Of a DNA stretch of 64,000 bases, positions 1 to 64,000 are shown piece by piece. The stretch lies in contig DAOMZR010000001.1 of NCBI GenBank assembly GCA_035400585.1, forward strand, positions 370,643 to 434,642. Reading direction: 5' to 3'. Below the pieces are notes generated by a model that did no database searches, had not been told where the DNA came from, and worked only from the letters and a program-made list of their open reading frames with translations. Both the position numbers and the translations under genes were made by a program. The first letter of the stretch is position 1, and the number at the start of each line of letters is the position of its first letter. The stretch is from a bacterium. GTDB taxonomy: Bacteria; Patescibacteriota; Patescibacteriia; Patescibacteriales; UBA12465.

Positions 1-343
1 CACCAAGATGAGCCAAACTAACACCTTCTATATCAAAACGAAAAATAATATTTTCTCCTCTTTCTTCACCTTTTTTTTCATCATGAAAAGATTTAATCCC
101 CTCAATAATAACTCCCTTAATGTCATATTCTCCGGCGCAATCTACTACAAAAGGATTTCCACGAAGACCGGAGATATTGCTATGATCAGGATGATTATGA
201 CTAACCGAAACTATATCGGCTTCAACATTTGGCAATTTAAAACCAACGGAAGAGTCAAAAGGATCAGTAACAACCGAAACGTTTTCTCCATTGATTTTTT
301 CTTCTATTTTAAAAGAAGAATGACCAAACCAGCTAATTATCAT
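1..343 (-). CDS. MBL-fold metal-dependent hydrolase (UPF0173-like), 3' end cut by window edge
   Basis: This ORF is not in the ORF track because it runs off the window. My translation of the minus strand from the ATG at 343-341 gives MIISWFGHSSFKIEEKINGENVSVVTDPFD...VSHNHPDHSNISGL. It contains an HxHxDH metal-binding motif. The + strand ORF 8..355 is its antisense shadow. Confidence 0.7.
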   Translation of the reverse strand, partial: MIISWFGHSSFKIEEKINGENVSVVTDPFDSSVGFKLPNVEADIVSVSHNHPDHSNISGLRGNPFVVDCAGEYDIKGVIIEGIKSFHDEKKGEERGENIIFRFDIEGVSLAHLG

Positions 344-415
344 AAGATTATTTAAATTGAGATTTATAAAATAGACAAAAAGCTAATCACTTAGCTTTTT
401 TTAACTTCCGTATTT

Positions 416-444
416 ATTATAACAAAACGACGTTAAATGGTCAA
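416..444 (-). promoter_or_regulatory. sigma70-type promoter TTGACC-17-TATAAT
   Basis: Read on the minus strand, TTGACC lies at 444-439, the spacer is 17 nt, and TATAAT lies at 421-416. It sits upstream of the hydrolase ATG at 343. Confidence 0.6.
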
Positions 445-456
445 CGCTTAAAATCA

Positions 457-486
457 ATAAAAAACCCGTTACCTAAGTAACGGGTT
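457..486 (-). terminator. rho-independent terminator after CDS 515..1687
   Basis: A 9-bp stem ACCCGTTAC (464-472) / GTAACGGGT (477-485) has loop CTAA. The plus-strand A-run at 459-463 gives a U-tract on the minus strand. Confidence 0.7.
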
Positions 487-514
487 AAAGAATTCGAAAA
501 ATCTTTATTTTCGT

Positions 515-1687
515 TTAATCGTTTCCAGAGAACAATATTCCTTTTCCGGACCAAAGCGTAAATTTATTTTTACCTCGCTGGTCGACTCCGATTTCTCCTA
601 AGTACAGACGATTTTGATTCACGGCTTGTATATGTCGATACAAGAAATGAACTTTGCCCACCGGTAGTGAAAAAGCGGTGTATCTTTGGGAAGGATTTAA
701 AGTTCTTTGGAGTTTGGGTTTGAATTTCAGAGAATTGCCCTTAGTTAAATCACTAAGACCAGATCCCCAGAAAAACTCAACGCCATTTTGATAATTAGTC
801 CTTAAAAAAACTGGCTTAGTTCCCTTGGTAGTAAAGCTGTAGTTAACAGCAATAACTCCAAGTAAATCATTCGGAATAACTGGTGAAATTTCACCATTTT
901 CATCCACTGAAACCTTGATTTGTTTTCTGGTTCCATCCTGATTCCAGATTTCAGTCCATCCACCAAAGTCAGAGATATAGACCTCAAAATTGGCAAAATA
1001 GGTACCTACTTCTGGTTTTTGCAAAGATAACAACTCCTTCTCTTTAGTGCTTGAAGCCATAATGTTTTCTGAATTTTCATCTCCAGGAATTAAAAATTTA
1101 TTCCCTTCGAATTCAATAAACATTGGATAAGCAACTTTGCTTTTCATTGTTATCTTAGAAAAATCAGCCAAACCCAGAACGGTGTCATTAATAACAAATT
1201 CTAGGTTGTGTCCCGGACCAGTTGTGTTGGTTATTCCGGTCATTCCTGGTAAATCTCCGCTAACAATTACCGATAAACCATCGGGGGTTACAACTTTAAA
1301 AGAAATCGCCTTTACAGAATAAATTGTTGTTTCTTTTCCACTCTTTTTATCGCGCGTAAAAGTTATAACCGAACAAGGAACCTTTATTTCCTTAACATTT
1401 TGGTCAAACTCATAGCCGGAAGAGGTAACAACGGGAACAGCCCACATTTTACTTTGAAGCAAGGCCCCGGTTTCTGCTTTATTCAAAGAATAAATTTTGA
1501 AATTTTTTAGCCTCGATTCGTTTTTGATTGTTACAAAATTGTAAGCCTTACCAGAAAGTCTTTCGTTGTCAAACCTGGTGGCTTTAATGGTCTGCTCATT
1601 TTTTATCGGTTTTTGCTGAGCAAAAATTTCTCGTGTTGCAGAAAAAATCATCACAACACCCATAAGTAAATAAACAAATCTTTTCAT
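515..1687 (-). CDS. secreted hypothetical protein (N-terminal signal peptide)
   Basis: This is a 390-aa ORF with an ATG start. The N-terminus MKRFVYLLMGVVMIFSATREIFAQQ looks like a Sec signal peptide. I recognise no family. It has its own consensus promoter. Confidence 0.75.
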   Translation of the reverse strand: MKRFVYLLMGVVMIFSATREIFAQQKPIKNEQTIKATRFDNERLSGKAYNFVTIKNESRLKNFKIYSLNKAETGALLQSKMWAVPVVTSSGYEFDQNVKEIKVPCSVITFTRDKKSGKETTIYSVKAISFKVVTPDGLSVIVSGDLPGMTGITNTTGPGHNLEFVINDTVLGLADFSKITMKSKVAYPMFIEFEGNKFLIPGDENSENIMASSTKEKELLSLQKPEVGTYFANFEVYISDFGGWTEIWNQDGTRKQIKVSVDENGEISPVIPNDLLGVIAVNYSFTTKGTKPVFLRTNYQNGVEFFWGSGLSDLTKGNSLKFKPKLQRTLNPSQRYTAFSLPVGKVHFLYRHIQAVNQNRLYLGEIGVDQRGKNKFTLWSGKGILFSGND

Positions 1688-1768
1688 GATCGTTTCGTTT
1701 TATGTTAGACAATTAAAATTATCAAATTCAATTGTTCTCGAAAATGTTAATGTACTCGAAAACAGAAA

Positions 1769-1797
1769 ATTATATCATATATAAAAATATTTGTCAA
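1769..1797 (-). promoter_or_regulatory. consensus promoter TTGACA-17-TATAAT
   Basis: On the minus strand, TTGACA lies at 1797-1792, the spacer is 17 nt, and TATAAT lies at 1774-1769. Confidence 0.7.
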
Positions 1798-1840
1798 TAC
1801 CCAGAAAATATAAGAAAAAACAAGCAAATACAAAACAAAT

Positions 1841-1868
1841 AAAAAGAGCAGAAACTTTGTCTCTGCTC
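1841..1868 (-). terminator. rho-independent terminator after CDS 1886..2311
   Basis: A 7-bp stem GAGCAGA / TCTGCTC spans 1846-1868. The plus-strand A-run at 1841-1845 gives a U-tract on the minus strand. Confidence 0.6.
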
Positions 1869-1885
1869 ATTGTTTTTAATAGCTG

Positions 1886-2311
1886 TTATTCTTCCTCTTC
1901 GTCGTATTCTTCATCATCTTCACCAAGATCGTTATCTTCGGCAACAACTTGGCTTTTCAAGAGGCTATCGATGGCAGAAAAAATCTTTTCATTTTCCTTT
2001 TTCAAGGCCTCATTCTCTTTCTCCAAACCACTGATACGACTGTTTGCCCAATTGGCACTCTTCTGAGCTTTATCGGCTTTTTCGTCGGCTAATTTAACCT
2101 CCTTAACAAGTCGCGGAATCTTGAGAGTATCAATAACGTTAACCGTGCTATCGATAACAGTAACCTTTTTATCAACTCCAACAACTTTCGTTAGGATAAT
2201 TTTATTGCCCTCGACAACTGTTTTGTTGGTACTTCTAATACCAAAAAACAACAAGATACCAATCACGACAGATATTACTATCGCTATTATTGGAAGGCGA
2301 TTCTCATTCAT
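1886..2311 (-). CDS. membrane-anchored coiled-coil protein with acidic C-terminal tail
   Basis: This is a 141-aa ORF. It has one N-terminal TM segment (LPIIAIVISVVIGILLFFGI), a heptad-like K/E-rich region, and the tail DDEEYDEEEE. No family is recognised. Confidence 0.65.
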   Translation of the reverse strand: MNENRLPIIAIVISVVIGILLFFGIRSTNKTVVEGNKIILTKVVGVDKKVTVIDSTVNVIDTLKIPRLVKEVKLADEKADKAQKSANWANSRISGLEKENEALKKENEKIFSAIDSLLKSQVVAEDNDLGEDDEEYDEEEE

Positions 2312-2377
2312 CTTTTTTCCTCCTATTTATTTTATGTTAAACAATTTTTTTGATTTTAAATTACAAAATAACATTTA

Positions 2378-2406
2378 ATTATATCACATAAAAAAAATTT
2401 TGTCAA
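2378..2406 (-). promoter_or_regulatory. consensus promoter TTGACA-17-TATAAT
   Basis: On the minus strand, TTGACA lies at 2406-2401 and overlaps the stop codon of CDS 2403..2900. TATAAT lies at 2383-2378. Confidence 0.65.
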
Positions 2407-2900
2407 GGATTGTGACTCAACCCCCTCAACCGACGCATCTCAGTAAAAACACTATCTTTTACTTCTAACATACCATGACCGATCCACTCTATAACACTGT
2501 CATATCTTTCGGACATTTCTTTGTTCTTCTTAACCTCACTATCCAATCTTTTTTCCAATTTTGTTAACTTTGATTGTAAATCATTAATTTTTAATTGAGC
2601 ATTTTTGTCAGATTCATTGGACTCAAAATGTTTGGAATTTTTTAATAAAGAAGAATCTTGAGGTAAAATAGAAGTAACTGGCAACACTGAAGCATAATTT
2701 TTATCAGCAACAAAACCAGTTTTATTCTCCCTTGGCTCCGAAGAGTTAATTTTTTGTGTTTTATCGAGATGATCTTTGTAATTTTCTAGGTCATAAGACA
2801 TTACAACCTCATCATTCATTTTAATCAATTCTTTTGCCGAAAATACGGACAAAACAATTAAAACCAAAATTAGCGCAATTAAGCCGGTTTTTGTTTTCAT
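2403..2900 (-). CDS. membrane-anchored coiled-coil hypothetical protein
   Basis: This is a 165-aa ORF with an N-terminal TM/signal segment (MKTKTGLIALILVLIVLSVFSA) and a coiled-coil-like C-terminal half. Confidence 0.65.
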   Translation of the reverse strand: MKTKTGLIALILVLIVLSVFSAKELIKMNDEVVMSYDLENYKDHLDKTQKINSSEPRENKTGFVADKNYASVLPVTSILPQDSSLLKNSKHFESNESDKNAQLKINDLQSKLTKLEKRLDSEVKKNKEMSERYDSVIEWIGHGMLEVKDSVFTEMRRLRGLSHNP

Positions 2901-2936
2901 GTTTTATTATTTTAATGTACATTATTTTAACCCCGA

Positions 2937-2965
2937 ATTATATCATAAAAAAATATATTTGTCAA
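2937..2965 (-). promoter_or_regulatory. consensus promoter TTGACA-17-TATAAT (divergent pair, minus member)
   Basis: On the minus strand, TTGACA lies at 2965-2960 and TATAAT at 2942-2937. Confidence 0.7.
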
Positions 2966-2985
2966 TACGGAGTTAAAAGCACGTA

Positions 2986-3014
2986 TTGACAAAATATTTT
3001 AAATATGATACAAT
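2986..3014 (+). promoter_or_regulatory. promoter TTGACA-17-TACAAT (divergent pair, plus member)
   Basis: TTGACA lies at 2986-2991, the spacer is 17 nt, and TACAAT lies at 3009-3014. Confidence 0.7.
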
Positions 3015-3049
3015 CAAGGGTTGTATTTAGTTCATTAAAAAGCCAAATG

Positions 3050-3108
3050 CTAAATTAAAAAATTTTCTAGGAAGCAATTTTTGTTTTCTGAAAAATTTTT
3101 TAATTTAG
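3050..3108 (+). promoter_or_regulatory. long 5'-UTR hairpin upstream of CDS 3134
   Basis: CTAAATTAAAAAATTTTC (3050-3067) pairs with GAAAAATTTTTTAATTTAG (3090-3108). That gives 18 bp with one bulged A and a 22-nt loop. The hairpin lies between the promoter at 2986 and the ATG at 3134. Confidence 0.55.
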
Positions 3109-3133
3109 TATAAACCAAAAAAACAAAACAATA

Positions 3134-3682
3134 ATGGAAGCGAAAATTCTGGACTACATCTACGATGAAAACAAAGAATTGATTGGAGTAAATCTTGATC
3201 AGATCGGTGAACTAAAAATTAGTCACTGGGAAGAAAAGGTTATCGGCTCGTTTGCCAGGGTGGAATTTAAAATTCCAGCTAAAGACGGCGTATTCACCAA
3301 ATTTATTCCTGAAAGACTTCGTCTTTATAAAAATGGTGAAATACAAAGCATGCTCCCCTATTGGCGACACGGGGTTTTCGTTAAATCAACAAAAGGAGAA
3401 GATGTTCTGGTGACCAGATGCTATTATCATGTTGATTCTAAAAAAACAGAAAACAGCCTGCCCTTCGGAAAAACAGTTATTGGAACTGTTGAAATTCGAA
3501 AAGCGACCAACGCCAAAACCGGAGAAGAAAAAATAATTTTAAATTTTATTTACTCTGGTGAAACCAAAAAAATTGAGAAAAAAAGGAAAATTGTTATTGA
3601 CAGCGGCTCCGACAAGGAACCAATATTCAAAACAAAAATTCCCGGAAGTGGAGGAAAAATGATTAAAGTATTCAACGTTTAA
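3134..3682 (+). CDS. hypothetical protein
   Basis: This is a 182-aa ORF with an ATG start, a consensus promoter and a structured leader. No motif is recognised. Confidence 0.7.
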   Translation: MEAKILDYIYDENKELIGVNLDQIGELKISHWEEKVIGSFARVEFKIPAKDGVFTKFIPERLRLYKNGEIQSMLPYWRHGVFVKSTKGEDVLVTRCYYHVDSKKTENSLPFGKTVIGTVEIRKATNAKTGEEKIILNFIYSGETKKIEKKRKIVIDSGSDKEPIFKTKIPGSGGKMIKVFNV

Positions 3683-3754
3683 TTCTCCCCTCAAAAAAAC
3701 AAAAGCGCAAGAAAAAAATCTTGCGCTTATTTTTTTATATTTATTTTGCTAAAA

Positions 3755-5149
3755 TTAATAACCAATATTTTTAATAAAATAATCCTTTAAATCACTGATT
3801 TTAATTCTTTCCTGTTCCATTGAATCTCGATGTCTTAAGGTAACATCATTATTTTCCAGACTATCAAAATCGACTGTTAAACAATAAGGCGTTCCTATTT
3901 CATCTTGACGGCGATAACGCTTACCGATATTACCATTGTCGTCAAATTCACACTTCCAATTAATTTTTAATACATCAAAAACTTCTTTGGCTTTAGAAAC
4001 TAATTCTGGTTTATTTTTTAACAAAGGAAAAACAGCAATTTTAACTGGGGCTAATTTAGAAGAAATTTTTAAAACAATTCTAGAATTATCTCCCTCACCC
4101 TCTTCACAATAAGCATCAGATAAAATAGCCAAAAAAGTTCTACCAACACCAGCCGACGTTTCAATTATATGAGGAGTAAAACGAGAGTTGTCGCTTGGAT
4201 CTAAATAAGTTAGATCTTTACCAGAGTGTTTGCTGTGTTGAGTCAAATCATAATCTCCTCGAGCATGTATTCCTTCTAGCTCTTTAAAACCAAAAGGAAA
4301 GTTATACTCAATATCATAAGCTTCTTTAGCATAAAAAACCAAATTTTCATGTTTGTGCCATTTTAAATTATTCTCCTTAATCCCTAAACTCAAATAAAAA
4401 TTCCAACGAACATCCTTCCATTCATTATAATATTTCTGATAATCTTCTGGCCTAATAAAATATTGCATTTCCATTTGCTCAAACTCTCTAGTTCTAAAAA
4501 TAAACTGTCTGGCAGTTATCTCATTTCTAAAAGCCTTACCAATTTGAGCAACTCCAAAAGGAACTTTAACTCTAGTTGAGTCTAAAACATTTTTATAATT
4601 AACATAAATTCCCTGGCAAGTTTCTCCTCTTAAATAAGTTGGTTCCTTAGACCAATCTCCGGTAAAATTTCCCAGATTAGATTGAACTAATAAATTAAAT
4701 TTTTTGCCTGGCGTAAAATCTTTAGCTCCGCAATTCGGACATTTTATTTTATCTTTATTTTGGCTAAAAATTTCATTAATTTCCTCTTCGCTCATTTTTT
4801 CATCAGCAAAAATTCCAGCCTCTTCCAATAAAGAATCTAGTCTTAGACGAGAATGACACTTGCGACATTCAGTTAAGGGATCAGAAAAACCTTTGACATG
4901 ACCAGAGGCTTCCCATATTTTGGGATTCATAAAAATAGCTGAATCGAGACCAACAACATCGTTGCGATACTGAGTCATAGCTTTCCACCAAGCGTTTTTG
5001 ATATTATTAGCCAATTCTACTCCGTAAGGACCGTAATCGTAAACGGCCGGAAAACCATTATAAATTTCCGAGGATTGAAAAACAAAACCCCGTCTTTTAC
5101 ACAAAGAAACTATTTTTTCCATTTTACTTTCTTGGTTGCCACTGCTCAT
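3755..5149 (-). CDS. glyQS: glycine--tRNA ligase (class II, single-chain GlyQS type)
   Basis: This 464-aa product begins MEKIVSLCKRRGFVFQSSEIYNG, which is typical of dimeric GlyRS. Class II core motifs are present. The start may instead be the internal MEKIV. Confidence 0.9.
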   Translation of the reverse strand: MSSGNQESKMEKIVSLCKRRGFVFQSSEIYNGFPAVYDYGPYGVELANNIKNAWWKAMTQYRNDVVGLDSAIFMNPKIWEASGHVKGFSDPLTECRKCHSRLRLDSLLEEAGIFADEKMSEEEINEIFSQNKDKIKCPNCGAKDFTPGKKFNLLVQSNLGNFTGDWSKEPTYLRGETCQGIYVNYKNVLDSTRVKVPFGVAQIGKAFRNEITARQFIFRTREFEQMEMQYFIRPEDYQKYYNEWKDVRWNFYLSLGIKENNLKWHKHENLVFYAKEAYDIEYNFPFGFKELEGIHARGDYDLTQHSKHSGKDLTYLDPSDNSRFTPHIIETSAGVGRTFLAILSDAYCEEGEGDNSRIVLKISSKLAPVKIAVFPLLKNKPELVSKAKEVFDVLKINWKCEFDDNGNIGKRYRRQDEIGTPYCLTVDFDSLENNDVTLRHRDSMEQERIKISDLKDYFIKNIGY

Positions 5150-5169
5150 ATTTTTAAATATATTTAAAT

Positions 5170-6852
5170 TTAAATTTCTTCAATATTAGTTTTAATACCC
5201 AACAAAGAAAAAGCGTTTTTCATTAAAACAATGCAAGATTTAATTAACACCACTCTGGCTCGCATGACAGCCTCTTCTGCCTGTAAAATATTAACTTTTT
5301 GATAATAATCATTAAATATTTTTACAAAAGAAAACAAATATTTTGCCACCTCACTAGGATCATTATCTTTTCCAGCTTTAATAATAATATCCCCATATTT
5401 GGAAATTTCCAAACAAATTATTTTTTCAATTTCATCTTTTAAGCTATCAGCTACAGAATTGAAATCGATTTGAGACGGAATTTGAAAATTTGATTTTCTA
5501 ACAATACTTTTCATTCTAACTAGACTGTATAAAATATAAAGAGCTCCAAACCCATCAAACTTCAAAGCATTCTCTATGTCAAAGGTTATCACTTTATTTG
5601 GAGAAACTTTAAGCATTTCAAATTTTAAAATAGCCACGGCTAGTTTTTGAGAATTTTCTTCTATTTTATCATCACTCCAATCTTGGTGTCTCTCTTTGGT
5701 TTCTGATACTAATTTATTGAAAATCTGATTATAAAGATCTTTTAATAGAACAATTTTACCTGAACGAGAAGACATCATTCCGTCTGGCAACTTAACAAAA
5801 TCATAGGCTAGATGAGTAAAGTCATTTTTATAACCGGCTAATTCTAAAATTTTAAATAATTGTTTAAAATGCAAACTTTGCCTTACATCAACTACGATAA
5901 AAGATTTTTTTAAATTAGAAAAATCGGAATTCTTTTTTTCAGCTAAAGCTAAATCAGCCACGGCATACAAAGCGGTACCATCACTTCTAACCACCGGCAA
6001 AACACCCAAATTATATTTCTCTAAATCAGCAATAATTGCTCCTTGACTTTTTTTAAAAATTTCTTTTTTTAAAAAATTATCTACTATTTCAACCCCTCTT
6101 TCGGTAAAATCGCTTTCAAAATAAGTTTTATCAAATTTTATATCCAAGAGAGAATAAATATCATCAAATTCTTTTAAGCTTAATTTTCTGGTTTCTTTCC
6201 ATAATTGATAATTGTCTCCCTTTTTGCCTTCAATATCTATCATTATTTTACTAATTTCTTCAGAAATTTCTGGTTTTTTTTCTATCTCAGAAACAGACCA
6301 AGAATAACACTCTCCTATGTTTTGGCTATGCCCCATTTTATAAGCCCAAACGGTTTTGGCCGTATTTATGCCAAGATCATTAATGAAAGAAACAGGATGA
6401 GCATCAAAACCATTAGCTTTAAAAATTTTAACCAAAGAATCACCCAAAACAATATTTCTTAAATGGCCAATATGTATTTCTTTGTGGGTGTTAGCATTAG
6501 AATATTCAAAAATAACCCTATCTTGCCCACCAATATTATTATAAAAAAGATTTTTTTGATTATCCAAAGTGATTTTAATTGTTTCAGCTATTAAATATTT
6601 TTTGTTTATAAAAAAATTAAGATATGGACCAGCTATATCTACTTTTTCAACAATTAAGTTTAATTCCGGTTCGGACAAAATTTTATCTTTAATTTTCAAA
6701 GATAAAACTTTTAAATCTTCTTTGGATTTTTTAGCCAAAGAAAAAAGAGGCAAAGATAAGTCGCCCAAATCATTGCTCGGCGGATAAACAAAGATATTTT
6801 GTTCAATATCCAAATTTTTAGCTATTTTTTCTTTAATATGGTCTAAAATCAT
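5170..6852 (-). CDS. argS: arginine--tRNA ligase
   Basis: This is a 560-aa product with the class I HIGH motif (HIGHLRN). The length and layout match ArgRS. Confidence 0.9.
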   Translation of the reverse strand: MILDHIKEKIAKNLDIEQNIFVYPPSNDLGDLSLPLFSLAKKSKEDLKVLSLKIKDKILSEPELNLIVEKVDIAGPYLNFFINKKYLIAETIKITLDNQKNLFYNNIGGQDRVIFEYSNANTHKEIHIGHLRNIVLGDSLVKIFKANGFDAHPVSFINDLGINTAKTVWAYKMGHSQNIGECYSWSVSEIEKKPEISEEISKIMIDIEGKKGDNYQLWKETRKLSLKEFDDIYSLLDIKFDKTYFESDFTERGVEIVDNFLKKEIFKKSQGAIIADLEKYNLGVLPVVRSDGTALYAVADLALAEKKNSDFSNLKKSFIVVDVRQSLHFKQLFKILELAGYKNDFTHLAYDFVKLPDGMMSSRSGKIVLLKDLYNQIFNKLVSETKERHQDWSDDKIEENSQKLAVAILKFEMLKVSPNKVITFDIENALKFDGFGALYILYSLVRMKSIVRKSNFQIPSQIDFNSVADSLKDEIEKIICLEISKYGDIIIKAGKDNDPSEVAKYLFSFVKIFNDYYQKVNILQAEEAVMRARVVLIKSCIVLMKNAFSLLGIKTNIEEI

Positions 6853-6995
6853 AAAAAACCAAAAATAATTAGGTCTAGTAAAATTGTATACTATTTATAT
6901 TGATTTGACAATATAAAGTTAAAAAAAATATTGTATAATTTTCAAAATATGCTATAATTAAATTAATAAAAATTATTAAAATTAAAATCAAAATT

Positions 6996-7991
6996 ATGAC
7001 CCCTTACAGAGAAATTTTGAAACGAGCTTGGAAAATCTCTTGGAAAAATAAAATTCTGTGGTTTTTCGGCTTTTTCGCCTCACTTATCAGTTTTGGTGCT
7101 GAATTAAAAATTTTTTCCAGAGCTTTTAGTCAAGAAAGTGGTTTAAAAATTATAAACAATATTGGCTTATTTATTAAAACTGGGATCTTCTCTAAAAATG
7201 CTTTATATAATTTATCATACTTAATTAAAACAGAACCTTGGTCAGCAATCCTTCTGTTTTTAATACTAATAGTGACATTAGCTATATCGCTATTCTTTAT
7301 TTGGCTAGCCACAACCTCGCAAATATCAATTATTGATGCTGTCAAAAAAATAAATAAAGAAAATAAAGAAAAAATAAACATTAAAGATCAAATAAAAAAA
7401 TCCAAAAATAAATTCTGGCCAGTTCTAGGGATGAATGTTTTAATTTGGTTAATTATTAATGGGGTTACTCTTTTAATAAGTTTGCTTTTAGTGGTTATTA
7501 TAATTCAAAACAAATCATCTCTTTTGGCAATTTACGGTTTATTATTTATAATTTTTATTCCGATAATTTTGTTTTTATCTTTCATGATAAAATATGCGAT
7601 TGCTTATATAGTTATAGATGGTAAAAAAACATCTGACGCTTTAAAAAGCGGTTGGGAATTATTTAAAAAAAACTGGCTAATTAGCATTGAAATGTCTATC
7701 ACCTTATTCTTCATAAATATTTTAGCTATGGCTATCATATCTATTGTTGTTTTCCTAATCTTCCTTGTCTTGGCTGGTATAGCCATGACAACAGCTATAT
7801 TTATCTTCTCTTCTCAGGCTTTCTTCTGGGGATTAATATCTATAGCCATACTAATTGCTGTTGTCTTGATTTCTTTGGGTAGTGCTATAATTAATACCTT
7901 CCAAATAAGCGCCTGGACAGAATTGTTTATTAAACTAAAAGAAGAAAAAACAAGCAGTAAACTAGAAAGAATATTCTCAGAACAAAAATAA
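6996..7991 (+). CDS. polytopic membrane protein, unknown function
   Basis: This is a 331-aa product with several long hydrophobic segments. No catalytic motif is recognised. Confidence 0.7.
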   Translation: MTPYREILKRAWKISWKNKILWFFGFFASLISFGAELKIFSRAFSQESGLKIINNIGLFIKTGIFSKNALYNLSYLIKTEPWSAILLFLILIVTLAISLFFIWLATTSQISIIDAVKKINKENKEKINIKDQIKKSKNKFWPVLGMNVLIWLIINGVTLLISLLLVVIIIQNKSSLLAIYGLLFIIFIPIILFLSFMIKYAIAYIVIDGKKTSDALKSGWELFKKNWLISIEMSITLFFINILAMAIISIVVFLIFLVLAGIAMTTAIFIFSSQAFFWGLISIAILIAVVLISLGSAIINTFQISAWTELFIKLKEEKTSSKLERIFSEQK

Positions 7992-8007
7992 ATGTAATTT
8001 TAAATAA

Positions 8008-11000
8008 ATGAGTGGATTTGATTCAATCTCCAGCTTGCTTAATAAAAACAAACAAAGTAATGATGATACTGCGCAAGGAAAGCTGGCGGCTAAACAACAA
8101 GAAATAAAGCTTAAAGAAATAGAAAGACAAACAAAACTCAAAGCTGATGCTTTGGGTCTTTCTTATGTTAATTTATTTGCTTTTCCTATAAGCCCAGAAG
8201 CTATAACCTTAATACCAGAAGAAGAAGCTATTGCCGAAAAAATAATTTGTTTTTATTACGATGGTGAAAATATTCGTTTAGCCACTAGTCGTCCGGAAAA
8301 TCCTCGGGTTAAAGAAATAGAAGAAGAGTTGAACAAAACTTATTTTACAAAAAGTGTTCTTTATTTAATTTCCGACACCAGTCTTGGTCATGGATTAGAG
8401 GTTTATAAAACAATACCAAAAATAAAAAGGGTTACTGGTGGTGTTGAGATTAAAGAAGAAGACTTGGAAAAATTTAAAGCTGATATTGAGAGCTATCAAA
8501 GTTTAAATGAGAAAATAAATGAGGTAAATATTACTGATGTTGTTACTTTGCTTTTAGCAACAGCTCTTAAAGTTGGCTCTAGCGATATACATATTGAAGC
8601 CGAAGAACAAGGAATTGTCATTAGATTAAGGATTGACGGGGTTCTACAAGAAGCGGCTGTAATCGATAAAATAAAATGGAAAAAAATAATTTCTCGCATG
8701 AAGATACTAGCAGCGGTTAAAATTAACATTGAGGACAAACCACAGGATGGAAGATTTTCTATATTTTTAACTGACGACAGGGTTGATGTTAGAGTTTCTT
8801 TTTTACCAACCGCCTTTGGAGAAAGTGTCGTAATGAGGCTTTTGAAATCTAGCTCTGTTGGATTGTCTTTTGATGATCTTGGTTTAATGCCTCAAGCTTA
8901 TGAGATATTAAAAGCTGAAATCGAAAAACCAAACGGTTTAGTCTTAACAACCGGACCAACTGGTAGTGGTAAAACTACAACCTTGTATGCTATTTTAAAC
9001 AAATTAAACCAACCTGGAACAAAAATTATAACCATGGAAGATCCGATAGAGTATCAGCTTAAAGGAATAAACCAAAGCCAGGTAAACCCTAAAAAGGGAT
9101 ATACTTTTGCCAGTGGATTAAGATCAATACTTAGACAAGATCCAGATGTAGTTATGGTTGGTGAAACCAGGGATTTAGAAACAGCCGAAATAGCTGTTCA
9201 AGCTAGCTTGACTGGACACTTAGTACTATCAACTTTACACACTAACGATGCTGCCGGTGTCATTCCGAGATTGATTGATATGGGAATAAAACCCTATTTT
9301 TTGGTTCCATCAATTAACGCTGTTATTGGTCAAAGACTTATAAGAAAATTATGCCCGCATTGTCGAGAAGCTCATCAATTAAATGAAGATGAAGAGTTTC
9401 AACTAAAAAAAATACTTGGGGTTATCTCCCCTAAAGCCGGTCTCGATATTCCGACTACCCTACCAACAATTTATAAATCCGGAAAAGGATGTGAGCATTG
9501 TGGTGGAATTGGTTATAAAGGCAGAGTTGGTATTTATGAAGTTTTTACAATGGACGATAAATTAAAACAACTAACAATAGATAATGCTCCTTCTTTCAAA
9601 ATATTACAACAAGCCATTGAAAACGGCATGGTAACCATGCTCCAAGATGGAGTTTTAAAAGTTCTAAAAGGAATGACTAGTCTTGATGAGGTTTATAGAG
9701 TTATTGGTGTATTTGATTATATTGACGAACTATACGACGTATCAATATCCAAAACGATGGGTAGAGGTATCAAGATTAAAGCTGAAAAACTAGAAGAGGC
9801 TCAATCTTTGTTAAAAAATGTTCCGACCATTAATCAATTAATGAAGGAGGTGCCAACCAAAGAAATAATAAATCTATTAATTTCTCTAGCTGTCCAAAGC
9901 AGTGCTGGCGACTTGCATATTGAACCAACGGAAAATAATATTAAAATTCGTTTCAGAATAGATGGCGTTCTTCACGATATGTTTGAACTACCAAAAGAAA
10001 ACTATTTGCCGTTAATTGGAGAGATGAAAATATTAATGGGAGTAGAAACAAACATTAAAAAAGCTACAATTGATGGTCGTTTTACAATCTTCCTTCCGGA
10101 CTCAAAACTTGATTGTCGTGTCTCAATAATATCAGGAGCTTTTGGAGAAACCATCGTAGTCAGACTTTTAACTGGAGCTGGAGAAGCTTTAGATATCGAA
10201 AAATTAGGCTTATCACAATATGCCCTGCCAGCATTAAAACGATCTATGGTTAAAACAAAAGGAATTATTTTGACGACCGGGCCAACTGGTAGTGGTAAAA
10301 CTACAACTTTATACAGTGTTTTGAAAAAAATTAATACACCCGATGTAAAAATAATTACCGTTGAAGATCCGATTGAGTATCAAATGCCGGGTATTATTCA
10401 AACTCAAATCGATAATGATAGTGGATATACTTTTGCAGCCGCTATGAGATCTTTTTTGCGTCAAAATCCAAACATAATGATGATTGGAGAAATTCGTGAC
10501 CGAGAAACAGCTGAAATATCAATTGAAGCCGCCTTAACCGGACATTTAGTTTTATCAACCATACACACCAACAGTGCGGCTGGCGCAGTCTCTCGTTTTA
10601 TTGGCTTAAATGTTGAAAGACAAATGCTCGCCAATGCCCTGGAATGTTCCATTGGACAAAGATTAGTAAGAAGAATCTGTCCTTATTGTGAAAAAGAAGA
10701 AATTACACCAGACGAAACAAGCATGCAAGAAGTAAAAAAAATACTAGACAGCATTAAAAACCCTAATGTAGTTATACCTAGTCAAATAAAATTCTACAAA
10801 GGAAAAGGTTGCGACAAGTGCAACAACATCGGTTATAAAGGTAGGCTTGGTTTGTATGAATCACTAGAAGTTAACGAAGAGATAAGAAAATTGATAGCCA
10901 CCGAAGGAATAAGTGATTATGAGATAGAACAAAAAGCCATAGAAAATGGAATGATAAATATAATTCAAGACGGCATACTTAAAGCTCTAGATGGTCAAAC

Positions 11001-11034
11001 AACCATTGATGAAGTATTTAGGATAGCCAAATAA
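8008..11034 (+). CDS. pilB: type IV pilus assembly ATPase PilB/GspE, tandem-duplicated (two complete ATPase units in one chain)
   Basis: This is a 1008-aa product. Unit 1 has a GSPII_E N-terminal-like domain, Walker A GPTGSGKTTTLYAIL (about 8953-8976), EDPIEYQL, VVMVGETRD, TGHLVLSTLHTND, and the cysteine pair CPHC...CEHC. Unit 2 starts at about nt 9706 and has GPTGSGKTTTLYSVL (about 10279-10302), EDPIEYQM, IMMIGEIRD, TGHLVLSTIHTNS, and CPYC...CDKC. Confidence 0.9.
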   Translation: MSGFDSISSLLNKNKQSNDDTAQGKLAAKQQEIKLKEIERQTKLKADALGLSYVNLFAFPISPEAITLIPEEEAIAEKIICFYYDGENIRLATSRPENPRVKEIEEELNKTYFTKSVLYLISDTSLGHGLEVYKTIPKIKRVTGGVEIKEEDLEKFKADIESYQSLNEKINEVNITDVVTLLLATALKVGSSDIHIEAEEQGIVIRLRIDGVLQEAAVIDKIKWKKIISRMKILAAVKINIEDKPQDGRFSIFLTDDRVDVRVSFLPTAFGESVVMRLLKSSSVGLSFDDLGLMPQAYEILKAEIEKPNGLVLTTGPTGSGKTTTLYAILNKLNQPGTKIITMEDPIEYQLKGINQSQVNPKKGYTFASGLRSILRQDPDVVMVGETRDLETAEIAVQASLTGHLVLSTLHTNDAAGVIPRLIDMGIKPYFLVPSINAVIGQRLIRKLCPHCREAHQLNEDEEFQLKKILGVISPKAGLDIPTTLPTIYKSGKGCEHCGGIGYKGRVGIYEVFTMDDKLKQLTIDNAPSFKILQQAIENGMVTMLQDGVLKVLKGMTSLDEVYRVIGVFDYIDELYDVSISKTMGRGIKIKAEKLEEAQSLLKNVPTINQLMKEVPTKEIINLLISLAVQSSAGDLHIEPTENNIKIRFRIDGVLHDMFELPKENYLPLIGEMKILMGVETNIKKATIDGRFTIFLPDSKLDCRVSIISGAFGETIVVRLLTGAGEALDIEKLGLSQYALPALKRSMVKTKGIILTTGPTGSGKTTTLYSVLKKINTPDVKIITVEDPIEYQMPGIIQTQIDNDSGYTFAAAMRSFLRQNPNIMMIGEIRDRETAEISIEAALTGHLVLSTIHTNSAAGAVSRFIGLNVERQMLANALECSIGQRLVRRICPYCEKEEITPDETSMQEVKKILDSIKNPNVVIPSQIKFYKGKGCDKCNNIGYKGRLGLYESLEVNEEIRKLIATEGISDYEIEQKAIENGMINIIQDGILKALDGQTTIDEVFRIAK

Positions 11035-11037
11035 AAT

Positions 11038-11616
11038 ATGTTAGATAAAAAATTTGTAGAAAGTCTGAGAAAAAATTATATAGAAAAAAATAGTCAAAGG
11101 AGGCAAATAATTAGTTCTTCGTCTATAATTCTAAATAATTCCAAAAAGGCAATTTTTGCTACTCACAGACAAGATATAAAATTAGCTGAAGAAAGACTAA
11201 AAGAATCCGAAGACATTATAAAAAAAATAGAAAAAAAATTCGGTCTAAACAGATTAAGAGAAGAGGGTTCGTTTTCCGCTTCGATCGAAGAATATGTTGA
11301 AGCCAAGCTTTTTCTTTCTTTTGTAAAAACTAAAAAAATTACCAAAATAAAAGAAACAAAAATTAGCGAAGAAGCCTATATTGGCGGTATTTGTGATTTC
11401 ACGGGCGAATTAATTAGGCTGGCAACCAACGAAGCAATAAATAAAAATTTTGCTGAAATTAAAAAAGTTAAAAATATAATAAATGAAATTCTTAATGAAT
11501 TGGTAGATTTTGATATTGTCGGACATTTAAGAACAAAATATGATCAGGCTAGAGGAAATTTAAAAAAAATAGAACAAATGGACTACGAAATAAGTCTTAA
11601 GAATTATAATAAATAA
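11038..11616 (+). CDS. translin-family-like protein (tentative)
   Basis: This is a 192-aa helical protein. GGICDFTGELIRLATNEAI and the C-terminal LRTKYDQARGNLKKIEQMDYEISL resemble translin/TRAX signature regions as I remember them. This is not verified by search. Confidence 0.45.
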   Translation: MLDKKFVESLRKNYIEKNSQRRQIISSSSIILNNSKKAIFATHRQDIKLAEERLKESEDIIKKIEKKFGLNRLREEGSFSASIEEYVEAKLFLSFVKTKKITKIKETKISEEAYIGGICDFTGELIRLATNEAINKNFAEIKKVKNIINEILNELVDFDIVGHLRTKYDQARGNLKKIEQMDYEISLKNYNK

Positions 11617-12105
11617 ATGAAAATAGCTATTATATCAGATATTCACGACAATTTGGCCAATCTTGGCCTTTTTTTCGAAATGATAAAAACAGAAGAAATA
11701 AAAAAAATTATTTGTTGTGGAGATGTTTGCAATCAAGAAACACTTGTATTTTTAAGTAAAAATTTTAAAAATGAAATATTTTTAGTAAGAGGAAACATGG
11801 AGCTGTATGAAGATAGTGAAATACTAAAATTAGAAAACATCGATTATCTTGGTAGATACGGGACAATAGAGATTGGAGGCCTTAGGGTTGGTGTTTGTCA
11901 TGAACCGATATTCATTAATAATTTATTAGAAAACGATCCGGAATTAAAATTTATTTTTTACGGACATACTCATCGTCCCTGGATATCAATGAGACAAAAA
12001 GCAACTTTAATAAATCCCGGAACCCTTGGTGGAGTGTTTCAAAAAGCTTGTTTTGCAATCTGGGACACAGAAACAACAGATGTTAAATTAAAAATAATTC
12101 AATAA
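11617..12105 (+). CDS. metallophosphoesterase (YfcE/MJ0936 family)
   Basis: This is a 162-aa product carrying the motifs ISDIHDN, GDV, RGNME and GHTH. Confidence 0.8.
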   Translation: MKIAIISDIHDNLANLGLFFEMIKTEEIKKIICCGDVCNQETLVFLSKNFKNEIFLVRGNMELYEDSEILKLENIDYLGRYGTIEIGGLRVGVCHEPIFINNLLENDPELKFIFYGHTHRPWISMRQKATLINPGTLGGVFQKACFAIWDTETTDVKLKIIQ

Positions 12106-12109
12106 AAAC

Positions 12110-12883
12110 ATGAAAAAAATAGAAAAAATAGCTCTAAAAGCCACTAAGCTAGCATCACAAAAATTAATTAAAATATATCAAAATTTTGATCGAGGAGATA
12201 TAAAAATGAAATCACCTCACGAAATAGTAAGTTATGCCGACATCCTTTCAGAAAAAATTATCATATCAGAAATAAAAAAACACTTCCCTTGTCATCACAT
12301 ATTATCAGAAGAACAAGGTGATAATAATCAAAAATCAGATTACACCTGGATAATAGACCCGATAGATGGGACAACCAATTTTACAATAAAAAACCCTCTT
12401 TGGGCGATATCTGTTGGTTTGTTATATAAAAAAGATGTTGTATTTGGAATTGTTCATGCTCCGATTTTAAACGAAACATATATAGCTTATAAGAATAAGG
12501 GGGCATTCTTAAATAACAAAAAAATAAGGGTGTCAAAAATAAAAAAAGATAAAGTTTTGAATACTTTTTGTCATGGAAGCAAAAAAGAAGATATTAAAAA
12601 AGCAACAAAATACTACCAAAAACAAAAAGAAAATAATTTTGATTGTCGTCAGCTAGGCAGCGCGTCAATTGAACTAGCCTATGTCGCTAGTGGCAGAATA
12701 GAATCAATAACTATTCCAGGAGCAAATTCTTGGGATGTGGCCGCTGGAACACTTTTAGTTTCAGAGGCTGGCGGAAAAGTTACTGATTTCAATAATAAAA
12801 AATGGATGACAAAAAGCAAAGACATGATAGCTTCTAATGGGTTGGTTCATAACCAAATTATAAAAACTATAAAAAATATATAA
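12110..12883 (+). CDS. inositol monophosphatase family protein
   Basis: This is a 257-aa product carrying the motifs WIIDPIDGTTNF and WDVAAG. Confidence 0.85.
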   Translation: MKKIEKIALKATKLASQKLIKIYQNFDRGDIKMKSPHEIVSYADILSEKIIISEIKKHFPCHHILSEEQGDNNQKSDYTWIIDPIDGTTNFTIKNPLWAISVGLLYKKDVVFGIVHAPILNETYIAYKNKGAFLNNKKIRVSKIKKDKVLNTFCHGSKKEDIKKATKYYQKQKENNFDCRQLGSASIELAYVASGRIESITIPGANSWDVAAGTLLVSEAGGKVTDFNNKKWMTKSKDMIASNGLVHNQIIKTIKNI

Positions 12884-12904
12884 AAAAATAAAAAAACTAC
12901 TTGG

Positions 12905-13720
12905 TTAATTAAGTAGTTTTTTTATTGTATTTATTTCTTTTAAAGTCTTTTTTTCGGCCTGAGTCATTATTTCCAGAGAAACGTTTTTATCAAAATAGGC
13001 CTTCATCCTTGATCGACCAGAATAAGACGAGGTGTCTGGATTTATAACAACATCGGAATCCTTTAACGTGTTTTTAGATAAATTTAACAAAGTTATTTCC
13101 GTTGCTCTATTCATTATCTTAAACATATCAAACTTAGAACTAGAAAAAATATAATCATTATATAGATTTACTGATAAAACAACATCTGCGCCCATTTTTT
13201 TAACTATGTCATCTGGAACCGGATTACTTATTCCACCATCAATAAGTATCGTTTCTTTATTATATTTAACCGGCTTAAAAGCCACCGGAATGGAAATACT
13301 GGACATAACAGCCTCGGCTAAATCCCCCTTAGTAAATACAAAGGGCTTCCCACTAATTAAATCGGTAGCAACAATTGAAATTGGAACTTGAGTATTTTTA
13401 AATTCAGCCCCTTTAAACATTTTTAAAAGATCCTTCATTAAATATTTATTACCAATAAAACCTTCTTTTAAACTAAAGGCTTTTAAATAATTAAGCTTCT
13501 TTTTTTGCAAATTCAAAACGTCGTTAATTGTTCTTTCCACATCTTTAAAGATTGCATAGTGAGCACCAATTAAGGCACCAATACTGCTTCCGGCCAAAAA
13601 ATCAATTGATATCTTATTGTCAATTAAAGCTTTTATGACGCCAATATGGGCCGAACCCCTAAAACCACCACTTCCCAGAGCTAAACCTAGTTTTTTTTGT
13701 TTTTTTTGAGAAAAAATCAT
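12905..13720 (-). CDS. patatin-like phospholipase
   Basis: This is a 271-aa product. It has the oxyanion motif GSGGFRG, the nucleophile motif GSSIGA, and a DGG dyad aspartate. Confidence 0.85.
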   Translation of the reverse strand: MIFSQKKQKKLGLALGSGGFRGSAHIGVIKALIDNKISIDFLAGSSIGALIGAHYAIFKDVERTINDVLNLQKKKLNYLKAFSLKEGFIGNKYLMKDLLKMFKGAEFKNTQVPISIVATDLISGKPFVFTKGDLAEAVMSSISIPVAFKPVKYNKETILIDGGISNPVPDDIVKKMGADVVLSVNLYNDYIFSSSKFDMFKIMNRATEITLLNLSKNTLKDSDVVINPDTSSYSGRSRMKAYFDKNVSLEIMTQAEKKTLKEINTIKKLLN

Positions 13721-13721
13721 A

Positions 13722-16187
13722 TTATTTAAGACCAGAATTTAAATATTTACCAGTATAACTTTTTTTATTTTTAATTAATTCTGAAGGCGTACCGGAAAAT
13801 AAAACTTGACCACCAGCATCACCGCCGTCTGGACCAAGATCAATAACCCAATCAGAACATTTAATAACATCTGAGTTGTGCTCAATAACCAAAACAGTGT
13901 TTCCTTTATCAACTAAAGCATTAAGAACTTTTAATAAATTTTTAACATCATCAAAGTGTAAGCCCGTTGTTGGTTCGTCTAAAATATACAAAGTTTTTCC
14001 GGTAGATGGACGAGAGAGTTCAAAGGCTAATTTAATTCTCTGAGATTCTCCCCCAGATAATGTAGTAGCGCTTTGACCGAGTCTAATATAGGATAAACCA
14101 ATATCATTTAATATTTTTAATCTGCTACAAAGATTTTTATTGTGAGAAAAAAATTTCAAAGACTCCTCAACTGTCATTTCTAAAACTTCAAAAATATTTT
14201 TTCCATTCAATTTTACTTCTAACACTTCTTTTTTATATCTTTGACCACCACATTCATCACATTTAACATAAACATCGGGTAAAAATTGCATCTCTATTTT
14301 TATAAGACCATCTCCTTGACACTTTTCACATCTACCGCCACTTAGATTGAAAGAAAAATGAGCCGGTTTTAGAAATCTTTTCTTAGACTCTTCTAGAGAA
14401 GCAAACTCATCTCTAATATAAGAAAAAATTCCAGTATAAGTAGCCAAATTAGATCGAGGAGTTCTGCCAATTGGTGATTGATCAATATCTATTATTTTAT
14501 CTATCCATTCAACACCCAAAATTGTCTTGTGCTTCCCTGGCTCTTCTTTGGCTCTGTAAAATTTTTTATTTAGAGCCTTGGCTAAAATATCTATTATTAA
14601 AGTTGATTTTCCAGAGCCAGAAACTCCAGTGACTGAAATTAATTTTTCTAAAGGAATTTCAACATCAATTTCTTTAAGATTATTTTCTGAAGCACCTATT
14701 ATTTTTATTGATTTTCCACTTCCCTTGCGACATTTTAGCGGTGGTTCAATTTTTTTTCTACCAAATAAATAATCGGCGGTTAAAGAATTTTTAACATTTT
14801 TAACTTTTTTCATTTCTCCAGCAAAAATCAATTCCCCTCCATGCTCACCGGCCCTGGGACCAATATCTAATAGATAATCAGCCGAAAACATCATTTTAGG
14901 ATCATGCTCAACAACTATTATCGAATTACCTTTATCTTTTAACTTTTTTAACATCAAGATTAAATTTTCGTTATCTTTAGGGTGTAAGCCAATTGAAGGT
15001 TCATCCAGAACATACAAGAGACCGACGAGATTAGAACTAATCTGATGAGCTAATCTTAGTCTTTGAGATTCTCCACCAGAAAGAGTTGTAGCTGATCTAG
15101 AAATAGATAAATAAGAAAGACCAACTTTATTTATATTTTCCGCCCTTAGTAAAACTTCTTTAGCAATTGAAGAAAAAATAGGATCAGGATTTTTTTTGTT
15201 TTTTTCTTCTTTTAATAAAGTTCCCCAAAAAACAATTAAATCTTTTATATTCTTACTTGATAATTCAGAAATATTTATATCTTTAAATTTAACAGATAAA
15301 GAATCGCCATTCAGTCTTTGGCCAGAACAAACAGGACAAACTCCCATTCTCATATATTGCTCTATTTTTTGTCTGATATAATTAGAATCGGTTTCTTGAT
15401 ATTTTTGATTCAACCCTTCAATAACACCAACAAAATAATTATCCCCATTTAAGATTAAATTTAAATTTTTTTTGCTCAAATCTTTCAAGGGAGAATTAAA
15501 ATCAAATTTATTTCTATTAGCCAACTTTTCTATTTCGGCCATTAAAGTTTTCTGATTGTCAAAATTATAATGAAGCCAAGGCTTAATAGCTCCTTGGGAT
15601 ACGTTTAATTTCAAATTTAAGATTGATTTTGGCTCTATTTCCATTTTATAGCCCAACCCCCCACAAGCCGAACAAGCTCCTTGACTAGAATTAAAAGAAA
15701 AATCTATTGGCTTAAAAACTGGTCTTTCCCAAGAACATTTCGGACAAATTAGTTTCTGTTCAACTTTTTTTCTGTTTTCATATTTTTTTGAACCTAATAA
15801 CTCCATTTTAGCGCCACATTCACGACAATAAGGAATTCCTAGTTTAGAATAAAGCAAACGAAAATAATCATATATTTCTGTTATTGTTCCAACAGTAGAG
15901 CGAGGATTGTTGGTAACAGACCGTTGATCTATAGATATTGCCGGAATAAGGCCATCAACTGAGTCAACGTCTGGTTTATCCATCATCCCCACAAACTGCC
16001 GAGCATAAGACGATAGGGACTCAACATACCTTCTTTGACTTTCGGCATATATTAAATCAAAAACCAAAGACGATTTACCAGAACCAGAAAGACCAGTAAC
16101 AACAATAAATTTATTTAAAGGAATTTCTAAATCTATGTTTTTTAAATTATTAACTCTAGCTCCTTTTATTTTTATAAAATTCGGCAT
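13722..16187 (-). CDS. UvrA-family ABC ATPase lacking the UvrB-binding domain (class II UvrA-like)
   Basis: This 821-aa product has two ABC modules ([18 protein letters not shown], and LSGGESQR twice). The segment [31 protein letters not shown] (about 15735-15827) leaves only 23 residues between the two halves of the first Zn module. Canonical UvrA carries about 130 residues there. Confidence 0.85.
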
Positions 16188-16211
16188 TTTAATTTGAATT
16201 TAATATTTAAT

Positions 16212-17246
16212 TTATAAAATAGAATAAAATAAACGGATAAAACCTAAGATTATTTTATCAAAAATATTGATTTTTTTGTTTTTTACTGGAAAATCACAAG
16301 AATTTTCTTTCCATTTTTCTATAATTAACAACAAATCATTAACTAATTTTTTGTTATTAGAAAAAATACCCGATTCAACATTCATTCTAAAAGACATAAT
16401 ATCTAAATTTTGAGACCCAATTAAAACATCTTGATCATCAATCAACAGCACCTTGGAATGATTCATTTCTTTTTGGGCATAAAATTTAATATTTGAATTT
16501 CTAATTTGATAAATATGGGCATAGTTAACCCTATCTAAAAATTTTAAATCTGTTTTTAGAGGAACAATAATTTCAACCAAAACTCCGCGAGAAGCGGCGT
16601 TATCCAACAAGGCAATGAGCCAACGAGGAGGAACAAAATAAGGGGTTACTATTTTTATACTTTTTTGAGCTGATATTATTTTATCTTGATAGTAAGTCTC
16701 CAGAGCATAAACATTATGACTAGGAAGATTTTCCAAAAATTGGGCTTTCAAATTTTCAAGTATTGAGTGTTTTCTTTTTTCTAAAATATGATTTTTCTTA
16801 CCACCACTCATCATATAAGAATAAGAAAAAGATCTTAGAATATTTTTTATTAAAATTTTTCCACTAACTCTCATTTGCAGATCAACCCAATCAATACTTT
16901 TTCCGTGAAAATTAACACCTCCAATAAAAGCAGTCGAATCATCTATTATTAATATTTTTCTATGAGTTCTTCTCAGCCATTTACTAAAAAATAAAACTTC
17001 GACTCCATTATCTCTTAAAAATTTAATATCAGAACTTTTAAACTCCGAACTTCCGAAAGCATCCAAAACCAAAATAATCTCCAAACCCTCTCTTGCTTTA
17101 TCAGCTAATATTTTCAAAAAATCATATTCTTGAATTTTATTATCAAGAATATACATTTCCATATAAATATATTTTTTAGCTTTTAAAATGGAACTGATCA
17201 TTCCCTTCCAGGCCTGTTTAGATGTTGTATATAATTTATATTTCAT
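16212..17246 (-). CDS. phospholipase D / cardiolipin synthase-like protein (two canonical HKD motifs)
   Basis: The motifs HRKILIIDD and HSKVLLIDD are both present. The track start at 17306 is a TTG codon, so I prefer the ATG at 17246 (MKYKLYTT...). Confidence 0.8.
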   Translation of the reverse strand: MKYKLYTTSKQAWKGMISSILKAKKYIYMEMYILDNKIQEYDFLKILADKAREGLEIILVLDAFGSSEFKSSDIKFLRDNGVEVLFFSKWLRRTHRKILIIDDSTAFIGGVNFHGKSIDWVDLQMRVSGKILIKNILRSFSYSYMMSGGKKNHILEKRKHSILENLKAQFLENLPSHNVYALETYYQDKIISAQKSIKIVTPYFVPPRWLIALLDNAASRGVLVEIIVPLKTDLKFLDRVNYAHIYQIRNSNIKFYAQKEMNHSKVLLIDDQDVLIGSQNLDIMSFRMNVESGIFSNNKKLVNDLLLIIEKWKENSCDFPVKNKKINIFDKIILGFIRLFYSIL

Positions 17247-17333
17247 AGAAAATAGCTCAAAAAAAATTATAACATATTTTTTTAAAAGCTTAAAGCCCTC
17301 TGACAAAATACGGAAATAATAAAATTTTCTTAT

Positions 17334-17363
17334 AAAAAAATAAAACCGGAAAAATCCGGTTTT
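17334..17363 (-). terminator. terminator downstream of 16S rRNA
   Basis: An 8-bp stem AAAACCGG (17342-17349) / CCGGTTTT (17356-17363) is present. The plus-strand A-run at 17334-17341 gives a U-tract on the minus strand. T-runs on the plus side too make it potentially bidirectional. Confidence 0.6.
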
Positions 17364-17502
17364 ATTTACTTTTTTTGTTTGATAATTTCGAAGCTAACAG
17401 GCATCAATTCAGTTTTTTCCCATTACTTAATAATGGGTCTCTTCTTAACAAGAAGAGCCGACCTAAATTTTTAAACCGTAGTTTAAAAATTTTATCTCCC
17501 TA

Positions 17503-19063
<1,561 letters not shown>

Positions 19064-19212
19064 AAATATTTAGAATTTTGATTGCTCAAAATATAATGTT
19101 ATCATTACCTAATTTTATAGAAAACTATAAAATATTGGATTTATTGAATTGATGCCTGTTAGCATCAAAATCTCACCAAACAAAAAATATAAAAGAACGT
19201 TTTGCAAATTAA

Positions 19213-19241
19213 ATTATAGACACTATCAGAAATAATGTCAA
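19213..19241 (-). promoter_or_regulatory. consensus promoter TTGACA-17-TATAAT in the 5S-16S spacer, directed at 16S
   Basis: On the minus strand, TTGACA lies at 19241-19236, the spacer is 17 nt, and TATAAT lies at 19218-19213. A GTTCTTTT (boxA-like) element follows at 19198-19191. Confidence 0.7.
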
Positions 19242-19260
19242 CTAAATTAAATTGCATAAT

Positions 19261-19374
<114 letters not shown>

Positions 19375-19426
19375 ATTATGCAATCTAATAAGATTACATA
19401 AATGTAATTAACTTAAAATTAGAAAA

Positions 19427-22441
<3,015 letters not shown>

Positions 22442-22626
22442 ATTTCTAACTTTAAAAAATTAAAAATGTTCTCTAATTTATATTTTTCTTCGAAATAAAA
22501 CTTATTATTGAAATTGCTTAAGAATAATAAGTTTGTCATTTTGTTATTAAAGTCCTTCCAATAAACAGCAAAAATTTGAAAACTATTTTACATAATTTTC
22601 AAGTTTGTGATATTTATTTTGACAAA

Positions 22627-22747
22627 GAAAAAACCGCTTGAAAAGCGGTCACCAAAAACGTTAAGTTTGGAACCGCGACTAAAAATTATTTAAAGATAAA
22701 AATGAATTTAGCATATTCAAACAAACTCGAACCTTTTTTTAAACAGT
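22627..22747 (-). ncRNA. candidate ~120-nt small RNA or rRNA leader, bounded by a consensus promoter and an intrinsic terminator
   Basis: The promoter at 22782-22754 predicts a TSS near 22747. A terminator hairpin ACCGCTT (22633-22639) / AAGCGGT (22643-22649) is followed by a U-tract on the minus strand. There is no convincing ORF or SD inside. No family is recognised. Confidence 0.35.
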
Positions 22748-22753
22748 GAGTCC

Positions 22754-22782
22754 ATTATATATTATTTTTAAAACATTGTCAA
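22754..22782 (-). promoter_or_regulatory. consensus promoter TTGACA-17-TATAAT downstream of PLD gene, upstream of 23S
   Basis: On the minus strand, TTGACA lies at 22782-22777 and TATAAT at 22759-22754. Confidence 0.7.
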
Positions 22783-22825
22783 CCCCTTGATAAATAAGGG
22801 TTAAATCAGTATTTTTTAAAACTAA

Positions 22826-24040
22826 TTATTTATTTTTTAAATAATTAATTTTAAAAGAATCAACAAAGGATTCTACCAAAAAAGGTATGTCGGAAATTAT
22901 TATTGATTCATCGTTATTAAAAAAACCAGCTATGCTCCAATTATTAGTACCCGTAATTAAAATTTTATCATCAATTATCATGGTGTGCTGATGCAAAAAA
23001 GAATTTAAAATATTTTGTCCCAATTCTTGCATTTCATATTGTCTTTTTTCATCCGTTATTACCTCAACATTATCATAAACCCCGACTTTAAAAATACTTT
23101 TAAAAACTGATCCGTTTTGATTAAGATTTGACTCATCAGTAATCATTGTTATTTTTTTGTCTTTTGGTATTAATAAAATTTCTTTAGCCAAACCTCTATC
23201 AGTCCAAAGCCAAATCATTATTCTAATTTTTTCTTGAGTGTTTTTTGCTAATTCAATCATTCTATTTTTAGCATTATTATATTTATCTCCTGGTGAAAAC
23301 CAAATTTCTATAAAGCCGTTTTTATACTTAATACGCGCAGCAAATGGGTTAACATTTTCAATTGTTTTTCTAGCTCCGTGAATGCCAGAATTTATTCTGT
23401 CAAATTCTTCGCCAAAAATTCTAACAAAATTTTCATCATTAGTTTTAATTAAAAAACTAGGATCATATTTTTCTTGCAAATGGGTAAAATTATAGGAACC
23501 AAAAAACAATGTTCGACTTTCAAGTTGACGATCAATAATAATAAACTTATGGTGCATTAAATATGATCTATTATTTTTCCAAAAAGAATAGGTTATATCT
23601 TTCCTGGTAATAAAATTTTCTATATCAGCAAAAAAAACATCATGAATATCCTTTCCCTTGCTGCAAACCAAAACAACTATTTCAACTCCTCTATCAGCCG
23701 CTTTTTTCAGGGCTTCCTTAATATTAGAATCGTTCATCGCGTAAACGGCTATTTCAATAGTATTAGTGGCGGAATTAATTGATTTTATAACTTCATCAGA
23801 AAAAATATTTTCACCCAGCTTGTCATTAAAATAAACATCAGCCTTAAAATCATAATCAACAGTCAACTCTTCTCTTGGGGCTATCGGAGTTATTTCTTTT
23901 AAATTTTTATTGTCAGAAAAAAAATAAAACAAAGAAAGAAAAAACAAAAAAAGAATTAAGAACAAACTAAAAAAAATTATAATTAAATTCCTTGTATTAT
24001 TTTTATTTTTTTTCTCTAATTTCTTTTGATTGGATTTCAT
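22826..24040 (-). CDS. membrane-anchored PLD-family protein, third gene of the RT cassette
   Basis: This 404-aa product has a basic N-terminus followed by one TM segment (LIIIFFSLFLILFLFFLSLFYFF). The first motif, HHKFIIID...GSYN (about 23531-23554), is canonical HxK(x)4D. The second, HQHTMIIDDKILITGTNN (about 22970-22993), has the lysine position replaced. Its ATG at 24040 overlaps the upstream gene by 38 nt. Confidence 0.8.
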   Translation of the reverse strand: MKSNQKKLEKKNKNNTRNLIIIFFSLFLILFLFFLSLFYFFSDNKNLKEITPIAPREELTVDYDFKADVYFNDKLGENIFSDEVIKSINSATNTIEIAVYAMNDSNIKEALKKAADRGVEIVVLVCSKGKDIHDVFFADIENFITRKDITYSFWKNNRSYLMHHKFIIIDRQLESRTLFFGSYNFTHLQEKYDPSFLIKTNDENFVRIFGEEFDRINSGIHGARKTIENVNPFAARIKYKNGFIEIWFSPGDKYNNAKNRMIELAKNTQEKIRIMIWLWTDRGLAKEILLIPKDKKITMITDESNLNQNGSVFKSIFKVGVYDNVEVITDEKRQYEMQELGQNILNSFLHQHTMIIDDKILITGTNNWSIAGFFNNDESIIISDIPFLVESFVDSFKINYLKNK

Positions 24041-25706
24041 ATTTTTTATAATAACTTAAAATTTGATTATCGTTTTTAGAAAAAACAATTATGCTTGTTT
24101 TATTTAATTCATCGCTGATTAAGCGCAACATTTTATTAATGGGTTCATAGTTTAGATCCAGCCATAAATTATCAATAACTATAACATCCGGCTTAACAAT
24201 TAAACAATGAGCACAATGAGCCGCAAAAGATTTTACAAAATTATTAAAAACAAATTCTAATTTTATATTATAGTTAGCATCCTGGCTTAAATTTTGAGCT
24301 ATCAGATCAAATTTTTGAATCTTTTTTATATTTTTTTCAACTTCCTCCATCGAAATCATCTCCTTGTCTTTTCCCGAAACAAATTCCAATAAAGTTCGCA
24401 CAGATTTAAATAGTGGATCAAAATAATAGGGACGAGGCCGACAACCAGACCAAAAAGAATAATTGAATTTCTGACCATCAATTTTTACTTTCCAGCTCAG
24501 AGGATTGCAAACCTTTAAACCAGAAAAAGCTAAGGCTAAAGATGTTTTTCCGGATAAATTTTCACCTGTAAATAAATATCTATTTCCGCTTTTAAAAACA
24601 AAAGACAAGCGACGATAGTACGCACCTTCTAAAAACAATTTCGTCTTTCTATTGTGAAAGCTTATTTCGTTTCTAACTATTGGCGCCATTTTTGTTAACG
24701 AAATTCTTTTTGGCAAAACTGATAGCACTATTCCTAGTTTAGCTGGGTAAGTATAAAGACCAATAGTTGAAGCCTCATAAAGAGCTCGGGAAATATAGAT
24801 AATAAAAAATATAAGAAATAGATAGTTGAAATTATGTTTAGCAAAATAAGAATTCAAAAATCCTTCATTAAAATTTACAAAAAAATAAATAATTATTACT
24901 AATAAAAAAATAAACTTTCCAGCCAAACGAAACCACAAATCGCGACGAATTCTGAAATAAGAATCAAAATCTACCAAGCGATCAAATTTTTTAATAAAAT
25001 AACCCTCTTGAAAAAATCTTTTTAAAAAAGATTTATCAGAAAAATTGAAACTGATATGTTTTAATATTTGAGAATAAAAAGTAACCTCTCTGGATATATA
25101 ATATCTGGAAATAAAATAAGAAAACAAAATTATAATCAAAGAAAGTACCACAAAAAATAAAGAAGACCACAATAAACTTAAATCAATCAAATGGGCAATA
25201 AAAACAAAACAGGCAAAATAAAAAAACCAACGGATAACTGCAAAAAAAACTTTAGTAACAAAAGAGGAAAGCAGGGGCAAATGATAAGATATTTTGGCTA
25301 TTAAATTAGATTGAGACTCTCCGTTTATAGAAGCCTCCCCTCTGTTTAAATAAAAAGAAACTATTCTTTTTCTAACCTCGTTGCTAAGATAAACTGATAA
25401 AGTTTTTTCCTTTTTTATTGAAAAATATGAAAACAATAGAAAAAGAACGGAAAAAACAATAAACAACAACAAGAGGCTATTATTCGTTGTTTCAAAATTT
25501 AATTTATTGCGACTAATTAATAGCAACAACAACTCTACAATTGTCTGACAAACAATTAGGGTTAAAGCCAAAAAAAATAAAACCCTATTTTTTTTATAAA
25601 ATTTTTTAAAAAAAGAAATGTAAAAACCCAAACCTCTTTCTTGATCAATCGGCAAGGCATTGTTTCTTATTTTTTTTAATTCTGAAATATTTTTATTTTC
25701 GATCAT
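24003..25706 (-). CDS. ABC half-transporter-like protein (multi-TM N-domain plus degenerate nucleotide-binding domain), second gene of the RT cassette
   Basis: In this 567-aa product, roughly the first 330 aa hold about 6 hydrophobic helices. The C-terminal domain has Walker A GENLSGKT (24543-24566). The signature position reads LSQDA instead of LSGGQ. The Walker B position reads VIVIDN (24168-24185), with Asn where the catalytic Glu normally sits. The gene overlaps the RT stop by 14 nt. Confidence 0.75.
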   Translation of the reverse strand: MIENKNISELKKIRNNALPIDQERGLGFYISFFKKFYKKNRVLFFLALTLIVCQTIVELLLLLISRNKLNFETTNNSLLLLFIVFSVLFLLFSYFSIKKEKTLSVYLSNEVRKRIVSFYLNRGEASINGESQSNLIAKISYHLPLLSSFVTKVFFAVIRWFFYFACFVFIAHLIDLSLLWSSLFFVVLSLIIILFSYFISRYYISREVTFYSQILKHISFNFSDKSFLKRFFQEGYFIKKFDRLVDFDSYFRIRRDLWFRLAGKFIFLLVIIIYFFVNFNEGFLNSYFAKHNFNYLFLIFFIIYISRALYEASTIGLYTYPAKLGIVLSVLPKRISLTKMAPIVRNEISFHNRKTKLFLEGAYYRRLSFVFKSGNRYLFTGENLSGKTSLALAFSGLKVCNPLSWKVKIDGQKFNYSFWSGCRPRPYYFDPLFKSVRTLLEFVSGKDKEMISMEEVEKNIKKIQKFDLIAQNLSQDANYNIKLEFVFNNFVKSFAAHCAHCLIVKPDVIVIDNLWLDLNYEPINKMLRLISDELNKTSIIVFSKNDNQILSYYKKYEIQSKEIREKK

Positions 25707-26904
25707 AATGAAATTTTAAGTAAAATTTATACAAGGAAATTATTTTGATCTGGCTTTCGGATAATTTATCAACAAGCAATCTTCTATTTCTGGAATTATA
25801 TTTGCCAAACAAAAATTCAGTTAGAACTTTAAAAAACGATTCGGACAAAAGTTTTATTTGATCAGAGTCATTTATTTGTGGTTTGCTTTTTATAATACCT
25901 TTAAAAACATTATTAAAATTTTTTTGAGGATTCTTCATTATTTTTCTCAAAATAGTCATCTTATAATTTTGACTATAATTTTTGTAAATCAAAATCGATT
26001 GCCAACTTTTTATTATTTTTTTGACAAAATTATCTGGCAAGGATATTTTACCCGCCAAAAAATTATAACCTAAATAAGAAAATTTTTCTTTAGCTTGACC
26101 GAAAAATATTTTATCTAAATTTATTTTGAGTTTCAAATTCGAAACATCATTTAAAAATTCTTCTTTATTTTTTTCTAATTTTTCCTTGTCTGGATCAAGC
26201 ATTATCAAATCATCACCTACTCGTAAATAAAATTGGGCACGAGAAGAAAATTTCTTATCGATATCGTTTAAATAAAAATTGGTTAAAAGACCAAAAATCG
26301 GACAACCAATGACTAGCCCCCTATTTGGTTTTAAAAATTCACCTTGATAGTAAAAACTATTATTAACAAAAACAGATAATAATTTTAAAACGGAATCATC
26401 TTTAATAAATTCTGACAACTTCTCCATCATTAATGTCCGATCGATTTCACCAGAAAAATTACTTAAATCAGCCGTAAAGACATAATCGGTATTGAAAAAT
26501 TTACGATATCTTTTGGCCATTAAATAAGCTGCGTTATAAGGTGATTTTCCTGGACGATAAGAAAAAAGGCGAGACGAAAACTCTTTTTCAAATTCGCCCA
26601 AAAGAACTCGATAAATTGCCTGGGATTTAACTCTCTCCTTAATATTGTAAATAAATATCTCTCTATTTTTTTCTGGATTATGTTTTTTAGGAATATAAAT
26701 ATTAAGGGCCGGATCAATTTCTTTAAATTCTCTCATTTCTTTTTTAATTTGCCTAATTAAATTAAAAACAAACAAATTAAAAAAATTTAAATTTAAACCG
26801 TCCAAGCCCCTGTACCTATTTTCTTTGTTTTCCAAATGAAAATAATCAAAAACCTCTTGATAGGCTTCCCTAATATTCTTAGAAGATGTTATTTTTTTAA
26901 ACAT
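25693..26904 (-). CDS. reverse transcriptase (unclassified; not obviously retron, DGR or group II)
   Basis: RT motifs occur in the expected order: IYIPKKHNPEKNREIFIYNIKERVKSQAIYRVL (motif 1), SYRPGKSPYNAA (2), YVFTADLSNFSGEID (3/A), GLVIGCPIFGLLTNFYLNDID (4/B), YLRVGDDLIML (5/C; VGDD is encoded at 26220-26209), LKLKINLDK (6) and FSYLGYNF (7). A C-terminal region of about 110 aa follows. The track start at 26913 is a TTG codon, so I use the ATG at 26904. Confidence 0.85.
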   Translation of the reverse strand: MFKKITSSKNIREAYQEVFDYFHLENKENRYRGLDGLNLNFFNLFVFNLIRQIKKEMREFKEIDPALNIYIPKKHNPEKNREIFIYNIKERVKSQAIYRVLLGEFEKEFSSRLFSYRPGKSPYNAAYLMAKRYRKFFNTDYVFTADLSNFSGEIDRTLMMEKLSEFIKDDSVLKLLSVFVNNSFYYQGEFLKPNRGLVIGCPIFGLLTNFYLNDIDKKFSSRAQFYLRVGDDLIMLDPDKEKLEKNKEEFLNDVSNLKLKINLDKIFFGQAKEKFSYLGYNFLAGKISLPDNFVKKIIKSWQSILIYKNYSQNYKMTILRKIMKNPQKNFNNVFKGIIKSKPQINDSDQIKLLSESFFKVLTEFLFGKYNSRNRRLLVDKLSESQIKIISLYKFYLKFHYDRK

Positions 26905-26916
26905 TTTAAACAAAAA

Positions 26917-27306
26917 ACTGCTCTTAAGATTTTTAACAGTTATATCTGTTAAAAATTAATAATATAATATTCATTGAGAAGTGGCGGATGAGACCCAGTG
27001 ATGGCAGGGTAGCGGTAAAAACCAGCTCTAAATTATCTTGGCATTATCAAGAATGGAAAAAAACAGGCTGATTTTAATGCCCTTTTTAAAAAAGGTTTTA
27101 AGAGCAGTCAACAAATGTAAAGGTAGCAGAAAAAATCGTTTCAGGATCTTCGACGGATTACCATCAAAGATTATTTAAGTATTTCATTGAGAAGTAGTGT
27201 AAAAGCGAAATTTAAGGAGTGATCCTTAATTACCGATAAAATTTTTGTATCTCTTATCGATTTTGATACCCATAACAATGGTTTTGAAACGATTTTAAAC
27301 TGCTAC
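26917..27306 (-). ncRNA. candidate RT-associated structured noncoding RNA / long structured leader
   Basis: No ORF of 60 aa or more lies in 26905-27391. G+C is locally elevated (28/50 in 26981-27030 by my count). Two long-range helices and several local hairpins are present. A minus-strand promoter sits immediately upstream of the outer helix. See the findings for coordinates. Confidence 0.55.
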
Positions 27307-27310
27307 TTAA

Positions 27311-27338
27311 ATTATATACCAAATGAACAAAAAGTCAA
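27311..27338 (-). promoter_or_regulatory. promoter TTGACT-16-TATAAT for the ncRNA/RT cassette
   Basis: On the minus strand, TTGACT lies at 27338-27333, the spacer is 16 nt, and TATAAT lies at 27316-27311. The predicted TSS is about 27304-27306. Confidence 0.6.
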
Positions 27339-27391
27339 AAAAATAATAATTATTTTAACTAAATTTTATAACACAAAATTATAATGGATAT

Positions 27392-28258
27392 ATGAAAAAA
27401 AATAAAAAAATAATTTTCTGGCTATTTTTTTTGTTAATAATTTTTATTGTTTTTTTGAATTATTATTTAAAAATTAGAAATAATAAAAATTTAAATATTT
27501 TCTTTCTGGATTCAGGCCAGGCTGATACAATATTAATAAAAACACCAGAAGAACAAAATATTATTATTGATTTAGGCAGTAAAGATGGACTTAAAGGTGT
27601 TGGTCAGCAAATTTTTTGGTGGGACAGAAAAATAGACATATTAATAATAACCCATCCTCACGATGATCATATCTTGGCCATTCCTCAATTAATAGATAAA
27701 TATAAAATAAATAAAATAATATTTACTGGGATAATATACGATTCACCAATCTATGAAGAAATAATTAAAAAAGCGCAAGATAAAAAAATAAAATTATTAA
27801 TTCCGCAAATCAATCAAAAAATATTATTGGGAAAGAGTTGCGAGTTGGATTTTTTATATCCATTAGAAAGTTTAAAAGATAAAAAAATAGAAAATATTAA
27901 CAATTCTTCCATTGTTAATAGATTGAAATATAAAAACAATTATTTTTTATTCATGGGTGATTCTGAAATTGACATTGAAGAAAAATTATTAGAAAAAAAT
28001 TATGAATTAAAAAGTGATGTTTTAAAAGTTAGCCACCATGGCTCCATTAGTTCTAGTCATCAAGAATTTATAAAAAAAATAAACCCGAAAATTTCAATCA
28101 TCATGGTTGGTCAAAATAATAAATTCAACCATCCAAGTTTAAGAACATTAAATAAATTACAAAAAATCGGCTCTTTGATTTTTAGAACCGATTTAAACGG
28201 AGATATAAATATAACAAGTGATGGTCAATTGATAAAATATAAACTATCCAGCGAATAA
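27392..28258 (+). CDS. ComEC/Rec2-type MBL-fold domain protein with N-terminal TM anchor
   Basis: This is a 288-aa product. The motifs FLDSGQADTILI, ITHPHDDH, LKVSHHGS and FNHPS...RTDLNGDI match the C-terminal metallo-beta-lactamase domain of ComEC. Confidence 0.8.
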   Translation: MKKNKKIIFWLFFLLIIFIVFLNYYLKIRNNKNLNIFFLDSGQADTILIKTPEEQNIIIDLGSKDGLKGVGQQIFWWDRKIDILIITHPHDDHILAIPQLIDKYKINKIIFTGIIYDSPIYEEIIKKAQDKKIKLLIPQINQKILLGKSCELDFLYPLESLKDKKIENINNSSIVNRLKYKNNYFLFMGDSEIDIEEKLLEKNYELKSDVLKVSHHGSISSSHQEFIKKINPKISIIMVGQNNKFNHPSLRTLNKLQKIGSLIFRTDLNGDINITSDGQLIKYKLSSE

Positions 28259-29512
28259 TTTATTGGCTAATAAATTTTTAGCTGTTTCCATACTAATCAT
28301 TCCTCTGTTAGTAAGATCTTTAATGCTTCTTTCAAAGCTAATCATACCTTCGCTAGAATGAGTTTCAATAACACTTCTTATTTGGGCTATTTTTTGTTCC
28401 CTAATAAGATTGGAAACAGCTGAATTATTCAACAAGACTTCTCTCACCGCTACTCGACCGCCATTAACACCAGGAACGAGTATTTGAGAGATTACTGCTG
28501 ATAAAATCAAGGATAACTGTGATTTTATTTGATTTTGCTGATGAGGTGGAAAAATATCAATAATACGATCAATAGTTTGAGAAGCATTGCAAGTATGCAA
28601 AGTAGCTAAAACTAAATGTCCAGTTTCAGCCAAGGTTATAGCCGTAGAAATAGTTTCTAAATCGCGCATTTCCCCAACCATAATAACATTAGGATCTTGT
28701 CTTAAAACATGTCTTAGGCCACTAGCAAAATCGGGCATATCGGTTCCTAATTGTCTTTGGCTAATTATGCTTTTTTTAGGTTTAAATATAAATTCGATTG
28801 GATCTTCAAAGGTGACAATATTACAACTACGAAAATTATTTATATGATCGATCATGGCCGCCAAAGAAGTTGATTTTCCAGAACCAGTTGGACCAGTTAT
28901 CAAAATTAATCCCTGAGTTAATCCTAGGAGACCATAAACTTGTTTGGGCATATCCAACATTTCCATCGATGGCATAACCTCATCAATAATTCTAGCTGTC
29001 ATTTTGATATTGCCCTTCTCAAAAGATAAGTTAGATCTAAATCTATAATTTTCAAATTGATAAGAAAAATCTAAATCCTTTTTTCTATTTAAGCGATCAA
29101 TTTGTTTTTTACTTAAAATATGTTTAATCGCCTTAATCATTTCTTTGTTAGTAACCAAGCTTAAGTCATAAGGCTCTAGAGACGGAGTAAAAGATGAAAT
29201 ATTTTTGGAAATTTCGCTACTAATTAATTCATCATCTTCTGACAAAACAAACCTCTCAACCGAATTTCCCGTATCTTCATAAGACCCTAAAATATTTTTT
29301 TGGTTAGAATTGTTTTCTGAGAGTAAATCTTGTTCTTTGCCAATGTTATTATCAAAAGAATTATCAATCATGTCCAAGTCTGGCATTGATTGAAATTTGT
29401 CGATTGAAATTAAATTACCATCTATTCTTAGTATTGGCCTTAAACCAGAAACTAAGTGAATATCAGAGGCTTTTTGTTCGACGGCAATCTTAAAAATTTG
29501 ATTAATATCCAT
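28244..29512 (-). CDS. pilT: type IV pilus retraction ATPase PilT with N-domain insertion
   Basis: The motifs ASDIHL, GPTGSGKSTSLAAMI, FEDPIEF, VIMVGEMRD and TGHLVLATLHT are present. The track start is a TTG codon, so I use the ATG at 29512 (MDINQIF). A low-complexity insertion of about 70 aa follows IDGNLISID. Confidence 0.88.
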   Translation of the reverse strand: MDINQIFKIAVEQKASDIHLVSGLRPILRIDGNLISIDKFQSMPDLDMIDNSFDNNIGKEQDLLSENNSNQKNILGSYEDTGNSVERFVLSEDDELISSEISKNISSFTPSLEPYDLSLVTNKEMIKAIKHILSKKQIDRLNRKKDLDFSYQFENYRFRSNLSFEKGNIKMTARIIDEVMPSMEMLDMPKQVYGLLGLTQGLILITGPTGSGKSTSLAAMIDHINNFRSCNIVTFEDPIEFIFKPKKSIISQRQLGTDMPDFASGLRHVLRQDPNVIMVGEMRDLETISTAITLAETGHLVLATLHTCNASQTIDRIIDIFPPHQQNQIKSQLSLILSAVISQILVPGVNGGRVAVREVLLNNSAVSNLIREQKIAQIRSVIETHSSEGMISFERSIKDLTNRGMISMETAKNLLANKLFAG

Positions 29513-29520
29513 ATAATTTA

Positions 29521-30213
29521 TTACCAATTTTTTAACTTTAAACCTTTAATAGCTGCATCAACTTGAGCTTCCTGTTTGGAGCCACCAATTCCAACTGAAA
29601 CTAGCTCATCGTCTAAAAACAAACCGACTGTAAATTTTTTGTCATGATCCGGACCTTCTTCTTTTAAAACTTTATAAACTGGTGTTATGCCGGTTTTTTC
29701 TTGAGATGATTCTTGAAATTTCGACTTAGGATCTAAATAAGATTTATTTTCTATAATATCATTTAAGTTAACAATTATTTTTTCAAGAATAAATTTTTTA
29801 GCTGGTTCTATTCCCTGATCAAGATAAATGGCACCGATCAAAGCTTCAATAGCATTGGCCAATATATATTGACGAGCCTTAGAATTTTTATCTTTAGCCT
29901 CACCTCTGGAAAGTAAAATATGTCCTTCAATATCCAAACCATCAGCCACTTGATAAAGCATTTTAGAATTAACTAAACTAGCTCGCCAATTAGTTAGATC
30001 TCCTTCTGGGTTGTTAGGAAAATTAACAAACAAATACTCAGTAATAACAATTTCCAAAACAGCATCTCCCAAAAATTCCAAACGCTCATTATGACCAAAC
30101 GGAAAATTATGATTTTCGTTTAAATAAGATCTGTGGGTTAAAGCTTGTTGTAAAAGATCTTGATTTTTAAAATAAAAACCAATCTTTTTTTCTAAATTCT
30201 TAAAACTAGACAT
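29521..30213 (-). CDS. rnc: ribonuclease III
   Basis: The ERLEFLGDAVL signature and a C-terminal dsRBD are present. I use the ATG at 30213. Confidence 0.9.
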   Translation of the reverse strand: MSSFKNLEKKIGFYFKNQDLLQQALTHRSYLNENHNFPFGHNERLEFLGDAVLEIVITEYLFVNFPNNPEGDLTNWRASLVNSKMLYQVADGLDIEGHILLSRGEAKDKNSKARQYILANAIEALIGAIYLDQGIEPAKKFILEKIIVNLNDIIENKSYLDPKSKFQESSQEKTGITPVYKVLKEEGPDHDKKFTVGLFLDDELVSVGIGGSKQEAQVDAAIKGLKLKNW

Positions 30214-30310
30214 AAACAAATAAAATAGACTTGTTGCTTAATAATTTTTCTAAATTTAAAAAATTATCAAGTAAAAGGTCTAATTAAATTATTTTTTATT
30301 ACTTTATTTT

Positions 30311-30826
30311 TTATTCTTTTTCTTCAACTATTTCTTCTTTTTCTTTGTCCTTTTTTTCCTGATCTTTTGTTTTCTTTCTGTCCTCTGATATTTTTTCTCT
30401 TTTATTTTTTTCATCCTCGGGCATATCGGCATAAACTGAGCCTAGCACTCCATTAATAAATTTTCCAGAAGCTTCTCCGCCGAAATTTTTGGCTACCTCG
30501 ATTGCTTCATTTATGGCCACTTTTGGTGGAACCTCAGTAGCAACAGCTAATTCATAAATTCCTAAACGCAAAACATTGCGATCAACTGCATTTATTTGAT
30601 CAATCGGCCATTCAGTTGCGTATTTTTTTATATATCCATCTATAAGTTCAATGTTTTTAATAACCCCCTGAGCCAAACTAATAGAAAATCCCTGATCGTC
30701 AAAATCAGGAGCAAAATCAGAAAAATCTCGATTAATTATTTCTGCAATATCAAAAGTTTTACCATTAAAATCCCATTCAAATAAAGCTTGCATAGCTATT
30801 GTTCGCGATAAATGTCTATTAGCCAT
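30311..30826 (-). CDS. nusB: transcription antitermination factor NusB with K/E-rich C-terminal tail
   Basis: The sequence [18 protein letters not shown]...[26 protein letters not shown] is typical of NusB. A charged tail of about 35 aa follows. Confidence 0.88.
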
Positions 30827-30864
30827 AAAAAATTAATATAAATAAAAATAAAGCATAAGATGCT

Positions 30865-31056
30865 TTATTTCTTGGTTTTATTTTTAATCTTTAAAACAGT
30901 TTTGCCGTTGTAATTTCCACAAAAAGAACAGGCTGTATGTGGTTTAATAGCTTGTCCACATTTTGAACAAGTTGCCAAAGTTTGCTTTTTCAAAGAATGA
31001 TGAGATCTTTGTTGCCTGGTTGCAGAACTTGTTTTTCTCTTCTTTGGTACTGACAT
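30865..31056 (-). CDS. rpmF: 50S ribosomal protein L32
   Basis: The product begins MSVPKKRKTSSATRQQRSHHSLK and has a CxxC...CxxC zinc ribbon. Confidence 0.9.
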   Translation of the reverse strand: MSVPKKRKTSSATRQQRSHHSLKKQTLATCSKCGQAIKPHTACSFCGNYNGKTVLKIKNKTKK

Positions 31057-31094
31057 AATATTATTTGATAAATTTTTAAATTAAATCTGGATTC

Positions 31095-31123
31095 ATATTA
31101 TATTTTATAATATATTTTGTCAA
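31095..31123 (-). promoter_or_regulatory. promoter TTGACA-17-TAATAT upstream of rpmF
   Basis: On the minus strand, TTGACA lies at 31123-31118 and TAATAT at 31100-31095. Confidence 0.6.
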
Positions 31124-31131
31124 ATTTAAAA

Positions 31132-32433
31132 CTATCTAACCGGCCTTAAAAGCTTGTTACTAGCAAAAACAACAACTTCGCCATTATAAGTGAAAAATTT
31201 GCCAGTTGTAGCAGTAGGGCTAAAGGTATAAAGGACATCACCATCAATGTTATAAATTCCACCGCTGCCTACAGCATGAAGTTCGTTATCAACAATAGCA
31301 ATTTGACGAATGCCACTGGGAACATTCGATAAGTCCCAGGTATCGTTTTGATTATTATATTTATAAATACGATTATAGTGAGTACAATATAGATCATTAT
31401 TGAAACTATTAATAAATCTATGTTGAGAACCTATAACTTGGGCAACCGGAGTAAAAATTGATGTTACATCATTCTCTCTGTATCTTATTCCATAACCAGG
31501 CAACCATAAACGATTATCAACAACATTGTCATCCAGATAGGAGAGATTAACATAAGTATCCGAGGTAAACAATTGAGCTAGGGTATCAACATTATATATT
31601 TTACCAATGTAAGCAAAAATAATATTTCCGTTCCAACTAATAACTGAGTGTCCAAAACGATTATCGGTGCCAGTCTGAATAGTATTTATTTCCCAAGTAT
31701 TTAAATCTATTTCGGAAATTTTAGTATCTCCTGAAGTAAATAATCTACCTCCTACATATACCAAAGTATGACCAGACGAACCAATGCCACCAACCGCCCC
31801 CAATCTAAGATCGGTAGCGTGAAGAAGACTATATTGTCCGTTGCTATACTTCCAAAGTTGTTTATCGGTATCAATAAAAATTAAATCATTTCCAATCGGA
31901 ACAACATCGACAACGTTTTTCTCAAATTCAAAAAAAACTTCATAATAACTGTAATCTGGAAGAACTGGATTATCGGGCGATAAATAAGACTCACAACTAT
32001 TAGCAACTATGCCACCAGGGGTTAAACATTTTGGACCTTCGGGCAAATTAGAGATTACTTCTCCGGTACAAAAAGATAACGTATAGGTAGATCCATCGAC
32101 TCCTGGGGAATATTGATAAGTGTTGGAAGAATTGAGACATTCACCATCAGCCGGAGTTGGAGCGGCAGGAATATTATACATATAAAGTTCACCAGAATTA
32201 GAGCCTATAGAACCAGAACTCCACTCTCCATCGGTTGGATATCTACCATTTTCGTTAAAAAATAATTCTAAAGCGGTTTGAAGTTGTTTAACATCAGCAA
32301 CTCGCTTAGAATCTCTAGCCCTAGAACGAGCTTGTTGCAAAGCAACAACAGCTAGCGTGGCCAGTATTCCAATAATAGCGATAACTACCAAGAGTTCAAT
32401 TAAAGTAAAGGCTTTTTTGTTAACCCTAACCAT
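31132..32433 (-). CDS. type IV pilin-like protein, shared N-terminal pilin module plus ~300-aa C-terminal domain (possible beta-propeller)
   Basis: The prepilin leader plus hydrophobic helix is [31 protein letters not shown]. The first ~135 aa are homologous to the pilins at 35865 and 54977. The C-terminal part has recurring IYN(V/I)D- and YKYN-like strand motifs. Confidence 0.85.
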   Translation of the reverse strand: MVRVNKKAFTLIELLVVIAIIGILATLAVVALQQARSRARDSKRVADVKQLQTALELFFNENGRYPTDGEWSSGSIGSNSGELYMYNIPAAPTPADGECLNSSNTYQYSPGVDGSTYTLSFCTGEVISNLPEGPKCLTPGGIVANSCESYLSPDNPVLPDYSYYEVFFEFEKNVVDVVPIGNDLIFIDTDKQLWKYSNGQYSLLHATDLRLGAVGGIGSSGHTLVYVGGRLFTSGDTKISEIDLNTWEINTIQTGTDNRFGHSVISWNGNIIFAYIGKIYNVDTLAQLFTSDTYVNLSYLDDNVVDNRLWLPGYGIRYRENDVTSIFTPVAQVIGSQHRFINSFNNDLYCTHYNRIYKYNNQNDTWDLSNVPSGIRQIAIVDNELHAVGSGGIYNIDGDVLYTFSPTATTGKFFTYNGEVVVFASNKLLRPVR

Positions 32434-32478
32434 AAAATTATATTTTAATTATAGCCTATCTATATAAAAAACAGTATT

Positions 32479-34305
32479 TTAAATACTGTTTTTTTCTCCA
32501 ACAATTTTTTCAAACTCTTCTTTTTCAATCGTTTCTTTTTCCATCAAAACTTTCACTATTTTTTCCAAATAATCTTTTTTATCAGACAAAATTTTTTCAG
32601 CTTTCTTTTTGGAAGATTCTATAAAGTTAGACATTTCTTCATCTATAACCTCGGCTATCTTTTCACTATAATCGCGCTGTTCATGTATTTCTCTACCCAA
32701 AAAAATCATTTCTTCTTTTTCACCAAAAGTTCTAGGTCCGAGCTTTTCGCTCATTCCATAATCAGTGATAAGTCTTCTGGCTATACTGGTTGCTCTTCTT
32801 AAATCAGACGTAGCTCCAGTTGTGACTTCGCCAAAAATTTTTTTCTCAGTAATGTGACCGGCCAATAGGACAGCTATTTCGTCTAAGAAATAATTTTTAG
32901 AATATAATCTTTTGTCATTGGTTGGTAATTTTAAAGTATAGCCACCAGCTTGACCACGAGCAATGATTGAAATTTTATGAACTGGATCGGCATTCGGCAA
33001 AAAATGAGCCACTAAAGCATGCCCAGCTTCGTGATAAGCAGTTACTTCTTTTTCATGATCAGTTATAACTCTACTTTTTCTTTCCGGTCCCATTAAAACT
33101 TTTTCGATGGCTTCAAACAAATCTTTAATATCAATAATTTTTTTATCTTGTCTGGCGGCCAAAATAGCAGCTTCGTTCAAAACGTTAGCTAAATCAGCTC
33201 CGCTAAAACCTGGGGTTCTTTCAGCAATTTTTTTAATTTCAATTTCTTTAGACAGTGGTTTTTTTCTAGCATGAACTTCTAAAATTTCTTCTCTATCTTT
33301 TAAATCAGGGAGGTCAATCACAACTTGACGATCAAAGCGTCCCGGACGAAGAAGTGCTGGATCTAAAACATCTGGCCGATTAGTTGCGGCAATGACAATA
33401 ATATTAACAGTTGGATCAAACCCATCCATCTCAACTAGTATTTGATTTAAAGTTTGCTCTCTTTCATCGTGCGATCCGCCAAGTCCTGCTCCACGACGAC
33501 GACCAACAGCGTCAATTTCATCTATGAAAACTATACAAGGCGAATTCTTTTTAGCTTTTTGAAATAAAGATCTGACACGAGAAGCTCCAACTCCAACAAA
33601 CATTTCCACAAACTCTGAACCAGATATACTATAGAAAGGAACATTAGCTTCGCCAGCCACAGCTTTGGCCATTAAAGTTTTTCCTGTTCCTGGACTGCCC
33701 AAAAGCAAAACTCCCTTAGGAATTTTTGCTCCTAACTCGTGAAACTTTTTAGGAAATCTTAAAAAATCTACTATCTCTGCTAATTCCTGTTTTGCTTCTT
33801 TAGCACCAGCAACATCTTTGAATGTAGTTTTATTTTTTTGATTGTTATCAAATTCTCTGGCCTGAGATTGTCCAAACATCATAGCTTTAGAATTGGCACC
33901 TGAAACGCCCCTCATCATAAAAAACATAAAAGCTGCTACTAAAACAAATGGGATTAAAAATGGCAAAATAGACATCAGCAAAACATTAAAGCCATCCTTC
34001 TCCATTACTTTAATTTCAATTTTGGATGTCTTTTCTGGTAAAACTGAGAAATTATTAAACAATTCCGAAAGAGATTCTCCCTCCTCTTTTTTAACAATTT
34101 TTTTCTCATCTGAATTTAAAACAACATTTAATTCATTGCCACTAACTGAAATTTCTTTAATCTGTTCATCGTTTACCAAAGAAATAAAACTATTTATGCC
34201 AATAACTTCTGGCTTACTGACACCTTCGGAAAAAATACTAAACAAACTAGCAATTACTAAAAAAATAAATAAAAACACTAAACTATTTTTCATTAAAGAT
34301 TTCAT
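32479..34305 (-). CDS. ftsH: ATP-dependent zinc metalloprotease FtsH
   Basis: The AAA Walker A motif GSPGTGKT, the second region of homology, and the HEAGH zinc site are present. The track start is a TTG codon, so I use the ATG at 34305. Confidence 0.93.
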
Positions 34306-34395
34306 AATTATCAAAATAAATTTTTTAAAACAAAAATTTCCGAAATATCGGTTTCAAATTTATTATATATTATTTTAAGCTAATTGTCCAAAAAC

Positions 34396-34422
34396 AAAAA
34401 ACGGGCATCAAGCCCGTTTTTT
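34396..34422 (-). terminator. terminator after rpsA (bidirectional shape)
   Basis: The stem ACGGGC (34401-34406) / GCCCGT (34412-34417) is flanked by an A-run and a T-run. Confidence 0.65.
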
Positions 34423-34434
34423 ATCAAATCTATC

Positions 34435-35601
34435 TTATTTCTTTTCTTTTTTAGTAGTTTTTTTCTCTTTAACCTCTTCTTTTTCAGTTTCACTTTCAAT
34501 TTCTTCTTTTTTCTTTTTTGCCTTTTTACCATCAACTAATTTTAAACCTAAACGATGATCGCTAGCAGAGATGGAAATTATTTCGAATTCTTTTTCTTCG
34601 CCAGCTTTGAAAATATCGTTAACTTTATCTTTTGGATTTATTCCTAGTTGAGTAATGTGAGCTAGACCATGAATTTCATCATCTAATTTAACGAATAGTC
34701 CGAAAGGATTTACCTTTAAAATAGTTCCTTTAACAACTTGAGCAACCTTATATTTTTCAACTGCTTTTTTCCATGGATCTTCAACTATTTTTTTAGCACT
34801 TAAGAAAATCTTATTGTTGTCTAGGTTAACTATTTCAGCTCTGATATCGTCACCAACTTTATACATTTTATCCAAAGAATCAATTCTTTGCCAAGCTAAC
34901 TCTGAAATATGAATCAAGCCTTCCATTCCCTCACCAAAACTAATAAACACACCAAAATTAGTAACAGCTGAGATCTTACCATCAACCACCATTCCGACTT
35001 TGTATTTATCAATAATATGTTTTTGTTTTTTATTCCAAACGTCTTTTTCGCTGAATATTATCTTATCTGATTCTTCTCCTAGATTGATGACGTTAACCTC
35101 TATTTCGTTGCCAACAAAAGATTTTAATTTTTCTAATATTTTTTGTTTATCTCCACCACTAACACGAGGATAATTCTCTGGAGATAATTGTGAAACCGGC
35201 AAGAAACCAGTTATTTGATTGTGTTTAACCAAAAGACCACCCTTGTTAGCATCTAAAACTTTAACTTTAATAACTTCTCTGTCCTTGAAAGCTTGTTCCA
35301 ACTTAGCCCAAGCTTTTTCTTGACCAGCTTGTCTAAATGATAATTCCAATTCTCCATTTTCATTTTCTTCGTCAATAACAGTGGCTTCAATTTCGTTGCC
35401 CGGTTTTAAATTGTCAAAATCATCAGCATCAAAATAAAGCTCTGGTCCACGAACAACACCAACGAAAATACCGTCGATATCTATTCTAACTTCTGATTTA
35501 GAAGCTGAAATTATTTTTCCAATAACGGTGTCTCCAACTTTAGGAATTTTAATTTCATCCTTCTCTAACAAACTAGCTAAAATGCTATTGTTGTTATCCA
35601 T
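34435..35601 (-). CDS. rpsA: 30S ribosomal protein S1 (four S1 domains) with K/E-rich tail
   Basis: This is a 388-aa product with repeated S1 OB-fold motifs (GxxVxGxV...GFVxL..gl.GLiHiSel). The charged tail is KKAKKKKEEIESETEKEE. Confidence 0.88.
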   Translation of the reverse strand: MDNNNSILASLLEKDEIKIPKVGDTVIGKIISASKSEVRIDIDGIFVGVVRGPELYFDADDFDNLKPGNEIEATVIDEENENGELELSFRQAGQEKAWAKLEQAFKDREVIKVKVLDANKGGLLVKHNQITGFLPVSQLSPENYPRVSGGDKQKILEKLKSFVGNEIEVNVINLGEESDKIIFSEKDVWNKKQKHIIDKYKVGMVVDGKISAVTNFGVFISFGEGMEGLIHISELAWQRIDSLDKMYKVGDDIRAEIVNLDNNKIFLSAKKIVEDPWKKAVEKYKVAQVVKGTILKVNPFGLFVKLDDEIHGLAHITQLGINPKDKVNDIFKAGEEKEFEIISISASDHRLGLKLVDGKKAKKKKEEIESETEKEEVKEKKTTKKEKK

Positions 35602-35657
35602 ATAAAAGTTTCTTTTTATCTATTTTAAAAAGGTTATTAAAATAAAAAAAGATTAAC

Positions 35658-35706
35658 TTAGCCCCAAACACTGACATAGTCAGCTTGCAAGCTCCCTGGG
35701 CGCTAA
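35658..35706 (-). promoter_or_regulatory. G+C-rich structured element in the rpsA 5' leader
   Basis: The closing helix is TTAGCCCC (35658-35665) / GGGCGCTAA (35698-35706, with one bulge). Inside lie hairpin CTGAC-ATA-GTCAG (35671-35683) and palindrome AGCTTGCAAGCT (35682-35693). The element sits between a plausible promoter (TTGCTT-17-TAATAT on the minus strand, about 35745-35775) and the rpsA ATG at 35601. Confidence 0.4.
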
Positions 35707-35794
35707 AACCAAGGAATTTATAAAAAGCGCTAAATTCTATTTTTAATATCTTTATATTACTTGATTATTTTAAAAAAAGCAATACTTGTTGTTA

Positions 35795-35823
35795 AAAACA
35801 AAAAAGCCCGAAGAAATCGGGCT
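35795..35823 (-). terminator. terminator after pilin gene 35865..36911
   Basis: The stem is AGCCCG (35805-35810) / CGGGCT (35818-35823). The plus-strand A-run upstream gives a U-tract on the minus strand. Confidence 0.7.
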
Positions 35824-35864
35824 TTAAAATGTAATATTTAAAAACTAAAAAATTAAAATAAATT

Positions 35865-36911
35865 TTATTGAGAAAAACCAACTAGTCTAATCGCTCTAAC
35901 TTTGTGGGAATTGATTTTTAAATCGGTTGGTGCTGGTATAGCATTTGCTTCTTTTACAAAAAAATTTAAAACTTTGTTTTTATAGGACATTGGCGGTTCT
36001 ACGTAGAAAATATTAGCCCCGTTAGCAGGATCTATTGGATCTTCGGTTGATGTCCAATAGTACCCAGATAAACCAGCCCCTTGCAAATTGCTAGACATAA
36101 TATTAATTAACTCACTATATGATGGTAAAAACCAATCATCGTAGCCACCGCCCCTATAATCACTAGCTAACTTAGCGGCCCCACTAGAACCAACGCAGCT
36201 TGGATCATAACTCAAAATATCATTTGTGCTATCAATACCACAATATCCAGAATAATTAAAAGTATCAGTAGTTTCAACACCTGCACAACCCCAAGAAGTT
36301 CCAGAGCTTTGATCCTCTTCAGCTACAACTAAGGCAAAATCTTGCCAATTATTAGTCGGGCAAGTTATAGGATAGCCAGAAGTGTCTCTATAAATAACAA
36401 TACCACCGCCACAACTATCTCCCACCACTGAATCAATTGTACACTCTGGCTCTGTTGCTGGTTGAGATGGCGCCCCGCTAGAAGAAAGTATTATTCCGCC
36501 TGGAGTTAAATATTTTGCACCATCTGGCAAGTCAGCTACTTGTTTGCCAGTACAAAAATCTACAGTATAAGTATCACCATTTACCGAAGGCGTGTAGGTG
36601 TAAGTGTTGGAAGCCGACGTACAATCACCATCAGCTGGAGATGGGGCAGCTGGAATGTTATACATAAAAATTTCTCCACTAGAATCAGAAACAATCTGAC
36701 CAGAGCTCCACTCGCCCTGAGTTGGATAACGACCATTTTCACTAAAAAACAATTCTAAAGCAGTTTGGAGTTGTTTCATGTCAGCCATTCTCTTGCTATC
36801 ACGAGCACGAGAACGAGCTTGTTGCAAGGCAACTACCGCTAAAGTGGCGAGTATTCCAATGATGGCAATAACCACCAAAAGTTCGATCAAAGTAAAGGCT
36901 TTTTTCCTCAT
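35865..36911 (-). CDS. type IV pilin-like protein, shared N-terminal module plus DUF1566 (Lcl C-terminal)-like domain
   Basis: The product begins [33 protein letters not shown]. The C-terminal [14 protein letters not shown] and YYWTSTE resemble the DUF1566 signature (WRLPT..EL, YWSS) as I remember it. Confidence 0.8.
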
Positions 36912-37016
36912 ATTTTTTTAAATAAAAATAAAAATAAAAAATATTACTATTTAAATAAATTTATCATTTTTTTATATTTTTGTAAACATTTAAAAAATAA
37001 AGTAAAAAAATTAACC

Positions 37017-38285
37017 TTAAATTTTCAAGTTCTTTTTAATTTCCAGTTCTTTGATTCCATCTCCAATAACAGCTAAATTTAAAGATTTGTTAACAAATAA
37101 ATTATTAGCCACTCTTCTAATGTCCTGGCTAGAAACTTTTTTAATTTTTTTCAAAGCCTCGTCGGGTGACAAAAATTTCTTAGAAAAAGGAAATTGATGA
37201 CCATACCAACTAGTAAAATCATCTGTTCCCTCCATGTTAACAATCAGTTTGCCGGCAAATAAATCTTTGGCTTTTTGTAACTCCTCTTTACCGACCAATT
37301 CTTTTTTTAATTTTTTGTATTCATTTAAAATAACCCTAACTGATTCATTTAACTTATCTTTTGGTATCCCAGCTTGAACGCTAACGTAACCACAATCAGA
37401 ATAAAGTTCAACATTACTACGAACATAATAGGCCAAACCACGACGCTCTCGAAGCTCGATAAACAACCTAGAACTCATTGATCCACCGAGAATAATAGAC
37501 AAAAGTTTTAAAACTTTTTCATCTTTATGATTTGAAGGAAAAGCTCTAAAACCAAGGGACAAGGTTATTTGATCTGTTTTTTTATTTTTAATTTTTACAC
37601 TGGGGATTTTTTGAGTTTCTACAACTTTAATTTTGTTTTTATATTTATTTTTCCTAAATTCACCAAACTTTTTCTCTAACTCTTTTTTAATTTTGTCATC
37701 AGAAAAATCGCCAGCCACAAAAACAGCTGATCCATTAGCGCCATACTGACTATCATAATAATCTAAAAAATCTTGACGATTCAAATTTAAAATATTTTCT
37801 TTGAAACCAATTGTATCCCAACCAGCTGGCGTGTCTCCATAAAGACAAGACTCAAAAACATCTTCAATATACATCAAGGGATTGTCTTCATACATATTCA
37901 ACTCTTCAATAATAACACCTCTCTCTCTGTCAATTTCTGCTTGTTCAAATTTTGAATTAATGAGCATATCACTCAACACATCCAGAGCTACATTAAATTT
38001 AGCTTTCTGAGATTTGATATAATAACCAGTATATTCTTTGCCAGTAAAAGCATTAAACTCGGCTCCAATTGAATCAAGTTCGCCCGAAAGATCACGAGTT
38101 GTTGGTCTGTTTTTTGTTCCCTTAAAAAACATATGTTCTAAAAAATGAGACAAACCGGAATTCTGACGATTTTCATATTTAGATCCAGTTTTAAACATAA
38201 CCAAAACTGTGGCTGACTTAGCGCGAGGAATATTAACCAAAAAGGTCGGCATTCCATTACTTAAAATAATTTTTTTAACATTCAT
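37017..38285 (-). CDS. M16-family zinc peptidase (pitrilysin-like)
   Basis: The inverted zinc motif HFLEHMFFKGT (HxxEH) is present. The product is 422 aa. Confidence 0.88.
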   Translation of the reverse strand: MNVKKIILSNGMPTFLVNIPRAKSATVLVMFKTGSKYENRQNSGLSHFLEHMFFKGTKNRPTTRDLSGELDSIGAEFNAFTGKEYTGYYIKSQKAKFNVALDVLSDMLINSKFEQAEIDRERGVIIEELNMYEDNPLMYIEDVFESCLYGDTPAGWDTIGFKENILNLNRQDFLDYYDSQYGANGSAVFVAGDFSDDKIKKELEKKFGEFRKNKYKNKIKVVETQKIPSVKIKNKKTDQITLSLGFRAFPSNHKDEKVLKLLSIILGGSMSSRLFIELRERRGLAYYVRSNVELYSDCGYVSVQAGIPKDKLNESVRVILNEYKKLKKELVGKEELQKAKDLFAGKLIVNMEGTDDFTSWYGHQFPFSKKFLSPDEALKKIKKVSSQDIRRVANNLFVNKSLNLAVIGDGIKELEIKKNLKI

Positions 38286-38402
38286 AAGATTAATTTTTTT
38301 AAAAACAAAAAAACGGTTTAAATAAAATTTATTTAATTATAATTCATTTTAATTATATCAAATATATGTTATAATTGGAATAATTAAAATTAATAAAATT
38401 CT

Positions 38403-39119
38403 ATGAAGTATAAAATGAAGGATAATAATATAATTATCAATCGTAACAAAAAATACAACATAGTTGCTATCAGAGACAGAATAGAAGATGAAAAGCCCAG
38501 GGAAAAAATGATAAAAATGAGCCCCGAAACCCTATCTTCGGCTGAACTATTAGCTGTAATTTTAAATTCCGGAACCAAAAAGGAAGAAGTGTTAAGCATG
38601 GCCGACAGAATATTAAAAGAGTACGGAAAAAATTCAATAATCAATGAAAAAAATCCAAAAAATATAGAAAAACAATTCGGATTGCCACTAGTTAAATCCT
38701 GCCAAATAGTAGCTTGCTTTGAATTGGGGCGCCGTTTTTTTAATGAAAATAAAATTGGAACAATTACAATCAGAAACGCCAAGCAAGCCTTCGAACATCT
38801 TAAAGATATGGGCAATTTAAATAAAGAGCATTTCAAGGGTCTTTATTTAAATAGTCGTTATAAACTGGTACATAGCGAAACAATTTCCATCGGAACTTTA
38901 GATGCTAGCATAATACATCCTCGAGAAGTTTTTAAACCAGCCTTAGAATATTCAGCCAGTGCAGTTATAATTGCCCACAATCATCCTTCTGGTGTTTTAA
39001 AGCCAAGCAAAGAAGATCTAGAAATAAACACCAAACTTAAAGAGGCGGGAGAAATACTGGGAATTGAAATTCTTGATCATCTAATAATTTCTAAAAATAA
39101 ATTTATAAGCCTATCTTAA
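38403..39119 (+). CDS. radC: RadC-like JAMM domain protein
   Basis: The motifs PREKM...LSSAELLAVIL and HNHPSG (JAMM) are present. The antisense ORF 38390..38836 is rejected. Confidence 0.88.
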   Translation: MKYKMKDNNIIINRNKKYNIVAIRDRIEDEKPREKMIKMSPETLSSAELLAVILNSGTKKEEVLSMADRILKEYGKNSIINEKNPKNIEKQFGLPLVKSCQIVACFELGRRFFNENKIGTITIRNAKQAFEHLKDMGNLNKEHFKGLYLNSRYKLVHSETISIGTLDASIIHPREVFKPALEYSASAVIIAHNHPSGVLKPSKEDLEINTKLKEAGEILGIEILDHLIISKNKFISLS

Positions 39120-39352
39120 TGAATGATAAAAATTATAAAATTGAAAATCATAATTTAATAATTAAGGATCAAAAAAGTACCAGACAACATATAAAACAAA
39201 ATGACTACTTCGGAACAACAGCTACAATATTAAATTTGCTTAGCCAAAATAAATTTATAAACGATAACTCTGAAATTAGAAAAATTTTAAAAAAAATCAG
39301 TAAAGAATTTGCCTATTTACAAAAAAATTATGAGATAAAAAAAAGACCCTGA
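39119..39352 (+). CDS. small hypothetical protein
   Basis: This is a 77-aa ORF. Its start overlaps the radC stop (TAATG). Its stop lies inside the terminator stem. Confidence 0.5.
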   Translation: MNDKNYKIENHNLIIKDQKSTRQHIKQNDYFGTTATILNLLSQNKFINDNSEIRKILKKISKEFAYLQKNYEIKKRP

Positions 39353-39374
39353 TTTTATTCAGGGTTATTTTTTT
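39346..39374 (+). terminator. rho-independent terminator
   Basis: The stem is ACCCTGA (39346-39352) / TCAGGGT (39359-39365), followed by a T-run. Confidence 0.7.
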
Positions 39375-39390
39375 AAAAACATTAACATTG

Positions 39391-40287
39391 TTAATGCTGA
39401 TAAATCTGAGCTTCAAATTTATCAACGAAAGAAACTAAGGAATCAAAAAGTTTTTCTGGATTAACTTTTGACGGTTTTGTAGCTGGACTTTTTCTACTGC
39501 CACGACAAATAAGTCTTTTGCCAGGATCAATAAACCAATTATTTTCTCCTTCACCGAATTTCTCGCCAGCTTCTTCAACAATCTTACGAACAACACTGAC
39601 AAGTTCATCGGATTTCAAACGAGAATCACCCACAACCACACCTAAATCATTACCATCGATATAAACCACCACCTTTTTTCCTTGATTGAAGAGCAAACCA
39701 CTAGGAACATGGCTGTTCTTAACCAGGGCAACCTTGGTGTTTGGGTCCACACACTTCAAATTTTCTTTAATTTCTCTTGATTTAGAAATCAGGTTAAAAT
39801 GATTTTCTAAATTCTCAAAAAACTTAATGAAAATTTGATAATCGTCGTTACTAACATTAGTGTGATAACCCATAAAAACCTTTAATAAACCACGAAGATC
39901 AACTAAATCATTTTTTTCTGCTTCAGGAAATTTTAAATTTTTTAGAGATCCAATACCTTCGGAATCGTGTTTATCGACAAAAGTAGTTAAGGAAACAACA
40001 GCTCTTCTTATTTCCTTATCAACACTTTCCAAATTATGGTCCAAGAGGCTCATTAAACAAGACCTAGTTCGATTGTATTTAAATTCCCCTTTAATCCCTT
40101 TGCCACCGGCATAAATATCCAAAGCAAAATCTCCTTCTTCTATTTCCTGCCCATCCCAGTTAGCTGGTTTAAAAATGATTTCAACTTCTTCTGGTTTTTT
40201 CTTTAAAATAAATTTTAAAAAAAACCAAACAGAACATGCTGCATCCATATCGATACTAACATGAGTGAAAATCCTTGTTTTTTTCAT
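39391..40287 (-). CDS. hypothetical protein (weak DHH-like N-terminal motif)
   Basis: The track start at 40323 is a TTG codon, so I use the ATG at 40287 (MKKTRIFTHVSIDMDAACS). The H..D.D pattern only weakly recalls DHH phosphoesterases. Confidence 0.6.
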   Translation of the reverse strand: MKKTRIFTHVSIDMDAACSVWFFLKFILKKKPEEVEIIFKPANWDGQEIEEGDFALDIYAGGKGIKGEFKYNRTRSCLMSLLDHNLESVDKEIRRAVVSLTTFVDKHDSEGIGSLKNLKFPEAEKNDLVDLRGLLKVFMGYHTNVSNDDYQIFIKFFENLENHFNLISKSREIKENLKCVDPNTKVALVKNSHVPSGLLFNQGKKVVVYIDGNDLGVVVGDSRLKSDELVSVVRKIVEEAGEKFGEGENNWFIDPGKRLICRGSRKSPATKPSKVNPEKLFDSLVSFVDKFEAQIYQH

Positions 40288-40363
40288 TTTATATATATTT
40301 ATTTGTTTTTTTTCAAAGTACAAAATTGGCTGACAAAATCTGGACAGCCTAGACTAACCGCTG

Positions 40364-40392
40364 ATAATATCATATTTACAAAAAAAAGTCAA
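40364..40392 (-). promoter_or_regulatory. promoter TTGACT-17-TATTAT
   Basis: On the minus strand, TTGACT lies at 40392-40387 and TATTAT at 40369-40364. Confidence 0.55.
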
Positions 40393-40494
40393 TAGAGGAA
40401 CAAAAATATAAGCAAAAAAGTAATGTTAACATAATTAGCCAAATTATTTTAAAAATGTTAGAATGAAAGAACAAATCAATAAAATCAAACAATT

Positions 40495-43299
40495 ATGGCC
40501 GAAAAACTAATAATAATAGATGGCAATGCCTTGGTTCATCGTAGCTTCCACGCCCTACCAACTACGCTAAAAACCAAAGACGGAACGATTACTAATGCCG
40601 CCTATGGCTTTGCTTCTTTTTTAATTAAAGCTTTATCGGAAATAAAACCAAAATATGCCATTTTAACCATGGACAAAAAAGCTCCCACCTTTAGACATAA
40701 AATGTACCAAGAATATAAAGCCACCAGAGTAAAAGCTCCTCAAGAATTATATGACCAAATTCCAATGGCTAAAGAAATTGCTCAAGCTTTTAACATTCCT
40801 CTCTTTGAACTGGAAGGATTTGAAGCTGATGATTTAATAGGAACTATTAGCCAAAAAATAAATCAAGAGGAACCTAAAATAGAAATAATTATTATTACTG
40901 GCGACATGGACACTCTTCAATTAGTAAATAAAAAAACTAAAGTTTATTCAATGAGCAGGGGTTTATCGGAGTCAGTCTTGTATGATGAAAAAAAAATATT
41001 GGAAAAATATAATTTAGAACCAAAACAAATAATAGATTTTAAAGCCCTAAAAGGAGATCCCAGTGACAATATCCCTGGAGTTTCTGGTATTGGCGAAAAA
41101 ACAGCTAAAGAATTATTAATGGAATTTAAAGATTTAAATTCCATTTATAAAAATATCAATAGCCCAAAAATAAAAGAGAAAACTAAAGAACTTTTAATAA
41201 AAAACAAAGAAATGGCTTATCTCAGTTATCAGTTAGCTACTATTGAAAAAAACGCCCCTCTAAAAATAAATTTAGAAGAAACAAAAATACATAATTTAGA
41301 TAAAAATAAAATAAACAAAATTTTTAGCCAACTAGAATTTAAATCTCTTTTAAGTAGAATCTTGAATTTAGATTTTGTTAAATCAACTCAACAAAGCGAA
41401 GATAAATTTTCTCGAAACAAAAAAGAATTTAAATATGAATTAGTTGATACTGAAGAAAAATTTCAAAAATTTATCAAAAAGATAAAAGCAGTTAAAGAAT
41501 TCTCCTTGGATACGGAAACTGATTCTATTGATCCTCTGCAAGCCAATCTATTGGGATTAAGTTTTTGTTTTCAAGAAAATGAAGCTTTCTTTTTAAACAT
41601 CAGAACAGAACAAAAAAATAATTCTAAGAAAAACGAATCAACTCCCAGCTTATTTGCTGAAGAAAAAAAACTGAAAATAAATCAAGCAGAGTCTTGGTTG
41701 GAAGAATTGAAGACAATAATAGAAGACGAAAAAACAAAAAAAATTGGTCATAATATAAAATATGATTTACAAGTTCTTCTAAACTACGGAATAGAAATTA
41801 AGGGAGAATTATTTGACACAATGATTGCCTCTTATTTATTAAATCCAGAAAATAGACAACACAACTTAGATGCTTTAACATTTTCCGAGTTTAATTGGGA
41901 AAAAATAAGTTCCGAAGAATTGATTGGTCGCGGAAAAGAAAAAATTAAATTTGAAGAAGTTGAGATAGAAAAACTATCACTATACTCTTGTGAAGACGCT
42001 GATTTCACTTTCAAATTAAAAAATAAATTAAGCAAAAAGCTAAAAGCGAAAAAATTGGAAAAATTATTTTGCGAAATTGAAATGCCCTTGGTTAAAATAC
42101 TGGCTGAAATGGAAAGAAATGGAATTATTCTCGATGACTCTTTTTTAAAAAAATTAGGTGGAGAAATAAAACTAGAAATTGAAAAAACAGAAAAATTAAT
42201 TTGGCAAGAAGCTAAAACCAATTTCAATATAAACTCCCCCAAACAATTGAAAGAAATTTTATATAATAAGATGGGACTAGAATCAAAAGGAATTAAAAAA
42301 ACCAAAACTGGATTTTCAACGGCCGCCGAAGAATTAGAAAAATTAAAAGATTTGAGTCCAATTATACCTCTTATCCAAAATTATCGAGAATTAAGCAAGC
42401 TAGATTCAACCTATATAGACTCTTTGCCAAAATTAAAAAACAAAAAAACCAATCGAATACATACTAGTTTTAATCAAACCATTACAGCCACTGGTAGATT
42501 ATCTTCATCTGACCCCAATCTACAAAATATTCCTGTTAGAACCGAACTTGGACAAAAAATAAGACAATCCTTTGTAGCTGATAAAAACAAAAAATTATTA
42601 AGTGTTGATTATTCTCAAATAGAATTAAGAATAATGGCCCATCTATCTAAAGATAAAAAACTACTAGAGGCCTTCAAGGAAAATAAAGACATACATAGTT
42701 TTACCGCCGCCTCCATCAATAAAATACCCCTAGAAAAAGTTGACGAAAAATTAAGATACCAGGCTAAAGCCACAAACTTTGGTATAATGTATGGCCAAGG
42801 ACCGCACGGACTAAGTCAAACCGCCGGCATAAATTATCAAGAGGCTAAAAGATTTATTGACGGATATTTTGAACTTTATTCTGGCGTAAAGAAATATATA
42901 CAAAAAGAAATAAAAGAAGCTGAAAAAACTGAAATAGTTAAAACAATGTTTGACAGAATTAGACCCATACCAGAAATAAACTCCTCGGAAATAATGAAAA
43001 AAAAGGCAGCTGAAAGAATGGTTATAAACACACCAATCCAAGGTAGCGCAGCTGATATATTAAAATTAGCTATGATTAAAATTTATTCGGAAATAAAAAA
43101 CGAAAATGATATTAAAATTTTACTTCAAGTTCATGATGAATTAATATTTGAAATAGAAGAAAATAAAATTGATTATTATTACCAAAAAATCAAAAATATA
43201 ATGGAAAACATAGTAAAATTAGAAATTCCCCTAATTGCTGAAGGAAAAATTGGAAAAAATTGGGGAGAAATGAACAAAATAAAAAAGGCCTCTATTTAA
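40495..43299 (+). CDS. polA: DNA polymerase I (5'-nuclease, 3'-5' exonuclease-like and polymerase domains)
   Basis: This is a 934-aa product. It begins LIIIDGNALVHRSFHALP. The polymerase motifs DYSQIELR, QAKATNFGIMYG and QVHDEL are present. Confidence 0.95.
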   Translation: MAEKLIIIDGNALVHRSFHALPTTLKTKDGTITNAAYGFASFLIKALSEIKPKYAILTMDKKAPTFRHKMYQEYKATRVKAPQELYDQIPMAKEIAQAFNIPLFELEGFEADDLIGTISQKINQEEPKIEIIIITGDMDTLQLVNKKTKVYSMSRGLSESVLYDEKKILEKYNLEPKQIIDFKALKGDPSDNIPGVSGIGEKTAKELLMEFKDLNSIYKNINSPKIKEKTKELLIKNKEMAYLSYQLATIEKNAPLKINLEETKIHNLDKNKINKIFSQLEFKSLLSRILNLDFVKSTQQSEDKFSRNKKEFKYELVDTEEKFQKFIKKIKAVKEFSLDTETDSIDPLQANLLGLSFCFQENEAFFLNIRTEQKNNSKKNESTPSLFAEEKKLKINQAESWLEELKTIIEDEKTKKIGHNIKYDLQVLLNYGIEIKGELFDTMIASYLLNPENRQHNLDALTFSEFNWEKISSEELIGRGKEKIKFEEVEIEKLSLYSCEDADFTFKLKNKLSKKLKAKKLEKLFCEIEMPLVKILAEMERNGIILDDSFLKKLGGEIKLEIEKTEKLIWQEAKTNFNINSPKQLKEILYNKMGLESKGIKKTKTGFSTAAEELEKLKDLSPIIPLIQNYRELSKLDSTYIDSLPKLKNKKTNRIHTSFNQTITATGRLSSSDPNLQNIPVRTELGQKIRQSFVADKNKKLLSVDYSQIELRIMAHLSKDKKLLEAFKENKDIHSFTAASINKIPLEKVDEKLRYQAKATNFGIMYGQGPHGLSQTAGINYQEAKRFIDGYFELYSGVKKYIQKEIKEAEKTEIVKTMFDRIRPIPEINSSEIMKKKAAERMVINTPIQGSAADILKLAMIKIYSEIKNENDIKILLQVHDELIFEIEENKIDYYYQKIKNIMENIVKLEIPLIAEGKIGKNWGEMNKIKKASI

Positions 43300-43318
43300 G
43301 AAATAGAAGCCAACGAAA

Positions 43319-43894
43319 TTAGCAAATTACTATTTTTGTTTCTATCTTCCAAATATTTTTTAGAAAACGAATAATCAAAATAACACCAAAATAAATTAGG
43401 AAGAATAAAAAAAAGATTGCCAGGGAATATATTGAACCGCAAAGAAATATGAGTGAGCAGACAAAGAGAACGGCTACAATTAAAAATCCATTTAAAATAT
43501 TGCTTAAAGCCTCATATCTATCGGTTAATATATCCAAAAGAAGACCAGAAAAAATTAGCATCAGCCAAAAAGCCTGGTCCCACCAACGAGATATTGAATA
43601 TTCCAAAAAAGAAAACTGCAGAAAATTTGGCAAATCCTCGTTACTCATAACCGGCACATAGCCCAATTTAGAAAGATACCAAAACCAAAAAAATAACGGC
43701 CAAAAAAGAACAAAAAAAGCACAGAAAAACTTAAAAAATTTAACTAAAAATCTACCAACCAAGTTTTTAAGTGACACAATTTTCTTTTCCAGATTAAGCA
43801 AAAAAACAAAAAACCTTCCGTTCCTCTTTTTGCTAATTTTACCCAGAATAAACAAAAGCAAAGGAACAACGATTATTGTCAGAATAGTTACCAT
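43319..43894 (-). CDS. polytopic membrane protein, unknown function
   Basis: This is a 191-aa, strongly hydrophobic product with an ATG start. Confidence 0.6.
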   Translation of the reverse strand: MVTILTIIVVPLLLFILGKISKKRNGRFFVFLLNLEKKIVSLKNLVGRFLVKFFKFFCAFFVLFWPLFFWFWYLSKLGYVPVMSNEDLPNFLQFSFLEYSISRWWDQAFWLMLIFSGLLLDILTDRYEALSNILNGFLIVAVLFVCSLIFLCGSIYSLAIFFLFFLIYFGVILIIRFLKNIWKIETKIVIC

Positions 43895-44000
43895 AGCTGA
43901 ATCCTCCTAGCTTTAATATTAATATTCTTATTTTTTTTCCATTTTCAAATAACTGATTTTACTATATACTAATAACAGAAAAAATCAATGGCAAACTAAT

Positions 44001-45323
44001 ATGCAAGAAACAATAAACACAAAAAAAGAAAAAATAGCCCTACTTGGTTTGGGTCTAGAAAACCAATCATTATTAAAATTTTTAGTTAAAAAATATCCCC
44101 AAACAGACATAACTATTTGTGATTTAAGAACAGAAAAACAGATTAAAGAAATATTAAAAAAAATTAAAATAAACAAAAAATTAAAATTTCAAACAGAAAA
44201 GAATTTTAACATTGAACTTGATAAATACTCTCTTCTTTTCAGGTCCCCTGGTTGGCCAATTTCTTGTCCCGGAATTCAATCTGCCTTAGAAAAAGGTAGT
44301 AAATTTTCTAGTCCCATGAACTTTTTCTTTTCTATCTGCCCCACCAAAAATATAATTGGAGTTTCTGGTAGCAAAGGAAAAGGAACAACATCTTCTTTGA
44401 TTTTTGAAATAATAAAAAATAATAAGCAAAAATGTTTCTTAGGTGGCAACATTGGAATTGCGCCCTTGGAATTTGTAGATGAGATCAAAAAAAATGACTT
44501 TGTAGTTTTAGAACTTTCCAGTTTTCAATTAGAAGACCTAAATTATAGCCCAAAAATTTCAGTAATAACTAATATCTTCAAAGAACACCTCTCCCCCGCC
44601 GATCCTTTTAACCCCAATTTCCATCGTAATTTTAAATTTTATATTGACGCTAAAATGAATATAGCTGCTAGTCAAACAAAAAATGATTTTTTTATAATCA
44701 ACAAAAAGATAGAAAAATTTGTTAAAAAATATAACATCAAAAGCAAAATAATCACTTTTAACAAATCCAGAACAAAAAGTTCATTGGTTGGTGATTTTAA
44801 TCAAGAAAATATTGCTGCCGCCGAAACAGTTGCCAAAATATTAAAAATAAAAAAAACCATTATTCAAAATACCATACAAAAATTTACCAACCTAGAGCAC
44901 AGACTACAATTTGTCAGAAATATACAAGGAGTTAATTATTACGATAACAGCTTTTCAACTACCCCTGAAAGTACAATTGCTGATTTAAAATCATTTAAAA
45001 AAAATATAATACTTTTGGCTGGCGGGTCTGACAAAGGAGCTAATTTTAAAAAATTAGCTGAAGAAATCAAAAAAAGAGTCAAACTAATAACATTTTTCCC
45101 TGGTCTGGGATCAGACAGAATAATAAAAGAATTAAACTCCATAAAATTTCCTAAAAACAAAATAAAATTGGTTCAAAGCATGAGAGAGGCTGTAATTACA
45201 GCCCAGAAAAACTCTACTAAAAACGATACCGTTCTTCTTTCAACGGCTTGTGCTAGTTTTGGTATTTTCAAAAACTATAAAGAGCGCGGGGATCTTTTTC
45301 AGGATGAAGTTAAAAAAATATGA
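44001..45323 (+). CDS. murD: UDP-N-acetylmuramoylalanine--D-glutamate ligase
   Basis: The Mur ligase P-loop GVSGSKGKGTTSS is present. The length and layout match MurD. Confidence 0.85.
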   Translation: MQETINTKKEKIALLGLGLENQSLLKFLVKKYPQTDITICDLRTEKQIKEILKKIKINKKLKFQTEKNFNIELDKYSLLFRSPGWPISCPGIQSALEKGSKFSSPMNFFFSICPTKNIIGVSGSKGKGTTSSLIFEIIKNNKQKCFLGGNIGIAPLEFVDEIKKNDFVVLELSSFQLEDLNYSPKISVITNIFKEHLSPADPFNPNFHRNFKFYIDAKMNIAASQTKNDFFIINKKIEKFVKKYNIKSKIITFNKSRTKSSLVGDFNQENIAAAETVAKILKIKKTIIQNTIQKFTNLEHRLQFVRNIQGVNYYDNSFSTTPESTIADLKSFKKNIILLAGGSDKGANFKKLAEEIKKRVKLITFFPGLGSDRIIKELNSIKFPKNKIKLVQSMREAVITAQKNSTKNDTVLLSTACASFGIFKNYKERGDLFQDEVKKI

Positions 45324-46339
45324 TTATTCTTTTATACGGAGAAAACGATTTTAAAATCCATCAAAAGGCCAAAGAATTGAAGGATAAATTTATCAGAGAA
45401 ATAGATCCTAGTGGTCAAAATATTTGGAAAATTGATGGCGATAAAATGAAAATTGAAGATTTAAGCAATCAGCTTGGATCTTCTTCTCTTTTTGTTAACA
45501 AAAAAATGGTTATAATTTCTGATTTAATAAAAAACAAACAAAAAGATTTTTTAAAAAAATTTTTAGAATACATTAAAAAAAACAAATTAAGTGAATCGCC
45601 GGATATTTTTATATTTGTTGAAAAAAATATTAAAAACAAAAAAAACAAAGGTTTAGTAAAAACAAATAACGACAAAGATACACCATTAAATATGTCCGAA
45701 AAAGCTTTTTTTGAATTCTTGATTAAAGAAAAATATTCTCAAGAATTAAATAAATTTACCAACTCAGAATTAATAAGCTTTATTCAAAAAGAATTAGACA
45801 AATCTTCTTTAAAAATAGACAATCGTCTTGCTCAAACCATTATCAACTTAACGGCTGGTGATCCTTGGATTATTAAGAATGAAATCAAAAAATTAATTCA
45901 TCTTAAATTGTCAGAAAAAGTTAACAAAAATATTAACCTAAAAGACATCGAAGATAACGTTTTCGAAAAAATACAAGAAGATATTTTTGCCTTCATTGAC
46001 GCTATTAGTTCTAAAAATATAAAGCAATCTCTTGAAATATTAGAAAAACAATATCTAGCCGACCTAGAGCCAGACTATATAATGAACATGCTTGTCAGAC
46101 AATTTAAAATACTACTTCAAATAAAAGAGGCCCTGGAATTAAACCTTAGCGCTCAAAAAATGGCTTCTTATTTAAAACTTCATCCCTTTATAATAAGCAA
46201 AGGTATCAATCAGGCAAAAAATTTTGACAAAATTTTTTTAAAAAAAACTATTAACAATCTACTTGATTTAGATAAAAAAAACCGAAGTGGTTTTTGTGAT
46301 TTAAAATCACATATCAACTTATTAATAAATAAAATGTGA
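45320..46339 (+). CDS. holA: DNA polymerase III delta subunit
   Basis: This is a 339-aa product beginning MIILLYGENDFKI. The layout is HolA-like. It overlaps murD by 4 nt (ATGA). Confidence 0.75.
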   Translation: MIILLYGENDFKIHQKAKELKDKFIREIDPSGQNIWKIDGDKMKIEDLSNQLGSSSLFVNKKMVIISDLIKNKQKDFLKKFLEYIKKNKLSESPDIFIFVEKNIKNKKNKGLVKTNNDKDTPLNMSEKAFFEFLIKEKYSQELNKFTNSELISFIQKELDKSSLKIDNRLAQTIINLTAGDPWIIKNEIKKLIHLKLSEKVNKNINLKDIEDNVFEKIQEDIFAFIDAISSKNIKQSLEILEKQYLADLEPDYIMNMLVRQFKILLQIKEALELNLSAQKMASYLKLHPFIISKGINQAKNFDKIFLKKTINNLLDLDKKNRSGFCDLKSHINLLINKM

Positions 46340-46420
46340 GGTCTTGCCTTTTATTTTTTTATTTGTTATATTCATAACAAATGGACTTTTGTCTATTATT
46401 GTTTTTGTTGAATTTATTCC

Positions 46421-46494
46421 GGGCAATTAGCTCAGCTGGCTAGAGCGCAACACTGATAATGTTGAGGTCGGAGGTTCAAGTCCTCCATTGCCCA
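46421..46494 (+). tRNA. tRNA-Ile (anticodon GAT)
   Basis: A manual cloverleaf folds as follows: acceptor GGGCAAT/ATTGCCC, anticodon arm CAACA-CTGATAA-TGTTG, and T arm GGAGG-TTCAAGT-CCTCC. Confidence 0.9.
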
Positions 46495-46510
46495 CAGTAC
46501 AATATAATGA

Positions 46511-46583
46511 AGCGGGGTAGAGCAGTTGGCAGCTCGCCAGGCCCATAACCTGGAGGCCGTGGGTTCGAGTCCCACCCCCGCAA
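46511..46583 (+). tRNA. tRNA-Met (anticodon CAT), probably initiator
   Basis: The cloverleaf has U8, D stem GAGC/GCTC, anticodon arm CCAGG-CCCATAA-CCTGG, and T arm GTGGG-TTCGAGT-CCCAC. There is an A1xA72 mismatch and an A11:U24 pair, which are initiator hallmarks. Confidence 0.85.
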
Positions 46584-46588
46584 CATAA

Positions 46589-46660
46589 GCCTCGGTAGCT
46601 CAGTGGTAGAGCAAAGGACTGAAAATCCTTGTGTCGTCAGTTCAATTCTGACCCGGGGCA
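46589..46660 (+). tRNA. tRNA-Phe (anticodon GAA)
   Basis: The acceptor is GCCTCGG/CCGGGGC, the anticodon arm is AAGGA-CTGAAAA-TCCTT, and the T arm is GTCAG-TTCAATT-CTGAC. Confidence 0.9.
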
Positions 46661-46674
46661 CGTTAATAAACCCT

Positions 46675-46751
46675 CGGGGTGTGGCCCAGTTGGCTAGGGC
46701 GTCTGGTTTGGGACCAGAAGATCGTGGGTTCAAGTCCCACCACCCCGACCA
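46675..46751 (+). tRNA. tRNA-Pro (anticodon TGG), CCA encoded
   Basis: The acceptor is CGGGGTG/CACCCCG, the anticodon arm is TCTGG-TTTGGGA-CCAGA, and the T arm is GTGGG-TTCAAGT-CCCAC. ACCA follows the acceptor. Confidence 0.9.
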
Positions 46752-46783
46752 ACTAGAACAATAAATTAATTTAATTTAAAAAT

Positions 46784-47041
46784 ATGCCAAATAAAAAAAA
46801 TGCTAGGAAAGAATTAAGAAAAAGCACTAAAAGAAACAAACAAAACAATGAAGTCAAGGCAAAAACTAAAGACTTAATTAAAAAAACCAAAAAAGAAATT
46901 GAAGCTAAAAATGCTGAAGTTAAAAAAAATTTTAACCAAGTAGTAAAAGCAATTGATAAAATGGCCAAAAAGGGCTTGATTAAAAAAAATACAGCTGCTA
47001 GAAAAAAATCAAGATTACAGAAAAAAATTAACAAAATTTAA
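46784..47041 (+). CDS. rpsT: 30S ribosomal protein S20
   Basis: The sequence MPNKKNARKELRKSTKRNKQN...KKGLIKKNTAARKKSRL is typical of S20. Confidence 0.88.
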   Translation: MPNKKNARKELRKSTKRNKQNNEVKAKTKDLIKKTKKEIEAKNAEVKKNFNQVVKAIDKMAKKGLIKKNTAARKKSRLQKKINKI

Positions 47042-47060
47042 TAAATTTTCTTTTAATTAA

Positions 47061-47105
47061 CCTAATCTTGGTTCTTGGATGATTAAATCCATTTCTCGGA
47101 TTAGG
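47061..47105 (+). promoter_or_regulatory. nested hairpins in rpsO leader sequestering the SD region
   Basis: The outer stem is CCTAATC (47061-47067) / GATTAGG (47099-47105). The inner stem is TGGAT (47076-47080) / ATCCA (47087-47091). The AGGAA SD overlaps the outer stem. Confidence 0.45.
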
Positions 47106-47114
47106 AATAAACAA

Positions 47115-47477
47115 ATGTTAGAAAAAAAGGCAAAAGAAAAAATAATAAAAAAATTTCAAACTCACGCCAATGACACTGGTTCGTCCCAAGTTCAGATAGC
47201 AATTTTAACAGCTGAAATTGAAGAATTGACTGAGCATTTGAAAAAACACAAACACGACTTCTCTTCTCGCCGAGGCTTACTTAGAAAAGTTTCCGAAAGA
47301 AGAAGGTTGTTAAAATACTTACAAAAGGAAGATCAAAAAGCGTTTCAAGATTTAGCTACCAAATTAAAACTAAAAATAGCTAATAAAATGATTGAGGAAG
47401 AAAAAGAAAAAGAATTAAAGGAACAGGAGTTAGAGAAAATGATTAAGGGAGAAAATGACGAAGAAGAAGTTGACTAG
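47115..47477 (+). CDS. rpsO: 30S ribosomal protein S15 with acidic C-terminal extension
   Basis: The sequence THANDTGSSQVQIAILTAEIEELTEHLKKHKHDFSSRRGLLRKVSERRRLLKYL matches S15. I prefer the ATG at 47115 (MLEKK), which aligns with the S15 N-terminus and has an AGGAA SD. The track start at 47079 lies inside the leader hairpin. Confidence 0.88.
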   Translation: MLEKKAKEKIIKKFQTHANDTGSSQVQIAILTAEIEELTEHLKKHKHDFSSRRGLLRKVSERRRLLKYLQKEDQKAFQDLATKLKLKIANKMIEEEKEKELKEQELEKMIKGENDEEEVD

Positions 47478-47508
47478 TTTCACAATCTAATAATTTTCAA
47501 ACAAATTT

Positions 47509-48009
47509 ATGGTAAAGCACAAAGAACAACGAGTTGGTGTTTTGATAGATGTATCAAACATGTATCATTCAGCTAAAAATTTGTTTGGAAAAAAAGCAAA
47601 CTTCCAAGAAATACTTAAACAAGCAGTCGCCGGACGAAAACTTATTCGGGCGACTGCTTATGTTATAAAGACTGAAAAAGAAGAAGAGTTTCCTTTTTTC
47701 GAAGCTCTAAGTCAACAGGGGTTTGAAGTTAAAATGAAAGATCTTCAAATATTTGCTGGCGGAGCCAAAAAGGCTAACTGGGACATTGGAATAGCTATCG
47801 ATGCTATTAAATTAGCCAGCAAACTAGACGTGATTGTTTTAGTTTCTGGTGACGGTGATTTTTTGCCTTTAATGTCTTATTTACAAAACAATAAAGGCTG
47901 TTTAGTAGAAGTAATGGCCTTCGGCAAAACTACTTCTAGCAAGCTAGTAGAAGAATCTGATGACTTTATTGATCTAGGTAAAGATAAAAAGTTTTTAATA
48001 AGCAAATAG
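47509..48009 (+). CDS. NYN-domain (LabA/DUF88-like) protein
   Basis: The motifs VGVLIDVSNMY and VLVSGDGDFLPL are typical of NYN/LabA nucleases. Confidence 0.75.
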   Translation: MVKHKEQRVGVLIDVSNMYHSAKNLFGKKANFQEILKQAVAGRKLIRATAYVIKTEKEEEFPFFEALSQQGFEVKMKDLQIFAGGAKKANWDIGIAIDAIKLASKLDVIVLVSGDGDFLPLMSYLQNNKGCLVEVMAFGKTTSSKLVEESDDFIDLGKDKKFLISK

Positions 48010-48080
48010 GTATAACATAAAACAAGATTTTAAACTTTAAGCTTCAAATCTTTTGAAGCTTGAATTTTAAAATTATTTTT

Positions 48081-48136
48081 TTGACCATTAAATACAGAGG
48101 GCTGTATTAAATACAGTACTTAAATTTAATGGTCAA
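48081..48136 (+). promoter_or_regulatory. long hairpin in the pnp 5' leader
   Basis: TTGACCATTAAAT (48081-48093) pairs perfectly with ATTTAATGGTCAA (48124-48136), giving 13 bp. An inner hairpin ATACAG-AGGG-CTGTAT is present. The element ends 11 nt before the pnp ATG. Confidence 0.55.
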
Positions 48137-48147
48137 AATAAAAAATT

Positions 48148-50373
48148 ATGACAGAAGAAAAAAAATTTTCTGGAGACTGGCTTGGTCGAGAACTAAGCTT
48201 TAGAACCGGCAAATTAGCCAAACAGGCCGATGCTTCGGTTTTGGTTCAATATGGCGAAACAGTAGTTATGGCCACGGTTGTTCAATCAAAAAACGAAAGA
48301 GATGGTATAGATTTCTTCCCTCTTATGGTTGAGTTTGAAGAAAAATTATACGCAGCTGGAATCATCAAAGGTTCTCGCTGGATCAAACGCGAAGGTCGTC
48401 CAACAGATCAATCGATTCTAACAGGCAGAATGATTGATCGCTCAATAAGACCTCTTTTTAATGATGAAGAAAGAAAAGACGTTCAACTTATAATTACAGT
48501 TTTATCAGTTGATGGGGAAAATGATTATGACATTGTATCTTTGATAGCTGCTTCAGCTGTTTTAAGAATTTCTGGAATAGATTGGAATGGACCAATTGGT
48601 GGAATTAGGGTTGGTTTAATTGATAATCAATTTGTTTTTAATCCTAGCTATGAACAACAAGGTATTAGTAATTTAGATTTAATTGTTGCTGGTACTAAGG
48701 AAAAAGTAATAATGATTGAAGCTGGTGCTCAAGAAATTAAAGAAGATTTAATGCTTGAAGCTATAAAACTAGGTCAAGAAAAACTACAGGGAGCAATTAA
48801 TTTAATAGAACAATTTAAAGCTCAAGTGACCGTAAAAGAAAGCGAGGAAACAAAAAAGATGATTAGTGAAGAGGAAATAAAAGAAAAAAACAGAAAGGAA
48901 GAATTACTAAATTTTGGGAAAACATGGCTTAAAGAAAATATCAAAAACATTCTTTTTGATAAAATCTATTACACCAAAAACGAAAGAAAACTAGCCGTCA
49001 GAAAAATAAAAGAAGGTTTAGACGAATATTTATTCACTCAAAACATCGGAAAATCAGATAGAGATTTTATAATCAAAAAACTAGTTGAAAAAATGGTAGA
49101 AGCTGAAGTAACTCGAGCAATTTTAGAGGAGAAAAAAAGAGTTGACGGCAGATCTTTAAACGAAATCAGGTCTTTATCATCTGAAGTTTCAATACTGCCA
49201 AGAAATCACGGCACAGGATTATTCACTCGTGGAGAAACACAGGTTTTATCAATAGTAACACTTGGATCACCAGGAATGGAACAATCACTAGAAAGCATTG
49301 AAGGTCAAAGCAAAAAAAGATATATGCACCACTACAACTTTCCTCCTTACAGCGTAGGAGAGGCTAGTCCACTTCGAGGAACTGGTCGAAGAGAAATTGG
49401 TCATGGTGCCTTAGCTGAAAAAGCCTTGATTCCAGTTCTACCAAATAAAGAAGAATTCCCTTACACAGTTAGAGTTGTCAGTGAAACCCTAGGATCAAAC
49501 GGATCATCTTCAATGGCTTCTACTTGTGGATCAAGCTTAGCCTTAATGGACGCTGGAGTGCCAATTAAAAGCCCAGTTGCTGGTATTGCCATGGGACTGG
49601 CCTCTAATGAAGATATGAGCAAATGGGAAATACTAACTGATATTCAAGACTTAGAAGATGGTAAAGGTGGTATGGATTTTAAAATAACCGGAACAAAAGA
49701 AGGATTAACAGCCATACAATTAGATACTAAAACTGATGGATTAACTGAAGAAATAATTAAAAAAACATTGTCTGATGGCAGAAAAGCTTTAAATCAGGTT
49801 CTAGAATCAATACAGGGCACACTAGTTGAAGCTAGAAAAGAGTTGTCGCCTTATGCTCCTAGAATAATCAGCTTTCGTGTTAACCCAGAAAAAATTGGAG
49901 CAATCATTGGTCCCGGTGGAAAGATTATTAATAAAATAATAGAAGAAACCGAAGTAACCATCGACATTGAAGATGATGGTTTGGTTATGATTTGCTCAAC
50001 CAATCAAGAAAACGGAAAAAGAGCCGAAAAAATGGTTAAAGATATTGTTAGAGAATTTGAAGTTGGAGAAATATTTACTGGAAAGGTAGTTAGATTAATG
50101 GACTTTGGGGCCTTTGTTGAATTAGCTGGTGGACAAGACGGAATGGTTCATGTCAGCGAATTAGCTCCCTATAGAATAGGGAAACCATCGGACTTCGTTA
50201 ATATCGGCGATATGGTAACTGTAAAGATAAAAGAAATTGATTCTCAAGGAAGAATAAATCTAACAATGAAAGGCTTGGCTGAAAATGAACCATTATGGAA
50301 AGATAAAAAGGGTGAATCTCAAGGAAATAATAATACTTTTCATAAAAAACCAAATTTTAGTAAAAAATACTAA
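48148..50373 (+). CDS. pnp: polynucleotide phosphorylase
   Basis: This 741-aa product has two RNase PH domains plus KH and S1 domains. It begins GRELSFRTGKLAKQADASVLVQYGETVVMATVV. Confidence 0.95.
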   Translation: MTEEKKFSGDWLGRELSFRTGKLAKQADASVLVQYGETVVMATVVQSKNERDGIDFFPLMVEFEEKLYAAGIIKGSRWIKREGRPTDQSILTGRMIDRSIRPLFNDEERKDVQLIITVLSVDGENDYDIVSLIAASAVLRISGIDWNGPIGGIRVGLIDNQFVFNPSYEQQGISNLDLIVAGTKEKVIMIEAGAQEIKEDLMLEAIKLGQEKLQGAINLIEQFKAQVTVKESEETKKMISEEEIKEKNRKEELLNFGKTWLKENIKNILFDKIYYTKNERKLAVRKIKEGLDEYLFTQNIGKSDRDFIIKKLVEKMVEAEVTRAILEEKKRVDGRSLNEIRSLSSEVSILPRNHGTGLFTRGETQVLSIVTLGSPGMEQSLESIEGQSKKRYMHHYNFPPYSVGEASPLRGTGRREIGHGALAEKALIPVLPNKEEFPYTVRVVSETLGSNGSSSMASTCGSSLALMDAGVPIKSPVAGIAMGLASNEDMSKWEILTDIQDLEDGKGGMDFKITGTKEGLTAIQLDTKTDGLTEEIIKKTLSDGRKALNQVLESIQGTLVEARKELSPYAPRIISFRVNPEKIGAIIGPGGKIINKIIEETEVTIDIEDDGLVMICSTNQENGKRAEKMVKDIVREFEVGEIFTGKVVRLMDFGAFVELAGGQDGMVHVSELAPYRIGKPSDFVNIGDMVTVKIKEIDSQGRINLTMKGLAENEPLWKDKKGESQGNNNTFHKKPNFSKKY

Positions 50374-50376
50374 ATA

Positions 50377-50405
50377 TTGACTTTTATCTATAATTAATAT
50401 AGTAT
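50377..50405 (+). promoter_or_regulatory. promoter TTGACT-17-TAGTAT upstream of rpsP
   Basis: TTGACT lies at 50377-50382 and TAGTAT at 50400-50405. Confidence 0.5.
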
Positions 50406-50442
50406 AAAGTATCTAATCTATAAGTAAAAAGAGAAGAAAAAT

Positions 50443-50865
50443 ATGTTAACGATCAAAATGGCCAAAGTTGGTAAAACAAACAAGAAGGTTTTCCGAATTG
50501 TTGTCTCTGAAAAAGCTAGAGACCCATATGGAAGAGCTTTAGAAATTCTTGGTTCTTACAACCCTTACAGCAAAAAACTAGACGTAAAAGCTGATAGAGT
50601 TAAACACTGGATTTCCAAAGGATCACAAATGACACCATCTATCAATAATTTATTTATTGATAACAAAGTTATTGATGGCGGAAAAATTAAAAATTCCAAA
50701 CCAGGAACACCAAATAAAAGAAAATTAGAAAAAGCTGAAAAGATTAAAGAAAAAGAGTTAGCAGCAGCTCAAGCAGCTGAAGAAGCTAAGAAAGCAGCTG
50801 AAGAAGCTAAAAACAATCCAGTAGAACAAACAGAAACTCCAAGCGAAGAAGTTAAGGCAGAATAA
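50443..50865 (+). CDS. rpsP: 30S ribosomal protein S16 with long charged C-terminal extension
   Basis: The core is MLTIKMAKVGKTNKKVFRIVVSEKARDPYGRALEILGSYNP. A K/E/A-rich tail of about 60 aa follows. Confidence 0.9.
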   Translation: MLTIKMAKVGKTNKKVFRIVVSEKARDPYGRALEILGSYNPYSKKLDVKADRVKHWISKGSQMTPSINNLFIDNKVIDGGKIKNSKPGTPNKRKLEKAEKIKEKELAAAQAAEEAKKAAEEAKNNPVEQTETPSEEVKAE

Positions 50866-50871
50866 TTTGGT

Positions 50872-50900
50872 TTGACTTTTTGTTAAAATACCTTTAAAAT
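50872..50900 (+). promoter_or_regulatory. promoter TTGACT-17-TAAAAT upstream of KH-domain gene
   Basis: TTGACT lies at 50872-50877 and TAAAAT at 50895-50900. Confidence 0.5.
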
Positions 50901-50988
50901 TTAAACAGCACCGTTTAGGTGGTTAAAAATTAAGAAAATTCTTATAAATTTGTGTGATGAAACAATTTATAGGGATAGATCGACAATT

Positions 50989-51303
50989 ATGTCGGAAAAT
51001 CAAGACAAGAAATTCTTAGAAACGATCATCACTTCTATTGTCAGCAAACCAGAAGCTGTATCAGTAGATAGAACAGTTGATGAAAGAGGAGTTCTTTTGA
51101 CCTTAAAAATTGATCCAAGCGATATGGGATTTGTTATCGGTCGCCGCGGACAAACAGCTCAAGCTATTAGAACTTTGCTGAAAGTTGTTGGTGCTAGAAA
51201 TAACTCTAGAGTAAATTTAAAGATTTACGATCCAAATAACGGAGCTAGACCAGAAAGAAGAGAGTCAATTGATACTTCAGCTATCGACGATTTAAAAATC
51301 TAG
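50989..51303 (+). CDS. KH-domain RNA-binding protein (YlqC/UPF0109-like)
   Basis: The KH GxxG motif occurs in VIGRRGQTAQAIRTLLKVV. The gene sits in the conserved position between rpsP and trmD. I prefer the ATG at 50989 (MSENQ) over the non-ATG track start at 50950. Confidence 0.8.
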   Translation: MSENQDKKFLETIITSIVSKPEAVSVDRTVDERGVLLTLKIDPSDMGFVIGRRGQTAQAIRTLLKVVGARNNSRVNLKIYDPNNGARPERRESIDTSAIDDLKI

Positions 51304-51327
51304 TTAATAAAAAACAAATTAGATAAA

Positions 51328-51360
51328 ACAAAAGACCATAAAATGGTCTTTTGTTTGTTT
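51328..51360 (+). terminator. rho-independent terminator
   Basis: An 11-bp stem ACAAAAGACCA (51328-51338) / TGGTCTTTTGT (51344-51354) is followed by a T-rich run. Confidence 0.7.
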
Positions 51361-51370
51361 ATAGAAAAAT

Positions 51371-52033
51371 ATGAAATTCAACATCATTACAATCTTCCCC
51401 CAAATCTTTTCTTCCTATTTTAACGAAGGAATGTTAAAAAGAGCTATTGATAGAAAAATAATAAAAATAAAAACACACGATTTACGAAACTTTACCAACG
51501 ACAAAAGAAAAACTGTCGATGATACTGTTTATGGTGGCGGCGCTGGAATGCTTTTAAAAATAGAGCCTCTGTATAAGGCTGTAAAAAAAATTGCTAAAAA
51601 GAAAAAAACGACTGGCCAAAAGATAATTCTACTATCAGCCAAGGGTAAGAAGTGGAATCAACAAATGGCCCAAAAATATTCAAAACTAAAATCAATAACT
51701 TTGATATGTGGAAGATATGAGGGCGTAGATGAAAGAATAAAAAATTTTATTGACGAAGAAATATCAATTGGAGATTATGTTCTAACTGGCGGTGAAATTG
51801 GAGCCATGGCTATAATCGACTCCGTCTCCAGATTACTACCCAAAGTATTGGGAAACAAGGAAAGCATAAAAGACGAATCTCATCAAAAAGAAGGGGTTTT
51901 AGAACATCCCCAATATACTAAACCAGCTATTTTTAAAATTGGAAAAAAAGAATACAAAGTACCAAAAGAATTATTATCAGGAAATCACAAACTAATAGAA
52001 AACTGGAAACTTGACAATAAATTAAAAAAGTAG
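51371..52033 (+). CDS. trmD: tRNA (guanine37-N1)-methyltransferase
   Basis: The motifs MKFNIITIFPQIF, YGGGAGMLL and GRYEGVDER are TrmD signatures. Confidence 0.93.
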   Translation: MKFNIITIFPQIFSSYFNEGMLKRAIDRKIIKIKTHDLRNFTNDKRKTVDDTVYGGGAGMLLKIEPLYKAVKKIAKKKKTTGQKIILLSAKGKKWNQQMAQKYSKLKSITLICGRYEGVDERIKNFIDEEISIGDYVLTGGEIGAMAIIDSVSRLLPKVLGNKESIKDESHQKEGVLEHPQYTKPAIFKIGKKEYKVPKELLSGNHKLIENWKLDNKLKK

Positions 52034-52088
52034 CAAAAAATTAAAACAAACCAGAAAAACACCTTTATTTAATGGGTGTTTTTTAGTA

Positions 52089-52117
52089 TTGACATTTTCT
52101 ATAATATATGATATAAT
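52089..52117 (+). promoter_or_regulatory. consensus promoter TTGACA-17-TATAAT
   Basis: TTGACA lies at 52089-52094 and TATAAT at 52112-52117. Confidence 0.7.
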
Positions 52118-52167
52118 TCTAGGTTATTAGGACATTAAAATTGTTTAATCTAAAATAAAAGAAAACC

Positions 52168-53400
52168 ATGAGAACAAAAGTCGTTTTTCTGTTTATGGCT
52201 GTAATCGGCCTGATGTTTTCCTCCTGTGAAAAGGAAGAATATTTTATGATGGTTTCAGAGGAAGATAATGAAAATCCATCAAACCAGATTTCTCTTAATT
52301 ACTCCCTAAAAGAGTCTCAAAAAAGCTCTAAGGCTGAAGGAACAAATTTGGTGAATGGACAGACCATTACTGGAAACATTGCTTATTATTTTTCATTTTG
52401 GTTGAACCCTAGCGAAGGTGTTGTTGCTAAAGGTATTTACACTATAACAAACACCAAAACCAGTGCTATTGTTTATGGACCTTCTGCCGCCGCTGAAAAC
52501 GGAATTGATTTTAAATTTCCAGAAGCCGCAAACTACAGTTTAAAAGTTGAGGGAAACTACAATGGACAAAATTTTCTATATGAAAATATAACCATTATTG
52601 TCACCCCTTCAGACACAACTACTGGCAACACTAGTTTGACATCACCCGTTAGATTGTATGATTTTTCTTTAAACGGAACCAATGCTATAGTTAAAATAGC
52701 AATCAGTAAAGCAGAATATCAATCATCATCTTCGGCAAACTGGTTTTATGTAAAGAGAACTAATGGACAAGGTTTCGTTGGCAATCAATCTTTAACCAGT
52801 GAAAACGACAGCGTTCGCTTTACTTTAACTTTCCCAGCAAACAGTAATGATTATATCGAATTTAATGTTGGGTATCATGATGGATCTAGTGGTGGAATGT
52901 GGTTAACCCCATCGATTGGACAAAATCCAAGCATCTTATGGTCGGGTAATCAAAATCTACCCTACACAAATTCTGGTTCCTTCTTCGGTTTTAGATTGCA
53001 TGTAATTTCGTCTACTCAAGCGGAACTCCGAAATTATGGTGGTACTACACTAATAACATTTAATAGTGCTAGCACGACTCAAATACCGGGCGAAGCAGGT
53101 GATGGACCTTCTACTCAATATACTGTTAGATGGAGTGGTTTTAAACATTTTTTTAAGACCAGTATTACTTCTCCGACTTTCAGATATAAAGTAGGAACAA
53201 ATGGTACATGGAATTTTTTAACAGTTTCAAACAACGCCAACCCTTCTTACAAAGAAATAACTTTTCCAGATCAAACAACTGGAGAAATACATTTTCAATG
53301 GGGAACGGGAACTGGAACAAGTTTTGTGCCAGCAACAAGCGAGATGGCTTACAGTATATACTGGAGCCCAAGCAATCAGTCCTTAGTAAAAAATATTTAG
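52168..53400 (+). CDS. putative lipoprotein / secreted protein, unknown function
   Basis: This is a 410-aa product. Its N-terminus MRTKVVFLFMAVIGLMFSSCEKEE has a signal peptide with a Cys at a lipobox-like position. The body is S/T/N-rich and looks beta-rich. Confidence 0.7.
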   Translation: MRTKVVFLFMAVIGLMFSSCEKEEYFMMVSEEDNENPSNQISLNYSLKESQKSSKAEGTNLVNGQTITGNIAYYFSFWLNPSEGVVAKGIYTITNTKTSAIVYGPSAAAENGIDFKFPEAANYSLKVEGNYNGQNFLYENITIIVTPSDTTTGNTSLTSPVRLYDFSLNGTNAIVKIAISKAEYQSSSSANWFYVKRTNGQGFVGNQSLTSENDSVRFTLTFPANSNDYIEFNVGYHDGSSGGMWLTPSIGQNPSILWSGNQNLPYTNSGSFFGFRLHVISSTQAELRNYGGTTLITFNSASTTQIPGEAGDGPSTQYTVRWSGFKHFFKTSITSPTFRYKVGTNGTWNFLTVSNNANPSYKEITFPDQTTGEIHFQWGTGTGTSFVPATSEMAYSIYWSPSNQSLVKNI

Positions 53401-53420
53401 GACATTAGAATAAGTAAAAC

Positions 53421-53457
53421 AAAAAAGCCTTCATTAATTTGAAGGCTTCTTTTTTTA
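53421..53457. terminator. bidirectional terminator between convergent genes
   Basis: A 9-bp stem AAGCCTTCA (53425-53433) / TGAAGGCTT (53440-53448) is flanked by an A-run and a T-run. Confidence 0.75.
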
Positions 53458-53469
53458 TAAAAATATTAA

Positions 53470-54528
53470 TTAAATTAAATAATAGCCATTGTTATTTTTT
53501 AGTATATTGCCCTCAACCATAAATCCGGCGGCCTTTTTGTGCCCTCCACCATTAAAATAGGAAGCTAAATGGGCAACGTCAATTTTCTCAACATTTTCTC
53601 CAGATCCAACCCTCAAACTTCCCTTTATTTTTCCCTTCTCTTCTTCTCTTAAAAGCAAAAATGTTTTAGCATCAGACAAACTACTCATAAAACCAATAAT
53701 ATCTCCAAAAACATCACTACTTAAATTGATAGCTGGTTCTTTAAAAAATATTAAATTTTCATAAGTCAGGACCGAAAAAGCAATATTATATTTTTTGTTT
53801 ATTTTTAAATTAGCTAAAGCCAGGCCCCATAATTTCATTTCCCAAAAGTTTTTATTGCGCCAAGTATTTTGAAGTAGTTTAGGAAACTGAGCGCCCAAGC
53901 TCATCATTTCTGAAGCTATTTTTAAAGTTTTATCACTAACTGAAGAATACAAAAAATTTCCAGTATCGGTTAACATTCCAGCTAGAATGCAATTAGCTAT
54001 ATCGCGATTTATTTCAATATTATTTTCTTTTAAAAAATAATATAAAAGCTCGGTGTTTGATGACAATTGAATTTTAATTTCAATATCAGCATAACTTTTA
54101 ACTTTTAAATGATGGTCAATTTCTATAACAAATGTGTCCAACATTAAATCTCTAATATTATAAATTTCCTCAGCAATAACTGTCCTGTCTATAGATCCGC
54201 AATCCAAGGTTACAATAACATCAAAAAATTTTAACCAATCGTTCCCAACTTCCAAGTTGTTGTTATATTTGGATTTAATTTTATTTATAAGACTTTCTTT
54301 ATTGGAAATGATATTTTCAAATCCAGGCAAAAAATAATAATCATCATTTTTTTTCTCAGCGAATGCCAAAAAGTCTTTATTTAAGTTTTTAAAAATTTCA
54401 ATAAAAACACCCAGAGAAGATAGAGCATCAACATCAGGATTAATATGAGACACTAAAAGAACCCTATCTGCCGAGAGGATTCTTTGCCAGGCTTTTTTAA
54501 AGTTTTTCTGATCAGTTTCGGAAAACAT
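53470..54528 (-). CDS. DHH-family phosphoesterase (NrnA-like)
   Basis: The motifs SHINPDVDALSS, DHH and GGGHKKAAG (DHHA1) are present. Confidence 0.8.
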   Translation of the reverse strand: MFSETDQKNFKKAWQRILSADRVLLVSHINPDVDALSSLGVFIEIFKNLNKDFLAFAEKKNDDYYFLPGFENIISNKESLINKIKSKYNNNLEVGNDWLKFFDVIVTLDCGSIDRTVIAEEIYNIRDLMLDTFVIEIDHHLKVKSYADIEIKIQLSSNTELLYYFLKENNIEINRDIANCILAGMLTDTGNFLYSSVSDKTLKIASEMMSLGAQFPKLLQNTWRNKNFWEMKLWGLALANLKINKKYNIAFSVLTYENLIFFKEPAINLSSDVFGDIIGFMSSLSDAKTFLLLREEEKGKIKGSLRVGSGENVEKIDVAHLASYFNGGGHKKAAGFMVEGNILKNNNGYYLI

Positions 54529-54532
54529 ATTT

Positions 54533-54874
54533 TTATTCTTTTTTTTCCCTCTCTATTTCATTAAAAGCTTCATCCAATTTTCCAGCGATTTTAAAACCAT
54601 CGTCAACTACCCAAAAAATCTTGGGAACTCTAACTAATCTAGCTTTTATTTTTAATAGTTTAGATAAGTGACCGGTTTTAGATCGAAGTCTTTTTAAGGC
54701 TGTGCCAAAAAAATTTTCTGGCAAAACAGAAATAAAAACTTTAGCTACAGACAAATCGGGCGAACACTTCACATCAGAAATGGTAATTAAAAAATTAGGC
54801 GACTCAATTTCACTTACTATTATTTCCGCTAGATAATGCTTTATTATCTCATTTAGTTGATTGGCTTTAGACAT
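54533..54874 (-). CDS. rbfA: ribosome-binding factor A
   Basis: This is a 113-aa RbfA-like product. It lies in the infB neighbourhood. Confidence 0.8.
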   Translation of the reverse strand: MSKANQLNEIIKHYLAEIIVSEIESPNFLITISDVKCSPDLSVAKVFISVLPENFFGTALKRLRSKTGHLSKLLKIKARLVRVPKIFWVVDDGFKIAGKLDEAFNEIEREKKE

Positions 54875-54935
54875 AAATTGTTATTAGATATTGTGAAATT
54901 ATAGCATTTTATAAGATTTTATTCAAGACAAACAA

Positions 54936-54966
54936 AAAACCCAAAAAAAATATTTGGGTTTTTTAT
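54936..54966 (-). terminator. terminator after BNR-repeat pilin gene
   Basis: The stem AAAACCCAAA (54936-54945) / TTTGGGTTTT (54954-54963) has U-tracts available on either strand. Confidence 0.65.
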
Positions 54967-54976
54967 AAAAGTTAAT

Positions 54977-57274
54977 TTACTTACACAACCAAACATTTCC
55001 ACCAAATACTACTGCATAAATTTTATTGCCATCCGAAGATAAGGCAACTGATCGCCAATTTCTTGTGCCAGCCAATGTTCTTTCTGTCCAGGTTACGCCA
55101 GAATCAGAAGAGGTATAAATATAACCACCATAAGCAACGGCGGCTAATTTTGTTCCATCAGAAGAGGAAGCGATAGAATTCCAACTTCTTGAGCCAGCGG
55201 AAGTTTGTTCTGTCCAAGTTGCACCAGAATCAGAAGAGATATAAATATAACCACTAGAAACAACCGCTGCTAATTTGGTGCCATCAGAAGAAGAGGCGAC
55301 AGAGGTCCAACTTCTTGATCCAGCGGAAGTTTGTTCTGTCCAAGTTGCACCAGAATCAGAAGAGGTATAAATATAACCACCAAAATTAACTACAGCTACT
55401 AGTTTTGTACCATCAGAAGAGGAAGCGATAGAATTCCAGCTCCTTGATCCAGCAGAAGTTTGTTCTGTCCAAGTAACTCCAGAATCAGAAGAGGTATAAA
55501 TATAACCAGTAGAAACAGTCGCTGCTAGTTTTGTGCCATCAGAAGAAGAGGCGACAGAGGTCCAACTCTTTGAACCAGCCGATGTTTGATTCCAAGTAAT
55601 GCCAGAGTCGGACGAAGTATAAACATGACCTCCCCCAACAACAGCAACCAGTTTGATGCCATCCCAAGAAGATGCAATCGAAAACCAACTAACTAAAGGG
55701 GAAATTTGACCAGTCAAAGTTTCACCAAAATCGGAAGAAGTATAAATATTACCAGCATTACCAACCACTGCAAAAACTTTTTCACCATCAGAAGAAGATG
55801 TGATTGAACGCCAATTTTTAGGACCAAGACCAGAATAATCTTTTTTTACCCAAGTAACACCAGAATCGACTGAAGTATAAATATAATCATTATAGGCAGC
55901 AGCGATTAATTTCGTACCATCGTAAGAAGAAACAATTGATTGCCAGCCCCTTGAACCGGCCGAGGTTCTTTCTGTCCAAGTTACCCCCGAATCAGATGAA
56001 GTATAAATATAACCGCTAATTTCTGAAGTTGCCATTAATTTTGTACCATCAGATGAAGAATAGATTGATGTCCAATATTTTGAACCAGCCGAGGTTCTTT
56101 CTGTCCAGTTTACGCCAGAATCAGAAGAGGTATAAATATAACCAGTATAGGCCACAGCCGCAAGCTTGACACCATCAGAAGAAGAAGATATTGATTTCCA
56201 ATATCTTGCCCCAGCCGAGGTTCTTTCTGTCCAAGTTACACCTGAATCAGATGAAGTATAAATATAACCAGTAGTTCCAGTTCCTGCTACAATCGTGCTA
56301 CAATCCGACGAACAAACGATAGAATACCAACTTCTAGCACCGGATGATGTTTGTTCTACCCAAGTTACACCAGAATCAGAAGAGGTATAAATATAACCAC
56401 CATAAGCAACGGCGGCTAATTTTGTTCCATCAGAAGAGGAAGCGATAGAATTCCAACTTCTTGAGCCAGCGGAAGTTTGTTCTGTCCAAGTTGCACCAGA
56501 ATCAGAAGAAGTATAAATATAACCGCTAGAAACAACCGCTGCTAATTTGGTGCCATCGGAAGAAGAGGAAATTGATCTCCAACTTCTTAAACCAGCCGAG
56601 GTTCTTTCTGCCCAGGTTGCGCCAGAGTCGGTTGAAGTATAAACATAACCGGAACTGACAAAAGCTAAAGCAGCTAATTTAGTTCCATCGGAAGAAGAAG
56701 AAATAACTCTCCAAGCCCTAGGTCCAGAAGCAACCACCTCGGTCCATTGTTTTTCAACACAAGAACCATCAACACAATTATAACCATATTCGCAGGCTGG
56801 ACTACAAACCGCCCCTCCTTCACTAGAAGTATCGCTAACGATTATTATTCCACCAGGAGTCATTTGTTTGACCCCATCTGGTAAATCAGAAACTTGCTTA
56901 CCGGTACAGAAATCTATAGTATAACTAGCTCCATTATCCCTAGGAATATAAACGTAAGTATTAGAAGAATTTGTACAACCACCATCAGCTGGTGTCGAAG
57001 CAGAAGGAATAGTTTGCATAAAAATTATTCCTTCGGTTGAAGAACCTATAAAACCCTGATTCCATTCTTCTTCTGTGGGATATCTACCATATTCGTTAGC
57101 AAATAGCTCCAAAGCAGTGTGAAGTTGCTTCATGTCAGCCATTCTTTTAGAATCTCTAGCGTTTTGTCTTGCTTGTTGCAAAGCAACAACAGCCAAAGTT
57201 GCTAAAATACCAATAATGGCAACAACTACCAATAATTCAACCAAGGTAAAAGCTTTTTTTCTTAGCTTAAACAT
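54977..57274 (-). CDS. type IV pilin-like protein, shared N-terminal module plus 14 BNR/Asp-box repeat blades
   Basis: The product begins [36 protein letters not shown]. It then has 14 units of about 42 aa, each with the pattern [21 protein letters not shown](A/V)TW. The SxDxGxTW element is the BNR/Asp-box. Confidence 0.88.
55098..55237. repeat. 140-nt perfect intragenic direct repeat, copy A
   Basis: This copy is identical to 56370-56509 by manual comparison. The offset is 1272 nt, so it is in frame (424 codons). Similarity continues with a few mismatches for about 80 more nt. Confidence 0.85.
56370..56509. repeat. 140-nt perfect intragenic direct repeat, copy B
   Basis: See copy A. Confidence 0.85.
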
Positions 57275-57325
57275 AAAATTAAGTTTATTTATTAAAAAAT
57301 TATTATTAAAACAAAAACCAGTTTG

Positions 57326-59317
57326 TTAAACTGGTAAATCGTCTAGGGATTCCTCTTCTTCTTTATACAAATGGAGAACATCTCCTATTTGAATTAGGGG
57401 CTTTCCTTCGTATCTCAAGCCACATTCCTGACCATTTTCCACAACATTTACATCTTGTTTGCCTGATTGCAGTTTATCTATTTTTCCTTTGTCAATAAAA
57501 CTGTCATCACGCCAAATCTCTAAAAGAGAATTAGACTCAATCAGACCTTCAATAACTTTTCCTCCGACAATTTGAGCATTATTTTCGGTTCTAAAAATAG
57601 CTAAGACTTTTAATCTACCAAGATCTTTTCTGATTATTTGTGGTTTATAAATATTTTTCATTTCTAATTTAACATATTTTATTAAATCGTAAATGATACT
57701 AAAAATATTTATCTTGATATTTTTTTCTCTAACCAAGTCTTCTGTTTGTGGTTGTAAACGAACATTAAAACCAATGATTTGAGCATTAGAATCTTCGGCT
57801 CGTTTAATATCTCCTTCCCCAATATTTCCCAAACCTTTATGTATAATTTTAACTTTTATTTTTTTGGTATTAACCTTCATTAACGACTCTTCAATTGCTT
57901 CCGCTGATCCCAAAAAGTCAGCTTTGATAATTAAATTTAATTTCAAAGAATTGTCGTCAACATTATCTGAAGTAGAAACAGTCTGTCTGTCAGCTTTTGA
58001 TTTGGCGGCTATTTTTTTCATTTTAATTTTTTCACCTTCTCCAACCTCCAAAATATCACCAACTTCTGGCAACATTTTTAAACCCAAAACTCTGGCCGGG
58101 GTAGCTGGCTCAGCCTCTTCAATGGTTTCTCCTTTATAATTTTTTAAAGCTTTAACTTTACCATAAATTACTCCGTTATAACACAACTGATCGCCGACTC
58201 TTAATGTTCCATTTTGAACTAAAACGGTAGCCACTGGTCCGGCTCCCTTATCAACATTTGATTCAATAACTGTACCAACTGCAGCTGATTTTGGGTTAGC
58301 TTTTAAATTAGCTGACTCCACTTCAGCCGATAAAAGAACCATATCCAAGATATCATCTATACCCTTCTTTTCTAAAGCTGAAACTGGCACACAAACAGTT
58401 TTTCCTCCCCAATCTTCTGGTATTACATTTAATTTTGAAGATAAATCTTGTTTAGTGCGATTAATATCGGCCTCTGGTTTATCAATTTTGTTTATAGCCA
58501 CAATAAAAGGAATTTTTGAGGCTTCAATAATTCTAAAAGCTTCGACTGTTTGTGGTTTAACTCCATCATCAGCAGCTACTACCAAAATTGCAATATCAGC
58601 TACCTTAGCGCCTCTACTACGCATAGCCGTGAAAGCCTCGTGCCCAGGAGTATCAATAAAAGTAATTCTTTGATTTTTTCTAACAACTTGATAAGCACCA
58701 ATATGTTGAGTAATTCCTCCCGATTCTCCAGCTACAACGTTTGTTTCTCTAATAGCATCTAATAATTTTGTTTTTCCATGATCAACGTGTCCCATAACAA
58801 CCACAATTGGCGCTCTTTCTAAAAGCTCATCCTTTTTTTCTCTGGCGATAGCCTCAGCTAAAACTTCTTTACCACTAGAAGCATTCCCCATTTCATTATT
58901 TTCTTCTTTTAAAAAAACATCCAAACCTAAACCAGCTCCAATAATCACGGCTGTATCAAAATCGATTTTTTCATTCATGGAAACAAAAACACCATTCTTC
59001 ATTAATTCTTTTAAAACTATGTTTATTGGTAAATCGGCTAGAGAAGAAAGTTCCTTGACAGTAACTAATTTATTTATTCCTACTGGCTTGTTTTCCTTTT
59101 TGATCGATTTTTCTTGCTCTTTTTTTAAAGCTTCCTCTGCCTCTTTTTTCTTTTCGATTTGAGCTATAAAAATTGGCCAATTTTTAATAATCTTTTTAGC
59201 AATCATCTTGTCAACCTTGATTGCCTTTTGACCAATATTAAAACCCATTTGTGGCAACAAATGGCGAAGCTCAAAAGGAGAAACCTTTAAAATACGGGCT
59301 AATTCAGTTACGTTCAT
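57326..59317 (-). CDS. infB: translation initiation factor IF-2
   Basis: This is a 663-aa product. The G domain motifs GHVDHGKT, DTPGH and NKID are present. Confidence 0.95.
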   Translation of the reverse strand: MNVTELARILKVSPFELRHLLPQMGFNIGQKAIKVDKMIAKKIIKNWPIFIAQIEKKKEAEEALKKEQEKSIKKENKPVGINKLVTVKELSSLADLPINIVLKELMKNGVFVSMNEKIDFDTAVIIGAGLGLDVFLKEENNEMGNASSGKEVLAEAIAREKKDELLERAPIVVVMGHVDHGKTKLLDAIRETNVVAGESGGITQHIGAYQVVRKNQRITFIDTPGHEAFTAMRSRGAKVADIAILVVAADDGVKPQTVEAFRIIEASKIPFIVAINKIDKPEADINRTKQDLSSKLNVIPEDWGGKTVCVPVSALEKKGIDDILDMVLLSAEVESANLKANPKSAAVGTVIESNVDKGAGPVATVLVQNGTLRVGDQLCYNGVIYGKVKALKNYKGETIEEAEPATPARVLGLKMLPEVGDILEVGEGEKIKMKKIAAKSKADRQTVSTSDNVDDNSLKLNLIIKADFLGSAEAIEESLMKVNTKKIKVKIIHKGLGNIGEGDIKRAEDSNAQIIGFNVRLQPQTEDLVREKNIKINIFSIIYDLIKYVKLEMKNIYKPQIIRKDLGRLKVLAIFRTENNAQIVGGKVIEGLIESNSLLEIWRDDSFIDKGKIDKLQSGKQDVNVVENGQECGLRYEGKPLIQIGDVLHLYKEEEESLDDLPV

Positions 59318-59418
59318 TTATTTATATTTAAAACACTTAAATTAATTAAAGAAAAACAAACTAATTTTGCTTAGTTTATTATTATTTTATACCATTTTAT
59401 AGCTTTAGTCAAACAAAA

Positions 59419-59447
59419 TTGACAAAAAATAAACAATATTATACAAT
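59419..59447 (+). promoter_or_regulatory. promoter TTGACA-17-TACAAT
   Basis: TTGACA lies at 59419-59424 and TACAAT at 59442-59447. Confidence 0.65.
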
Positions 59448-59482
59448 GGTCAGAAGTAATTTAACAATAAAAAGAGAAGCAA

Positions 59483-60046
59483 ATGAAAAAAATTAGAGCT
59501 TTTTGCCCTTCTTATTCTGAAGGAAATTTTATTAATCAGGCTGGGTACGAATTAATAAGAAATAAAAAGAATGATTTACTGGACACCCCTAACATTTTTA
59601 TTGGACCTCAAACCATGGCAGCACAAACAGCTATTTACATGATGGAGATTTTGGAAAAAGAAATATGTCGAATAGTAATCGTAGAAGAATTAAGAAACAT
59701 AAAAATAGAAAAAAAATTAGAAAACAATAAAAAATCATCATTTTTCTACGAAGAAAACAAAAACAATTTCTACCAAACAATCAGAGAACATTTTAAAGAA
59801 GAAGAGATTGTTGAGATAGAAAAAGATTGCGGCAATAAAATAAAAGAATGTTTTAACAACATGAAAGAAGAAGAGGAGTTTATGTTAATCGGTCACAATT
59901 CCCTTATTTCCATGGCAGCCAATCATTTTACTGGTAGTTTTCATAGGGCAAGAAAATTTGATCGTCTGAAAGAAATGGAATCTGTAGATTTTTTTATGGA
60001 CGATAATGGCGACATTTTTGTTTCAGCTAATTTTTTTACATTATGA
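59483..60046 (+). CDS. hypothetical protein
   Basis: This 187-aa ORF has its own promoter and terminator. No family is recognised. Confidence 0.65.
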   Translation: MKKIRAFCPSYSEGNFINQAGYELIRNKKNDLLDTPNIFIGPQTMAAQTAIYMMEILEKEICRIVIVEELRNIKIEKKLENNKKSSFFYEENKNNFYQTIREHFKEEEIVEIEKDCGNKIKECFNNMKEEEEFMLIGHNSLISMAANHFTGSFHRARKFDRLKEMESVDFFMDDNGDIFVSANFFTL

Positions 60047-60055
60047 AAAATAAAA

Positions 60056-60081
60056 AGGAGTAAACAATACTCCTTTTTTTT
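60056..60081 (+). terminator. rho-independent terminator
   Basis: The stem AGGAGTA (60056-60062) / TACTCCT (60068-60074) is followed by a T-run of 7-8. Confidence 0.75.
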
Positions 60082-60086
60082 AATAA

Positions 60087-60110
60087 TAAAAAAAGGGTGG
60101 CTAGCACCCT
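60087..60110 (-). terminator. rho-independent terminator after CDS 60110..60970
   Basis: The stem is AGGGTG (60094-60099) / CACCCT (60105-60110). The plus-strand A-run at 60087-60093 gives a U-tract on the minus strand. Confidence 0.7.
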
Positions 60111-60970
60111 TAATCCTGGTCAAATCTTTCTTTTTGCCAGAAAAATTTTGGAAAAAAGATATAAGGATCAATATTTAGCTCCAAAAAAATTCCATGAATT
60201 TTTTTATCAGTTGAACTTATAACTCTTTGCTGGTAGTTAATGGTTAAAAGATTATAATGAGCTCTGTCATAATTGAAAGCCAGACCCAAATTAGCTAATG
60301 GATATTGATCGAGCGATATACCATTATCTCTCATTCCAAAGCCAATAACTGGTGAAATCGAAAAATTTCTGTAAATCCGCATTTTATAAAAATTGACTTT
60401 CATGTCAAAATTAATACTGACTTCTGGAGCGTAGGGGCTTTCAACTTTAAAATATTCTCCCTCAGCTGAAAGAAAAAACTTATTCAAAAAAGCTCTTTCT
60501 CTTTCATACAAAATGTCAAAACCAAAAAAAGCGCCATAACGATCAACTCTTTTTGCAGCCGGTGGACCCAGTTCTTCGATTTCAAAAAAAGTATGCTCGT
60601 TGATCATTCCTAAATAAACAAAACCGATTGAAGTTCTTCCAGCAACTCCAATCAACATTTTGTTCAAAATGCCAGAGCGATAATATTCGACTCCTTCTAC
60701 CACCTCATACAAACCAACGTCTCCCTTTAAATTGGTTACAATTGGTCCAAGCGGCAGTTTTTCATAAAAAACATTAAAACTCCAAGAATTAAAATTACCA
60801 ACCAGAGATTTCATTTCTGATTGACCAAAATTGTGGGCGTCAAAAATATCAAAATATTTGAGACTAACATCAACTCTGGTTTTGGTTAAAGTAGAATCGT
60901 TTAAGTTAGCTTGAGCAAAACCGCCAAGCAAAACAAGCAATAAAATTTGGAATAATTTCGCTTTCATCAT
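60110..60970 (-). CDS. secreted hypothetical protein (signal peptide, aromatic/beta-strand-rich)
   Basis: This is a 286-aa product. Its N-terminus MMKAKLFQILLLVLLGGFAQA is a signal peptide. There are no further TM segments. Confidence 0.7.
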   Translation of the reverse strand: MMKAKLFQILLLVLLGGFAQANLNDSTLTKTRVDVSLKYFDIFDAHNFGQSEMKSLVGNFNSWSFNVFYEKLPLGPIVTNLKGDVGLYEVVEGVEYYRSGILNKMLIGVAGRTSIGFVYLGMINEHTFFEIEELGPPAAKRVDRYGAFFGFDILYERERAFLNKFFLSAEGEYFKVESPYAPEVSINFDMKVNFYKMRIYRNFSISPVIGFGMRDNGISLDQYPLANLGLAFNYDRAHYNLLTINYQQRVISSTDKKIHGIFLELNIDPYIFFPKFFWQKERFDQD

Positions 60971-61105
60971 TTATTGTATTTTATTATTATAAAAGAACTA
61001 AACAATCCAATTATTGTAACATATTTTTTTACAAAAGTAAAGAGGCCCTTCAAGGACCTCAAAAAAAATACAACAAAAAATAAATAAATTTATTAATAAT
61101 AAAAA

Positions 61106-62665
61106 CTATTTTTTTGAAAATTCACAACCACAATATCTCTGGCAATAAAAACCTTTTAATTTAGCTAATTTATTAGATTTTTTTGATAAATCTAATTGAT
61201 TAAATTCTAGACTTATAAAATTTAATTTATTTTCGGAAGAAATATAATTTGCCAATTCTTTAATTTTAGTTGAGTCTTTGTAGGGACTAACAAGTAAAGT
61301 GGTATAAAAGTTGCTAATATTTAATTCCTTAGCTTTGTCGGCTGTTTTTAGTAAACGATCTCGATAACAGATAACGCATCGAGCTCCTCTTTCTGGTTCT
61401 TTTTCCAGCCCATTAACTTTATATAACCATTCGTCATGATTATACGGTTCTATTTCTAATTTTAAACCATATTCATCGGCAATTTTTTTAACAAACTCTA
61501 ATCGTCTGTTGTATTCTTCAAAGGTATCAATATTGGGATTATAAAAATACAAAACGACTTCAAACTTTTTTAATAAAATCTCAGAAACAAGAGATAAGCC
61601 ACAAGGAGCACAACAAATATGCAATAATAATTTTTCTTTTTTTATTTTTCTTTTATTTTCCAAATAATATAAAAAAATAATTAAAGCCAACATCAAAAAA
61701 AGCAACAAACCTAGGGCCAAAAACTTTCCTTTGCTTTGTAAAAATAAACCACTCAAACCAAAAACACTAGAAACGAAATAAAAAAACAAAACAGCCTGTT
61801 TTTGATTTAAACCTAAATCAATTAAGCGATGATGAAGGTGTTTGCGATCAGAATATTTAAAAGGATTTTTGCCAGAAAATAATCTTCTGACAATTGTCCA
61901 TAAAACATCTAGGGCCGGCAAACCGATAACCAAGAGAGCTATGGCAATTTTTCCACCAGAAATAATTGCTAAAACACCCAAAACATAACCGAGCAAAAGA
62001 GATCCGCTTTCCCCCAAAAATATTTTAGCTGGATTAAAATTAAAAACCAAAAAACCACAAAGAACAGTAAAAAATAAAAAAGAAGCTAGGGCGATATCTG
62101 GCTGATAGTATTTTTCACTGATGGTAAATAAAAATATAACCAAAGCTCCGATAGCTGAAACACCAGAAGCTAGACCATCTAGGCCATCAAGCAACTTTGT
62201 TGTATAAGTCATTCCTAATAACCACAAAAAAATAATAGCTGAGCTCAAAAAAGTAGAAAAATAAACAAAACCTCCAAAAGGATTGCTTATTTTTTCAATA
62301 TTAACCCCACCTAAAATAACCGCTATTGAAGCTAAAATTGGCCAAACTATTTGCCATTTGGCCGGTAAGTTGTATTTGTCATCCAAAACGCCTCCAAAAA
62401 CAATAAAAACAGCACCAACAAAAAAACCAATCCAATGAAAAATATTCAAATCACCAACCAAAAGATTATCCTTATAAATAAAAACAGCTAAAAAATAAAC
62501 AAAAAAAACGGCCAAACCGCCTAAAAGTGGAATTGGTTTTTTATGGATTTTTCTAGCACCATCAGGATTGTCAACTATATTAAGTTTTAGAGCTATTTTT
62601 CTAGTTAAATAAGTAAATAAAACAGAAACAGGAAAAAATATGATAAAATAATATATAAAAGACAT
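61106..62665 (-). CDS. fusion protein: MraY/WecA-family polyprenyl-phosphate sugar-phosphate transferase (N) plus QueH/DUF208 epoxyqueuosine reductase-like domain (C)
   Basis: The N-terminal ~335 aa are polytopic and carry DDKYNL, LDGLDGLASG, NPAKIFLGESGS and HLHHRL. The C-terminal ~175 aa (from about nt 61640 downward) carry LLLHICCAPCG, YFYNPNI, ERGARCVICY and CQRYCGCEFS, the DUF208/QueH cysteine pattern. Confidence 0.8.
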   Translation of the reverse strand: MSFIYYFIIFFPVSVLFTYLTRKIALKLNIVDNPDGARKIHKKPIPLLGGLAVFFVYFLAVFIYKDNLLVGDLNIFHWIGFFVGAVFIVFGGVLDDKYNLPAKWQIVWPILASIAVILGGVNIEKISNPFGGFVYFSTFLSSAIIFLWLLGMTYTTKLLDGLDGLASGVSAIGALVIFLFTISEKYYQPDIALASFLFFTVLCGFLVFNFNPAKIFLGESGSLLLGYVLGVLAIISGGKIAIALLVIGLPALDVLWTIVRRLFSGKNPFKYSDRKHLHHRLIDLGLNQKQAVLFFYFVSSVFGLSGLFLQSKGKFLALGLLLFLMLALIIFLYYLENKRKIKKEKLLLHICCAPCGLSLVSEILLKKFEVVLYFYNPNIDTFEEYNRRLEFVKKIADEYGLKLEIEPYNHDEWLYKVNGLEKEPERGARCVICYRDRLLKTADKAKELNISNFYTTLLVSPYKDSTKIKELANYISSENKLNFISLEFNQLDLSKKSNKLAKLKGFYCQRYCGCEFSKK

Positions 62666-62681
62666 AAAACAAAAAATAATA

Positions 62682-62710
62682 TTGACTTTTTAGTAATTAT
62701 TTGATAAAGT
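62682..62710 (+). promoter_or_regulatory. promoter TTGACT-17-TAAAGT
   Basis: TTGACT lies at 62682-62687 and TAAAGT at 62705-62710. Confidence 0.45.
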
Positions 62711-62740
62711 TAATAAGGTTAATTAACAATAAAAATTATA

Positions 62741-63037
62741 ATGATGGTAGTAGAAATAGAAACAGAAACAGAAATTCTTGCTGACAAAAAAACTGAAACC
62801 GCTAAAATAATCGAGAGATTGACTAAAAATGCCAGAAAAGCGGTCAAACAGTTTGAATCAGGATTAGTCGACGAGGCTTACAAAAAAGCTTTAGCTGAAG
62901 CACAAAAAATCGAGGACAAGAACACAAGAGATTTTCGTATCTCACTCATTGAAAGCGAACAGAAAAAAAATGAGCTGAAATACAAAGCAGCTAAAGAATT
63001 TTTACAATCAAAAACAAATCAGCAAGAACGAAGTTAA
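62741..63037 (+). CDS. small helical hypothetical protein
   Basis: This is a 98-aa, K/E-rich, helical-looking ORF with a terminator downstream. Confidence 0.55.
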   Translation: MMVVEIETETEILADKKTETAKIIERLTKNARKAVKQFESGLVDEAYKKALAEAQKIEDKNTRDFRISLIESEQKKNELKYKAAKEFLQSKTNQQERS

Positions 63038-63046
63038 ACCATCAAA

Positions 63047-63077
63047 CCCTCACCATTAAAGTGGGGGTATTTTTTTA
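63047..63077 (+). terminator. rho-independent terminator
   Basis: The stem CCCTCAC (63047-63053) / GTGGGGG (63061-63067) includes one G-U pair. A T-run follows. Confidence 0.6.
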
Positions 63078-63078
63078 T

Positions 63079-64000
63079 TTATATACTTTTTCCCTTTTCA
63101 ATTTGAACCTCACCTTTTTCATTTATAAAAACAGTATCTCTCCTTTTTAAATTACCAGCTAAAATTAAATTAGCAATTTCATTTTCTATTTTATCTTGTA
63201 ACAAACGACGAAGTGGTCTGGCTCCAAATTTGGGATCATAACCGGCTTTAGCCAATTTCAATAAACCATCTTCATCATAAAGCAGTGATACACCTTTACT
63301 TTCCAAACTCTTGGCAATCTTTTTCATCATTATTTTGGCAATTGCCAAAACATTTTCGATAGTCAAAGGTTTAAATACAATTATTCCATCAAAACGATTA
63401 ATAAGCTCCGGACGCATTATTTTATTTAAATGATTATCAATCAATTCTTGTTTAATAACTGCCAATTCTGTTTTATTCTTAACAGCTTCTTGAATAAATA
63501 AAGCTCCGGCATTAGAAGTTGTAATGATAATAGAGTTAGTAAAATTAATCGTTCTACCTTGTCCATCAGTCAGGCGACCATCATCTAAAATTTGTAAAAA
63601 TAAATTTAAAATATCAGGGTGAGCTTTTTCTATTTCATCAAATAAAATCAAAGAGAATGGATTTTTTCTAACTGCTTCTGTCAAATATCCCAAAGTACCG
63701 TCAACATCACCAATCATTTTTTTAACACTATCAAAAAGCTGATATTCACTCATATCAAGACGAATCATATATCTTTCGTCTCCGAAATAAACTTCCGATA
63801 CTGATTTAGCTAATTCGGTTTTACCAACACCAGTTGGACCTAAAAATAAGAAGCTGGCTATCGGTCGATTACCCTCTCTAATTTGAGCCCTGGCGCGCCT
63901 TAGACTGCCAGAAACAGCCACCACGGCCTCTTCTTGACCAATCATCCTTTCATGTATTTTAGCCTCTAAATTAAGCAATTTTTCGCCTTCAGAGGCCGAA
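63079..64000 (-). CDS. Clp/Hsp100 AAA+ ATPase (ClpB/ClpC family), C-terminal part; 5' end outside window
   Basis: The D2 module reads IGQEEAVVAVSGSLRRARAQI...FLFLGPTGVGKTELAKS...IRLDMSEY...LILFDEIEKAHPD...GARPLRR. The reading frame stays open to position 64000. Confidence 0.9.
   Translation of the reverse strand, partial: SASEGEKLLNLEAKIHERMIGQEEAVVAVSGSLRRARAQIREGNRPIASFLFLGPTGVGKTELAKSVSEVYFGDERYMIRLDMSEYQLFDSVKKMIGDVDGTLGYLTEAVRKNPFSLILFDEIEKAHPDILNLFLQILDDGRLTDGQGRTINFTNSIIITTSNAGALFIQEAVKNKTELAVIKQELIDNHLNKIMRPELINRFDGIIVFKPLTIENVLAIAKIMMKKIAKSLESKGVSLLYDEDGLLKLAKAGYDPKFGARPLRRLLQDKIENEIANLILAGNLKRRDTVFINEKGEVQIEKGKSI

Follow-up and report, generated by a model that had tools for sequence, protein, structure and literature searches.

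A single open reading frame in the stretch of DNA analysed here (64,000 nucleotides of a candidate-phyla-radiation bacterium, referred to as the window) encodes a motor ATPase in which two complete ATPase cores lie in tandem behind one N-terminal domain. Judged by its sequence, the protein is a member of the PilB/GspE clade of motor ATPases and the product of an ancient in-frame duplication of the N2 and catalytic module behind a single predicted N1 domain. Taken as a whole, our explanation is that of a two-core type IV pilus motor, derived from an ancient duplication, whose chains would assemble in threes into a ring of alternating cores, and we assign this explanation a probability of roughly 60%. 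The two-core PilB/GspE chain is new, in that no tandem PilB, described or solved, was found in the literature searched or in the PDB. The gene and its parts are located in the window as follows.

8008..11034, + strand: whole tandem-core PilB/GspE-family ATPase gene (N1, core A, connector, core B), 1008 aa, single open reading frame
8071..8412 (aa about 22-135), + strand: probable N1 domain, T2SSE_N/MshEN-like, single copy, placed by MshEN match, TIGR02538 alignment and AF2
8440..9705 (aa 145-566), + strand: core A, N2 domain and catalytic C-terminal domain, canonical in sequence
9706..9765 (aa 567-586), + strand: connector GxFDY(I/V)(D/E)ELY...GRG, 20 aa, conserved
9766..11031 (aa 587-1008), + strand: core B, second N2 domain and catalytic domain, catalytically complete in sequence, divergent

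Translation of this reading frame gave no internal stops and a protein of 113 kDa. The Pfam profile T2SSE (PF00437) matched above its gathering score with 766 bits in two stretches, residues 174-564 and the second core, and the PilB, GspE and PilT profiles matched each core taken separately (E <1e-47). A probable N1 domain precedes core A only, and core B is without it. Evidence for N1 came from a weak MshEN match at residues 49-103 (22.8 bits against a Pfam cut-off of 23.1), which in the homologue P0133 passes the cut-off with 28.5 bits, from the alignment of the TIGR02538 PilB profile, which begins at residue 26, and from a folded alpha/beta domain predicted by AF2 at residues 22-135. N1 is the least conserved region of the protein (mean column identity 0.66), while the connector is conserved at the level of the catalytic domain (0.85); a connector helix at residues 570-583 is predicted by AF2 with low to medium confidence. 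The AF2 single-chain model (pTM 0.46) gave no confident inter-domain arrangement.

Each catalytic motif was located twice. Walker A (GPTGSGKTT) lies at residues 316 and 758, the Asp box at 343 and 785, Walker B with the catalytic Glu at 381 and 823, and the His box (TGH) at 402 and 844, while the CxxC...CxxC tetracysteine site (Cys4) occupies residues 449/452/495/498 of core A and 891/894/935/938 of core B. Mapped to G. metallireducens PilB, core A contains K322, E348 (=E357), the catalytic E386, R262/R277 (=R271/R286) and H404/H411 (=H413/H420), the equivalents in core B being K764, E790, E828, R704/R719 and H846/H853. Every one of the 76 species retains these residues of core B, together with its Cys4. 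The catalytic motifs of both cores are kept in the same 76 species and in all 12 clusters of the old lineage described below; Cys4 has been lost from core B in one deep cluster (P0131). Both cores were also positive for the fully conserved residue set of PilT/VirB11-like ATPases (Walker A, Asp-box Glu, catalytic Glu, His and two arginine fingers; McCallum 2017, PMC5424180), and pore-loop acids are retained in both (D389/E391 and D831/E833). The dN/dS values are 0.035-0.039 for core A and 0.027-0.036 for core B, and strong purifying selection acts on both cores (dN/dS about 0.03-0.04). One catalytically dead half was rejected for the old lineage, since the catalytic residues are present in both cores. 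We consider it very nearly certain that the protein is a real two-core, active ATPase. The original prediction, made from the letters of the DNA, had described two full motif sets in one 1008-aa chain and an N-terminal domain on the first unit only, and its factual statements proved correct throughout. Careful alignment showed neither half to lack catalytic residues.

When the two halves were aligned (BLASTP, aa 1-575 against aa 576-1008), residues 145-565 paired with residues 587-1006 at 45% identity (E 1e-134). An exact repeat in DNA is found at the two Walker A sites.

8956..8981, + strand: Walker A coding DNA of core A, exact 26-nt string that recurs 1326 nt downstream
10282..10307, + strand: Walker A coding DNA of core B, exact 26-nt match

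The number of such 26-nt matches expected by chance is 0. Outside this shared string the DNA of the cores is 56.5% identical and synonymous sites between them are saturated (pS 0.72), and the duplication is therefore old. The same codon is used at only 98 of the 192 residues that are identical between the cores, and thus the 26-nt identity is explained by the shared peptide together with codon bias rather than by a recent conversion. A recent duplication or gene conversion was rejected on these grounds, namely the DNA identity, the saturated synonymous sites and the shared codons. The earlier claims of nearly identical Walker A DNA in the two units, with the remainder diverged as in an old fusion, agree with the exact repeat and with the identities and pS given above.

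Homologues of the tandem protein form 120 full-length clusters at 90% identity, of which 118 are 1003-1012 aa long and two are shorter. A survey of lengths in related genomes revealed intact orthologues of 1003-1015 aa, with conserved synteny, in 75 species-representative genomes (GTDB); four further orthologous reading frames are truncated by contig ends and one is broken only by a run of N. An identical protein is present in a second assembly (P0001), and orthologues 91% and 81% identical were recovered from different samples by different assemblers.

Clustering at 50% identity gave 15 two-core clusters, that of the present gene included, compared with over 16,000 clusters of PilB/GspE-like proteins. 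Twelve of the 15 belong to a single old lineage, for which the trees of core A and core B (neighbour joining, 100 bootstraps) agree. The subclades {query, P0121, P0122}, {P0128, P0130, P0132} and {P0125, P0129, P0133} appear in both the core-A and the core-B part of the tree, and the recurrence of the same subclades means that the fusion was inherited as a unit. This agreement indicates vertical inheritance of the tandem layout within the candidate phyla radiation (CPR), in a large lineage of Falkowbacteria/Parcubacteria, where it has been retained over a very long period in hundreds of species. The connector signature Y-I/V-E-x-L-Y is present in most of the 12 clusters, its Tyr missing in two, and was not found in the three remaining tandems. 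A 4-sequence deep-clade junction alignment served as the query of a metagenome scan. A fusion with a free-living paralogue of core-B type was considered and dropped, as the search turned up no robust B-type protein standing alone; within the B clade, the tips are contig-end fragments and two unstable single-core sequences. Similarly, single-core PilBs of 700-820 aa were rejected as decayed tandems, their extra 150-260 C-terminal residues being unrelated low-complexity tails.

The other three two-core clusters (P0123, P0127 and P0136) appear to be independent duplications. All are one-member clusters; P0123 and P0127 each come from a single contig, P0136 from two. P0136 (1047 aa) combines a T2SSF domain with two T2SSE cores on a non-CPR contig of 62% G+C (L119/L120), where ECF sigma/anti-sigma, sulfatase and MoxR/BatA genes surround it. 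Its cores are mutual closest relatives (100% bootstrap), and the first reads GSGTTT at Walker A and EDPVQ at the Asp box, with loss of the Walker A Lys and the Mg-binding Glu. Because one core of P0136 is clearly dead, live/dead core pairs do evolve within PilB/GspE-type ATPases. Like the tandem PilB, P0136 has two PilB/GspE-type cores, but it carries T2SSF instead of N1, has a different connector, belongs to another phylum-level context and is uncharacterised.

With respect to family, the whole protein scores 877.8 bits against the PilB profile TIGR02538 (cut-off 675.65 bits) and 933.5 bits against the GspE profile TIGR02533 (cut-off 630.25 bits), the latter being its best single-profile score. 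It exceeds both cut-offs because the scores of two cores are summed; neither passes alone (TIGR02538, 488.2 for core A with N1 and 399.0 for core B; TIGR02533, 505.6 and 437.0). The name 'PilB' for the tandem protein is therefore one that we infer. Every solved member of the PilB/GspE clade has a single core in each of the six identical chains of its ring, and the present chain has two.

Solved PilBs (G. metallireducens 5TSG/5TSH/6OLJ, M. xanthus 3JC8, T. thermophilus PilF 5IT5/5OIU) have their domains and motif set in common with the tandem protein, namely N2 and a catalytic domain that holds Walker A, the Asp box, an atypical Walker B with the catalytic Glu, the His box, a pair of arginine fingers and the zinc-binding Cys4, along with a probable N1. 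Each tandem core matches the solved PilB chains with a target-normalised TM-score of 0.8-0.93 and 41-44% identity. However, the PilBs solved or described are homohexamers of single-core chains, whereas the tandem protein has two cores and one N1, and no PDB chain covers more than one tandem core (query-normalised TM-score about 0.36). The N-terminal region of T. thermophilus PilF consists of repeated GSPII N-domains. PilF (6F8L, 913-residue chain) is likewise unusually long, at about 900 residues, but it aligns to the tandem protein over residues 382-884 only; its length is due to the long N-terminal region before a single core, whereas the extra length of the tandem protein is a second full core. 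GspE/EpsE (Vibrio 1P9R, 4KSR/4KSS and 4PHT) shows the same motifs, Cys4 and N2/CTD packing-unit architecture as the tandem protein but lacks the tandem layout, and the tandem cores each fall under the GspE cut-off. No T2SS genes were seen, and CPR bacteria are reported to have neither a Gram-negative envelope nor the secretin PilQ (PMC6744442).

How the chains assemble is a separate matter, and the chance that three chains build one six-core ring is, in our estimate, just short of even. In such a ring, canonical A cores and specialised B cores would alternate, only three N1 domains would be present, and three-fold symmetry would be built in. Such a ring would be similar to the C3 conformation, alternately open and closed, that PilT-family hexamers adopt in PDB entries 6ojy and 6ok2. 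Both cores would turn over ATP and so power the platform protein and the polymerisation of pilins, just as ordinary PilB does. The three-chain ring would also match the platform protein, itself an internal duplication. PilC/GspF belongs to the same machine as PilB and is an ancient internal duplication with two T2SSF domains (PMC6668835), although it is a different protein and fold from the tandem ATPase; in Tad systems, the duplicated platform protein was later split into two genes (PMC6668835). PulF is reported to be trimeric (PMC10790770). By analogy, we infer that two repeats in each of three chains may stand on both sides of the motor-platform interface. A strict C2 mechanism, which pairs opposite subunits (McCallum 2017, PMC5424180), counts against an (AB)3 ring, because each opposite pair would consist of one A and one B.

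A more elaborate version of the three-chain proposal makes the protein a natural covalent dimer that would form a C3 A-B-A-B-A-B ring, matched to a trimeric duplicated platform, with at least three to four independent origins (the old CPR lineage, two younger CPR duplications and the non-CPR T2SSF fusion with one dead core). We put it forward tentatively, with rather more doubt than belief. If true, the functional unit of PilB/GspE motors generally would be neighbouring subunit pairs, not single subunits.

Alternatively, six chains could form two stacked hexameric rings with twelve cores per motor, ring A being membrane-proximal and ring B below it. Type II AAA+ proteins (p97/NSF/ClpB) and KaiC combine tandem P-loop modules with stacked rings, and often one of their modules is more canonical and the other more specialised. 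Tandem ring ATPases of other families generally stack, and a stacked tandem PilB would be in keeping with a core B that directly follows the C-terminus of core A via a short conserved connector, with six N1 domains that would keep the normal six-fold contact with PilM/GspL-type partners, and with the tolerance of GspE for C-terminal fusion to a ring-forming protein (4ksr and 4kss, GspE-Hcp1 chains). These families, with their stacked double rings, are nevertheless different from that of the tandem PilB, and to our knowledge no stacked double-ring arrangement has been described for PilT/VirB11-like ATPases; nor was a stacked PilT-family assembly present among the solved structures matched. The pore-loop acids and all inter-subunit arginines are kept in core B, an observation that is compatible with both models and offers no argument for placing core B in a distal ring. 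We regard two stacked rings as somewhat unlikely.

The two cores, although both catalytically complete in sequence, are not equivalent. Comparison was made over 96 canonical columns, defined by a conservation of at least 85% among 125 representatives of single-core PilB. Core A keeps 96/96 and core B 84/96, own alternatives being fixed in core B at most of the other twelve. The fixed changes include G634, E672 (Arg lost), a hydrophobic residue at 688 (Gln lost), A812/M813, N820 and A854. A conserved N2-domain Arg, R230 in core A, is replaced by E672 in core B and is lost there in all 12 old-lineage clusters. Also among these changes are the loss of the Gln of the QDGR motif, Asn in place of the Asp of RQDPD, and HAN for HTN, in which the Thr beside the gamma-phosphate-sensing His is missing. 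The functional asymmetry between subunits that the original prediction had suggested thus gains support from the sequence, with core A canonical and core B showing lineage-fixed departures at 12/96 columns.

Such departures could also mean that core B, as a pseudo-enzyme with a regulatory role or weak activity, serves mainly as a scaffold or gate for core A, so that ATP is used efficiently at only three of the six sites. The changes at the 12/96 columns, R230 to E672 among them, are in line with this, as are the faster amino-acid evolution of core B (dN 0.077-0.082 against 0.053 in core A) and the clearly dead core of the independent tandem P0136. However, the Walker A Lys, the Mg-binding Glu, the catalytic Glu, both His and both Arg fingers of core B are invariant in 76/76 species, its Walker A is more invariant across those species than that of core A, and its dN/dS is equally low, all of which makes a regulatory core B unlikely.

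The preferred reading of the tandem protein as the type IV pilus extension motor of its lineage draws on the genes of the window and on synteny.

6996..7991, + strand: polytopic membrane protein, 331 aa, upstream of the tandem gene, co-directional, 16-nt gap
11038-11616, + strand: translin-like gene (Pfam, NCBIfam), downstream, 3-nt gap
11617-12105, + strand: YfcE-type phosphodiesterase gene (Pfam, NCBIfam), downstream of translin, 0-nt gap
28244..29527, - strand: PilT-family retraction ATPase, 426 aa, TIGR01420 pilT_fam 385.9 bits against a cut-off of 319.1
31132..32433, - strand: large type IV pilin-like protein, 433 aa, with prepilin N-methylation motif (Pfam N_methyl, TIGR02532)
35865-36911, - strand: further pilin-like gene
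54977-57274, - strand: further pilin-like gene

The PilT-family gene in the window shows that this genome has a type IV pilus system. PilT and the three pilin-like genes lie 17-46 kb from the tandem gene. TsaE-DHH-pilB synteny is common to the tandem genes and a related single-core gene. Because the TsaE-DHH locus is common to related single-core pilB, and PilT and pilins are found in the window, a role as extension motor seems probable. No pilus genes occur within 10 kb of the tandem gene in 75 close and 12 deep loci, and pilC and pilM were not found in the 64-kb window. Translin is the next gene in 71/75 loci and lies within three genes in 73/75; the YfcE-like gene is second downstream in 67/75 and present in 70/75. 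We know of no functional link between translin or YfcE-type genes and pili. Aminoacyl-tRNA synthetases are also conserved neighbours in the 75 loci, general synteny being high in the lineage, while the neighbours of deep-clade tandem genes are housekeeping genes.

The membrane protein encoded upstream is the immediate same-strand neighbour in 75/75 species loci. It gave only a sub-threshold match to DUF7544 in Pfam and no NCBIfam matches, and is a possible partner of the ATPase. The suggestion that it is a divergent PilC was rejected, as it has no T2SSF signal and does not adjoin deep-clade tandems. Its constant adjacency, the distance of all loci from pilus genes and the failure of each core to reach the PilB and GspE equivalog cut-offs could indicate that the tandem ATPase is not an extension motor and powers another membrane process together with this protein. 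In the deeper tandem clades, however, the membrane protein is not adjacent and housekeeping genes take its place, and in the close loci the synthetases, too, are conserved neighbours. The related single-core pilB likewise stands apart from other pilus genes at the same TsaE-DHH locus, the probable N1, Cys4 and the best structural matches are all of PilB/GspE type, and T4aP genes are usually scattered over several loci (PMC6668835). A different membrane process is thus a quite improbable explanation.

An assembly or sequencing artefact, by which adjacent pilB genes were joined or a repeat was collapsed or expanded, has a negligible probability and was rejected along with two genes separated by a missed stop, in agreement with the original prediction, since 75 intact orthologues, independent assemblies (P0001 among them), conserved synteny and a conserved connector speak against it, a repeat collapse is implausible with cores only 56.5% identical in DNA, and no support was found beyond the caution voiced in the original prediction and the one-member status of P0123, P0127 and P0136.

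Motors of the PilB, GspE and PilT types have been studied as homohexamers, and their symmetry (two-fold versus three-fold) and the roles of neighbouring subunits are debated from crystal and cryo-EM conformations (PMC5424180, PMC6858323). A two-core chain would provide a natural test of subunit use in six-membered rings, as the fusion fixes the register of neighbouring cores and permits separate mutation of each position, which is impossible in a homohexamer. It would also reveal which canonical residues are dispensable at every second ring position. A central part in the episymbiotic lifestyle of the CPR is ascribed to type IV pili (PMC6744442), and a lineage-specific motor architecture offers a handle on CPR pilus machinery and a sequence marker for the large Falkowbacteria/Parcubacteria clade. 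The annotation 'GspE/PulE family protein' conceals the two-core architecture.

Promoter-like matches around the tandem gene are within the range of shuffles, and terminator-like matches are somewhat above shuffles, none of them intergenic on the + strand. Complete genomes that carry the tandem gene include CP066698.1 and OW818634.1.

The open reading frame at 8008-11034 (+) of the window, which has a G+C content of about 31%, encodes 1008 residues without an internal stop, and its Pfam T2SSE match falls into two stretches. Alignment of its halves (BLASTP, first 575 residues against the rest) paired residues 145-565, in core A, with residues 587-1006, in core B, at 45% identity and 69% similarity (E 1e-134). 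The chain holds two copies each of Walker A (GPTGSGKTT), the Asp box, the Walker B motif bearing the catalytic Glu, the His box and both CxxC pairs, with the second copy always 442 residues after the first (440 for the second CxxC). The original prediction of one 1008-aa chain with two full motif sets was therefore correct, as was its placement of an N-terminal domain in the first unit only, the sole such signal being a near-threshold MshEN/T2SSE_N match at residues 49-103 (N1). It had also described nearly identical Walker A DNA in the two units; the same 26-nt string indeed occurs exactly twice, at 8956 and 10282, because of the identical peptide and codon bias. Elsewhere the proposal of an old fusion holds, since the DNA of the two cores is only 56.5% identical, synonymous differences are saturated (proportion 0.72) and a codon is shared at only 98 of the 192 residues identical between the cores. 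The data support a genuine in-frame tandem of old origin in which both cores are complete.

Among 5.8 billion proteins, homologues of the chain fell into 120 clusters at 90% identity. Of these, 118 are 1003-1012 aa long and align over essentially their full length at 65-100% identity; the remaining two are shorter, at 986 and 910 aa. The clusters derive from NCBI, JGI, ENA and Logan assemblies and carry the labels Falkowbacteria, Parcubacteria or Patescibacteria. The orthologue of Falkowbacteria HGW-1 (81% identity), available from two sources on contigs of 568 kb and 567 kb, lies in the gene order of the window: ArgRS, membrane protein, tandem ATPase, translin, metallophosphoesterase, inositol monophosphatase, patatin, UvrA and PLD. 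Further, one genome per GTDB species was scanned with an alignment of the inter-core junction, which gave 459 stretches coding for a relative. All of the best 80 cover the whole junction, and 75 of them contain an intact ORF of 1003-1015 aa, which answers the survey of lengths in related genomes proposed earlier; of the other five, four run off a contig end and the fifth is broken solely by a run of 29 N. An assembly artefact, already doubted in the original prediction, is ruled out by these clusters from several sources, the HGW-1 synteny and the 75 intact ORFs. About one-third of the GTDB records with this CPR-type gene (L003-L082) bear the title 'uncultured Gammaproteobacteria bacterium', and single records are titled 'Bacillota' and 'Saccharimonadales'; the CPR-type gene and conserved Falkowbacteria-like synteny make this taxonomy look like a placeholder or an error.

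Residues were mapped by alignment to Geobacter metallireducens PilB, for which roles have been described (McCallum et al., 2017; PMC5424180).

Functional residues in the two cores (G. metallireducens PilB numbering in brackets)
Walker A Lys: core A K322; core B K764
Mg-binding Glu (E357): core A E348; core B E790
Catalytic Glu: core A E386; core B E828
Arginine finger (R271): core A R262; core B R704
Arginine finger (R286): core A R277; core B R719
Equivalent of R257: core A R249; core B R691
Equivalent of T411: core A T402; core B T844
His box (H413): core A H404; core B H846
His box (H420): core A H411; core B H853
Equivalent of R455: core A R446; core B R888
Pore loop (D398, E400): core A D389, E391; core B D831, E833

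The prediction had raised the prospect that one half lacks catalytic residues. Instead, in all 76 species both cores keep Walker A, the Asp box, the Walker B Glu, the His box, the arginines and Cys4, and a 59-sequence family alignment shows little or no variation at T402/T844, R446/R888 and the pore-loop residues. Across 119 close homologues, alignment columns have a mean identity of 0.80 (N2) and 0.85 (catalytic domain) in core A, 0.71 and 0.77 in core B, 0.85 in the 20-residue connector and 0.66 in N1. Comparison with two orthologues about 90% identical gave dN/dS values of 0.035-0.039 (core A) and 0.027-0.036 (core B), which are rough because dS exceeds 1. At the level of sequence, both cores are maintained and motif-complete, with a conserved connector between them.

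In 125 single-core PilB representatives, 96 alignment columns reach 85% conservation or more; core A retains all of these and core B retains 84. The twelve departures are mostly alternatives fixed within core B. They include Gly for the Ser of the SDIH motif (634), loss of the conserved N2-domain Arg (R230 in core A, E672 in core B), a hydrophobic residue for the Gln of QDGR (688; QEGR instead in the other clusters of the old lineage), Ser for Pro (709), Ala-Met for Gly-Leu (812-813), RQNPN for RQDPD (820) and HAN for HTN (854), adjoining the gamma-phosphate-sensing His. The core-B N2 Arg is lost in every cluster of the old lineage and retained by three young tandems. The pattern of departures indicates specialisation under constraint, not decay.

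Two-core PilBs are widespread in one CPR lineage and rare overall. HMMER over 1.84 billion representatives at 50% identity (E at most 1e-30) matched 16,318 proteins, just 14 of which have two full cores, giving 15 tandem clusters with that of the window gene. Other long matches owe their length to N-terminal regions or low-complexity C-terminal tails. Six single-core CPR-like PilBs of 711-821 aa (P0150, P0168, P0171, P0174, P0178 and P0197) end in 150-260 extra residues of low-complexity, charged or coiled-coil-like sequence, with no kinship to a second core. In a neighbour-joining tree of separated cores with 60 single-core representatives (100 bootstraps), 12 clusters form one old lineage, whose core-B sequences make one clade (66% support) and whose core-A sequences fall among CPR PilBs of the ordinary single-core kind. 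The subclades {query, P0121, P0122}, {P0128, P0130, P0132} and {P0125, P0129, P0133} recur in both parts of the tree; thus, the fusion was inherited as a unit. Catalytic motifs are kept in all 12 clusters, one Cys4 site being lost. The other three tandems lie at these loci:

L117, 3226-6213: P0123, CPR-type tandem PilB, cores 72% identical, TsaE/PolA housekeeping locus
L118, 8001-10985: P0127, CPR-type tandem PilB, cores 54% identical, PolX/RuvB housekeeping locus
L119, 8001-11144, and L120, 3275-6418: P0136, 1047 aa, T2SSF platform-protein domain and two T2SSE cores (44% identical)

In each, the two cores are each other's closest relatives (100% bootstrap) and the connectors are unrelated, so they are best read as independent duplications, P0123 and P0127 appearing younger. 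Caution is needed because these are one-member clusters, from one contig each for P0123 and P0127 and two for P0136. The latter, present in two independent assemblies, lies on a non-CPR contig of 62% G+C beside ECF sigma/anti-sigma, sulfatase and MoxR/BatA genes; its second core is intact, and its first lacks the Walker A Lys (GSGTTT) and Mg-binding Glu (EDPVQ). The two-core layout is apparently recurrent.

AlphaFold2 (59-sequence alignment; mean pLDDT 80.7, pTM 0.46) predicted the folds of N1 and both cores with confidence, their relative arrangement without confidence, and a connector helix (570-583) at low to medium confidence. Foldseek matched one core at a time to PilB/PilF/GspE chains in the PDB (TM-score 0.8-0.93 target-normalised, about 0.36 query-normalised), and neither sequence nor fold search of the PDB returned a chain with two cores. 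A single ring of six cores, A alternating with B, could reasonably be built from three chains and would then carry three N1 domains. A three-fold conformation in which open and closed interfaces alternate is already known for PilT-family hexamers (6ojy, 6ok2; PMC6858323). Two repeats in each of three chains, on either side of the motor-platform interface, is a plausible arrangement, because the platform protein is internally duplicated (PMC6668835) and PulF is reported as a trimer (PMC10790770). Against the three-chain ring stands the C2 rotary mechanism proposed for PilB, in which opposite subunits are paired (PMC5424180); each such pair in an (AB)3 ring would join an A core to a B core. The chief alternative would be a two-ring assembly of six chains. 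Tandem ring ATPases of other families usually form two rings. No description of a two-core PilB/GspE was found in the openly accessible full-text literature, a scope including the 2024 PilB review PMC11656802 and a study of CPR protein families (PMC6744442); a survey of the type IV filament superfamily discusses internal duplication for the platform protein only (PMC6668835).

Within the PilT/VirB11-like superfamily, the protein is placed in the PilB/GspE clade by its Cys4 site, N1 domain and best matches. Core A alone scores 488 bits for PilB and 506 for GspE, and core B 399 and 437, all below the curated equivalog cut-offs (676 bits, TIGR02538; 630 bits, TIGR02533). The whole chain exceeds both only by summing its cores, a general annotation pitfall for tandem proteins, and generic annotation hides a two-core PilB. 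Because neither core reaches a cut-off alone, we only infer that the protein is a pilus extension motor, from the prevalence of type IV pili in CPR bacteria, the reported absence there of the secretin PilQ and a Gram-negative envelope (PMC6744442), positional orthology, and the PilT and pilins in the window:

28244-29527: PilT-family ATPase, above curated cut-off
31132-32433 (-): pilin-like, 433 aa, prepilin N-methylation motif
35865-36911 (-): pilin-like, 348 aa, prepilin N-methylation motif
54977-57274 (-): pilin-like, 765 aa, prepilin N-methylation motif and BNR/Asp-box repeats

The pilin-like genes are unusually large and scattered, and none adjoins an ATPase gene. No other T2SSE or pilus gene occurs within 10 kb of the tandem gene. 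In the window, the gaps from the upstream membrane-protein gene through the ATPase gene to the translin-like and YfcE-like genes are 16, 3 and 0 nt. Immediately upstream lies:

6996-7991 (+): polytopic membrane protein, 331 aa, sub-threshold DUF7544, no NCBIfam match

A protein of this type (about 330 aa) is encoded immediately upstream on the same strand in all 75 close species from the best 80 of the 459 loci, and genes downstream are translin-like in 73 and YfcE-like in 70 of the 75. Its gene does not adjoin the tandem gene in deeper clades; the membrane protein is possibly a lineage-specific partner. In 12 deep-clade metagenome loci the neighbours differ and are housekeeping genes (DHH, RuvB, RuvC, M16 peptidase, PBP). 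The TsaE-DHH-pilB arrangement common to the related single-core pilB P0139 and tandem P0124, with TsaE also flanking P0123, suggests that the tandem gene sits at the lineage's ordinary, operon-less pilB locus.

Other features of the window include rRNA genes (17504-22439, -) transcribed in the order 23S (22439-19427), 5S (19374-19260) and 16S (19064-17504), the usual order being 16S-23S-5S. Beside them lies a group (22826-26913, -) that could be a defence-type reverse transcriptase cluster:

25693-26913 (-): reverse transcriptase, PADLOC generic RT and UG26-like DRT profiles
24003-25706 (-): 567-aa ORF overlapping the reverse transcriptase, no family match
22826-24040 (-): PLD-like nuclease, weakly DrmC-like

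Finally, a 519-aa ORF (61106-62665, -) joins a glycosyltransferase family 4 domain (MraY/WecA-like, residues 77-235) to a C-terminal QueH epoxyqueuosine reductase domain (residues 345-518), an odd fusion.

What the first reader, a model, noticed from the sequence alone, without database searches (positions are those of the whole stretch)
22826..27338. Candidate undescribed RT-based system: promoter, ~390-nt structured ncRNA, reverse transcriptase, degenerate ABC-type membrane protein, membrane-anchored PLD protein
Seen directly: one minus-strand unit begins at a TTGACT-16-TATAAT promoter (27338-27311). It runs through about 390 nt of G+C-enriched noncoding sequence. Three genes then follow with overlapping ends. 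The RT (26904-25693) overlaps the ABC-like gene (25706-24003) by 14 nt. The ABC-like gene overlaps the PLD-family gene (24040-22826) by 38 nt. That pattern is typical of translational coupling and obligate co-expression. The RT has all seven RT motifs. It carries no endonuclease domain, nor the retron, DGR or group II features I checked. From established knowledge, bacterial RTs with an upstream ncRNA plus effector genes (retrons, DRT/UG systems, Abi RTs) are usually anti-phage systems, and PLD/HKD domains and membrane proteins are common effector modules. As inference, I do not know any described RT system whose partners are a 6-TM ABC half-transporter-like protein plus a TM-anchored PLD. The cassette sits in otherwise core genome, between a ComEC-like gene and the rRNA locus.
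Basis: partly seen in the sequence, partly recalled or inferred. Interest (0 to 1): 0.9.

Follow-up and report, generated by a model that had tools for sequence, protein, structure and literature searches.

The report
Undescribed RT–RNA–ABC–PLD cassette in Patescibacteria
A conserved operon in tiny candidate-phyla bacteria joins a reverse transcriptase and its own folded leader RNA to two membrane proteins (a crippled ABC exporter and a surface-anchored nuclease-like enzyme); no such combination was found described, and it probably represents a new reverse-transcriptase-based system.

Summary
One minus-strand unit runs: promoter, non-coding leader, RT, ABC-like gene and PLD gene, with 14-nt and 38-nt gene overlaps.

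One amendment. The ~390-nt leader is two tandem copies (163 and 196 nt) of a single conserved RNA. It has a long closing helix, two further covarying stems and a covarying pseudoknot. The RNA lies upstream of the RT in 55 of 57 related loci.

RT→ABC-like→PLD is adjacent in every related locus with enough sequence (about 60, RT identity 35-70%). All named records are Patescibacteria. A 28%-identity Peregrinibacteria locus keeps all three genes in a different orientation.

- **RT:** group-II-intron-like, with an invariant VGDD active site. It is not a retron, DGR, intron or defined UG/DRT member.
- **ABC:** a type IV exporter fold with only Walker A and the Walker B Asp left.
- **PLD:** N-in/C-out, closest by sequence to Nuc/NucT/Zucchini nucleases. 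Its second HKD motif is HxH.

Two distant non-CPR relatives pair the RT with a specifically related ABC exporter but have no PLD.

No description was found in the searchable literature. Function is inferred, with a retron/DRT-like conflict system most likely (0.45). Novelty: new variant of a known kind.

The parts
27311..27338 (-). Sigma-70-type promoter TTGACT-16-TATAAT, about 15 nt upstream of RNA copy A
   Evidence: It is an 11/12 consensus match. A TTGACT -35 element is present upstream of the RNA in the syntenic loci L001, L005 and L010. Function is inferred.
27133..27295 (-). Leader RNA copy A (163 nt). Closing helix AAAUCGUUUC/GAAACGAUUU, P2 CCAU/AUGG, GUAUC:GAUAC pseudoknot, CUCAAUGAA motif and a terminal hairpin.
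   Evidence: Covariance model R1 scores it 54.2 bits, E 4e-11, and it was not in the seed. The MFE fold shows the same helices. Its form resembles the single RNA of L005 and L010.
26915..27110 (-). Leader RNA copy B (196 nt). Closing helix CUGCUCUUAA/UUAAGAGCAG ends 10 nt before the RT AUG. Also P2, the GCAUUAA:AUAAUGC pseudoknot, a long hairpin, the CUCAAUGAA motif and a terminal hairpin.
   Evidence: R1 scores it 88.3 bits, E 6.5e-20, and R2 36.3 bits. The closing helix was found independently.
25693..26904 (-). [quoted passage not shown] RT motifs 1-7 are present, the active site is R-V-G-D231-D232, and there is a diverged thumb/maturase-like C-terminus.
24003..25706 (-). ABC exporter-like half-transporter, 567 aa (6 TM helices plus NBD) with a degenerate NBD. 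Walker A GENLSGKT and the Walker B Asp are kept. The catalytic Glu is Asn, and there is no LSGGQ, Q-loop Gln or H-loop His.
   Evidence: Family alignment. AlphaFold2 model with pLDDT 79. Foldseek top matches are MsbA, PglK, TM287/288 and PCAT1, E about 1e-13. Pfam ABC_tran is only sub-threshold.
22826..24040 (-). Membrane-anchored two-HKD PLD-superfamily protein, 404 aa. A K/R-rich N-terminus precedes one TM helix, so it is predicted N-in/C-out. HKD1 is H163-x-K165-x4-D170, and HKD2 is H350-x-H352-x4-D357.
   Evidence: AlphaFold2 model with pLDDT 91. Fold matches are bacterial PLD, vaccinia F13 and PLD3/4. Sequence-profile matches are Zucchini, NucT and Nuc.
22779..22804 (-). Hairpin 22 nt after the PLD stop codon, a possible end of the unit. 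It overlaps the -35 element of the rRNA promoter (22782-22754).
   Evidence: and the sequence. It has no clear U-tract, so a terminator function is uncertain.

Best explanation
**What it is (shown).** A self-contained, vertically and horizontally inherited module. It consists of a promoter, one or two copies of a 160-280-nt pseudoknotted RNA, a catalytically intact group-II-intron-lineage RT, an ABC exporter-fold protein and a membrane-anchored Nuc/NucT-like PLD-superfamily enzyme. The ABC protein's ATPase site keeps only the P-loop. The PLD's catalytic domain is predicted to face outward.

**How it most likely works (inferred by analogy with retrons and the ncRNA-dependent DRT systems).** The whole unit is transcribed from one promoter. 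The RT binds its cognate leader RNA and probably reverse-transcribes part of it. This RNP, with or without cDNA, sits on the cytoplasmic face of the ABC-like dimer. The most conserved residues of that dimer lie at the cytoplasmic ends of TM3-TM6. The ABC-like protein binds ATP but does not turn it over. It would act as a transmembrane transducer or gate rather than a pump, and would control the surface PLD phosphodiesterase/nuclease. A trigger such as phage infection that perturbs the RNP would switch the membrane pair into its effector state: an abortive-infection or exclusion-type conflict system.

The RNA closing helix ends 1-25 nt before the RT start codon. It may also let the RT repress its own translation, as LtrA does at group II intron domain IVa.
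For: **Obligate linkage**
- RT, ABC-like and PLD are adjacent in every locus with room (about 60 loci, RT identity 35-70%, unrelated flanks).
- Gene ends overlap by 8-38 nt.
- At 28% RT identity (L065) all three genes persist although ABC and PLD are inverted relative to the RT.
- Identities of the three proteins fall in step.

**RNA partner**
- The RNA is detected on the RT strand directly upstream in 55 of 57 loci.
- In the model-fitted alignment 87.9% of cells pair, against 38-43% when partners are slid, and 26 of 29 pairs show compensatory changes.
- In an unfitted MAFFT alignment 95.4% pair against 27-46%, and 38 of 48 pairs show compensatory changes (0/500 shuffles reach this). The pseudoknot is 100% paired there.
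- There are at least six covarying pseudoknot versions.
- Five loci keep two tandem copies, each with its own compensated helices. In L015 the RNA lies 2 kb from the RT. Both facts argue for a trans-acting RNP partner rather than only an mRNA leader.

**RT activity.** D146, G230, D231 and D232 and the other RT motifs are invariant.

**Conflict-system flavour**
- The nearest RT relatives are RT-Cas1, Cas6-RT and TOTE-system RT fusions.
- The PLD also hits DISARM DrmC models.
- The cassette was found in 56 loci among 185,579 species genomes.
- Three genomes carry two divergent cassettes.
- Cassette proteins are 62-70% identical where the syntenic PilT-like and RNase III genes are 84-88% identical.

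**ABC as a non-pump.** Loss of the catalytic Glu, LSGGQ, Q-loop and H-loop is family-wide, while Walker A is kept.
Against: - No experiment and no transcript or cDNA data exist for this system.
- The nine neighbourhoods inspected hold housekeeping, metal-resistance or giant surface-protein genes, not recognisable defence islands.
- In one lineage the cassette sits stably between core genes.
- The cassette is essentially absent from viral contigs, phage records and plasmid records.
- The architecture never swaps effectors.
- A nuclease-like domain outside the cell cannot attack phage DNA in the cytoplasm.
- No contact between the RT and the ABC protein has been shown.
- The template and primer for the RT are unknown. 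No conserved G follows the closing helix as in retrons.
Confidence: 0.45

Rival explanations
1. A physiological, non-defence membrane machine of episymbiotic Patescibacteria. The ABC-like protein and the surface Nuc/NucT-like enzyme would process or move nucleic acid or lipid at the cell surface, for salvage, uptake, export or host interaction. The RT-RNA complex would supply a DNA product or regulate the machine.
For: - The PLD is predicted N-in/C-out. From established knowledge, Nuc is periplasmic and NucT is membrane-associated.
- Each PLD half is closest to Nuc, NucT and Zucchini. The fold also matches the ssDNA exonucleases PLD3/4.
- The ABC fold matches the lipid and lipid-linked-oligosaccharide flippases MsbA and PglK.
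- The cassette lies among core genes and is syntenic in one lineage.
- No defence island surrounds it.
- The RT-ABC pairing also occurs in two non-CPR loci.
Against: - Distribution is rare and patchy: 56 loci in 185,579 species genomes.
- Some genomes carry two divergent copies.
- The cassette diverges faster than its core neighbours.
- Type IV pilin genes are not enriched nearby: 0.25 per 10 kb of flank against 0.47 per 10 kb across the window.
- An ATPase-dead homodimeric ABC is a poor transporter.
- No known salvage or uptake pathway needs an RT.
Confidence: 0.25
2. The upstream RNA is only a cis-acting leader: an RT-binding translational operator or a riboswitch-like element controlling the operon. 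It is not a template, and the RT acts on other substrates (for example DNA repair, as with G2L4).
For: - The closing helix ends 1-25 nt before the RT start codon in most loci.
- The RNA always has the RT's orientation and lies directly upstream.
- From established knowledge, group II RTs bind domain IVa at their own start codon.
- Group-II-like RTs such as G2L4 work without a dedicated RNA (papers listed).
Against: - This genome uses essentially no Shine-Dalgarno sites (0 of 34 ORFs), so sequestering an SD is not the mechanism.
- In five loci a second, distal copy keeps all helices by compensatory change.
- In L015 the RNA is 2 kb and two genes away from the RT.
- In L065 the ABC and PLD genes are on the other strand, so a leader could not control them.
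- The RNA occurs only with this cassette in about 730 kb searched on both strands.
Confidence: 0.15
3. A decayed or unusual group II intron or other mobile retroelement that carries cargo genes. The RNA would be a ribozyme remnant.
For: - The RT's best matches are group II intron RTs.
- A weak GIIM (maturase) signal appears in near relatives.
- The cassette occurs in unrelated genomic contexts.
Against: - No Rfam group II domain matches even at E up to 5, including in GC-richer loci.
- The RNA lies wholly 5' of the ORF, and the next gene overlaps the RT stop codon, leaving no room for domains V and VI.
- There is no endonuclease domain.
- The RT scores 124 bits against the NCBIfam intron model's cut-off of 300.
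- The cassette sits at the same site across species that have diverged to 64-70% RT identity.
- No flanking repeats were found.
Confidence: 0.04

Closest known systems
Retrons (RT + msr/msd ncRNA + effector genes)
   Same: A structured ncRNA closed by a long inverted-repeat helix lies immediately upstream of the RT in the same transcription unit. Effector genes are co-operonic. RNA and RT vary together between paralogous cassettes.
   Different: The RT is not of the retron clade (28 bits to Ec86 against 113 bits to a group II RT). No conserved priming G follows the 5' arm; the sequence there is AAAAC. The RNA fold differs (pseudoknot, no Rfam match). The effectors are an ABC exporter-like protein and a PLD, which I know from no retron type (own knowledge; no paper found).
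ncRNA-dependent DRT systems of UG/Abi class 2 (DRT2, DRT9; UG26/UG17/UG4 by HMM)
   Same: A roughly 400-aa RT without extra domains is preceded by a dedicated structured ncRNA. The PADLOC UG26 model matches at 118 bits.
   Different: The UG26 match covers only the RT core (profile positions 42-289 of 398) and is weaker than a generic RT model (133 bits). Solved DRT2 and the chain I take to be DRT9 (9ioa; the PDB record names it only as an RNA-dependent DNA polymerase) score 52-53 bits, against 100-114 bits for group II RTs and RT-Cas1. According to PMC9226505, UG26 members associate with a YcjD-like endonuclease, not with ABC and PLD proteins.
Group II intron RTs and domesticated group-II-like RTs (G2L4, RT-Cas1, TOTE-system RTs)
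   Same: These are the closest sequence relatives. The N-terminal extension and RT motifs 1-7 align over about 280 residues. The nearest outgroups in 1.84 billion proteins are RT-Cas1, Cas6-RT, RT-TPR-AEP (TOTE) fusions and tandem double RTs.
   Different: There is no ribozyme, no cas genes and no primase fusion. The active site is VGDD, not YADD or YIDD. The RT has a dedicated RNA and two membrane partners. The family is a discrete cluster (590-200 bits) separated from the outgroups (165 bits or less).
Nuc / NucT / Zucchini (PLD6) nucleases and the PLD3/PLD4/F13 two-HKD membrane proteins
   Same: Each half scores 52-66 bits to Zucchini, NucT and Nuc. The overall two-HKD fold matches bacterial PLD, F13 and PLD3/4. 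The N-terminal membrane anchor with an extracytoplasmic catalytic domain is as in PLD3/4 (established knowledge).
   Different: It is one chain with two HKD halves rather than a Nuc-type homodimer. The second motif is invariantly HxH instead of HxK. The substrate is unknown. It is encoded in an RT operon.
Type IV ABC exporters (MsbA, PglK, TM287/288, PCAT1)
   Same: The full-length 6-TM plus NBD fold matches (TM-score about 0.6, E about 1e-13).
   Different: Sequence identity is 12-17%. All hydrolytic motifs are lost except Walker A and the Walker B Asp, in what would be a homodimer. The strongest conservation is at the cytoplasmic ends of TM3-TM6. Relatives next to distant RTs keep a canonical or half-degenerate NBD.

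Membership tests
Retron | RT belongs to the retron RT clade | tested here: not met
   The family profile scores 28 bits to retron Ec86 RT, against 100-114 bits to group II RTs and RT-Cas1. A single-sequence search finds no retron structure at E<0.01.
Retron | msr-msd ncRNA upstream of the RT, closed by a1/a2 inverted repeats, with a conserved branching G after a1 | tested here: inconclusive
   A closing helix of 11-30 bp is present and covaries. The conserved sequence after the 5' arm is AAAAC, with no G. No Rfam family matches.
Retron | RT-made branched msDNA | not testable with these tools
   This needs nucleic-acid extraction or in vitro reverse transcription.
Group II intron | Ribozyme domains I-VI (catalytic domain V) flanking the ORF | tested here: not met
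   No Intron_gpII or group-II-D1D4 match at gathering score, nor at E up to 5, in the window or in four GC-richer loci. The ABC-like gene overlaps the RT stop codon.
Group II intron | Intron-encoded RT/maturase reaching the curated model threshold | tested here: not met
   TIGR04416 scores 123.7 bits against a cut-off of 300.
Diversity-generating retroelement | Template repeat / variable repeat pair near the RT | tested here: not met
   Only AT-rich low-complexity repeats of 38 nt or less occur in 22000-28500.
UG/Abi DRT (UG26 and other class 2 groups) | Full-length match to a group-specific RT model, and the group's partner gene | tested here: not met
   UG26 scores 118 bits over profile positions 42-289 of 398 only, and a generic RT model scores higher. 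The YcjD-like partner reported for UG26 (PMC9226505) is absent. The exhaustive search puts RT-Cas1 and TOTE RTs nearest.
CRISPR-associated RT | Fusion or adjacency to Cas1/Cas6 and a CRISPR array | tested here: not met
   No Cas domains appear in the RT or in nine inspected neighbourhoods.
G2L4-type group-II-like RT | Free-standing RT with a YIDD active site | tested here: not met
   The active site is an invariant VGDD. The RT always has RNA, ABC and PLD partners. It scores 44 bits to G2L4 structures.
ABC transporter, type IV exporter | 6-TM plus NBD exporter fold | tested here: met
   AlphaFold2 model with pLDDT 79. Foldseek gives MsbA, PglK, TM287/288 and PCAT1 over the full length.
ABC transporter, type IV exporter | Catalytic NBD motifs (Walker B Glu, LSGGQ, Q-loop, H-loop) | tested here: not met
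   Family-wide, the Glu is Asn, and there is no LSGGQ and no H-loop His. Only Walker A (K387) and the Walker B Asp (D512) are conserved.
PLD superfamily (HKD) | Two HxK(x)4D motifs forming one active site | tested here: met
   HKD1 is intact. HKD2 is H350-x-H352-x4-D357 with G-T-x-N, an invariant Lys-to-His variant. PLDc_2 matches twice, E 6e-30.
Nuc/NucT-type PLD nuclease | Nuclease rather than lipid substrate | not testable with these tools
   Sequence profiles favour Zucchini, NucT and Nuc. The fold search also returns lipid enzymes. Enzymology is needed.

The most novel reading that the evidence does not exclude
The RT-RNA complex and the ABC-fold protein form a reverse-transcription-coupled transmembrane device whose purpose is not phage defence. 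One version: the RT makes a DNA product that is handed to, or gates, a non-hydrolysing exporter-like channel and is then processed by a surface Nuc-type enzyme. The purpose could be episymbiont-host interaction, or nucleic-acid export or uptake. An RT-ABC partnership older than the Patescibacteria cassette fits this reading, because specifically related ABC exporters sit tail-to-tail with distant RT relatives in two non-CPR genomes.
Probability: 0.2. Interest if true: 0.92.

Novelty: new variant of a known kind. Interest (0 to 1): 0.8.

Why it matters
All characterised bacterial RT + ncRNA + effector systems use retron-type or UG/Abi-type RTs together with cytoplasmic or simple membrane effectors. 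This cassette would add three things:

- a third RT lineage (group-II-intron-derived) that has acquired its own dedicated, pseudoknotted RNA;
- the first pairing of an RT with an ABC exporter fold and a surface-anchored PLD enzyme;
- an RT-based system native to Candidate Phyla Radiation bacteria, whose defence and host-interaction biology is poorly known.

The compact RT (403 aa) with a defined cognate RNA of about 165-200 nt is also a candidate for RT-based tools. The gradient from canonical to fully degenerate ATPase sites among RT-associated ABC proteins offers a natural series for asking how an ABC fold is repurposed from pump to transducer.

Tried and rejected
- **Shine-Dalgarno sequestration by the closing helix.** Rejected. 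The 16S tail is canonical, but 0 of 34 long ORFs have an SD at -5 to -12, and none lies between the helix and the RT AUG.
- **Link to type IV pili or competence.** This was suggested by ComEC-like, PilT-like and pilin neighbours. Rejected: pilin-like genes occur at 0.25 per 10 kb of flank against 0.47 per 10 kb across the window. A first, stricter regex was uninformative.
- **DGR.** No TR/VR repeats.
- **Group II intron or any Rfam family.** Nothing found.
- **Phage or plasmid carriage.** One doubtful IMG/VR contig out of 2.9 million. Only LtrA-like hits at about 26% identity in the phage and plasmid collections.
- **Small secreted proteins next to the distant RT-ABC pairs.** Tested as possible PLD substitutes. 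They are unrelated to each other and have no Pfam match.
- **Metagenome scan for the distant branch.** Two uninformative loci, after one failed attempt.
- **Context of the tandem double-RT outgroup.** The contig is too short.
- **Column-wise counting of P2 and the long hairpin on the model alignment.** Not possible because of register shifts. Replaced by per-sequence analysis and the clade-2 MAFFT alignment.
- **Literature.** Seven searches found no description.

Full report
**Observation**

The RT is 26904-25693, the ABC-like gene 25706-24003 and the PLD gene 24040-22826. The overlaps are 14 nt and 38 nt.

Pfam finds RVT_1 in the first gene (E 1e-16). In the second, ABC_tran is only sub-threshold. 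In the third, PLDc_2 matches twice (E 6e-30).

The promoter-like site TTGACT-16-TATAAT at 27338-27311 is an 11/12 match. The leader has 30-35% G+C against 12-26% around it. It folds much better than shuffled sequence (z = -8.3). A hairpin follows the PLD stop codon, and a separate perfect-consensus promoter serves the 23S rRNA gene.

**Synteny**

The RT has more than 150 relatives of about 400 aa, and every record that carries a taxon name is Patescibacteria. Looking up six of them gave RT, then a ~570-aa protein, then a ~400-aa PLD protein, with overlapping ends. The flanks were unrelated, and one case was a second, divergent cassette on the same contig.

A scan of 185,579 species genomes returned 56 loci. 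tblastn with the three window proteins found all three genes adjacent and in the same order in every locus that had room. Three genomes hold two cassettes.

The most distant locus is L065 (Peregrinibacteria, RT 28% identical). It keeps all three genes with their characteristic motifs, but ABC and PLD are transcribed divergently from the RT. Linkage that survives rearrangement argues strongly for a shared function.

About 30 records are titled 'uncultured Gammaproteobacteria'. I regard those titles as unreliable and did not test them.

**The RNA**

Upstream regions align around a conserved core. A direct search found a closing helix of 11-30 bp spanning 160-290 nt and ending 1-25 nt before the RT AUG. 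Its sequence differs greatly between loci.

A 25-sequence seed gave an RNAalifold consensus in which 18 of 21 pairs show compensatory changes. Covariance model R1 built from it found hits only on the RT strand directly upstream of the RT. A second model from the divergent clade extended the coverage. A filter-free rerun then brought the total to 55 of 57 loci that have upstream sequence. L053 and L054 were missed, although each has a closing helix. L065 also has a closing helix plus the ACUCAUU motif.

- **Model-fitted alignment.** 87.9% of cells pair, against 38-43% for slid partners, and 26 of 29 pairs have double-sided changes.
- **Unfitted MAFFT alignment of clade 2.** 95.4% pair against 27-46%. 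38 of 48 pairs have double-sided changes, and 0 of 500 shuffles reach this.

The architecture, 5' to 3', is:

1. P1 5' arm
2. AAAAC
3. P2 hairpin
4. a 6-7-nt strand
5. a long hairpin whose 7-nt apical loop pairs with that strand
6. variable hairpin(s)
7. the conserved CUCAUUG...UUUAAAU element
8. a terminal hairpin
9. P1 3' arm

The strand-loop pairing in items 4 and 5 is a pseudoknot. It is 100% paired in A7, and 5 of 6 of its pairs covary. At least six covarying versions exist across the family. No Rfam family matches.

**Tandem copies**

In the window, R1 finds two copies. Copy B is 27110-26915 (88 bits). Copy A is 27295-27133 (54 bits) and was not in the seed.

Tandem pairs recur in L026, L030, L050 and L064. 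In L015 two duplicated pilin genes separate the RNA from the RT. These facts, together with the absence of Shine-Dalgarno use in this genome, argue that the RNA is more than a translational leader. The position of P1 next to the AUG still leaves room for autoregulation.

**The RT**

All RT motifs are invariant, and the active site reads R-V-G-D-D.

| Comparison | Score |
|---|---|
| Group II intron RTs (family profile vs solved structures) | 100-114 bits |
| Cas6-RT-Cas1 | 104 bits |
| 9ioa, which I take to be DRT9 (the PDB record says only 'RNA-dependent DNA polymerase') | 53 bits |
| DRT2 | 52 bits |
| G2L4 | 44 bits |
| Retron Ec86 | 28 bits |
| NCBIfam intron model TIGR04416 | 124 bits (cut-off 300) |
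| PADLOC UG26 | 118 bits, RT core only |

An exhaustive profile search of 1.84 billion representatives shows a discrete family of about 50 clusters at 50% identity, scoring 590-200 bits over the full length. Below 165 bits come RT-Cas1, Cas6-RT, RT-TPR-AEP ('TOTE') fusions and tandem double RTs. The RT is therefore a separate domesticated branch of the group-II-like lineage.

**The ABC-like protein**

It belongs to a distinct family of about 570-aa proteins. The AlphaFold2 model (pLDDT 79) matches MsbA, PglK, TM287/288, PCAT1 and TAP over its full length.

Only Walker A and the Walker B Asp are conserved. The catalytic Glu is Asn, and LSGGQ, the Q-loop Gln and the H-loop His are missing family-wide. 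The strongest conservation is in AKISYHLPL, YVSQEVTFYSQ, FDSYFRIRRDxW and GLYxxPAKLG. By the model's helix boundaries these lie at the cytoplasmic ends of TM3-TM6. That placement is my inference.

**The PLD protein**

It is also a distinct family. HKD1 is intact. HKD2 is invariantly HxH.

The K/R-rich N-terminus followed by a single TM helix predicts an N-in/C-out topology by the positive-inside rule (inference). The model (pLDDT 91) matches a bacterial PLD, vaccinia F13, PLD3/4, PLD1/2 and PssA. By sequence profile each half is closest to Zucchini/PLD6, NucT and Nuc. A nuclease or phosphodiesterase role is likelier than lipid synthesis, but this is untested.

**Context**

Nine neighbourhoods show housekeeping, metal-resistance, giant surface-protein and occasional TraG-like genes. 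None is a recognisable defence island.

The cassette is nearly absent from viral, phage and plasmid collections. Pilin genes are not enriched nearby. Between the window and L005 the cassette proteins are 62-70% identical, whereas the syntenic PilT-like and RNase III proteins are 84-88% identical.

**A wider RT-ABC partnership**

Two distant full-length RT relatives lie tail-to-tail with an overlapping ABC exporter. They are P0340 and P0374, which are 42% identical to each other. Their contigs are 57-62% G+C, and P0340's contig (L071) also encodes c-type cytochromes. I read these as non-CPR genomes, but that is an inference from composition and gene content, not a tested assignment.

Those two ABC proteins score 91.5 and 91.6 bits against the cassette's ABC profile. 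The best solved ABC exporters reach 48 bits or less. One of the two has a canonical NBD and the other a half-degenerate one. Neither locus has a PLD.

The RT-ABC pairing is therefore probably older than the Patescibacteria cassette. This rests on two loci only.

**Interpretation**

Shown here: a conserved four-part module with a covarying RNA, a probably active RT, a non-hydrolytic ABC fold and an HKD enzyme.

Inferred: that it works like retrons or the ncRNA-dependent DRTs, with an RT-RNA (and possibly cDNA) complex controlling a membrane effector pair in a conflict setting. I give that reading 0.45.

The rivals are:

- a non-defence surface machine (0.25);
- an RNA that is only a cis-acting leader (0.15);
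- a decayed retroelement (0.04).

No paper describing the combination was found in seven searches.

Noticed in passing
window 17504-22439: The rRNA genes are all on the minus strand in the order 23S (22439-19427), 5S (19374-19260), 16S (19064-17504). The 16S gene therefore lies downstream of 5S rather than at the head of the operon. A perfect TTGACA-17-TATAAT sits at 22782-22754, ahead of the 23S gene.
   Followed up: no
whole window; 16S 3' end near 17504: The 16S tail is the canonical GGATCACCTCCTTTCT. Yet 0 of 34 long ORFs have a Shine-Dalgarno motif at -5 to -12, and leaders are AU-rich.
   Followed up: partly
L015 2794-5992: Three paralogous type IV pilin genes are present. Two of them (4070-5065 and 5093-5992) lie between the leader RNA (3812-3976) and the RT (6001). 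The first and second share near-identical N-terminal halves, which suggests a recent duplication or an assembly artefact.
   Followed up: partly
L026 5526-5993; L030 5627-5992; L050 931-1503; L064 5400-5979: Tandem pairs of the leader RNA recur in four other loci. Each copy has its own compensated closing helix.
   Followed up: partly
L009 10111-10316: A weak RNA-model hit (20 bits, E 0.04) lies immediately downstream of the PLD gene, on the same strand.
   Followed up: no
L071 1059-4134; L075 13-3297: Distant RT relatives in 57-62% G+C contigs (L071 also encodes c-type cytochromes) overlap tail-to-tail with ABC exporters. Those exporters are specifically related to the cassette's ABC-like family. 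One has a canonical NBD and the other a half-degenerate one. There is no PLD nearby. L071 has a GC-rich 246-nt region upstream of the RT, closed by GCCGAAAC/GTTTCGGC.
   Followed up: partly
proteins P0337, P0339, P0348 (L070 311-2875): The nearest outgroup of the RT family includes 834-858-aa proteins with two tandem RT domains plus maturase-like (GIIM) signals. The only contig retrieved was too short to show context.
   Followed up: partly
record titles of L010, L011, L015, L017-L021 and others: About 30 MAG records carrying this cassette are titled 'uncultured Gammaproteobacteria'. Every specifically named record is Patescibacteria, and one protein is labelled Sphaerochaetaceae. These are probably generic or mis-binned labels.
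   Followed up: no
L069 9533-9961: Public gene calls place 46-61-aa ORFs inside the leader RNA region. Given the RNA-level covariation these are probably annotation artefacts.
   Followed up: no
window 46421-46751: A compact tRNA cluster, Ile(GAT)-Met(CAT)-Phe(GAA)-Pro(TGG), lies on the plus strand.
   Followed up: no

Follow-up and report, generated by a model that had tools for sequence, protein, structure and literature searches.

A reverse transcriptase (RT) gene on the minus strand of the 64-kb stretch of DNA analysed here (referred to as the window) is preceded by a noncoding region with long inverted repeats, which raises the question of whether this region is a structured RNA and, if so, what it does for the enzyme. 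In a sequence-only reading, two long-range helices had been proposed to organise the region in the manner of the a1/a2 repeats of retrons. When we recomputed the coordinates, both helices were found on the minus strand where they had been placed (27306-27300 plus 27296-27285 with 27143-27132 plus 27129-27123 for the first, and 27108-27098 with 26927-26917 for the second), and the second can be extended by one G.U pair (27109/26916). The 12-nt gap between the end of the second helix and the RT ATG (26904), the G+C content of 28/50 at 26981-27030 and the small local hairpins were also as described. Using RNAfold on 26900-27320 of the minus strand, one of the checks proposed at that time, both helices were recovered in the MFE and centroid structures. 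The shuffled controls were less stable, with -107.4 kcal/mol for the region against -67.7 +/- 5.4 (z -7.4) and none of 100 dinucleotide shuffles as stable.

The two helices do not, as had been supposed, organise one RNA jointly. Each is the closing helix (P1) of a separate unit, and the family model R1, which was built without the window, matches the two independently: unit A at 27132-27296 of the minus strand (56.9 bits, E ~3e-10) and unit B at 26914-27111 of the minus strand (51.7 bits, E ~5e-9). The region 26916-27306 is two tandem units of one conserved multi-helix pseudoknotted RNA family, of which the closest relatives carry one unit only. The promoter and the elements of the two units are as follows.

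27311-27338, minus strand: sigma-70-like promoter, TTGACT (27338-27333), 16-nt spacer, TATAAT (27316-27311)
27123-27306, minus strand: ncRNA unit A, 184 nt, short form (model match; z -7.9 against shuffles when folded alone)
27306-27300/27129-27123, minus strand: unit A P1, outer part
27296-27285/27143-27132, minus strand: unit A P1, inner part
27284-27282, minus strand: unit A J1/2, AAA
27281-27278/27273-27270, minus strand: unit A P2
27269-27265 with 27251-27247, minus strand: unit A pseudoknot, GUAUC with GAUAC
27261-27254/27239-27232, minus strand: unit A P4
27229-27223/27218-27212, minus strand: unit A P6
27195-27183, minus strand: ACUUCUCAAUGAA, contained in unit A J6/7
27171-27161/27156-27146, minus strand: unit A P7
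26916-27109, minus strand: ncRNA unit B, 194 nt, canonical form with P5 (model match; z -5.0 against shuffles when folded alone)
27109-27098/26927-26916, minus strand: unit B P1
27097-27096, minus strand: unit B J1/2, AA
27095-27090/27086-27081, minus strand: unit B P2
27080-27075 with 27046-27041, minus strand: unit B pseudoknot, GCAUUA with UAAUGC of the P5 loop
27074-27065/27029-27019, minus strand: unit B P4
27051-27048/27040-27037, minus strand: unit B P5
27016-26983, minus strand: unit B C-rich variable segment, at the position of P6
26982-26970, minus strand: ACUUCUCAAUGAA of unit B
26955-26946/26939-26930, minus strand: unit B P7

Across the family, the RNA is 165-300 nt long and has seven helices and a pseudoknot. 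P1 has 12-19 bp in both units of the window and about 11-28 continuous bp across relatives, and 12/13 of its pairs covary. Inside P1 the order of elements is a junction AAA(A)C, the hairpin P2 and a strand of 5-7 nt which forms the pseudoknot with the loop of the P4/P5 hairpin; the hypervariable P6, the single strand CUC-RUUGRAUUUAAUU (J6/7) and the hairpin P7, which is stacked against P1, then follow. Conservation of 80% or more is reached at only ~12 unpaired positions. The junction after the 5' strand of P1 reads A (82%), A (97%) and A (97%), followed by C, and the family consensus has no conserved unpaired G near P1. Two of the smaller stems described earlier are read differently using this architecture. 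The GTATC/GATAC and CGATAA/TTATCG stems, which had been called competing, are a conserved H-type pseudoknot, and the AGC-GGT/ACC-GCT hairpin at 27011-27027, while present in the sequence, is unsupported by the family model because this stretch is the 3' strand of P4.

The pairs are maintained by compensatory change, as was observed when the covariance check was run: the closing geometry is conserved, with abundant compensatory substitutions, in ~45 homologous loci. With RNAalifold on 18 sequences, 27/35 pairs were compensatory. In the seed set of 13 RNAs, pairing holds in 90.7% of cells, compared with 38-50% when the partners are slid, and for 33 homologous RNAs (an alignment of 34 rows) 89.3% of the modelled pairs form against 36-47%, with double changes in 49/55 pairs (459 cells against 77-118 slid); the alignments behind these counts were fitted to the model, the pseudoknot excepted. 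The pseudoknot, which is absent from the model, showed 97.3% pairing against 18-58% slid, and 5/6 of its pairs are compensatory. Only the slid-partner controls were trusted as pairing evidence. An all-against-all complementarity scan for further tertiary pairs was discarded: with two deep clades in the alignment, it produced more than 100 pairs that are spurious. This covariation across the homologous RNAs places the RNA under strong purifying selection for its own fold.

The RNA strand can be read from the same alignments. Among the family pairs, G.U occurs 163 times and A.C 58 times, and sense matches to the covariance model score 120-158 bits against 16-24 bits for antisense, so the strand of the RT is the strand of the RNA. 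The plus strand of the region folds almost equally well (z -6.0), because any perfect inverted repeats fold on both strands, and this is what could be said for chance palindromes in AT-rich DNA or for a plus-strand or DNA element. We consider this explanation extremely improbable, since no shuffle reaches the observed energy, an independent model matches both units and compensatory changes occur in nearly all modelled pairs, while the G.U excess and the sense/antisense gap favour the RT strand. The earlier claim of a structured RNA encoded on the same strand as the RT is supported. The fold matches no known Rfam family: with Rfam 15, positions 24000-30000 gave sub-threshold chance matches only at E up to 10, 20 related loci gave rRNA only at gathering score, and the isolated RNAs of loci L013 and L024 gave nothing meaningful at E up to 10.

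The RNA is closely linked to the RT gene. Significant RNA matches were obtained in ~45 loci, always immediately upstream of the RT gene and in its orientation; in two loci (L052 and L057) the two partner genes are divergent and the RNA stays with the RT, and in one genome with two systems each has its own RNA, with different P1 and pseudoknot sequences. As the sequence-only reading had it, a long closing helix starts just after a strong promoter and another ends just before the RT start codon. The promoter (TTGACT-16-TATAAT) is the best sigma-70-like match in 25500-27600, with 11/12 positions; overall, promoter-like sites are not more numerous in this segment than in shuffled sequence. The predicted TSS at about 27305-27303 falls on the first pairs of unit A P1, and equally strong promoters are found just 5' of the RNA in L044, L047 and L039, which suggests that the RNA has its own promoter. 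A discrete RNA is also indicated in L047 by a terminator-like hairpin that separates it from the RT.

The RT is encoded together with two partner genes, C1 and C2, in a conserved operon.

25693-26913, minus strand: RT, 406 aa from TTG 26913 or 403 aa from ATG 26904 (Pfam RVT_1)
24003-25706, minus strand: C1, 567 aa, multi-pass membrane domain and degenerate ABC-type nucleotide-binding domain (weak Pfam ABC_tran)
22826-24040, minus strand: C2, 404 aa, N-terminal membrane anchor and two Nuc/NucT-like PLD domains (Pfam PLDc_2, 6e-30)

By sequence and predicted fold, the RT is closest to group II intron RTs of class C, not to retron RTs. In a PDB profile search, GsI-IIC was matched with E 6.5e-33 against 1.6e-6 for retron Ec86, and the group II match covers the full length of the RT. 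With the AlphaFold2 model (pLDDT 91.9), the best Foldseek match was again GsI-IIC (TM 0.76), and the first retron chain appeared at rank 50; group II RTs head both lists, with DRT9 next. The consensus motif 4, GLVQGVPL, is group-II-like. The NCBIfam group II RT score is 124 bits, under the 300-bit cut-off. PADLOC matches were to generic RT, UG26, RT-Cas1, UG4, UG17, Drt9 and UG27; those to the UG and Drt9 models are partial, with 118 bits for UG26 (profile positions 42-289 of 398), 93 for UG4, 92 for UG17, 70 for Drt9 and 56 for UG27. The nearest RTs are of group II intron and CRISPR type, and do not belong to any clade proven to use an adjacent ncRNA. The RT looks active, because the catalytic D149, D234 and D235 are invariant and the structural model is confident; its catalytic motif is RVGDD, not YxDD. 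The RT family is small, with ~50 clusters at 50% identity, and its hosts are almost entirely Patescibacteria among the sources that name an organism. In a single-protein scan of the genome contigs, two loci were obtained.

These properties bear on three known classes. First, the locus might be a genuine retron, in which a 2'-OH-primed msr-msd RNA framed by a1/a2 gives msDNA. The closing inverted repeats directly upstream of the RT, the accessory genes after it and the label 'retron-type reverse transcriptase' given to relatives in some sources all point this way, and the end-closing geometry that had been called a1/a2-like is the same. However, the locus is not taken for a retron, because the RT is nearest to group II RTs, no retron model matches (none among the PADLOC and NCBIfam matches), and no conserved G stands at the closing helix, where the junction is AAA(A)C; retron RTs also rank far below group II RTs in the profile search and in Foldseek, and the partner proteins match no PADLOC retron effector. 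We judge this explanation very improbable.

Second, the RNA might be what a group II intron has left of its ribozyme domains on the 5' side of the RT gene after decay, a reading that agrees with the similarity of the RT to class C enzymes in sequence and fold. Against this, no Rfam group II domain was found in the window at E up to 10 or in 20 loci at gathering score, and the RT stop overlaps the next gene, leaving no room for domains V and VI. The RNA is also short for such a remnant and is under strong purifying selection on its own fold, and the NCBIfam group II score is far from the cut-off, so that very little credence can be given to an intron remnant.

Third, the region could be the template repeat (TR) of a diversity-generating retroelement (DGR), since the TR lies upstream of the RT in many DGRs. 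A short-word search (blastn-short) of 26900-27330 against the window returned chance 11-14-mers, internal repeats and an inter-unit 13-mer only; there is thus no second diverged copy of the region within the window, and one RT copy. No Avd-like small gene is present, motif 4 differs from I/LGxxxSQ, the signature of DGR RTs, the DGR RT ranks below group II RTs, and the conserved operon partners are unlike DGR targets. Although DGRs account for ~80% of the RTs known in CPR bacteria (PMC8632793), a DGR is scarcely credible here.

C1 overlaps the RT stop and lies beside the RT in 51/61 loci; it keeps the Walker A SGKT and the Walker B Asp, its catalytic Glu is replaced by Asn, LSGGQ is missing, and its homologs carry PF00664 and PF00005. 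C2, present in 45/61 loci, matches NucT in NCBIfam and NucT, Zucchini and Nuc in the PDB; its first HKD motif is canonical and the second has His for Lys, and the PLD nuclease appears to be outward-facing. When both were checked with PADLOC, C1 gave no match and C2 gave weak DrmC-like PLD matches only, and no CPR RT with ABC and PLD partners was found in literature searches. A phage origin and a defence-island context were also considered and rejected. Only one relative was found among 2.9 million viral contigs, and nearby genes are those for rRNA, NusB, RNase III, AsnRS, PilT-like and ComEC-like proteins, pilins and surface proteins. The loci lie in housekeeping neighbourhoods of CPR chromosomes and not in prophages or defence islands.

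One part of the RNA varies far more than the rest. Between L001 and L002, the RT gene and its neighbours have diverged by ~11% but the RNA scaffolds hardly at all, and nearly all RNA differences are in one stretch of ~40 nt in P6. In L044, L047, L050 and L039, inserts of 12 to more than 110 nt occupy P6 between invariant flanks, and in L027 and L029 it is mainly P6 that distinguishes one tandem unit from the other. By analogy with systems in which such an element is copied, P6 would be the likeliest template, a cargo-like cassette between invariant flanks. The same variability is also expected of a tolerant peripheral loop.

From these results, we propose that the RNA is probably a dedicated scaffold and template partner of the RT, analogous to retron and class-2 DRT/UG27 RNAs; the steps are modelled on retrons and on the class-2 UG/DRT systems DRT2, DRT9, DRT10 and UG27. 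The RT would bind the conserved scaffold (P1, P2, pseudoknot, P4, J6/7 and P7) and copy part of the RNA into cDNA, for which the hypervariable P6 cassette would be the likeliest template, and the cDNA product or the ribonucleoprotein may then act with C1 and C2 at the membrane. In most loci P1 extends with its 3' strand as far as the RT start codon, so that the folded RNA probably reduces translation of the RT as well, an arrangement that fits a purely cis-regulatory role equally well. We also searched for template signatures of known systems. No DRT2-like hidden ORF is present, as stops occur in all six frames of every RNA (mean z -0.64), and open stretches are at most as long as those of shuffled sequences, and tend to be shorter. 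Telomerase- or DRT10-like A-B-A' repeats are not enriched in J6/7 (mean 4.1 against 3.6 in shuffles), and no conserved U-run of the DRT9 type was seen by eye in the consensus loops. Apparent repeats of this kind, for example UCAUU-(G)-UCAUU in two clades, do not exceed chance expectation. Against the template reading stands that no recognised template signature was found, a conserved branch G included, and templating is proposed by analogy. The affinity of the RT to group II intron and CRISPR-type enzymes also counts against it, as does the description of G2L RTs as having no RNA structure of their own (PMC8632793).

The other use that an RNA in this position may have is that of a purely cis-acting leader, a structured 5' UTR which regulates how the RT operon is translated or read through and is never reverse transcribed; the RT itself may bind it, in the way that group II intron RTs bind DIVa. 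P1 finishes, on its outer 3' strand, at -3 to +9 nt relative to the RT AUG in 22/29 loci with a placeable start, which puts the initiation region inside the helix, and in the window the gap is 12 nt. In L047, which belongs to another clade, a terminator-like hairpin with a U-run lies between the RNA and the RT and resembles an alternative expression platform; similar hairpins in L039, L044 and L050 were seen by eye only and were not called by the scan. Riboswitches are known in tandem arrangement, as are the units here, and RTs of the group II kind, which this one resembles, autoregulate by binding RNA at their own start codon. However, of the features of riboswitches, a P1 3' strand over the start codon or terminator is present, while a short marginal P1 and a highly conserved ligand core are absent; a P1 of 12-28 uninterrupted pairs has a stability well beyond what a switch tuned by a ligand or a protein could use. 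A simple operator would not be expected to have seven helices, a pseudoknot and a hypervariable cassette between invariant flanks, the RNA accompanies an RT and not transporter-like genes, and wherever a bacterial RT with a conserved structured RNA beside it has been characterised, that RNA serves as template. We therefore regard a leader without any templating role as unlikely, though by no means negligible, and prefer the RNA as scaffold and template partner of the RT. It is possible, and we suggest it tentatively, that the whole is an unrecognised four-part retroelement-derived system widespread in Patescibacteria, in which an RNA of one or two units, an RT copying P6, an ABC-like ATPase and a PLD nuclease would work together, with the cDNA or the ribonucleoprotein linked to the cell envelope by way of the two membrane proteins.

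Bacterial RTs with their own structured RNA (retrons, DRT2, DRT9, DRT10 and UG27) have each turned out to be an unexpected route of DNA synthesis, and such RTs have also become tools for genome engineering. What is new here is a fold that Rfam lacks and that covariation strongly supports, an RNA-bearing RT from a group-II-like branch that is usually described as RNA-less, a pair of dedicated membrane proteins that no known RT system has, and a CPR host group whose RT content was thought to be mostly DGRs. If the four-part system is true, it would be an RT system serving to export or take up DNA, or to abort infection at the level of the envelope, and it would belong to none of the retron, DRT, DGR and group II types. 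Since the system is only ~4 kb and its RNA is clearly delimited, with P6 as a natural place for insertions, these hypotheses are directly testable.

With the telomerase RNA core there is a resemblance only, in a closing helix that encloses a pseudoknot and a conserved single strand after a stable stem (P6, then J6/7); no alignment or template repeat is enriched here, the RT is not closest to the TERT-like class-2 RTs and the order of elements is different. With the retron msr-msd, the locus shares a structured RNA directly upstream of the RT on the same strand, ends joined by a long helix, a putative promoter of its own, accessory genes after the RT and a sequence-variable internal element. 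In contrast to retrons, the RT here is group-II-like, a conserved pseudoknot is present, no branching G is conserved, some loci have two tandem units, and an ABC-like membrane ATPase and a membrane PLD protein are not known retron effectors.

Parallels are also found among the class-2 UG/DRT systems, whose RTs are reported to polymerise ncRNA-templated products (PMC13174585). The RNAs of DRT10 and DRT9 have a large central stem with stem-loops (PMC12632851), and the locus shares with them a large closing stem with several stem-loops beside a stand-alone RT of ~400-500 aa; DRT10 works with a membrane protein (SLATT), and two membrane partners, different proteins, are found here. UG27 has arrays of ~150-nt pseudoknotted units, whose central hairpin, diverse in sequence and flanked by conserved motifs, is the part copied into cDNA (bioRxiv 10.64898/2026.09.22.753630), and the pseudoknot, the tandem units and the variable central element between conserved motifs are shared. 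The differences are that HMM matches of the RT to this class are partial, with scores no better than for group II (124 bits), that the neighbourhoods are those of CPR housekeeping genes, and that the RNA fold belongs to no known family. Finally, the RT resembles the G2L RTs as they are defined (PMC8632793), being closest to group II RTs with no intron ribozyme. Whereas G2L RTs have been described as without an associated RNA structure (PMC8632793), the RT studied here has the catalytic motif RVGDD and is accompanied by a dedicated covarying RNA.

In the RNA upstream of the reverse transcriptase (RT), all pairings listed by the sequence-only reading were found at their positions on the minus strand when the coordinates were recomputed. 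In helix 1, stretches of 7 and 12 bp (27306-27300 and 27296-27285 with 27143-27132 and 27129-27123) are separated by a small internal loop, and helix 2 consists of 11-12 bp (27109/8-27098 with 26927-26917/6), with 12 nt separating its end from the ATG at 26904. Both helices are present in the RNAfold minimum-free-energy and centroid structures of 26900-27320(-), and the fold (-107.4 kcal/mol) is far more stable than dinucleotide shuffles (-67.7 ± 5.4; z -7.4; 0/100 as stable). When folded separately, the helix-1 and helix-2 domains gave z values of -7.9 and -5.0. The G+C content reported for 26981-27030 (28/50) was reproduced, and the proposed promoter, TTGACT-16-TATAAT at 27338..27311, matches 11/12 positions and is the top sigma-70-like site of the surrounding 2 kb. 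By energy alone, folding of the plus strand nearly equals that of the minus strand.

To place this RNA among its relatives, 60 loci were gathered with RT relatives (35-70% identity), nearly all of which come from Patescibacteria/CPR metagenomes. An ORF-free stretch bounded by a helix of 11-28 bp lies directly 5' of the RT in almost all loci, and the sequence of this framing helix is wholly different from clade to clade. In the alignment, the closest relatives carry one framed element instead of two, with an interior like the inside of the helix-1 domain. A covariance model of the RNA family (R1), trained on 13 relatives with the window excluded, matched the helix-1 domain (27132-27296(-), 56.9 bits, E about 3e-10) and the helix-2 domain (26914-27111(-), 51.7 bits, E about 5e-9), these model E-values being rough. 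Because R1 matches both domains separately, the window holds two tandem units of one RNA family, and the two helices, previously taken to organise the RT-upstream noncoding region, are the closing helices (P1) of these units. The features are as follows.

27306-27123, minus strand: unit A of the RNA family, closed by helix 1
27109-26916, minus strand: unit B of the RNA family, closed by helix 2
25693-26913, minus strand: RT ORF, Pfam RVT_1

Single units, in a short or long form, are found in relatives at 64-70% RT identity, and tandem pairs, each before one RT, occur in two distantly related loci (L027, 2908-3486; L029, 1656-2230). The tandem units of these two loci have near-identical scaffolds; their differences, with compensatory changes among them, are concentrated in P6 and the outer P1. 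Units A and B of the window have diverged elsewhere, but the 13-mer ACUUCUCAAUGAA in J6/7 is identical in both (27183-27195 and 26970-26982). From 5' to 3', each unit is ordered as follows.

Start: P1 5' strand, junction AAA(A)C, short hairpin P2, and a 5-7 nt strand (G/A)(U/C)AU(U/C)A
Middle: P4, usually extended into P5, and then the variable P6
End: conserved single strand CUC-RUUGRAUUUAAUU (J6/7), hairpin P7, and P1 3' strand

This architecture was examined for compensatory changes using alignments fitted to the covariance model. Among the cells of the 13 seed sequences, 90.7% were paired, compared with 38-50% when the partner columns were slid, and both sides had changed in 33/56 pairs. 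The check on homologues proposed earlier was borne out with 33 RNAs (34-row alignment), in which 49/55 pairs showed compensatory change, 89.3% of cells were paired (36-47% slid) and doubly changed cells numbered 459 (77-118 slid). P6 aligned poorly and was 64% paired. Besides these helices, the P5 loop, UAAU(A/G)(C/U), pairs with the 5-7 nt strand to form a pseudoknot, which was 97.3% paired compared with 18-58% slid and compensatory in 5/6 pairs (for example, AU 16 / GC 14 and UA 22 / CG 8). Since the pseudoknot is absent from the model, this support does not depend on how the alignment was fitted. The GTATC/GATAC and CGATAA/TTATCG stems of unit A, which had been read as competing, are this pseudoknot in a compact H-type form; in unit B, where P5 is present, the pseudoknot takes the form of the GGCATTA/TAATGCC pairing. 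Given both the energies and the pair counts, we leave little probability for a fold that arose by chance. Regarding orientation, the strand of the RNA is that of the RT: G.U pairs exceed A.C mismatches (163 vs 58), and R1 scores 120-158 bits in sense compared with 16-24 bits in antisense.

The RT itself is most similar to the group II intron RTs. Its family profile, searched against the PDB, found group II intron RTs at the top (GsI-IIC, 6.5e-33) and RT-Cas1 second, followed by DRT2 and DRT9 (~1e-13), G2L4 (1e-11) and retron Ec86 (1.6e-6). The confident AlphaFold2 model (pLDDT 91.9) can be superposed along its entire length on GsI-IIC with a TM of 0.76; DRT9, G2L4 and the RT of diversity-generating systems (DGR) come next, and retron RTs much lower. 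A group II remnant, to which these hits might point, is given little weight: with the group II RT/maturase model of NCBIfam, the RT scores 124 bits, far short of the cut-off of 300. In PADLOC, the RT matched a generic RT model and, partially, UG26, RT-Cas1, UG4, UG17, Drt9 and UG27, and no retron model was among its matches. The catalytic aspartates are invariant, and the enzyme looks catalytically competent. R-V-G-D-D (residues 231-235, window 26209-26223) replaces YxDD and is invariant in 34 family members. The aliphatic first residue of this motif recalls motif C of telomerase. Full-length relatives of ~400 aa form only about 50 clusters in 1.84 billion representative proteins, beyond which scores fall to RT-domain-only matches in far longer proteins. 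In three proteins of 834-858 aa (P0217, P0219 and P0228), the RT profile matches two stretches each, and these may be family members that were doubled or fused.

The RNA fold is promoter-proximal, under strong constraint and strictly linked to one RT family. In the window, as in L039, L044 and L047, the RNA is directly preceded by a strong promoter, and the outer 3' strand of P1 falls -3..+9 nt from the RT AUG in 22/29 loci. In L047, the RNA is separated from the RT start by a hairpin (3443-3468) that has a U-run and resembles a terminator; similar hairpins were seen by eye in the alignment of L039, L044 and L050, the terminator scan calling L047 only, and the hairpin of this clade shows compensatory changes between loci. 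P6, judged from its variation among loci, seems to behave as a cassette. Between L001 and L002, the RT and neighbouring genes are ~11% different and the RNA scaffolds almost identical, with nearly all RNA differences within one ~40-nt stretch of P6; in four related loci, P6 inserts of 12, 16, 26 and >110 nt lie between invariant flanks. A purely cis-regulatory leader, which the position of P1 would also fit, is unlikely with this P6 variation also in view. We moderately favour the reading that the RNA is the cognate scaffold or template RNA of the RT. The RT would bind the conserved scaffold and make cDNA from part of the RNA; the most plausible template is the P6 cassette, copied from the conserved J6/7 side onwards. 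The folded P1 would simultaneously restrain RT translation. Binding and copying are proposed by analogy with retrons (PMC8632793), DRT9, DRT10 and UG27. The DRT9 and DRT10 RNAs have a large central stem bearing stem-loops, with the template after a stable stem (PMC12632851), and UG27 has arrays of ~150-nt pseudoknotted units, whose central hairpin varies in sequence between conserved motifs and serves as template for short cDNAs (bioRxiv 10.64898/2026.09.22.753630).

Signatures of known template RNAs were also searched. No conserved G adjacent to P1, as in the retron branch G, was found across the RNA family, A-B-A' repeats were not enriched in J6/7, no stop-free frame was present in the RNAs, and no DGR-type second repeat occurs within the window. 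The Rfam scan suggested by the sequence-only reading returned no family match for the window and 20 related loci. These results make membership in each named family less likely, and a retron, despite its framing repeats, or a DGR is given little probability; they do not lower the claim of RNA-RT cooperation in general.

Wherever the contig extends far enough, two overlapping genes come after the RT, encoding membrane proteins that are dedicated partners of the system. C1 (~567 aa, 51/61 loci) has a multi-pass membrane domain and a degenerate ABC nucleotide-binding domain, in which Walker A and the Walker B Asp are retained, the catalytic Glu is replaced by Asn and the signature motif is lacking; its detectable homologs number only 56, every one from this RT operon. 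C2 (~404 aa, 45/61 loci) has an N-terminal membrane anchor and two Nuc/NucT/Zucchini-like PLD domains, the second HKD motif having His for Lys. In L052 and L057, C1 and C2 are divergent from the RT, and the RNA is still directly 5' of the RT. In one Falkowbacteria genome, a 568-kb contig carries the complete RNA-RT-C1-C2 system twice, at a distance of 110 kb (RNAs at L062 2823-2990 and L066 about 2330-2495), and the differing P1 and pseudoknot sequences of these RNAs suggest a separate cognate RNA for each RT. In a collection of 2.9 million viral contigs, only one relative of the RT was found, on the putatively viral contig L061 (IMG/VR), where the RNA also lies just upstream (3768-3986, 40 bits).

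Flanking genes vary by lineage and are housekeeping or pilus/competence genes. In the window, the rRNA genes flank the system on one side, and the opposite side has NusB, RNase III, a PilT-like ATPase and a ComEC-like metallo-beta-lactamase. Type IV pilus/competence-type genes (PilT-like ATPase, ComEC-like, pilins) adjoin the system at 27392-30826 in the window and in L007, L010, L011, L013, L025 and L055; this adjacency, and the nearby RNase III and NusB, could be fortuitous or could reflect a link in function. Along transcription (minus strand), the rRNA genes of the window run 23S (22439-19427), 5S (19374-19260) and 16S (19064-17504), not 16S-23S-5S, and in L001 a 23S gene likewise follows the PLD gene.

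An RT gene with a structured RNA beside it is a kind of system already known, and a description of this system was not found in the literature searched, most subscription papers being beyond its scope. Compared with the known RT-RNA systems, the present one has several distinct features. First, the RNA fold differs. Second, the RT lineage is group-II-like, a branch said to have lost its RNA (PMC8632793). Third, the partner proteins differ, and finally, the system resides in another host group, the CPR, in which DGRs are thought to be dominant among RTs (PMC8632793).

Follow-up and report, generated by a model that had tools for sequence, protein, structure and literature searches.

A 13-nt direct repeat upstream of a patescibacterial reverse transcriptase gene is the signature mini-hairpin of two tandem RNA modules

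Why does the noncoding leader of a reverse transcriptase (RT) gene carry the same 13 nucleotides twice? In the stretch of DNA analyzed here (64,000 nt, hereafter the window), an exact search finds TTCATTGAGAAGT at 26970-26982 and at 27183-27195 in plus-strand notation, with starts 213 nt apart, and no third copy at up to 1 mismatch is present within the 64-kb window. The flanks of the 2 copies diverge (GGCGGATG versus AGTGTAAA), and a plus-strand TATAAT at 26963-26968 precedes the first copy. The 2 copies, their diverging flanks, and the TATAAT had been described in an earlier, sequence-only reading, along with an RT-associated, structured minus-strand RNA of 2 domains with one 13-mer in each; our searches confirm the former, and the fold of the leader confirms the latter. 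That reading also proposed that the repeat was improbable by chance, that it might serve template jumping or paired protein recognition, and that the TATAAT might give an antisense or second transcript. These proposals are partly supported.

The minus-strand leader folds with a predicted free energy of -105.7 kcal/mol (z = -7.45) into 2 domains with a long closing helix each, referred to below as modules A and B (Table 1). Each 13-mer is unpaired or in a mini-hairpin inside one of these separately closed domains, and both take the same place within their respective domain. In module A the copy forms a UC/GA stem (optionally UUC/GAA) around the pentaloop UCAAU, and its 66-nt distance from the module 3' end is as in other modules. 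A covariance model of the module matches A with 83.3 bits (E = 1e-16, at 27299-27127) and B with 88.6 bits (E = 6e-18). Module B occupies the position of the single module found in other species, and its 3' arm stops 2-3 nt short of the RT open reading frame (ORF); its UAAUGCC strand lies within the apical loop of a hairpin at 27052-27036.

A promoter scan places its best site in the region, with 11/12 matches, just upstream of module A, so that the predicted transcript start coincides with the 5' edge of this module. Since this is the only strong promoter, and no terminator was found between it and the RT in the window leader, modules A and B and the RT are expected to share one transcript. 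Promoters of the form TTGACT-N17-TATAnT likewise lie upstream of the single module in loci L001-L004 and L072-L074. An antisense transcript from the plus-strand TATAAT is not borne out, as this element has no -35 partner in the promoter scan; in the RNA sense it forms part of the AU-rich linker found after each module's signature.

Table 1. Positions of the leader elements and operon genes in the window
Feature	Position	Strand	Description
Sigma-70-like promoter	27311-27338	-	TTGACT 27338-27333, 16-nt spacer, TATAAT 27316-27311
RNA module A, promoter-proximal extra copy	27125-27313	-	Fold, inverted repeat, covariance model
Module A P1 closing helix	27296-27285 / 27143-27132	-	12/12 inverted repeat
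Module A P1 extension	27304-27300 / 27129-27125	-	AGCAG / CUGCU
Module A P2 hairpin	27281-27270	-	
Module A putative pseudoknot strands	27270-27265 / 27251-27247	-	GGUAUC / GAUAC
Module A P5 hairpin	27227-27214	-	
13-mer copy 1, module A signature mini-hairpin	27183-27195	-	RNA ACUUCUCAAUGAA
Module A P6 hairpin	27171-27146	-	
RNA module B, RT-proximal	26910-27113	-	Fold, inverted repeats, covariance model
Module B P1	27109-27098 / 26927-26916	-	
Module B P2	27095-27081	-	
Module B putative pseudoknot strands	27081-27075 / 27046-27040	-	GGCAUUA / UAAUGCC
Module B P5	27009-26994	-	
13-mer copy 2, module B signature mini-hairpin	26970-26982	-	62 nt from module 3' end
Module B P6	26955-26930	-	
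Reverse transcriptase	25693-26913	-	406 aa from TTG; 403 aa from ATG at 26904
ABC-exporter-type half-transporter-like protein	24003-25706	-	567 aa
PLD-family protein	22826-24040	-	404 aa, two PLDc_2 domains

The module is not confined to this genome. Of 60 sources, 49 have a covariance-model match upstream of the RT, with no other significant match in the 717 kb searched. The 11 sources in which it was not detected are mostly distant loci with long modules, plus 2 truncated loci, and in most of them the closing-helix architecture looks alike when judged by eye. The alignment derived from the covariance model tends to favor the model structure; in it, pairing reaches 90.3% of the cells, against 38-44% when the partners are slid, and compensatory changes are seen in 28 of 30 pairs. 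The covariation score is 0.535, and 0.08-0.14 in the slid controls. An independent MAFFT/RNAalifold analysis of 29 modules returned the same helices: P1 (closing), P6 (terminal hairpin), one long-range helix, and a stem of 2 bp that encloses the core of the 13-mer. The long-range helix covaries from GAUAUUA/UAAUAUC to GAUGCCG/CGGCAUU, and it probably forms a pseudoknot, since single-sequence folds place its 3' strand in a hairpin's apical loop.

The resulting plan of about 180 nt runs from P1 through P2, the long-range helix, variable hairpins, the signature mini-hairpin, and an AU-rich linker to P6, and includes 4 blocks of highest sequence conservation. P1 is a covarying helix of 9-31 bp in nearly all loci; its sequence differs among loci with complementarity kept, its 5' arm is directly followed by a conserved AAAAC(C), and its 3' arm stops within 0-3 nt of the RT start. 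All detected modules are just upstream of the RT save for the one in L006, which ends in an intrinsic terminator of its own, 2 kb and 2 pilin-like genes away from the RT, so that there the module must act in trans. Rfam 15 contains no match at E <= 1 in the window leader (26000-28000), none at E <= 5 in the L010 leader, and none at gathering score in 10 loci. A full-text search of the literature found no description of the RNA or of the operon described below, and both appear to be undescribed.

The 13-mer is the signature mini-hairpin of this module, ACU-UC-UCAAU-GA-A. A signature of the C-UC(A/G)(A/U)UG type is present in approximately 45 of the 52 modules, 55-73 nt from the module 3' end and immediately after a stable hairpin that is often GC-rich, and its block is among the 4 most conserved of the RNA. 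It has a stem of 2-3 bp and a U-C-R-W-U pentaloop with 3 nearly invariant positions. For each stem column, mutual information is highest with its pairing partner (0.85 and 0.93), and it gives the pentaloop no long-range partner beyond the mini-stem. The family consensus is CC-UCAUU-GG followed by AUUUAAU, and its variants include GAC-UCAUU-GUC in the long-module clade, GA-UCAUU-UC in L001-L003, UA-UCAAU-UA in L004, GUC-UCAAU-GAU in L074, and UUC-UCAAU-GAA in both copies of the window. At the equivalent position L074 reads AAGUCUCAAUGAU, with 9 nt in common with the 13-mer.

How surprising the identity of the 2 copies is depends on what they are compared with. In first-order Markov simulations of the 478-nt leader (intergenic 26914-27391, 28% GC), a direct repeat of at least 13 nt arose in 2.7%, and among whole-window shuffles 1 of 100 contained 2 matches of the 13-mer. 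The repeat is real and non-random, and moderately unlikely when compared with random sequence of equal composition, and to this extent the improbability that had been claimed for it holds. This null is inappropriate, however, because the 2 domains are paralogs within one RNA family. Of 401 inter-genome module pairs with 48-60% identity, 16% have an identical run of at least 13 nt, and these runs always lie inside a conserved block. Once the paralogy of the domains is recognized, a 13-nt repeat is ordinary. An independence model gives a probability of approximately 1-2% for such a run between modules A and B, and an additional force specific to this pair, for example gene conversion, may have acted on the 13-mers; given the empirical null of 16%, no such force is needed to account for their identity. 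Ten contigs with an identical RT differ by 0-2 SNPs in the leader, none of them in the 13-mers, and are uninformative, and a scan of metagenomes for closer relatives only recovered the contig of L003 again.

Structural alignment of modules A and B (164 columns) gives an identity of 54%, and their helices are entirely different in sequence yet intact; the 13-nt run is their longest identical stretch. Each is 49-54% identical to modules of other species, and with all comparisons saturated at this level neither copy stands out as the ortholog of the relatives' single module. Since the divergence between A and B equals that between species and both score above 83 bits, the pair indicates an old tandem duplication of which both copies have been maintained, and the 13-mer stayed identical because it falls within one of the RNA's 4 blocks under strongest constraint.

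A single module is the usual state among orthologs, and two modules are found in 5 loci (the window, L019, L021, L041, and L057). In the closest orthologs, L001-L004 and L072-L074 (64-70% RT identity), the promoter is followed by a single domain, and the leader is some 195 nt shorter than in the window. L074 shares the gene order of the window (T2SSE, Lactamase_B, leader, RT) and its RT is 67% identical, and its leader, with one module, is shorter by approximately 195 nt, the length of one module. The 2 copies in L019 are 80% identical, while its close relative L027 has a single module. Tandem duplication has arisen independently in several loci. The signature hairpin is identical between the copies in L041 and L057, whereas it differs in L019 (CU-UCGCU-AG versus UA-UCUGU-UA, 5/13 identical) and L021 (UC-UCAUU-GA versus CC-UCAGU-GG, 7/13 identical), with the hairpin form kept in both. 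Because the signatures of L019 and L021 differ, identity between copies is not required.

The RT encoded downstream matches Pfam RVT_1 (1e-16) and, below the cut-off of the model, the NCBIfam group II RT/maturase (9e-36). In profile searches against the PDB its best matches are GsI-IIC RT (1e-32) and Cas6-RT-Cas1 (1e-28), followed in the palm and thumb by DRT2 (7e-13), and more weakly by DRT9-type (2e-11), 8ub7 (1e-11), and G2L4 (3e-10) structures; the retron RTs Ec86 and Kva2 are matched at 2e-5 to 4e-5. PADLOC returned its generic RT model (4e-39), UG26 (1e-34), UG17 (1e-26), and UG27 (7e-16), and the UG2 model was absent from the 19 PADLOC matches. By these profiles the RT is group-II-intron-like. 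Its catalytic motif C reads RVGDD where GsI-IIC has RYADD, and R231, G233, D234, and D235 are invariant in the family. Homologs are found almost only in Patescibacteria (Falkowbacteria, Magasanikbacteria, Paceibacteria, and Peregrinibacteria).

The RT ORF and the one after it overlap, and the product of the latter has at least 5 transmembrane segments by hydropathy, followed by a nucleotide-binding domain with the Walker A motif GENLSGKT and a Walker B motif, VIVIDN, that lacks the catalytic Glu. Its profile matches PCAT1, MsbA, and ABCB1 at approximately 1e-12 over both the transmembrane and nucleotide-binding domains, and of 18 orthologs 9 match Pfam ABC_membrane and 12 match ABC_tran. A soluble ATPase of the SMC/Septu type was considered for this protein and rejected, as its PDB and Pfam matches are of the ABC exporter type. 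The third protein, of the PLD family, has one exact HKD motif, at residue 163, and an N-terminal transmembrane anchor at residues 19-37, and matches NucT-like (1e-20) and DrmC-like proteins. The RT-ABC-PLD trio is kept in all 58 genome loci retrieved, with the PLD protein in all complete loci.

With this in hand the repeat can be interpreted. We consider it likely that the two 13-mers are copies of one conserved element, each acting as a landmark of its own unit in a tandem array of RNA modules. A single leader transcript would carry A and B as tandem copies of the roughly 180-nt module that accompanies this RT family throughout Patescibacteria; their helices have drifted through compensatory changes, while the signature stayed constrained. 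The module is probably the RNA partner of the RT, and the trans-acting module of L006 counts in favor of this. The signature hairpin most likely serves as a landmark for each unit, read by the RT or its partners, as suggested by its conservation, its position, and analogy with other systems. It could be a binding site, or it could mark the start or stop of cDNA synthesis on the adjacent variable hairpin, and by analogy with UG27 modules A and B would be used independently, with no jumping between units. The earlier proposal of paired protein-recognition sites survives insofar as each module has its own signature hairpin, but a matched pair is not required.

The alternative that retains most weight, although we think it improbable, is that the module is a cis-regulatory leader controlling translation of the RT, with the signature bound by a regulator, which could be the RT. 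The 3' arm of P1 (UUGGGGRUGAU...) ends 0-3 nt before the RT start in most loci, and its Shine-Dalgarno (SD)-like GGRG tract pairs with CCYC in the 5' arm. DIVa, the stem-loop bound by group II RTs, overlaps the ribosome-binding site of the RT itself, and LtrA bound to DIVa represses its own translation; the group-II-intron-like RT of this operon recalls such autoregulation, and the overlap of the P1 3' arm with the SD-like tract is a likeness to DIVa. Such a role does not fit the terminated module of L006, with 2 genes between it and the RT, nor module A of the window, which adjoins no ORF and whose 3' arm is without an SD-like tract but which has kept all structural elements. Moreover, a pseudoknotted RNA of 180 nt with 4 conserved blocks exceeds what is needed to mask an SD sequence. 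Regulation in cis and a landmark in each unit are compatible and not mutually exclusive.

Far less can be said for template jumping or re-priming, in which the RT would copy the 200 nt separating the repeats and nascent cDNA would re-anneal at the other 13-mer, yielding rolling-circle or concatemeric cDNA as in DRT2, or an enlarged form of the A-B-A' scheme of DRT10; we regard this as very unlikely. Two copies of a 13-mer at a spacing of 213 nt, in an RNA linked to an RT, invite the idea, as does the period of 213, a multiple of 3, and homology between A and A' segments does drive repeat addition in DRT10 (PMC12632851). However, in DRT10 the A segments that reset synthesis in an A-B-A' arrangement are 2-4 nt and the intervening B is tolerated only up to approximately 10 nt (PMC12632851), a scale that the 13/200/13 arrangement of the window does not fit. 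The RT belongs to neither UG2 nor UG17, and the motif is a hairpin that covaries, not a simple tract of homology. All 6 circular frames of the 213-nt unit contain 3-7 stop codons, which leaves no stop-free concatemer frame of the kind found in DRT2 (a Neo-like ORF). The sequence-only reading had named absence of the repeat from orthologous cassettes as evidence against its idea, and cassettes that conserve the RNA mostly have a single module, in which the motif does not recur. Together, the single modules, the differing signatures of L019 and L021, and the stop codons rule out DRT2-like or homology-guided jumping as the mechanism of the family. Short A-B-A'-like patterns do occur after the signature in some modules, such as UCAAU-GGAAAUAA-UCAAU in L012, L013, and L020 and UCAUU-UCAUU in L001; they are not universal, and in AU-rich sequence such patterns would be expected by chance.

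Two further explanations can be dismissed. Chance in AT-rich (28% GC) noncoding DNA, where a repeat of this length is not vanishingly rare once many regions are scanned (the 2.7% of simulations above), merits almost no credence, as both copies take the matching structural position of 2 homologous modules and coincide with a motif whose conservation in other genomes, including the partial match in L074, refutes it. Next to no weight also goes to a feature at the DNA level, either a target-site duplication around an insert of roughly 200 bp or a pair of direct-repeat operators: the repeats are exact with sharp boundaries, but the intervening 200 nt consist of the 3' third of A and the 5' two-thirds of B rather than a discrete element, no terminal inverted repeats were found at this segment, and the compensatory stem changes across genomes point to RNA pairing and not to a DNA-binding site.

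The nearest precedent for the window RNA is found in the UG27 arrays, described in a recent preprint. UG27 loci contain tandem arrays of sequence-diverse units of approximately 150 nt, each with a basal helix and a pseudoknot, in which short motifs of every unit mark the start and end of a short cDNA and related loci differ by gains or losses of units (doi 10.64898/2026.09.22.753630). Likewise, structurally conserved but sequence-diverse units lie beside the RT in our family, and in the window the 2 units have a signature common to both. The differences are considerable. The RT is group-II-intron-like, with the UG27 model far from its best match; its partners are an ABC-exporter-like and a PLD protein instead of sORF and bORF; the loci are chromosomal and patescibacterial rather than in prophages; and there are 1-2 units with a UCRWU pentaloop in place of the AUC...UANAG / UUYA of UG27.

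Similarities to other RT systems are more partial. As in DRT2, DRT9, and DRT10, a structured noncoding RNA is located directly upstream of the RT. In DRT9 and DRT10 the conserved template region is single-stranded and immediately follows a stable stem-loop on its 3' side (PMC12632851, PMC9226505), and the position of the signature after a stable hairpin resembles this template placement. The RT, in contrast, is not UG2, UG28, or UG17 (UG17 is not its best match), and the SLATT partner of DRT10 is replaced by the ABC-like and PLD neighbors. With retrons the module shares a long terminal helix (compare a1/a2) that closes the RNA immediately upstream of the RT, and the three-gene operon with an NTPase-like and a nuclease-like protein resembles those of retrons with effectors, of which type I-A combines an RT, an ATPase, and an HNH protein (PMC11974896). 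Retron RTs are distant, however (Ec86 at 2e-5 versus group II at 1e-32), the P1 5' arm is followed by AAAAC and not by a conserved G, there is no single long msd hairpin, and the ATPase is of the membrane ABC-exporter type and not SMC/PtuA-like.

G2L RTs are free-standing enzymes without an intron RNA (PMC8632793). The present RT is similarly closest to group II intron RTs with no intron RNA structure detected: no group II intron ribozyme in Rfam matches the window at gathering score, or positions 26000-28000 at E <= 1. The overlap of the RT with the next gene leaves no room for DV/DVI, and the active site is RVGDD rather than the YADD/YIDD of group II intron RTs. This would fit an uncharacterized, free-standing lineage of the G2L type. 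To our knowledge, no dedicated RNA partner has been reported for G2L-type RTs, unlike the covarying RNA of about 180 nt found here. A diversity-generating retroelement (DGR) was also considered and rejected: A and B are only 54% identical, they differ at all bases, unlike a TR/VR pair (about 100+ bp) with its adenine-specific differences, their helices show compensatory changes, and the DGR RT structure 8ub7 is matched at 1e-11, versus 1e-32 for group II RTs. Judged from these comparisons of sequence, the system is not a retron, group II intron, DRT2, DRT9, DRT10, UG27, or DGR.

Thus the repeat itself is explained and unremarkable, but it flags a covarying, pseudoknotted RNA dedicated to a group-II-like RT, of a family new to Rfam 15 and to the literature searched. 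Retrons, DRT2, DRT9, DRT10, and UG27 are RT-RNA partnerships that each uncovered a new way of making cDNA, and the present one would involve a different RT lineage (G2L-type) with an altered active site, in ultra-small and little-studied Patescibacteria. We know of no other RT system with ABC/PLD membrane partners. A wider picture, possible although on balance doubtful, is of a retroelement-derived system found throughout Patescibacteria, in which the units might be independent templates and scaffolds, UCRWU might set the start or stop of cDNA, the product or ribonucleoprotein might act at the membrane, controlling the ABC/PLD proteins or being exported by them, and the number of units might be tuned by tandem duplication. 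The covariance model, the defined signature, and the natural variants with one or two units make the system directly testable.

A phage origin was rejected, with 1 match among 2.9 million viral contigs, and no defense-gene family is among the 25 most frequent flanking Pfam families listed. An association with pili or competence was suggested by the T2SSE and Lactamase_B genes beside the window and L074 operons and by the pilin genes within L006, and is not general (T2SSE 4 and N_methyl 3, among 127 flanking ORFs and 148 Pfam families). The operon is adjacent to rRNA genes in the closest clade only.

Tandem duplication of the RNA module, the ~180-nt structured RNA upstream of the RT gene, is found at four further loci with RT homologs from other genomes (L019, L021, L041, and L057), where it arose independently and where the copies are 61-81% identical. 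Since L027, a close relative of the two-module L019, has only a single module, gain or loss of module units is ongoing. In the window leader, a second TTGACT hexamer (27106-27111, minus strand) lies at the start of module B, the RT-proximal copy, within the 5' arm of P1, the long closing helix of the module. This hexamer, which lacks a good -10 element downstream on the minus strand, may be a promoter relic carried along when the module was duplicated. On a smaller scale, L048 (~5853-5907, leader -148 to -94) has a 22-nt perfect direct repeat, CTGCACAGCTCCGTATTTCTAC, with copies 33 nt apart, which sits in the variable hairpin region of the module and represents a micro-duplication inside one unit.

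In most loci, the 3' arm of P1 contains an SD-like purine tract, UUGGGGRUGAU, which pairs with CCYC of the 5' arm. This tract falls in the final ~20 nt upstream of the RT start (for example, L005 5981-6000 and window 26916-26927). Because of this pairing, the predicted fold suggests that the RT ribosome-binding site would be masked in the folded RNA. At L006, an intrinsic terminator (GCGGTTTTTATTAAAAGCCGC and a run of T) lies downstream of the module, which has pilin-like genes on both sides.

The active site of the window RT reads RVGDD, whereas group II intron RTs have RYADD at this position. Of these five residues, only the V varies among 24 diverse homologs, and it is nearly invariant. The Pfam model Bunya_RdRp weakly matches one RT homolog, P0005. 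The "ATPase" encoded next to the RT is a half-transporter of the ABC-exporter type, and such a protein is not a usual companion of RTs. Its Walker B motif has DN in place of DE, inspection of the sequence by eye revealed nothing resembling an LSGGQ signature, and PADLOC is without any model for this protein. The PLD domain of the third operon protein may be extracellular, as its N-terminal TM anchor is preceded by a positively charged N-terminus.

Coordinates of features in the window and at other RT loci
Locus	Feature	Position	Strand	Remarks
Window	RT gene	25693-26913	-	motif RVGDD at residues 231-235
Window	ABC-exporter-type protein	24003-25706	-	TMD + NBD
Window	operon PLD protein	22826-24040	-	
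Window	rRNA genes	17504-22439	-	directly downstream of PLD gene, same strand
Window	23S rRNA	22439-19427	-	
Window	5S rRNA	19374-19260	-	
Window	16S rRNA	19064-17504	-	
Window	second PLD-family gene	16212-17306	-	364 aa; PLDc_2 2e-39; beyond rRNA genes from operon
L006	pilin-like gene	2803-3807		upstream of module
L006	RNA module	3818-3990		
L006	two type IV pilin-like genes	4079-5074, 5102-6001		N_methyl motif; between module terminator and RT
L010	tRNA gene	4842-4912		~900 nt upstream of module
L019	tRNA gene	5417-5500		~20 nt upstream of distal module
L019	duplicated modules	5523-5702, 5826-5998		
L021	duplicated modules	5626-5802, 5812-5997		
L041	duplicated modules	928-1183, 1234-1502		
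L057	duplicated modules	5406-5658, 5716-5985		
L036	very large ORF	20-5689		
L043	very large ORF	68-5698		
L057	very large ORF	1557-5348		

The rRNA genes of the window are in the non-canonical order 23S, 5S, 16S (canonically 16S-23S-5S). L001-L004, which are among the closest orthologs, likewise have a 23S gene after the PLD gene, an arrangement that is absent from more distant loci. In some loci a tRNA gene precedes the RNA module, which might reflect insertion beside tRNA genes. Immediately 5' of the module, several loci of the long-module clade, a more distant group with longer RNA modules, encode very large ORFs of about 1260-1890 aa.
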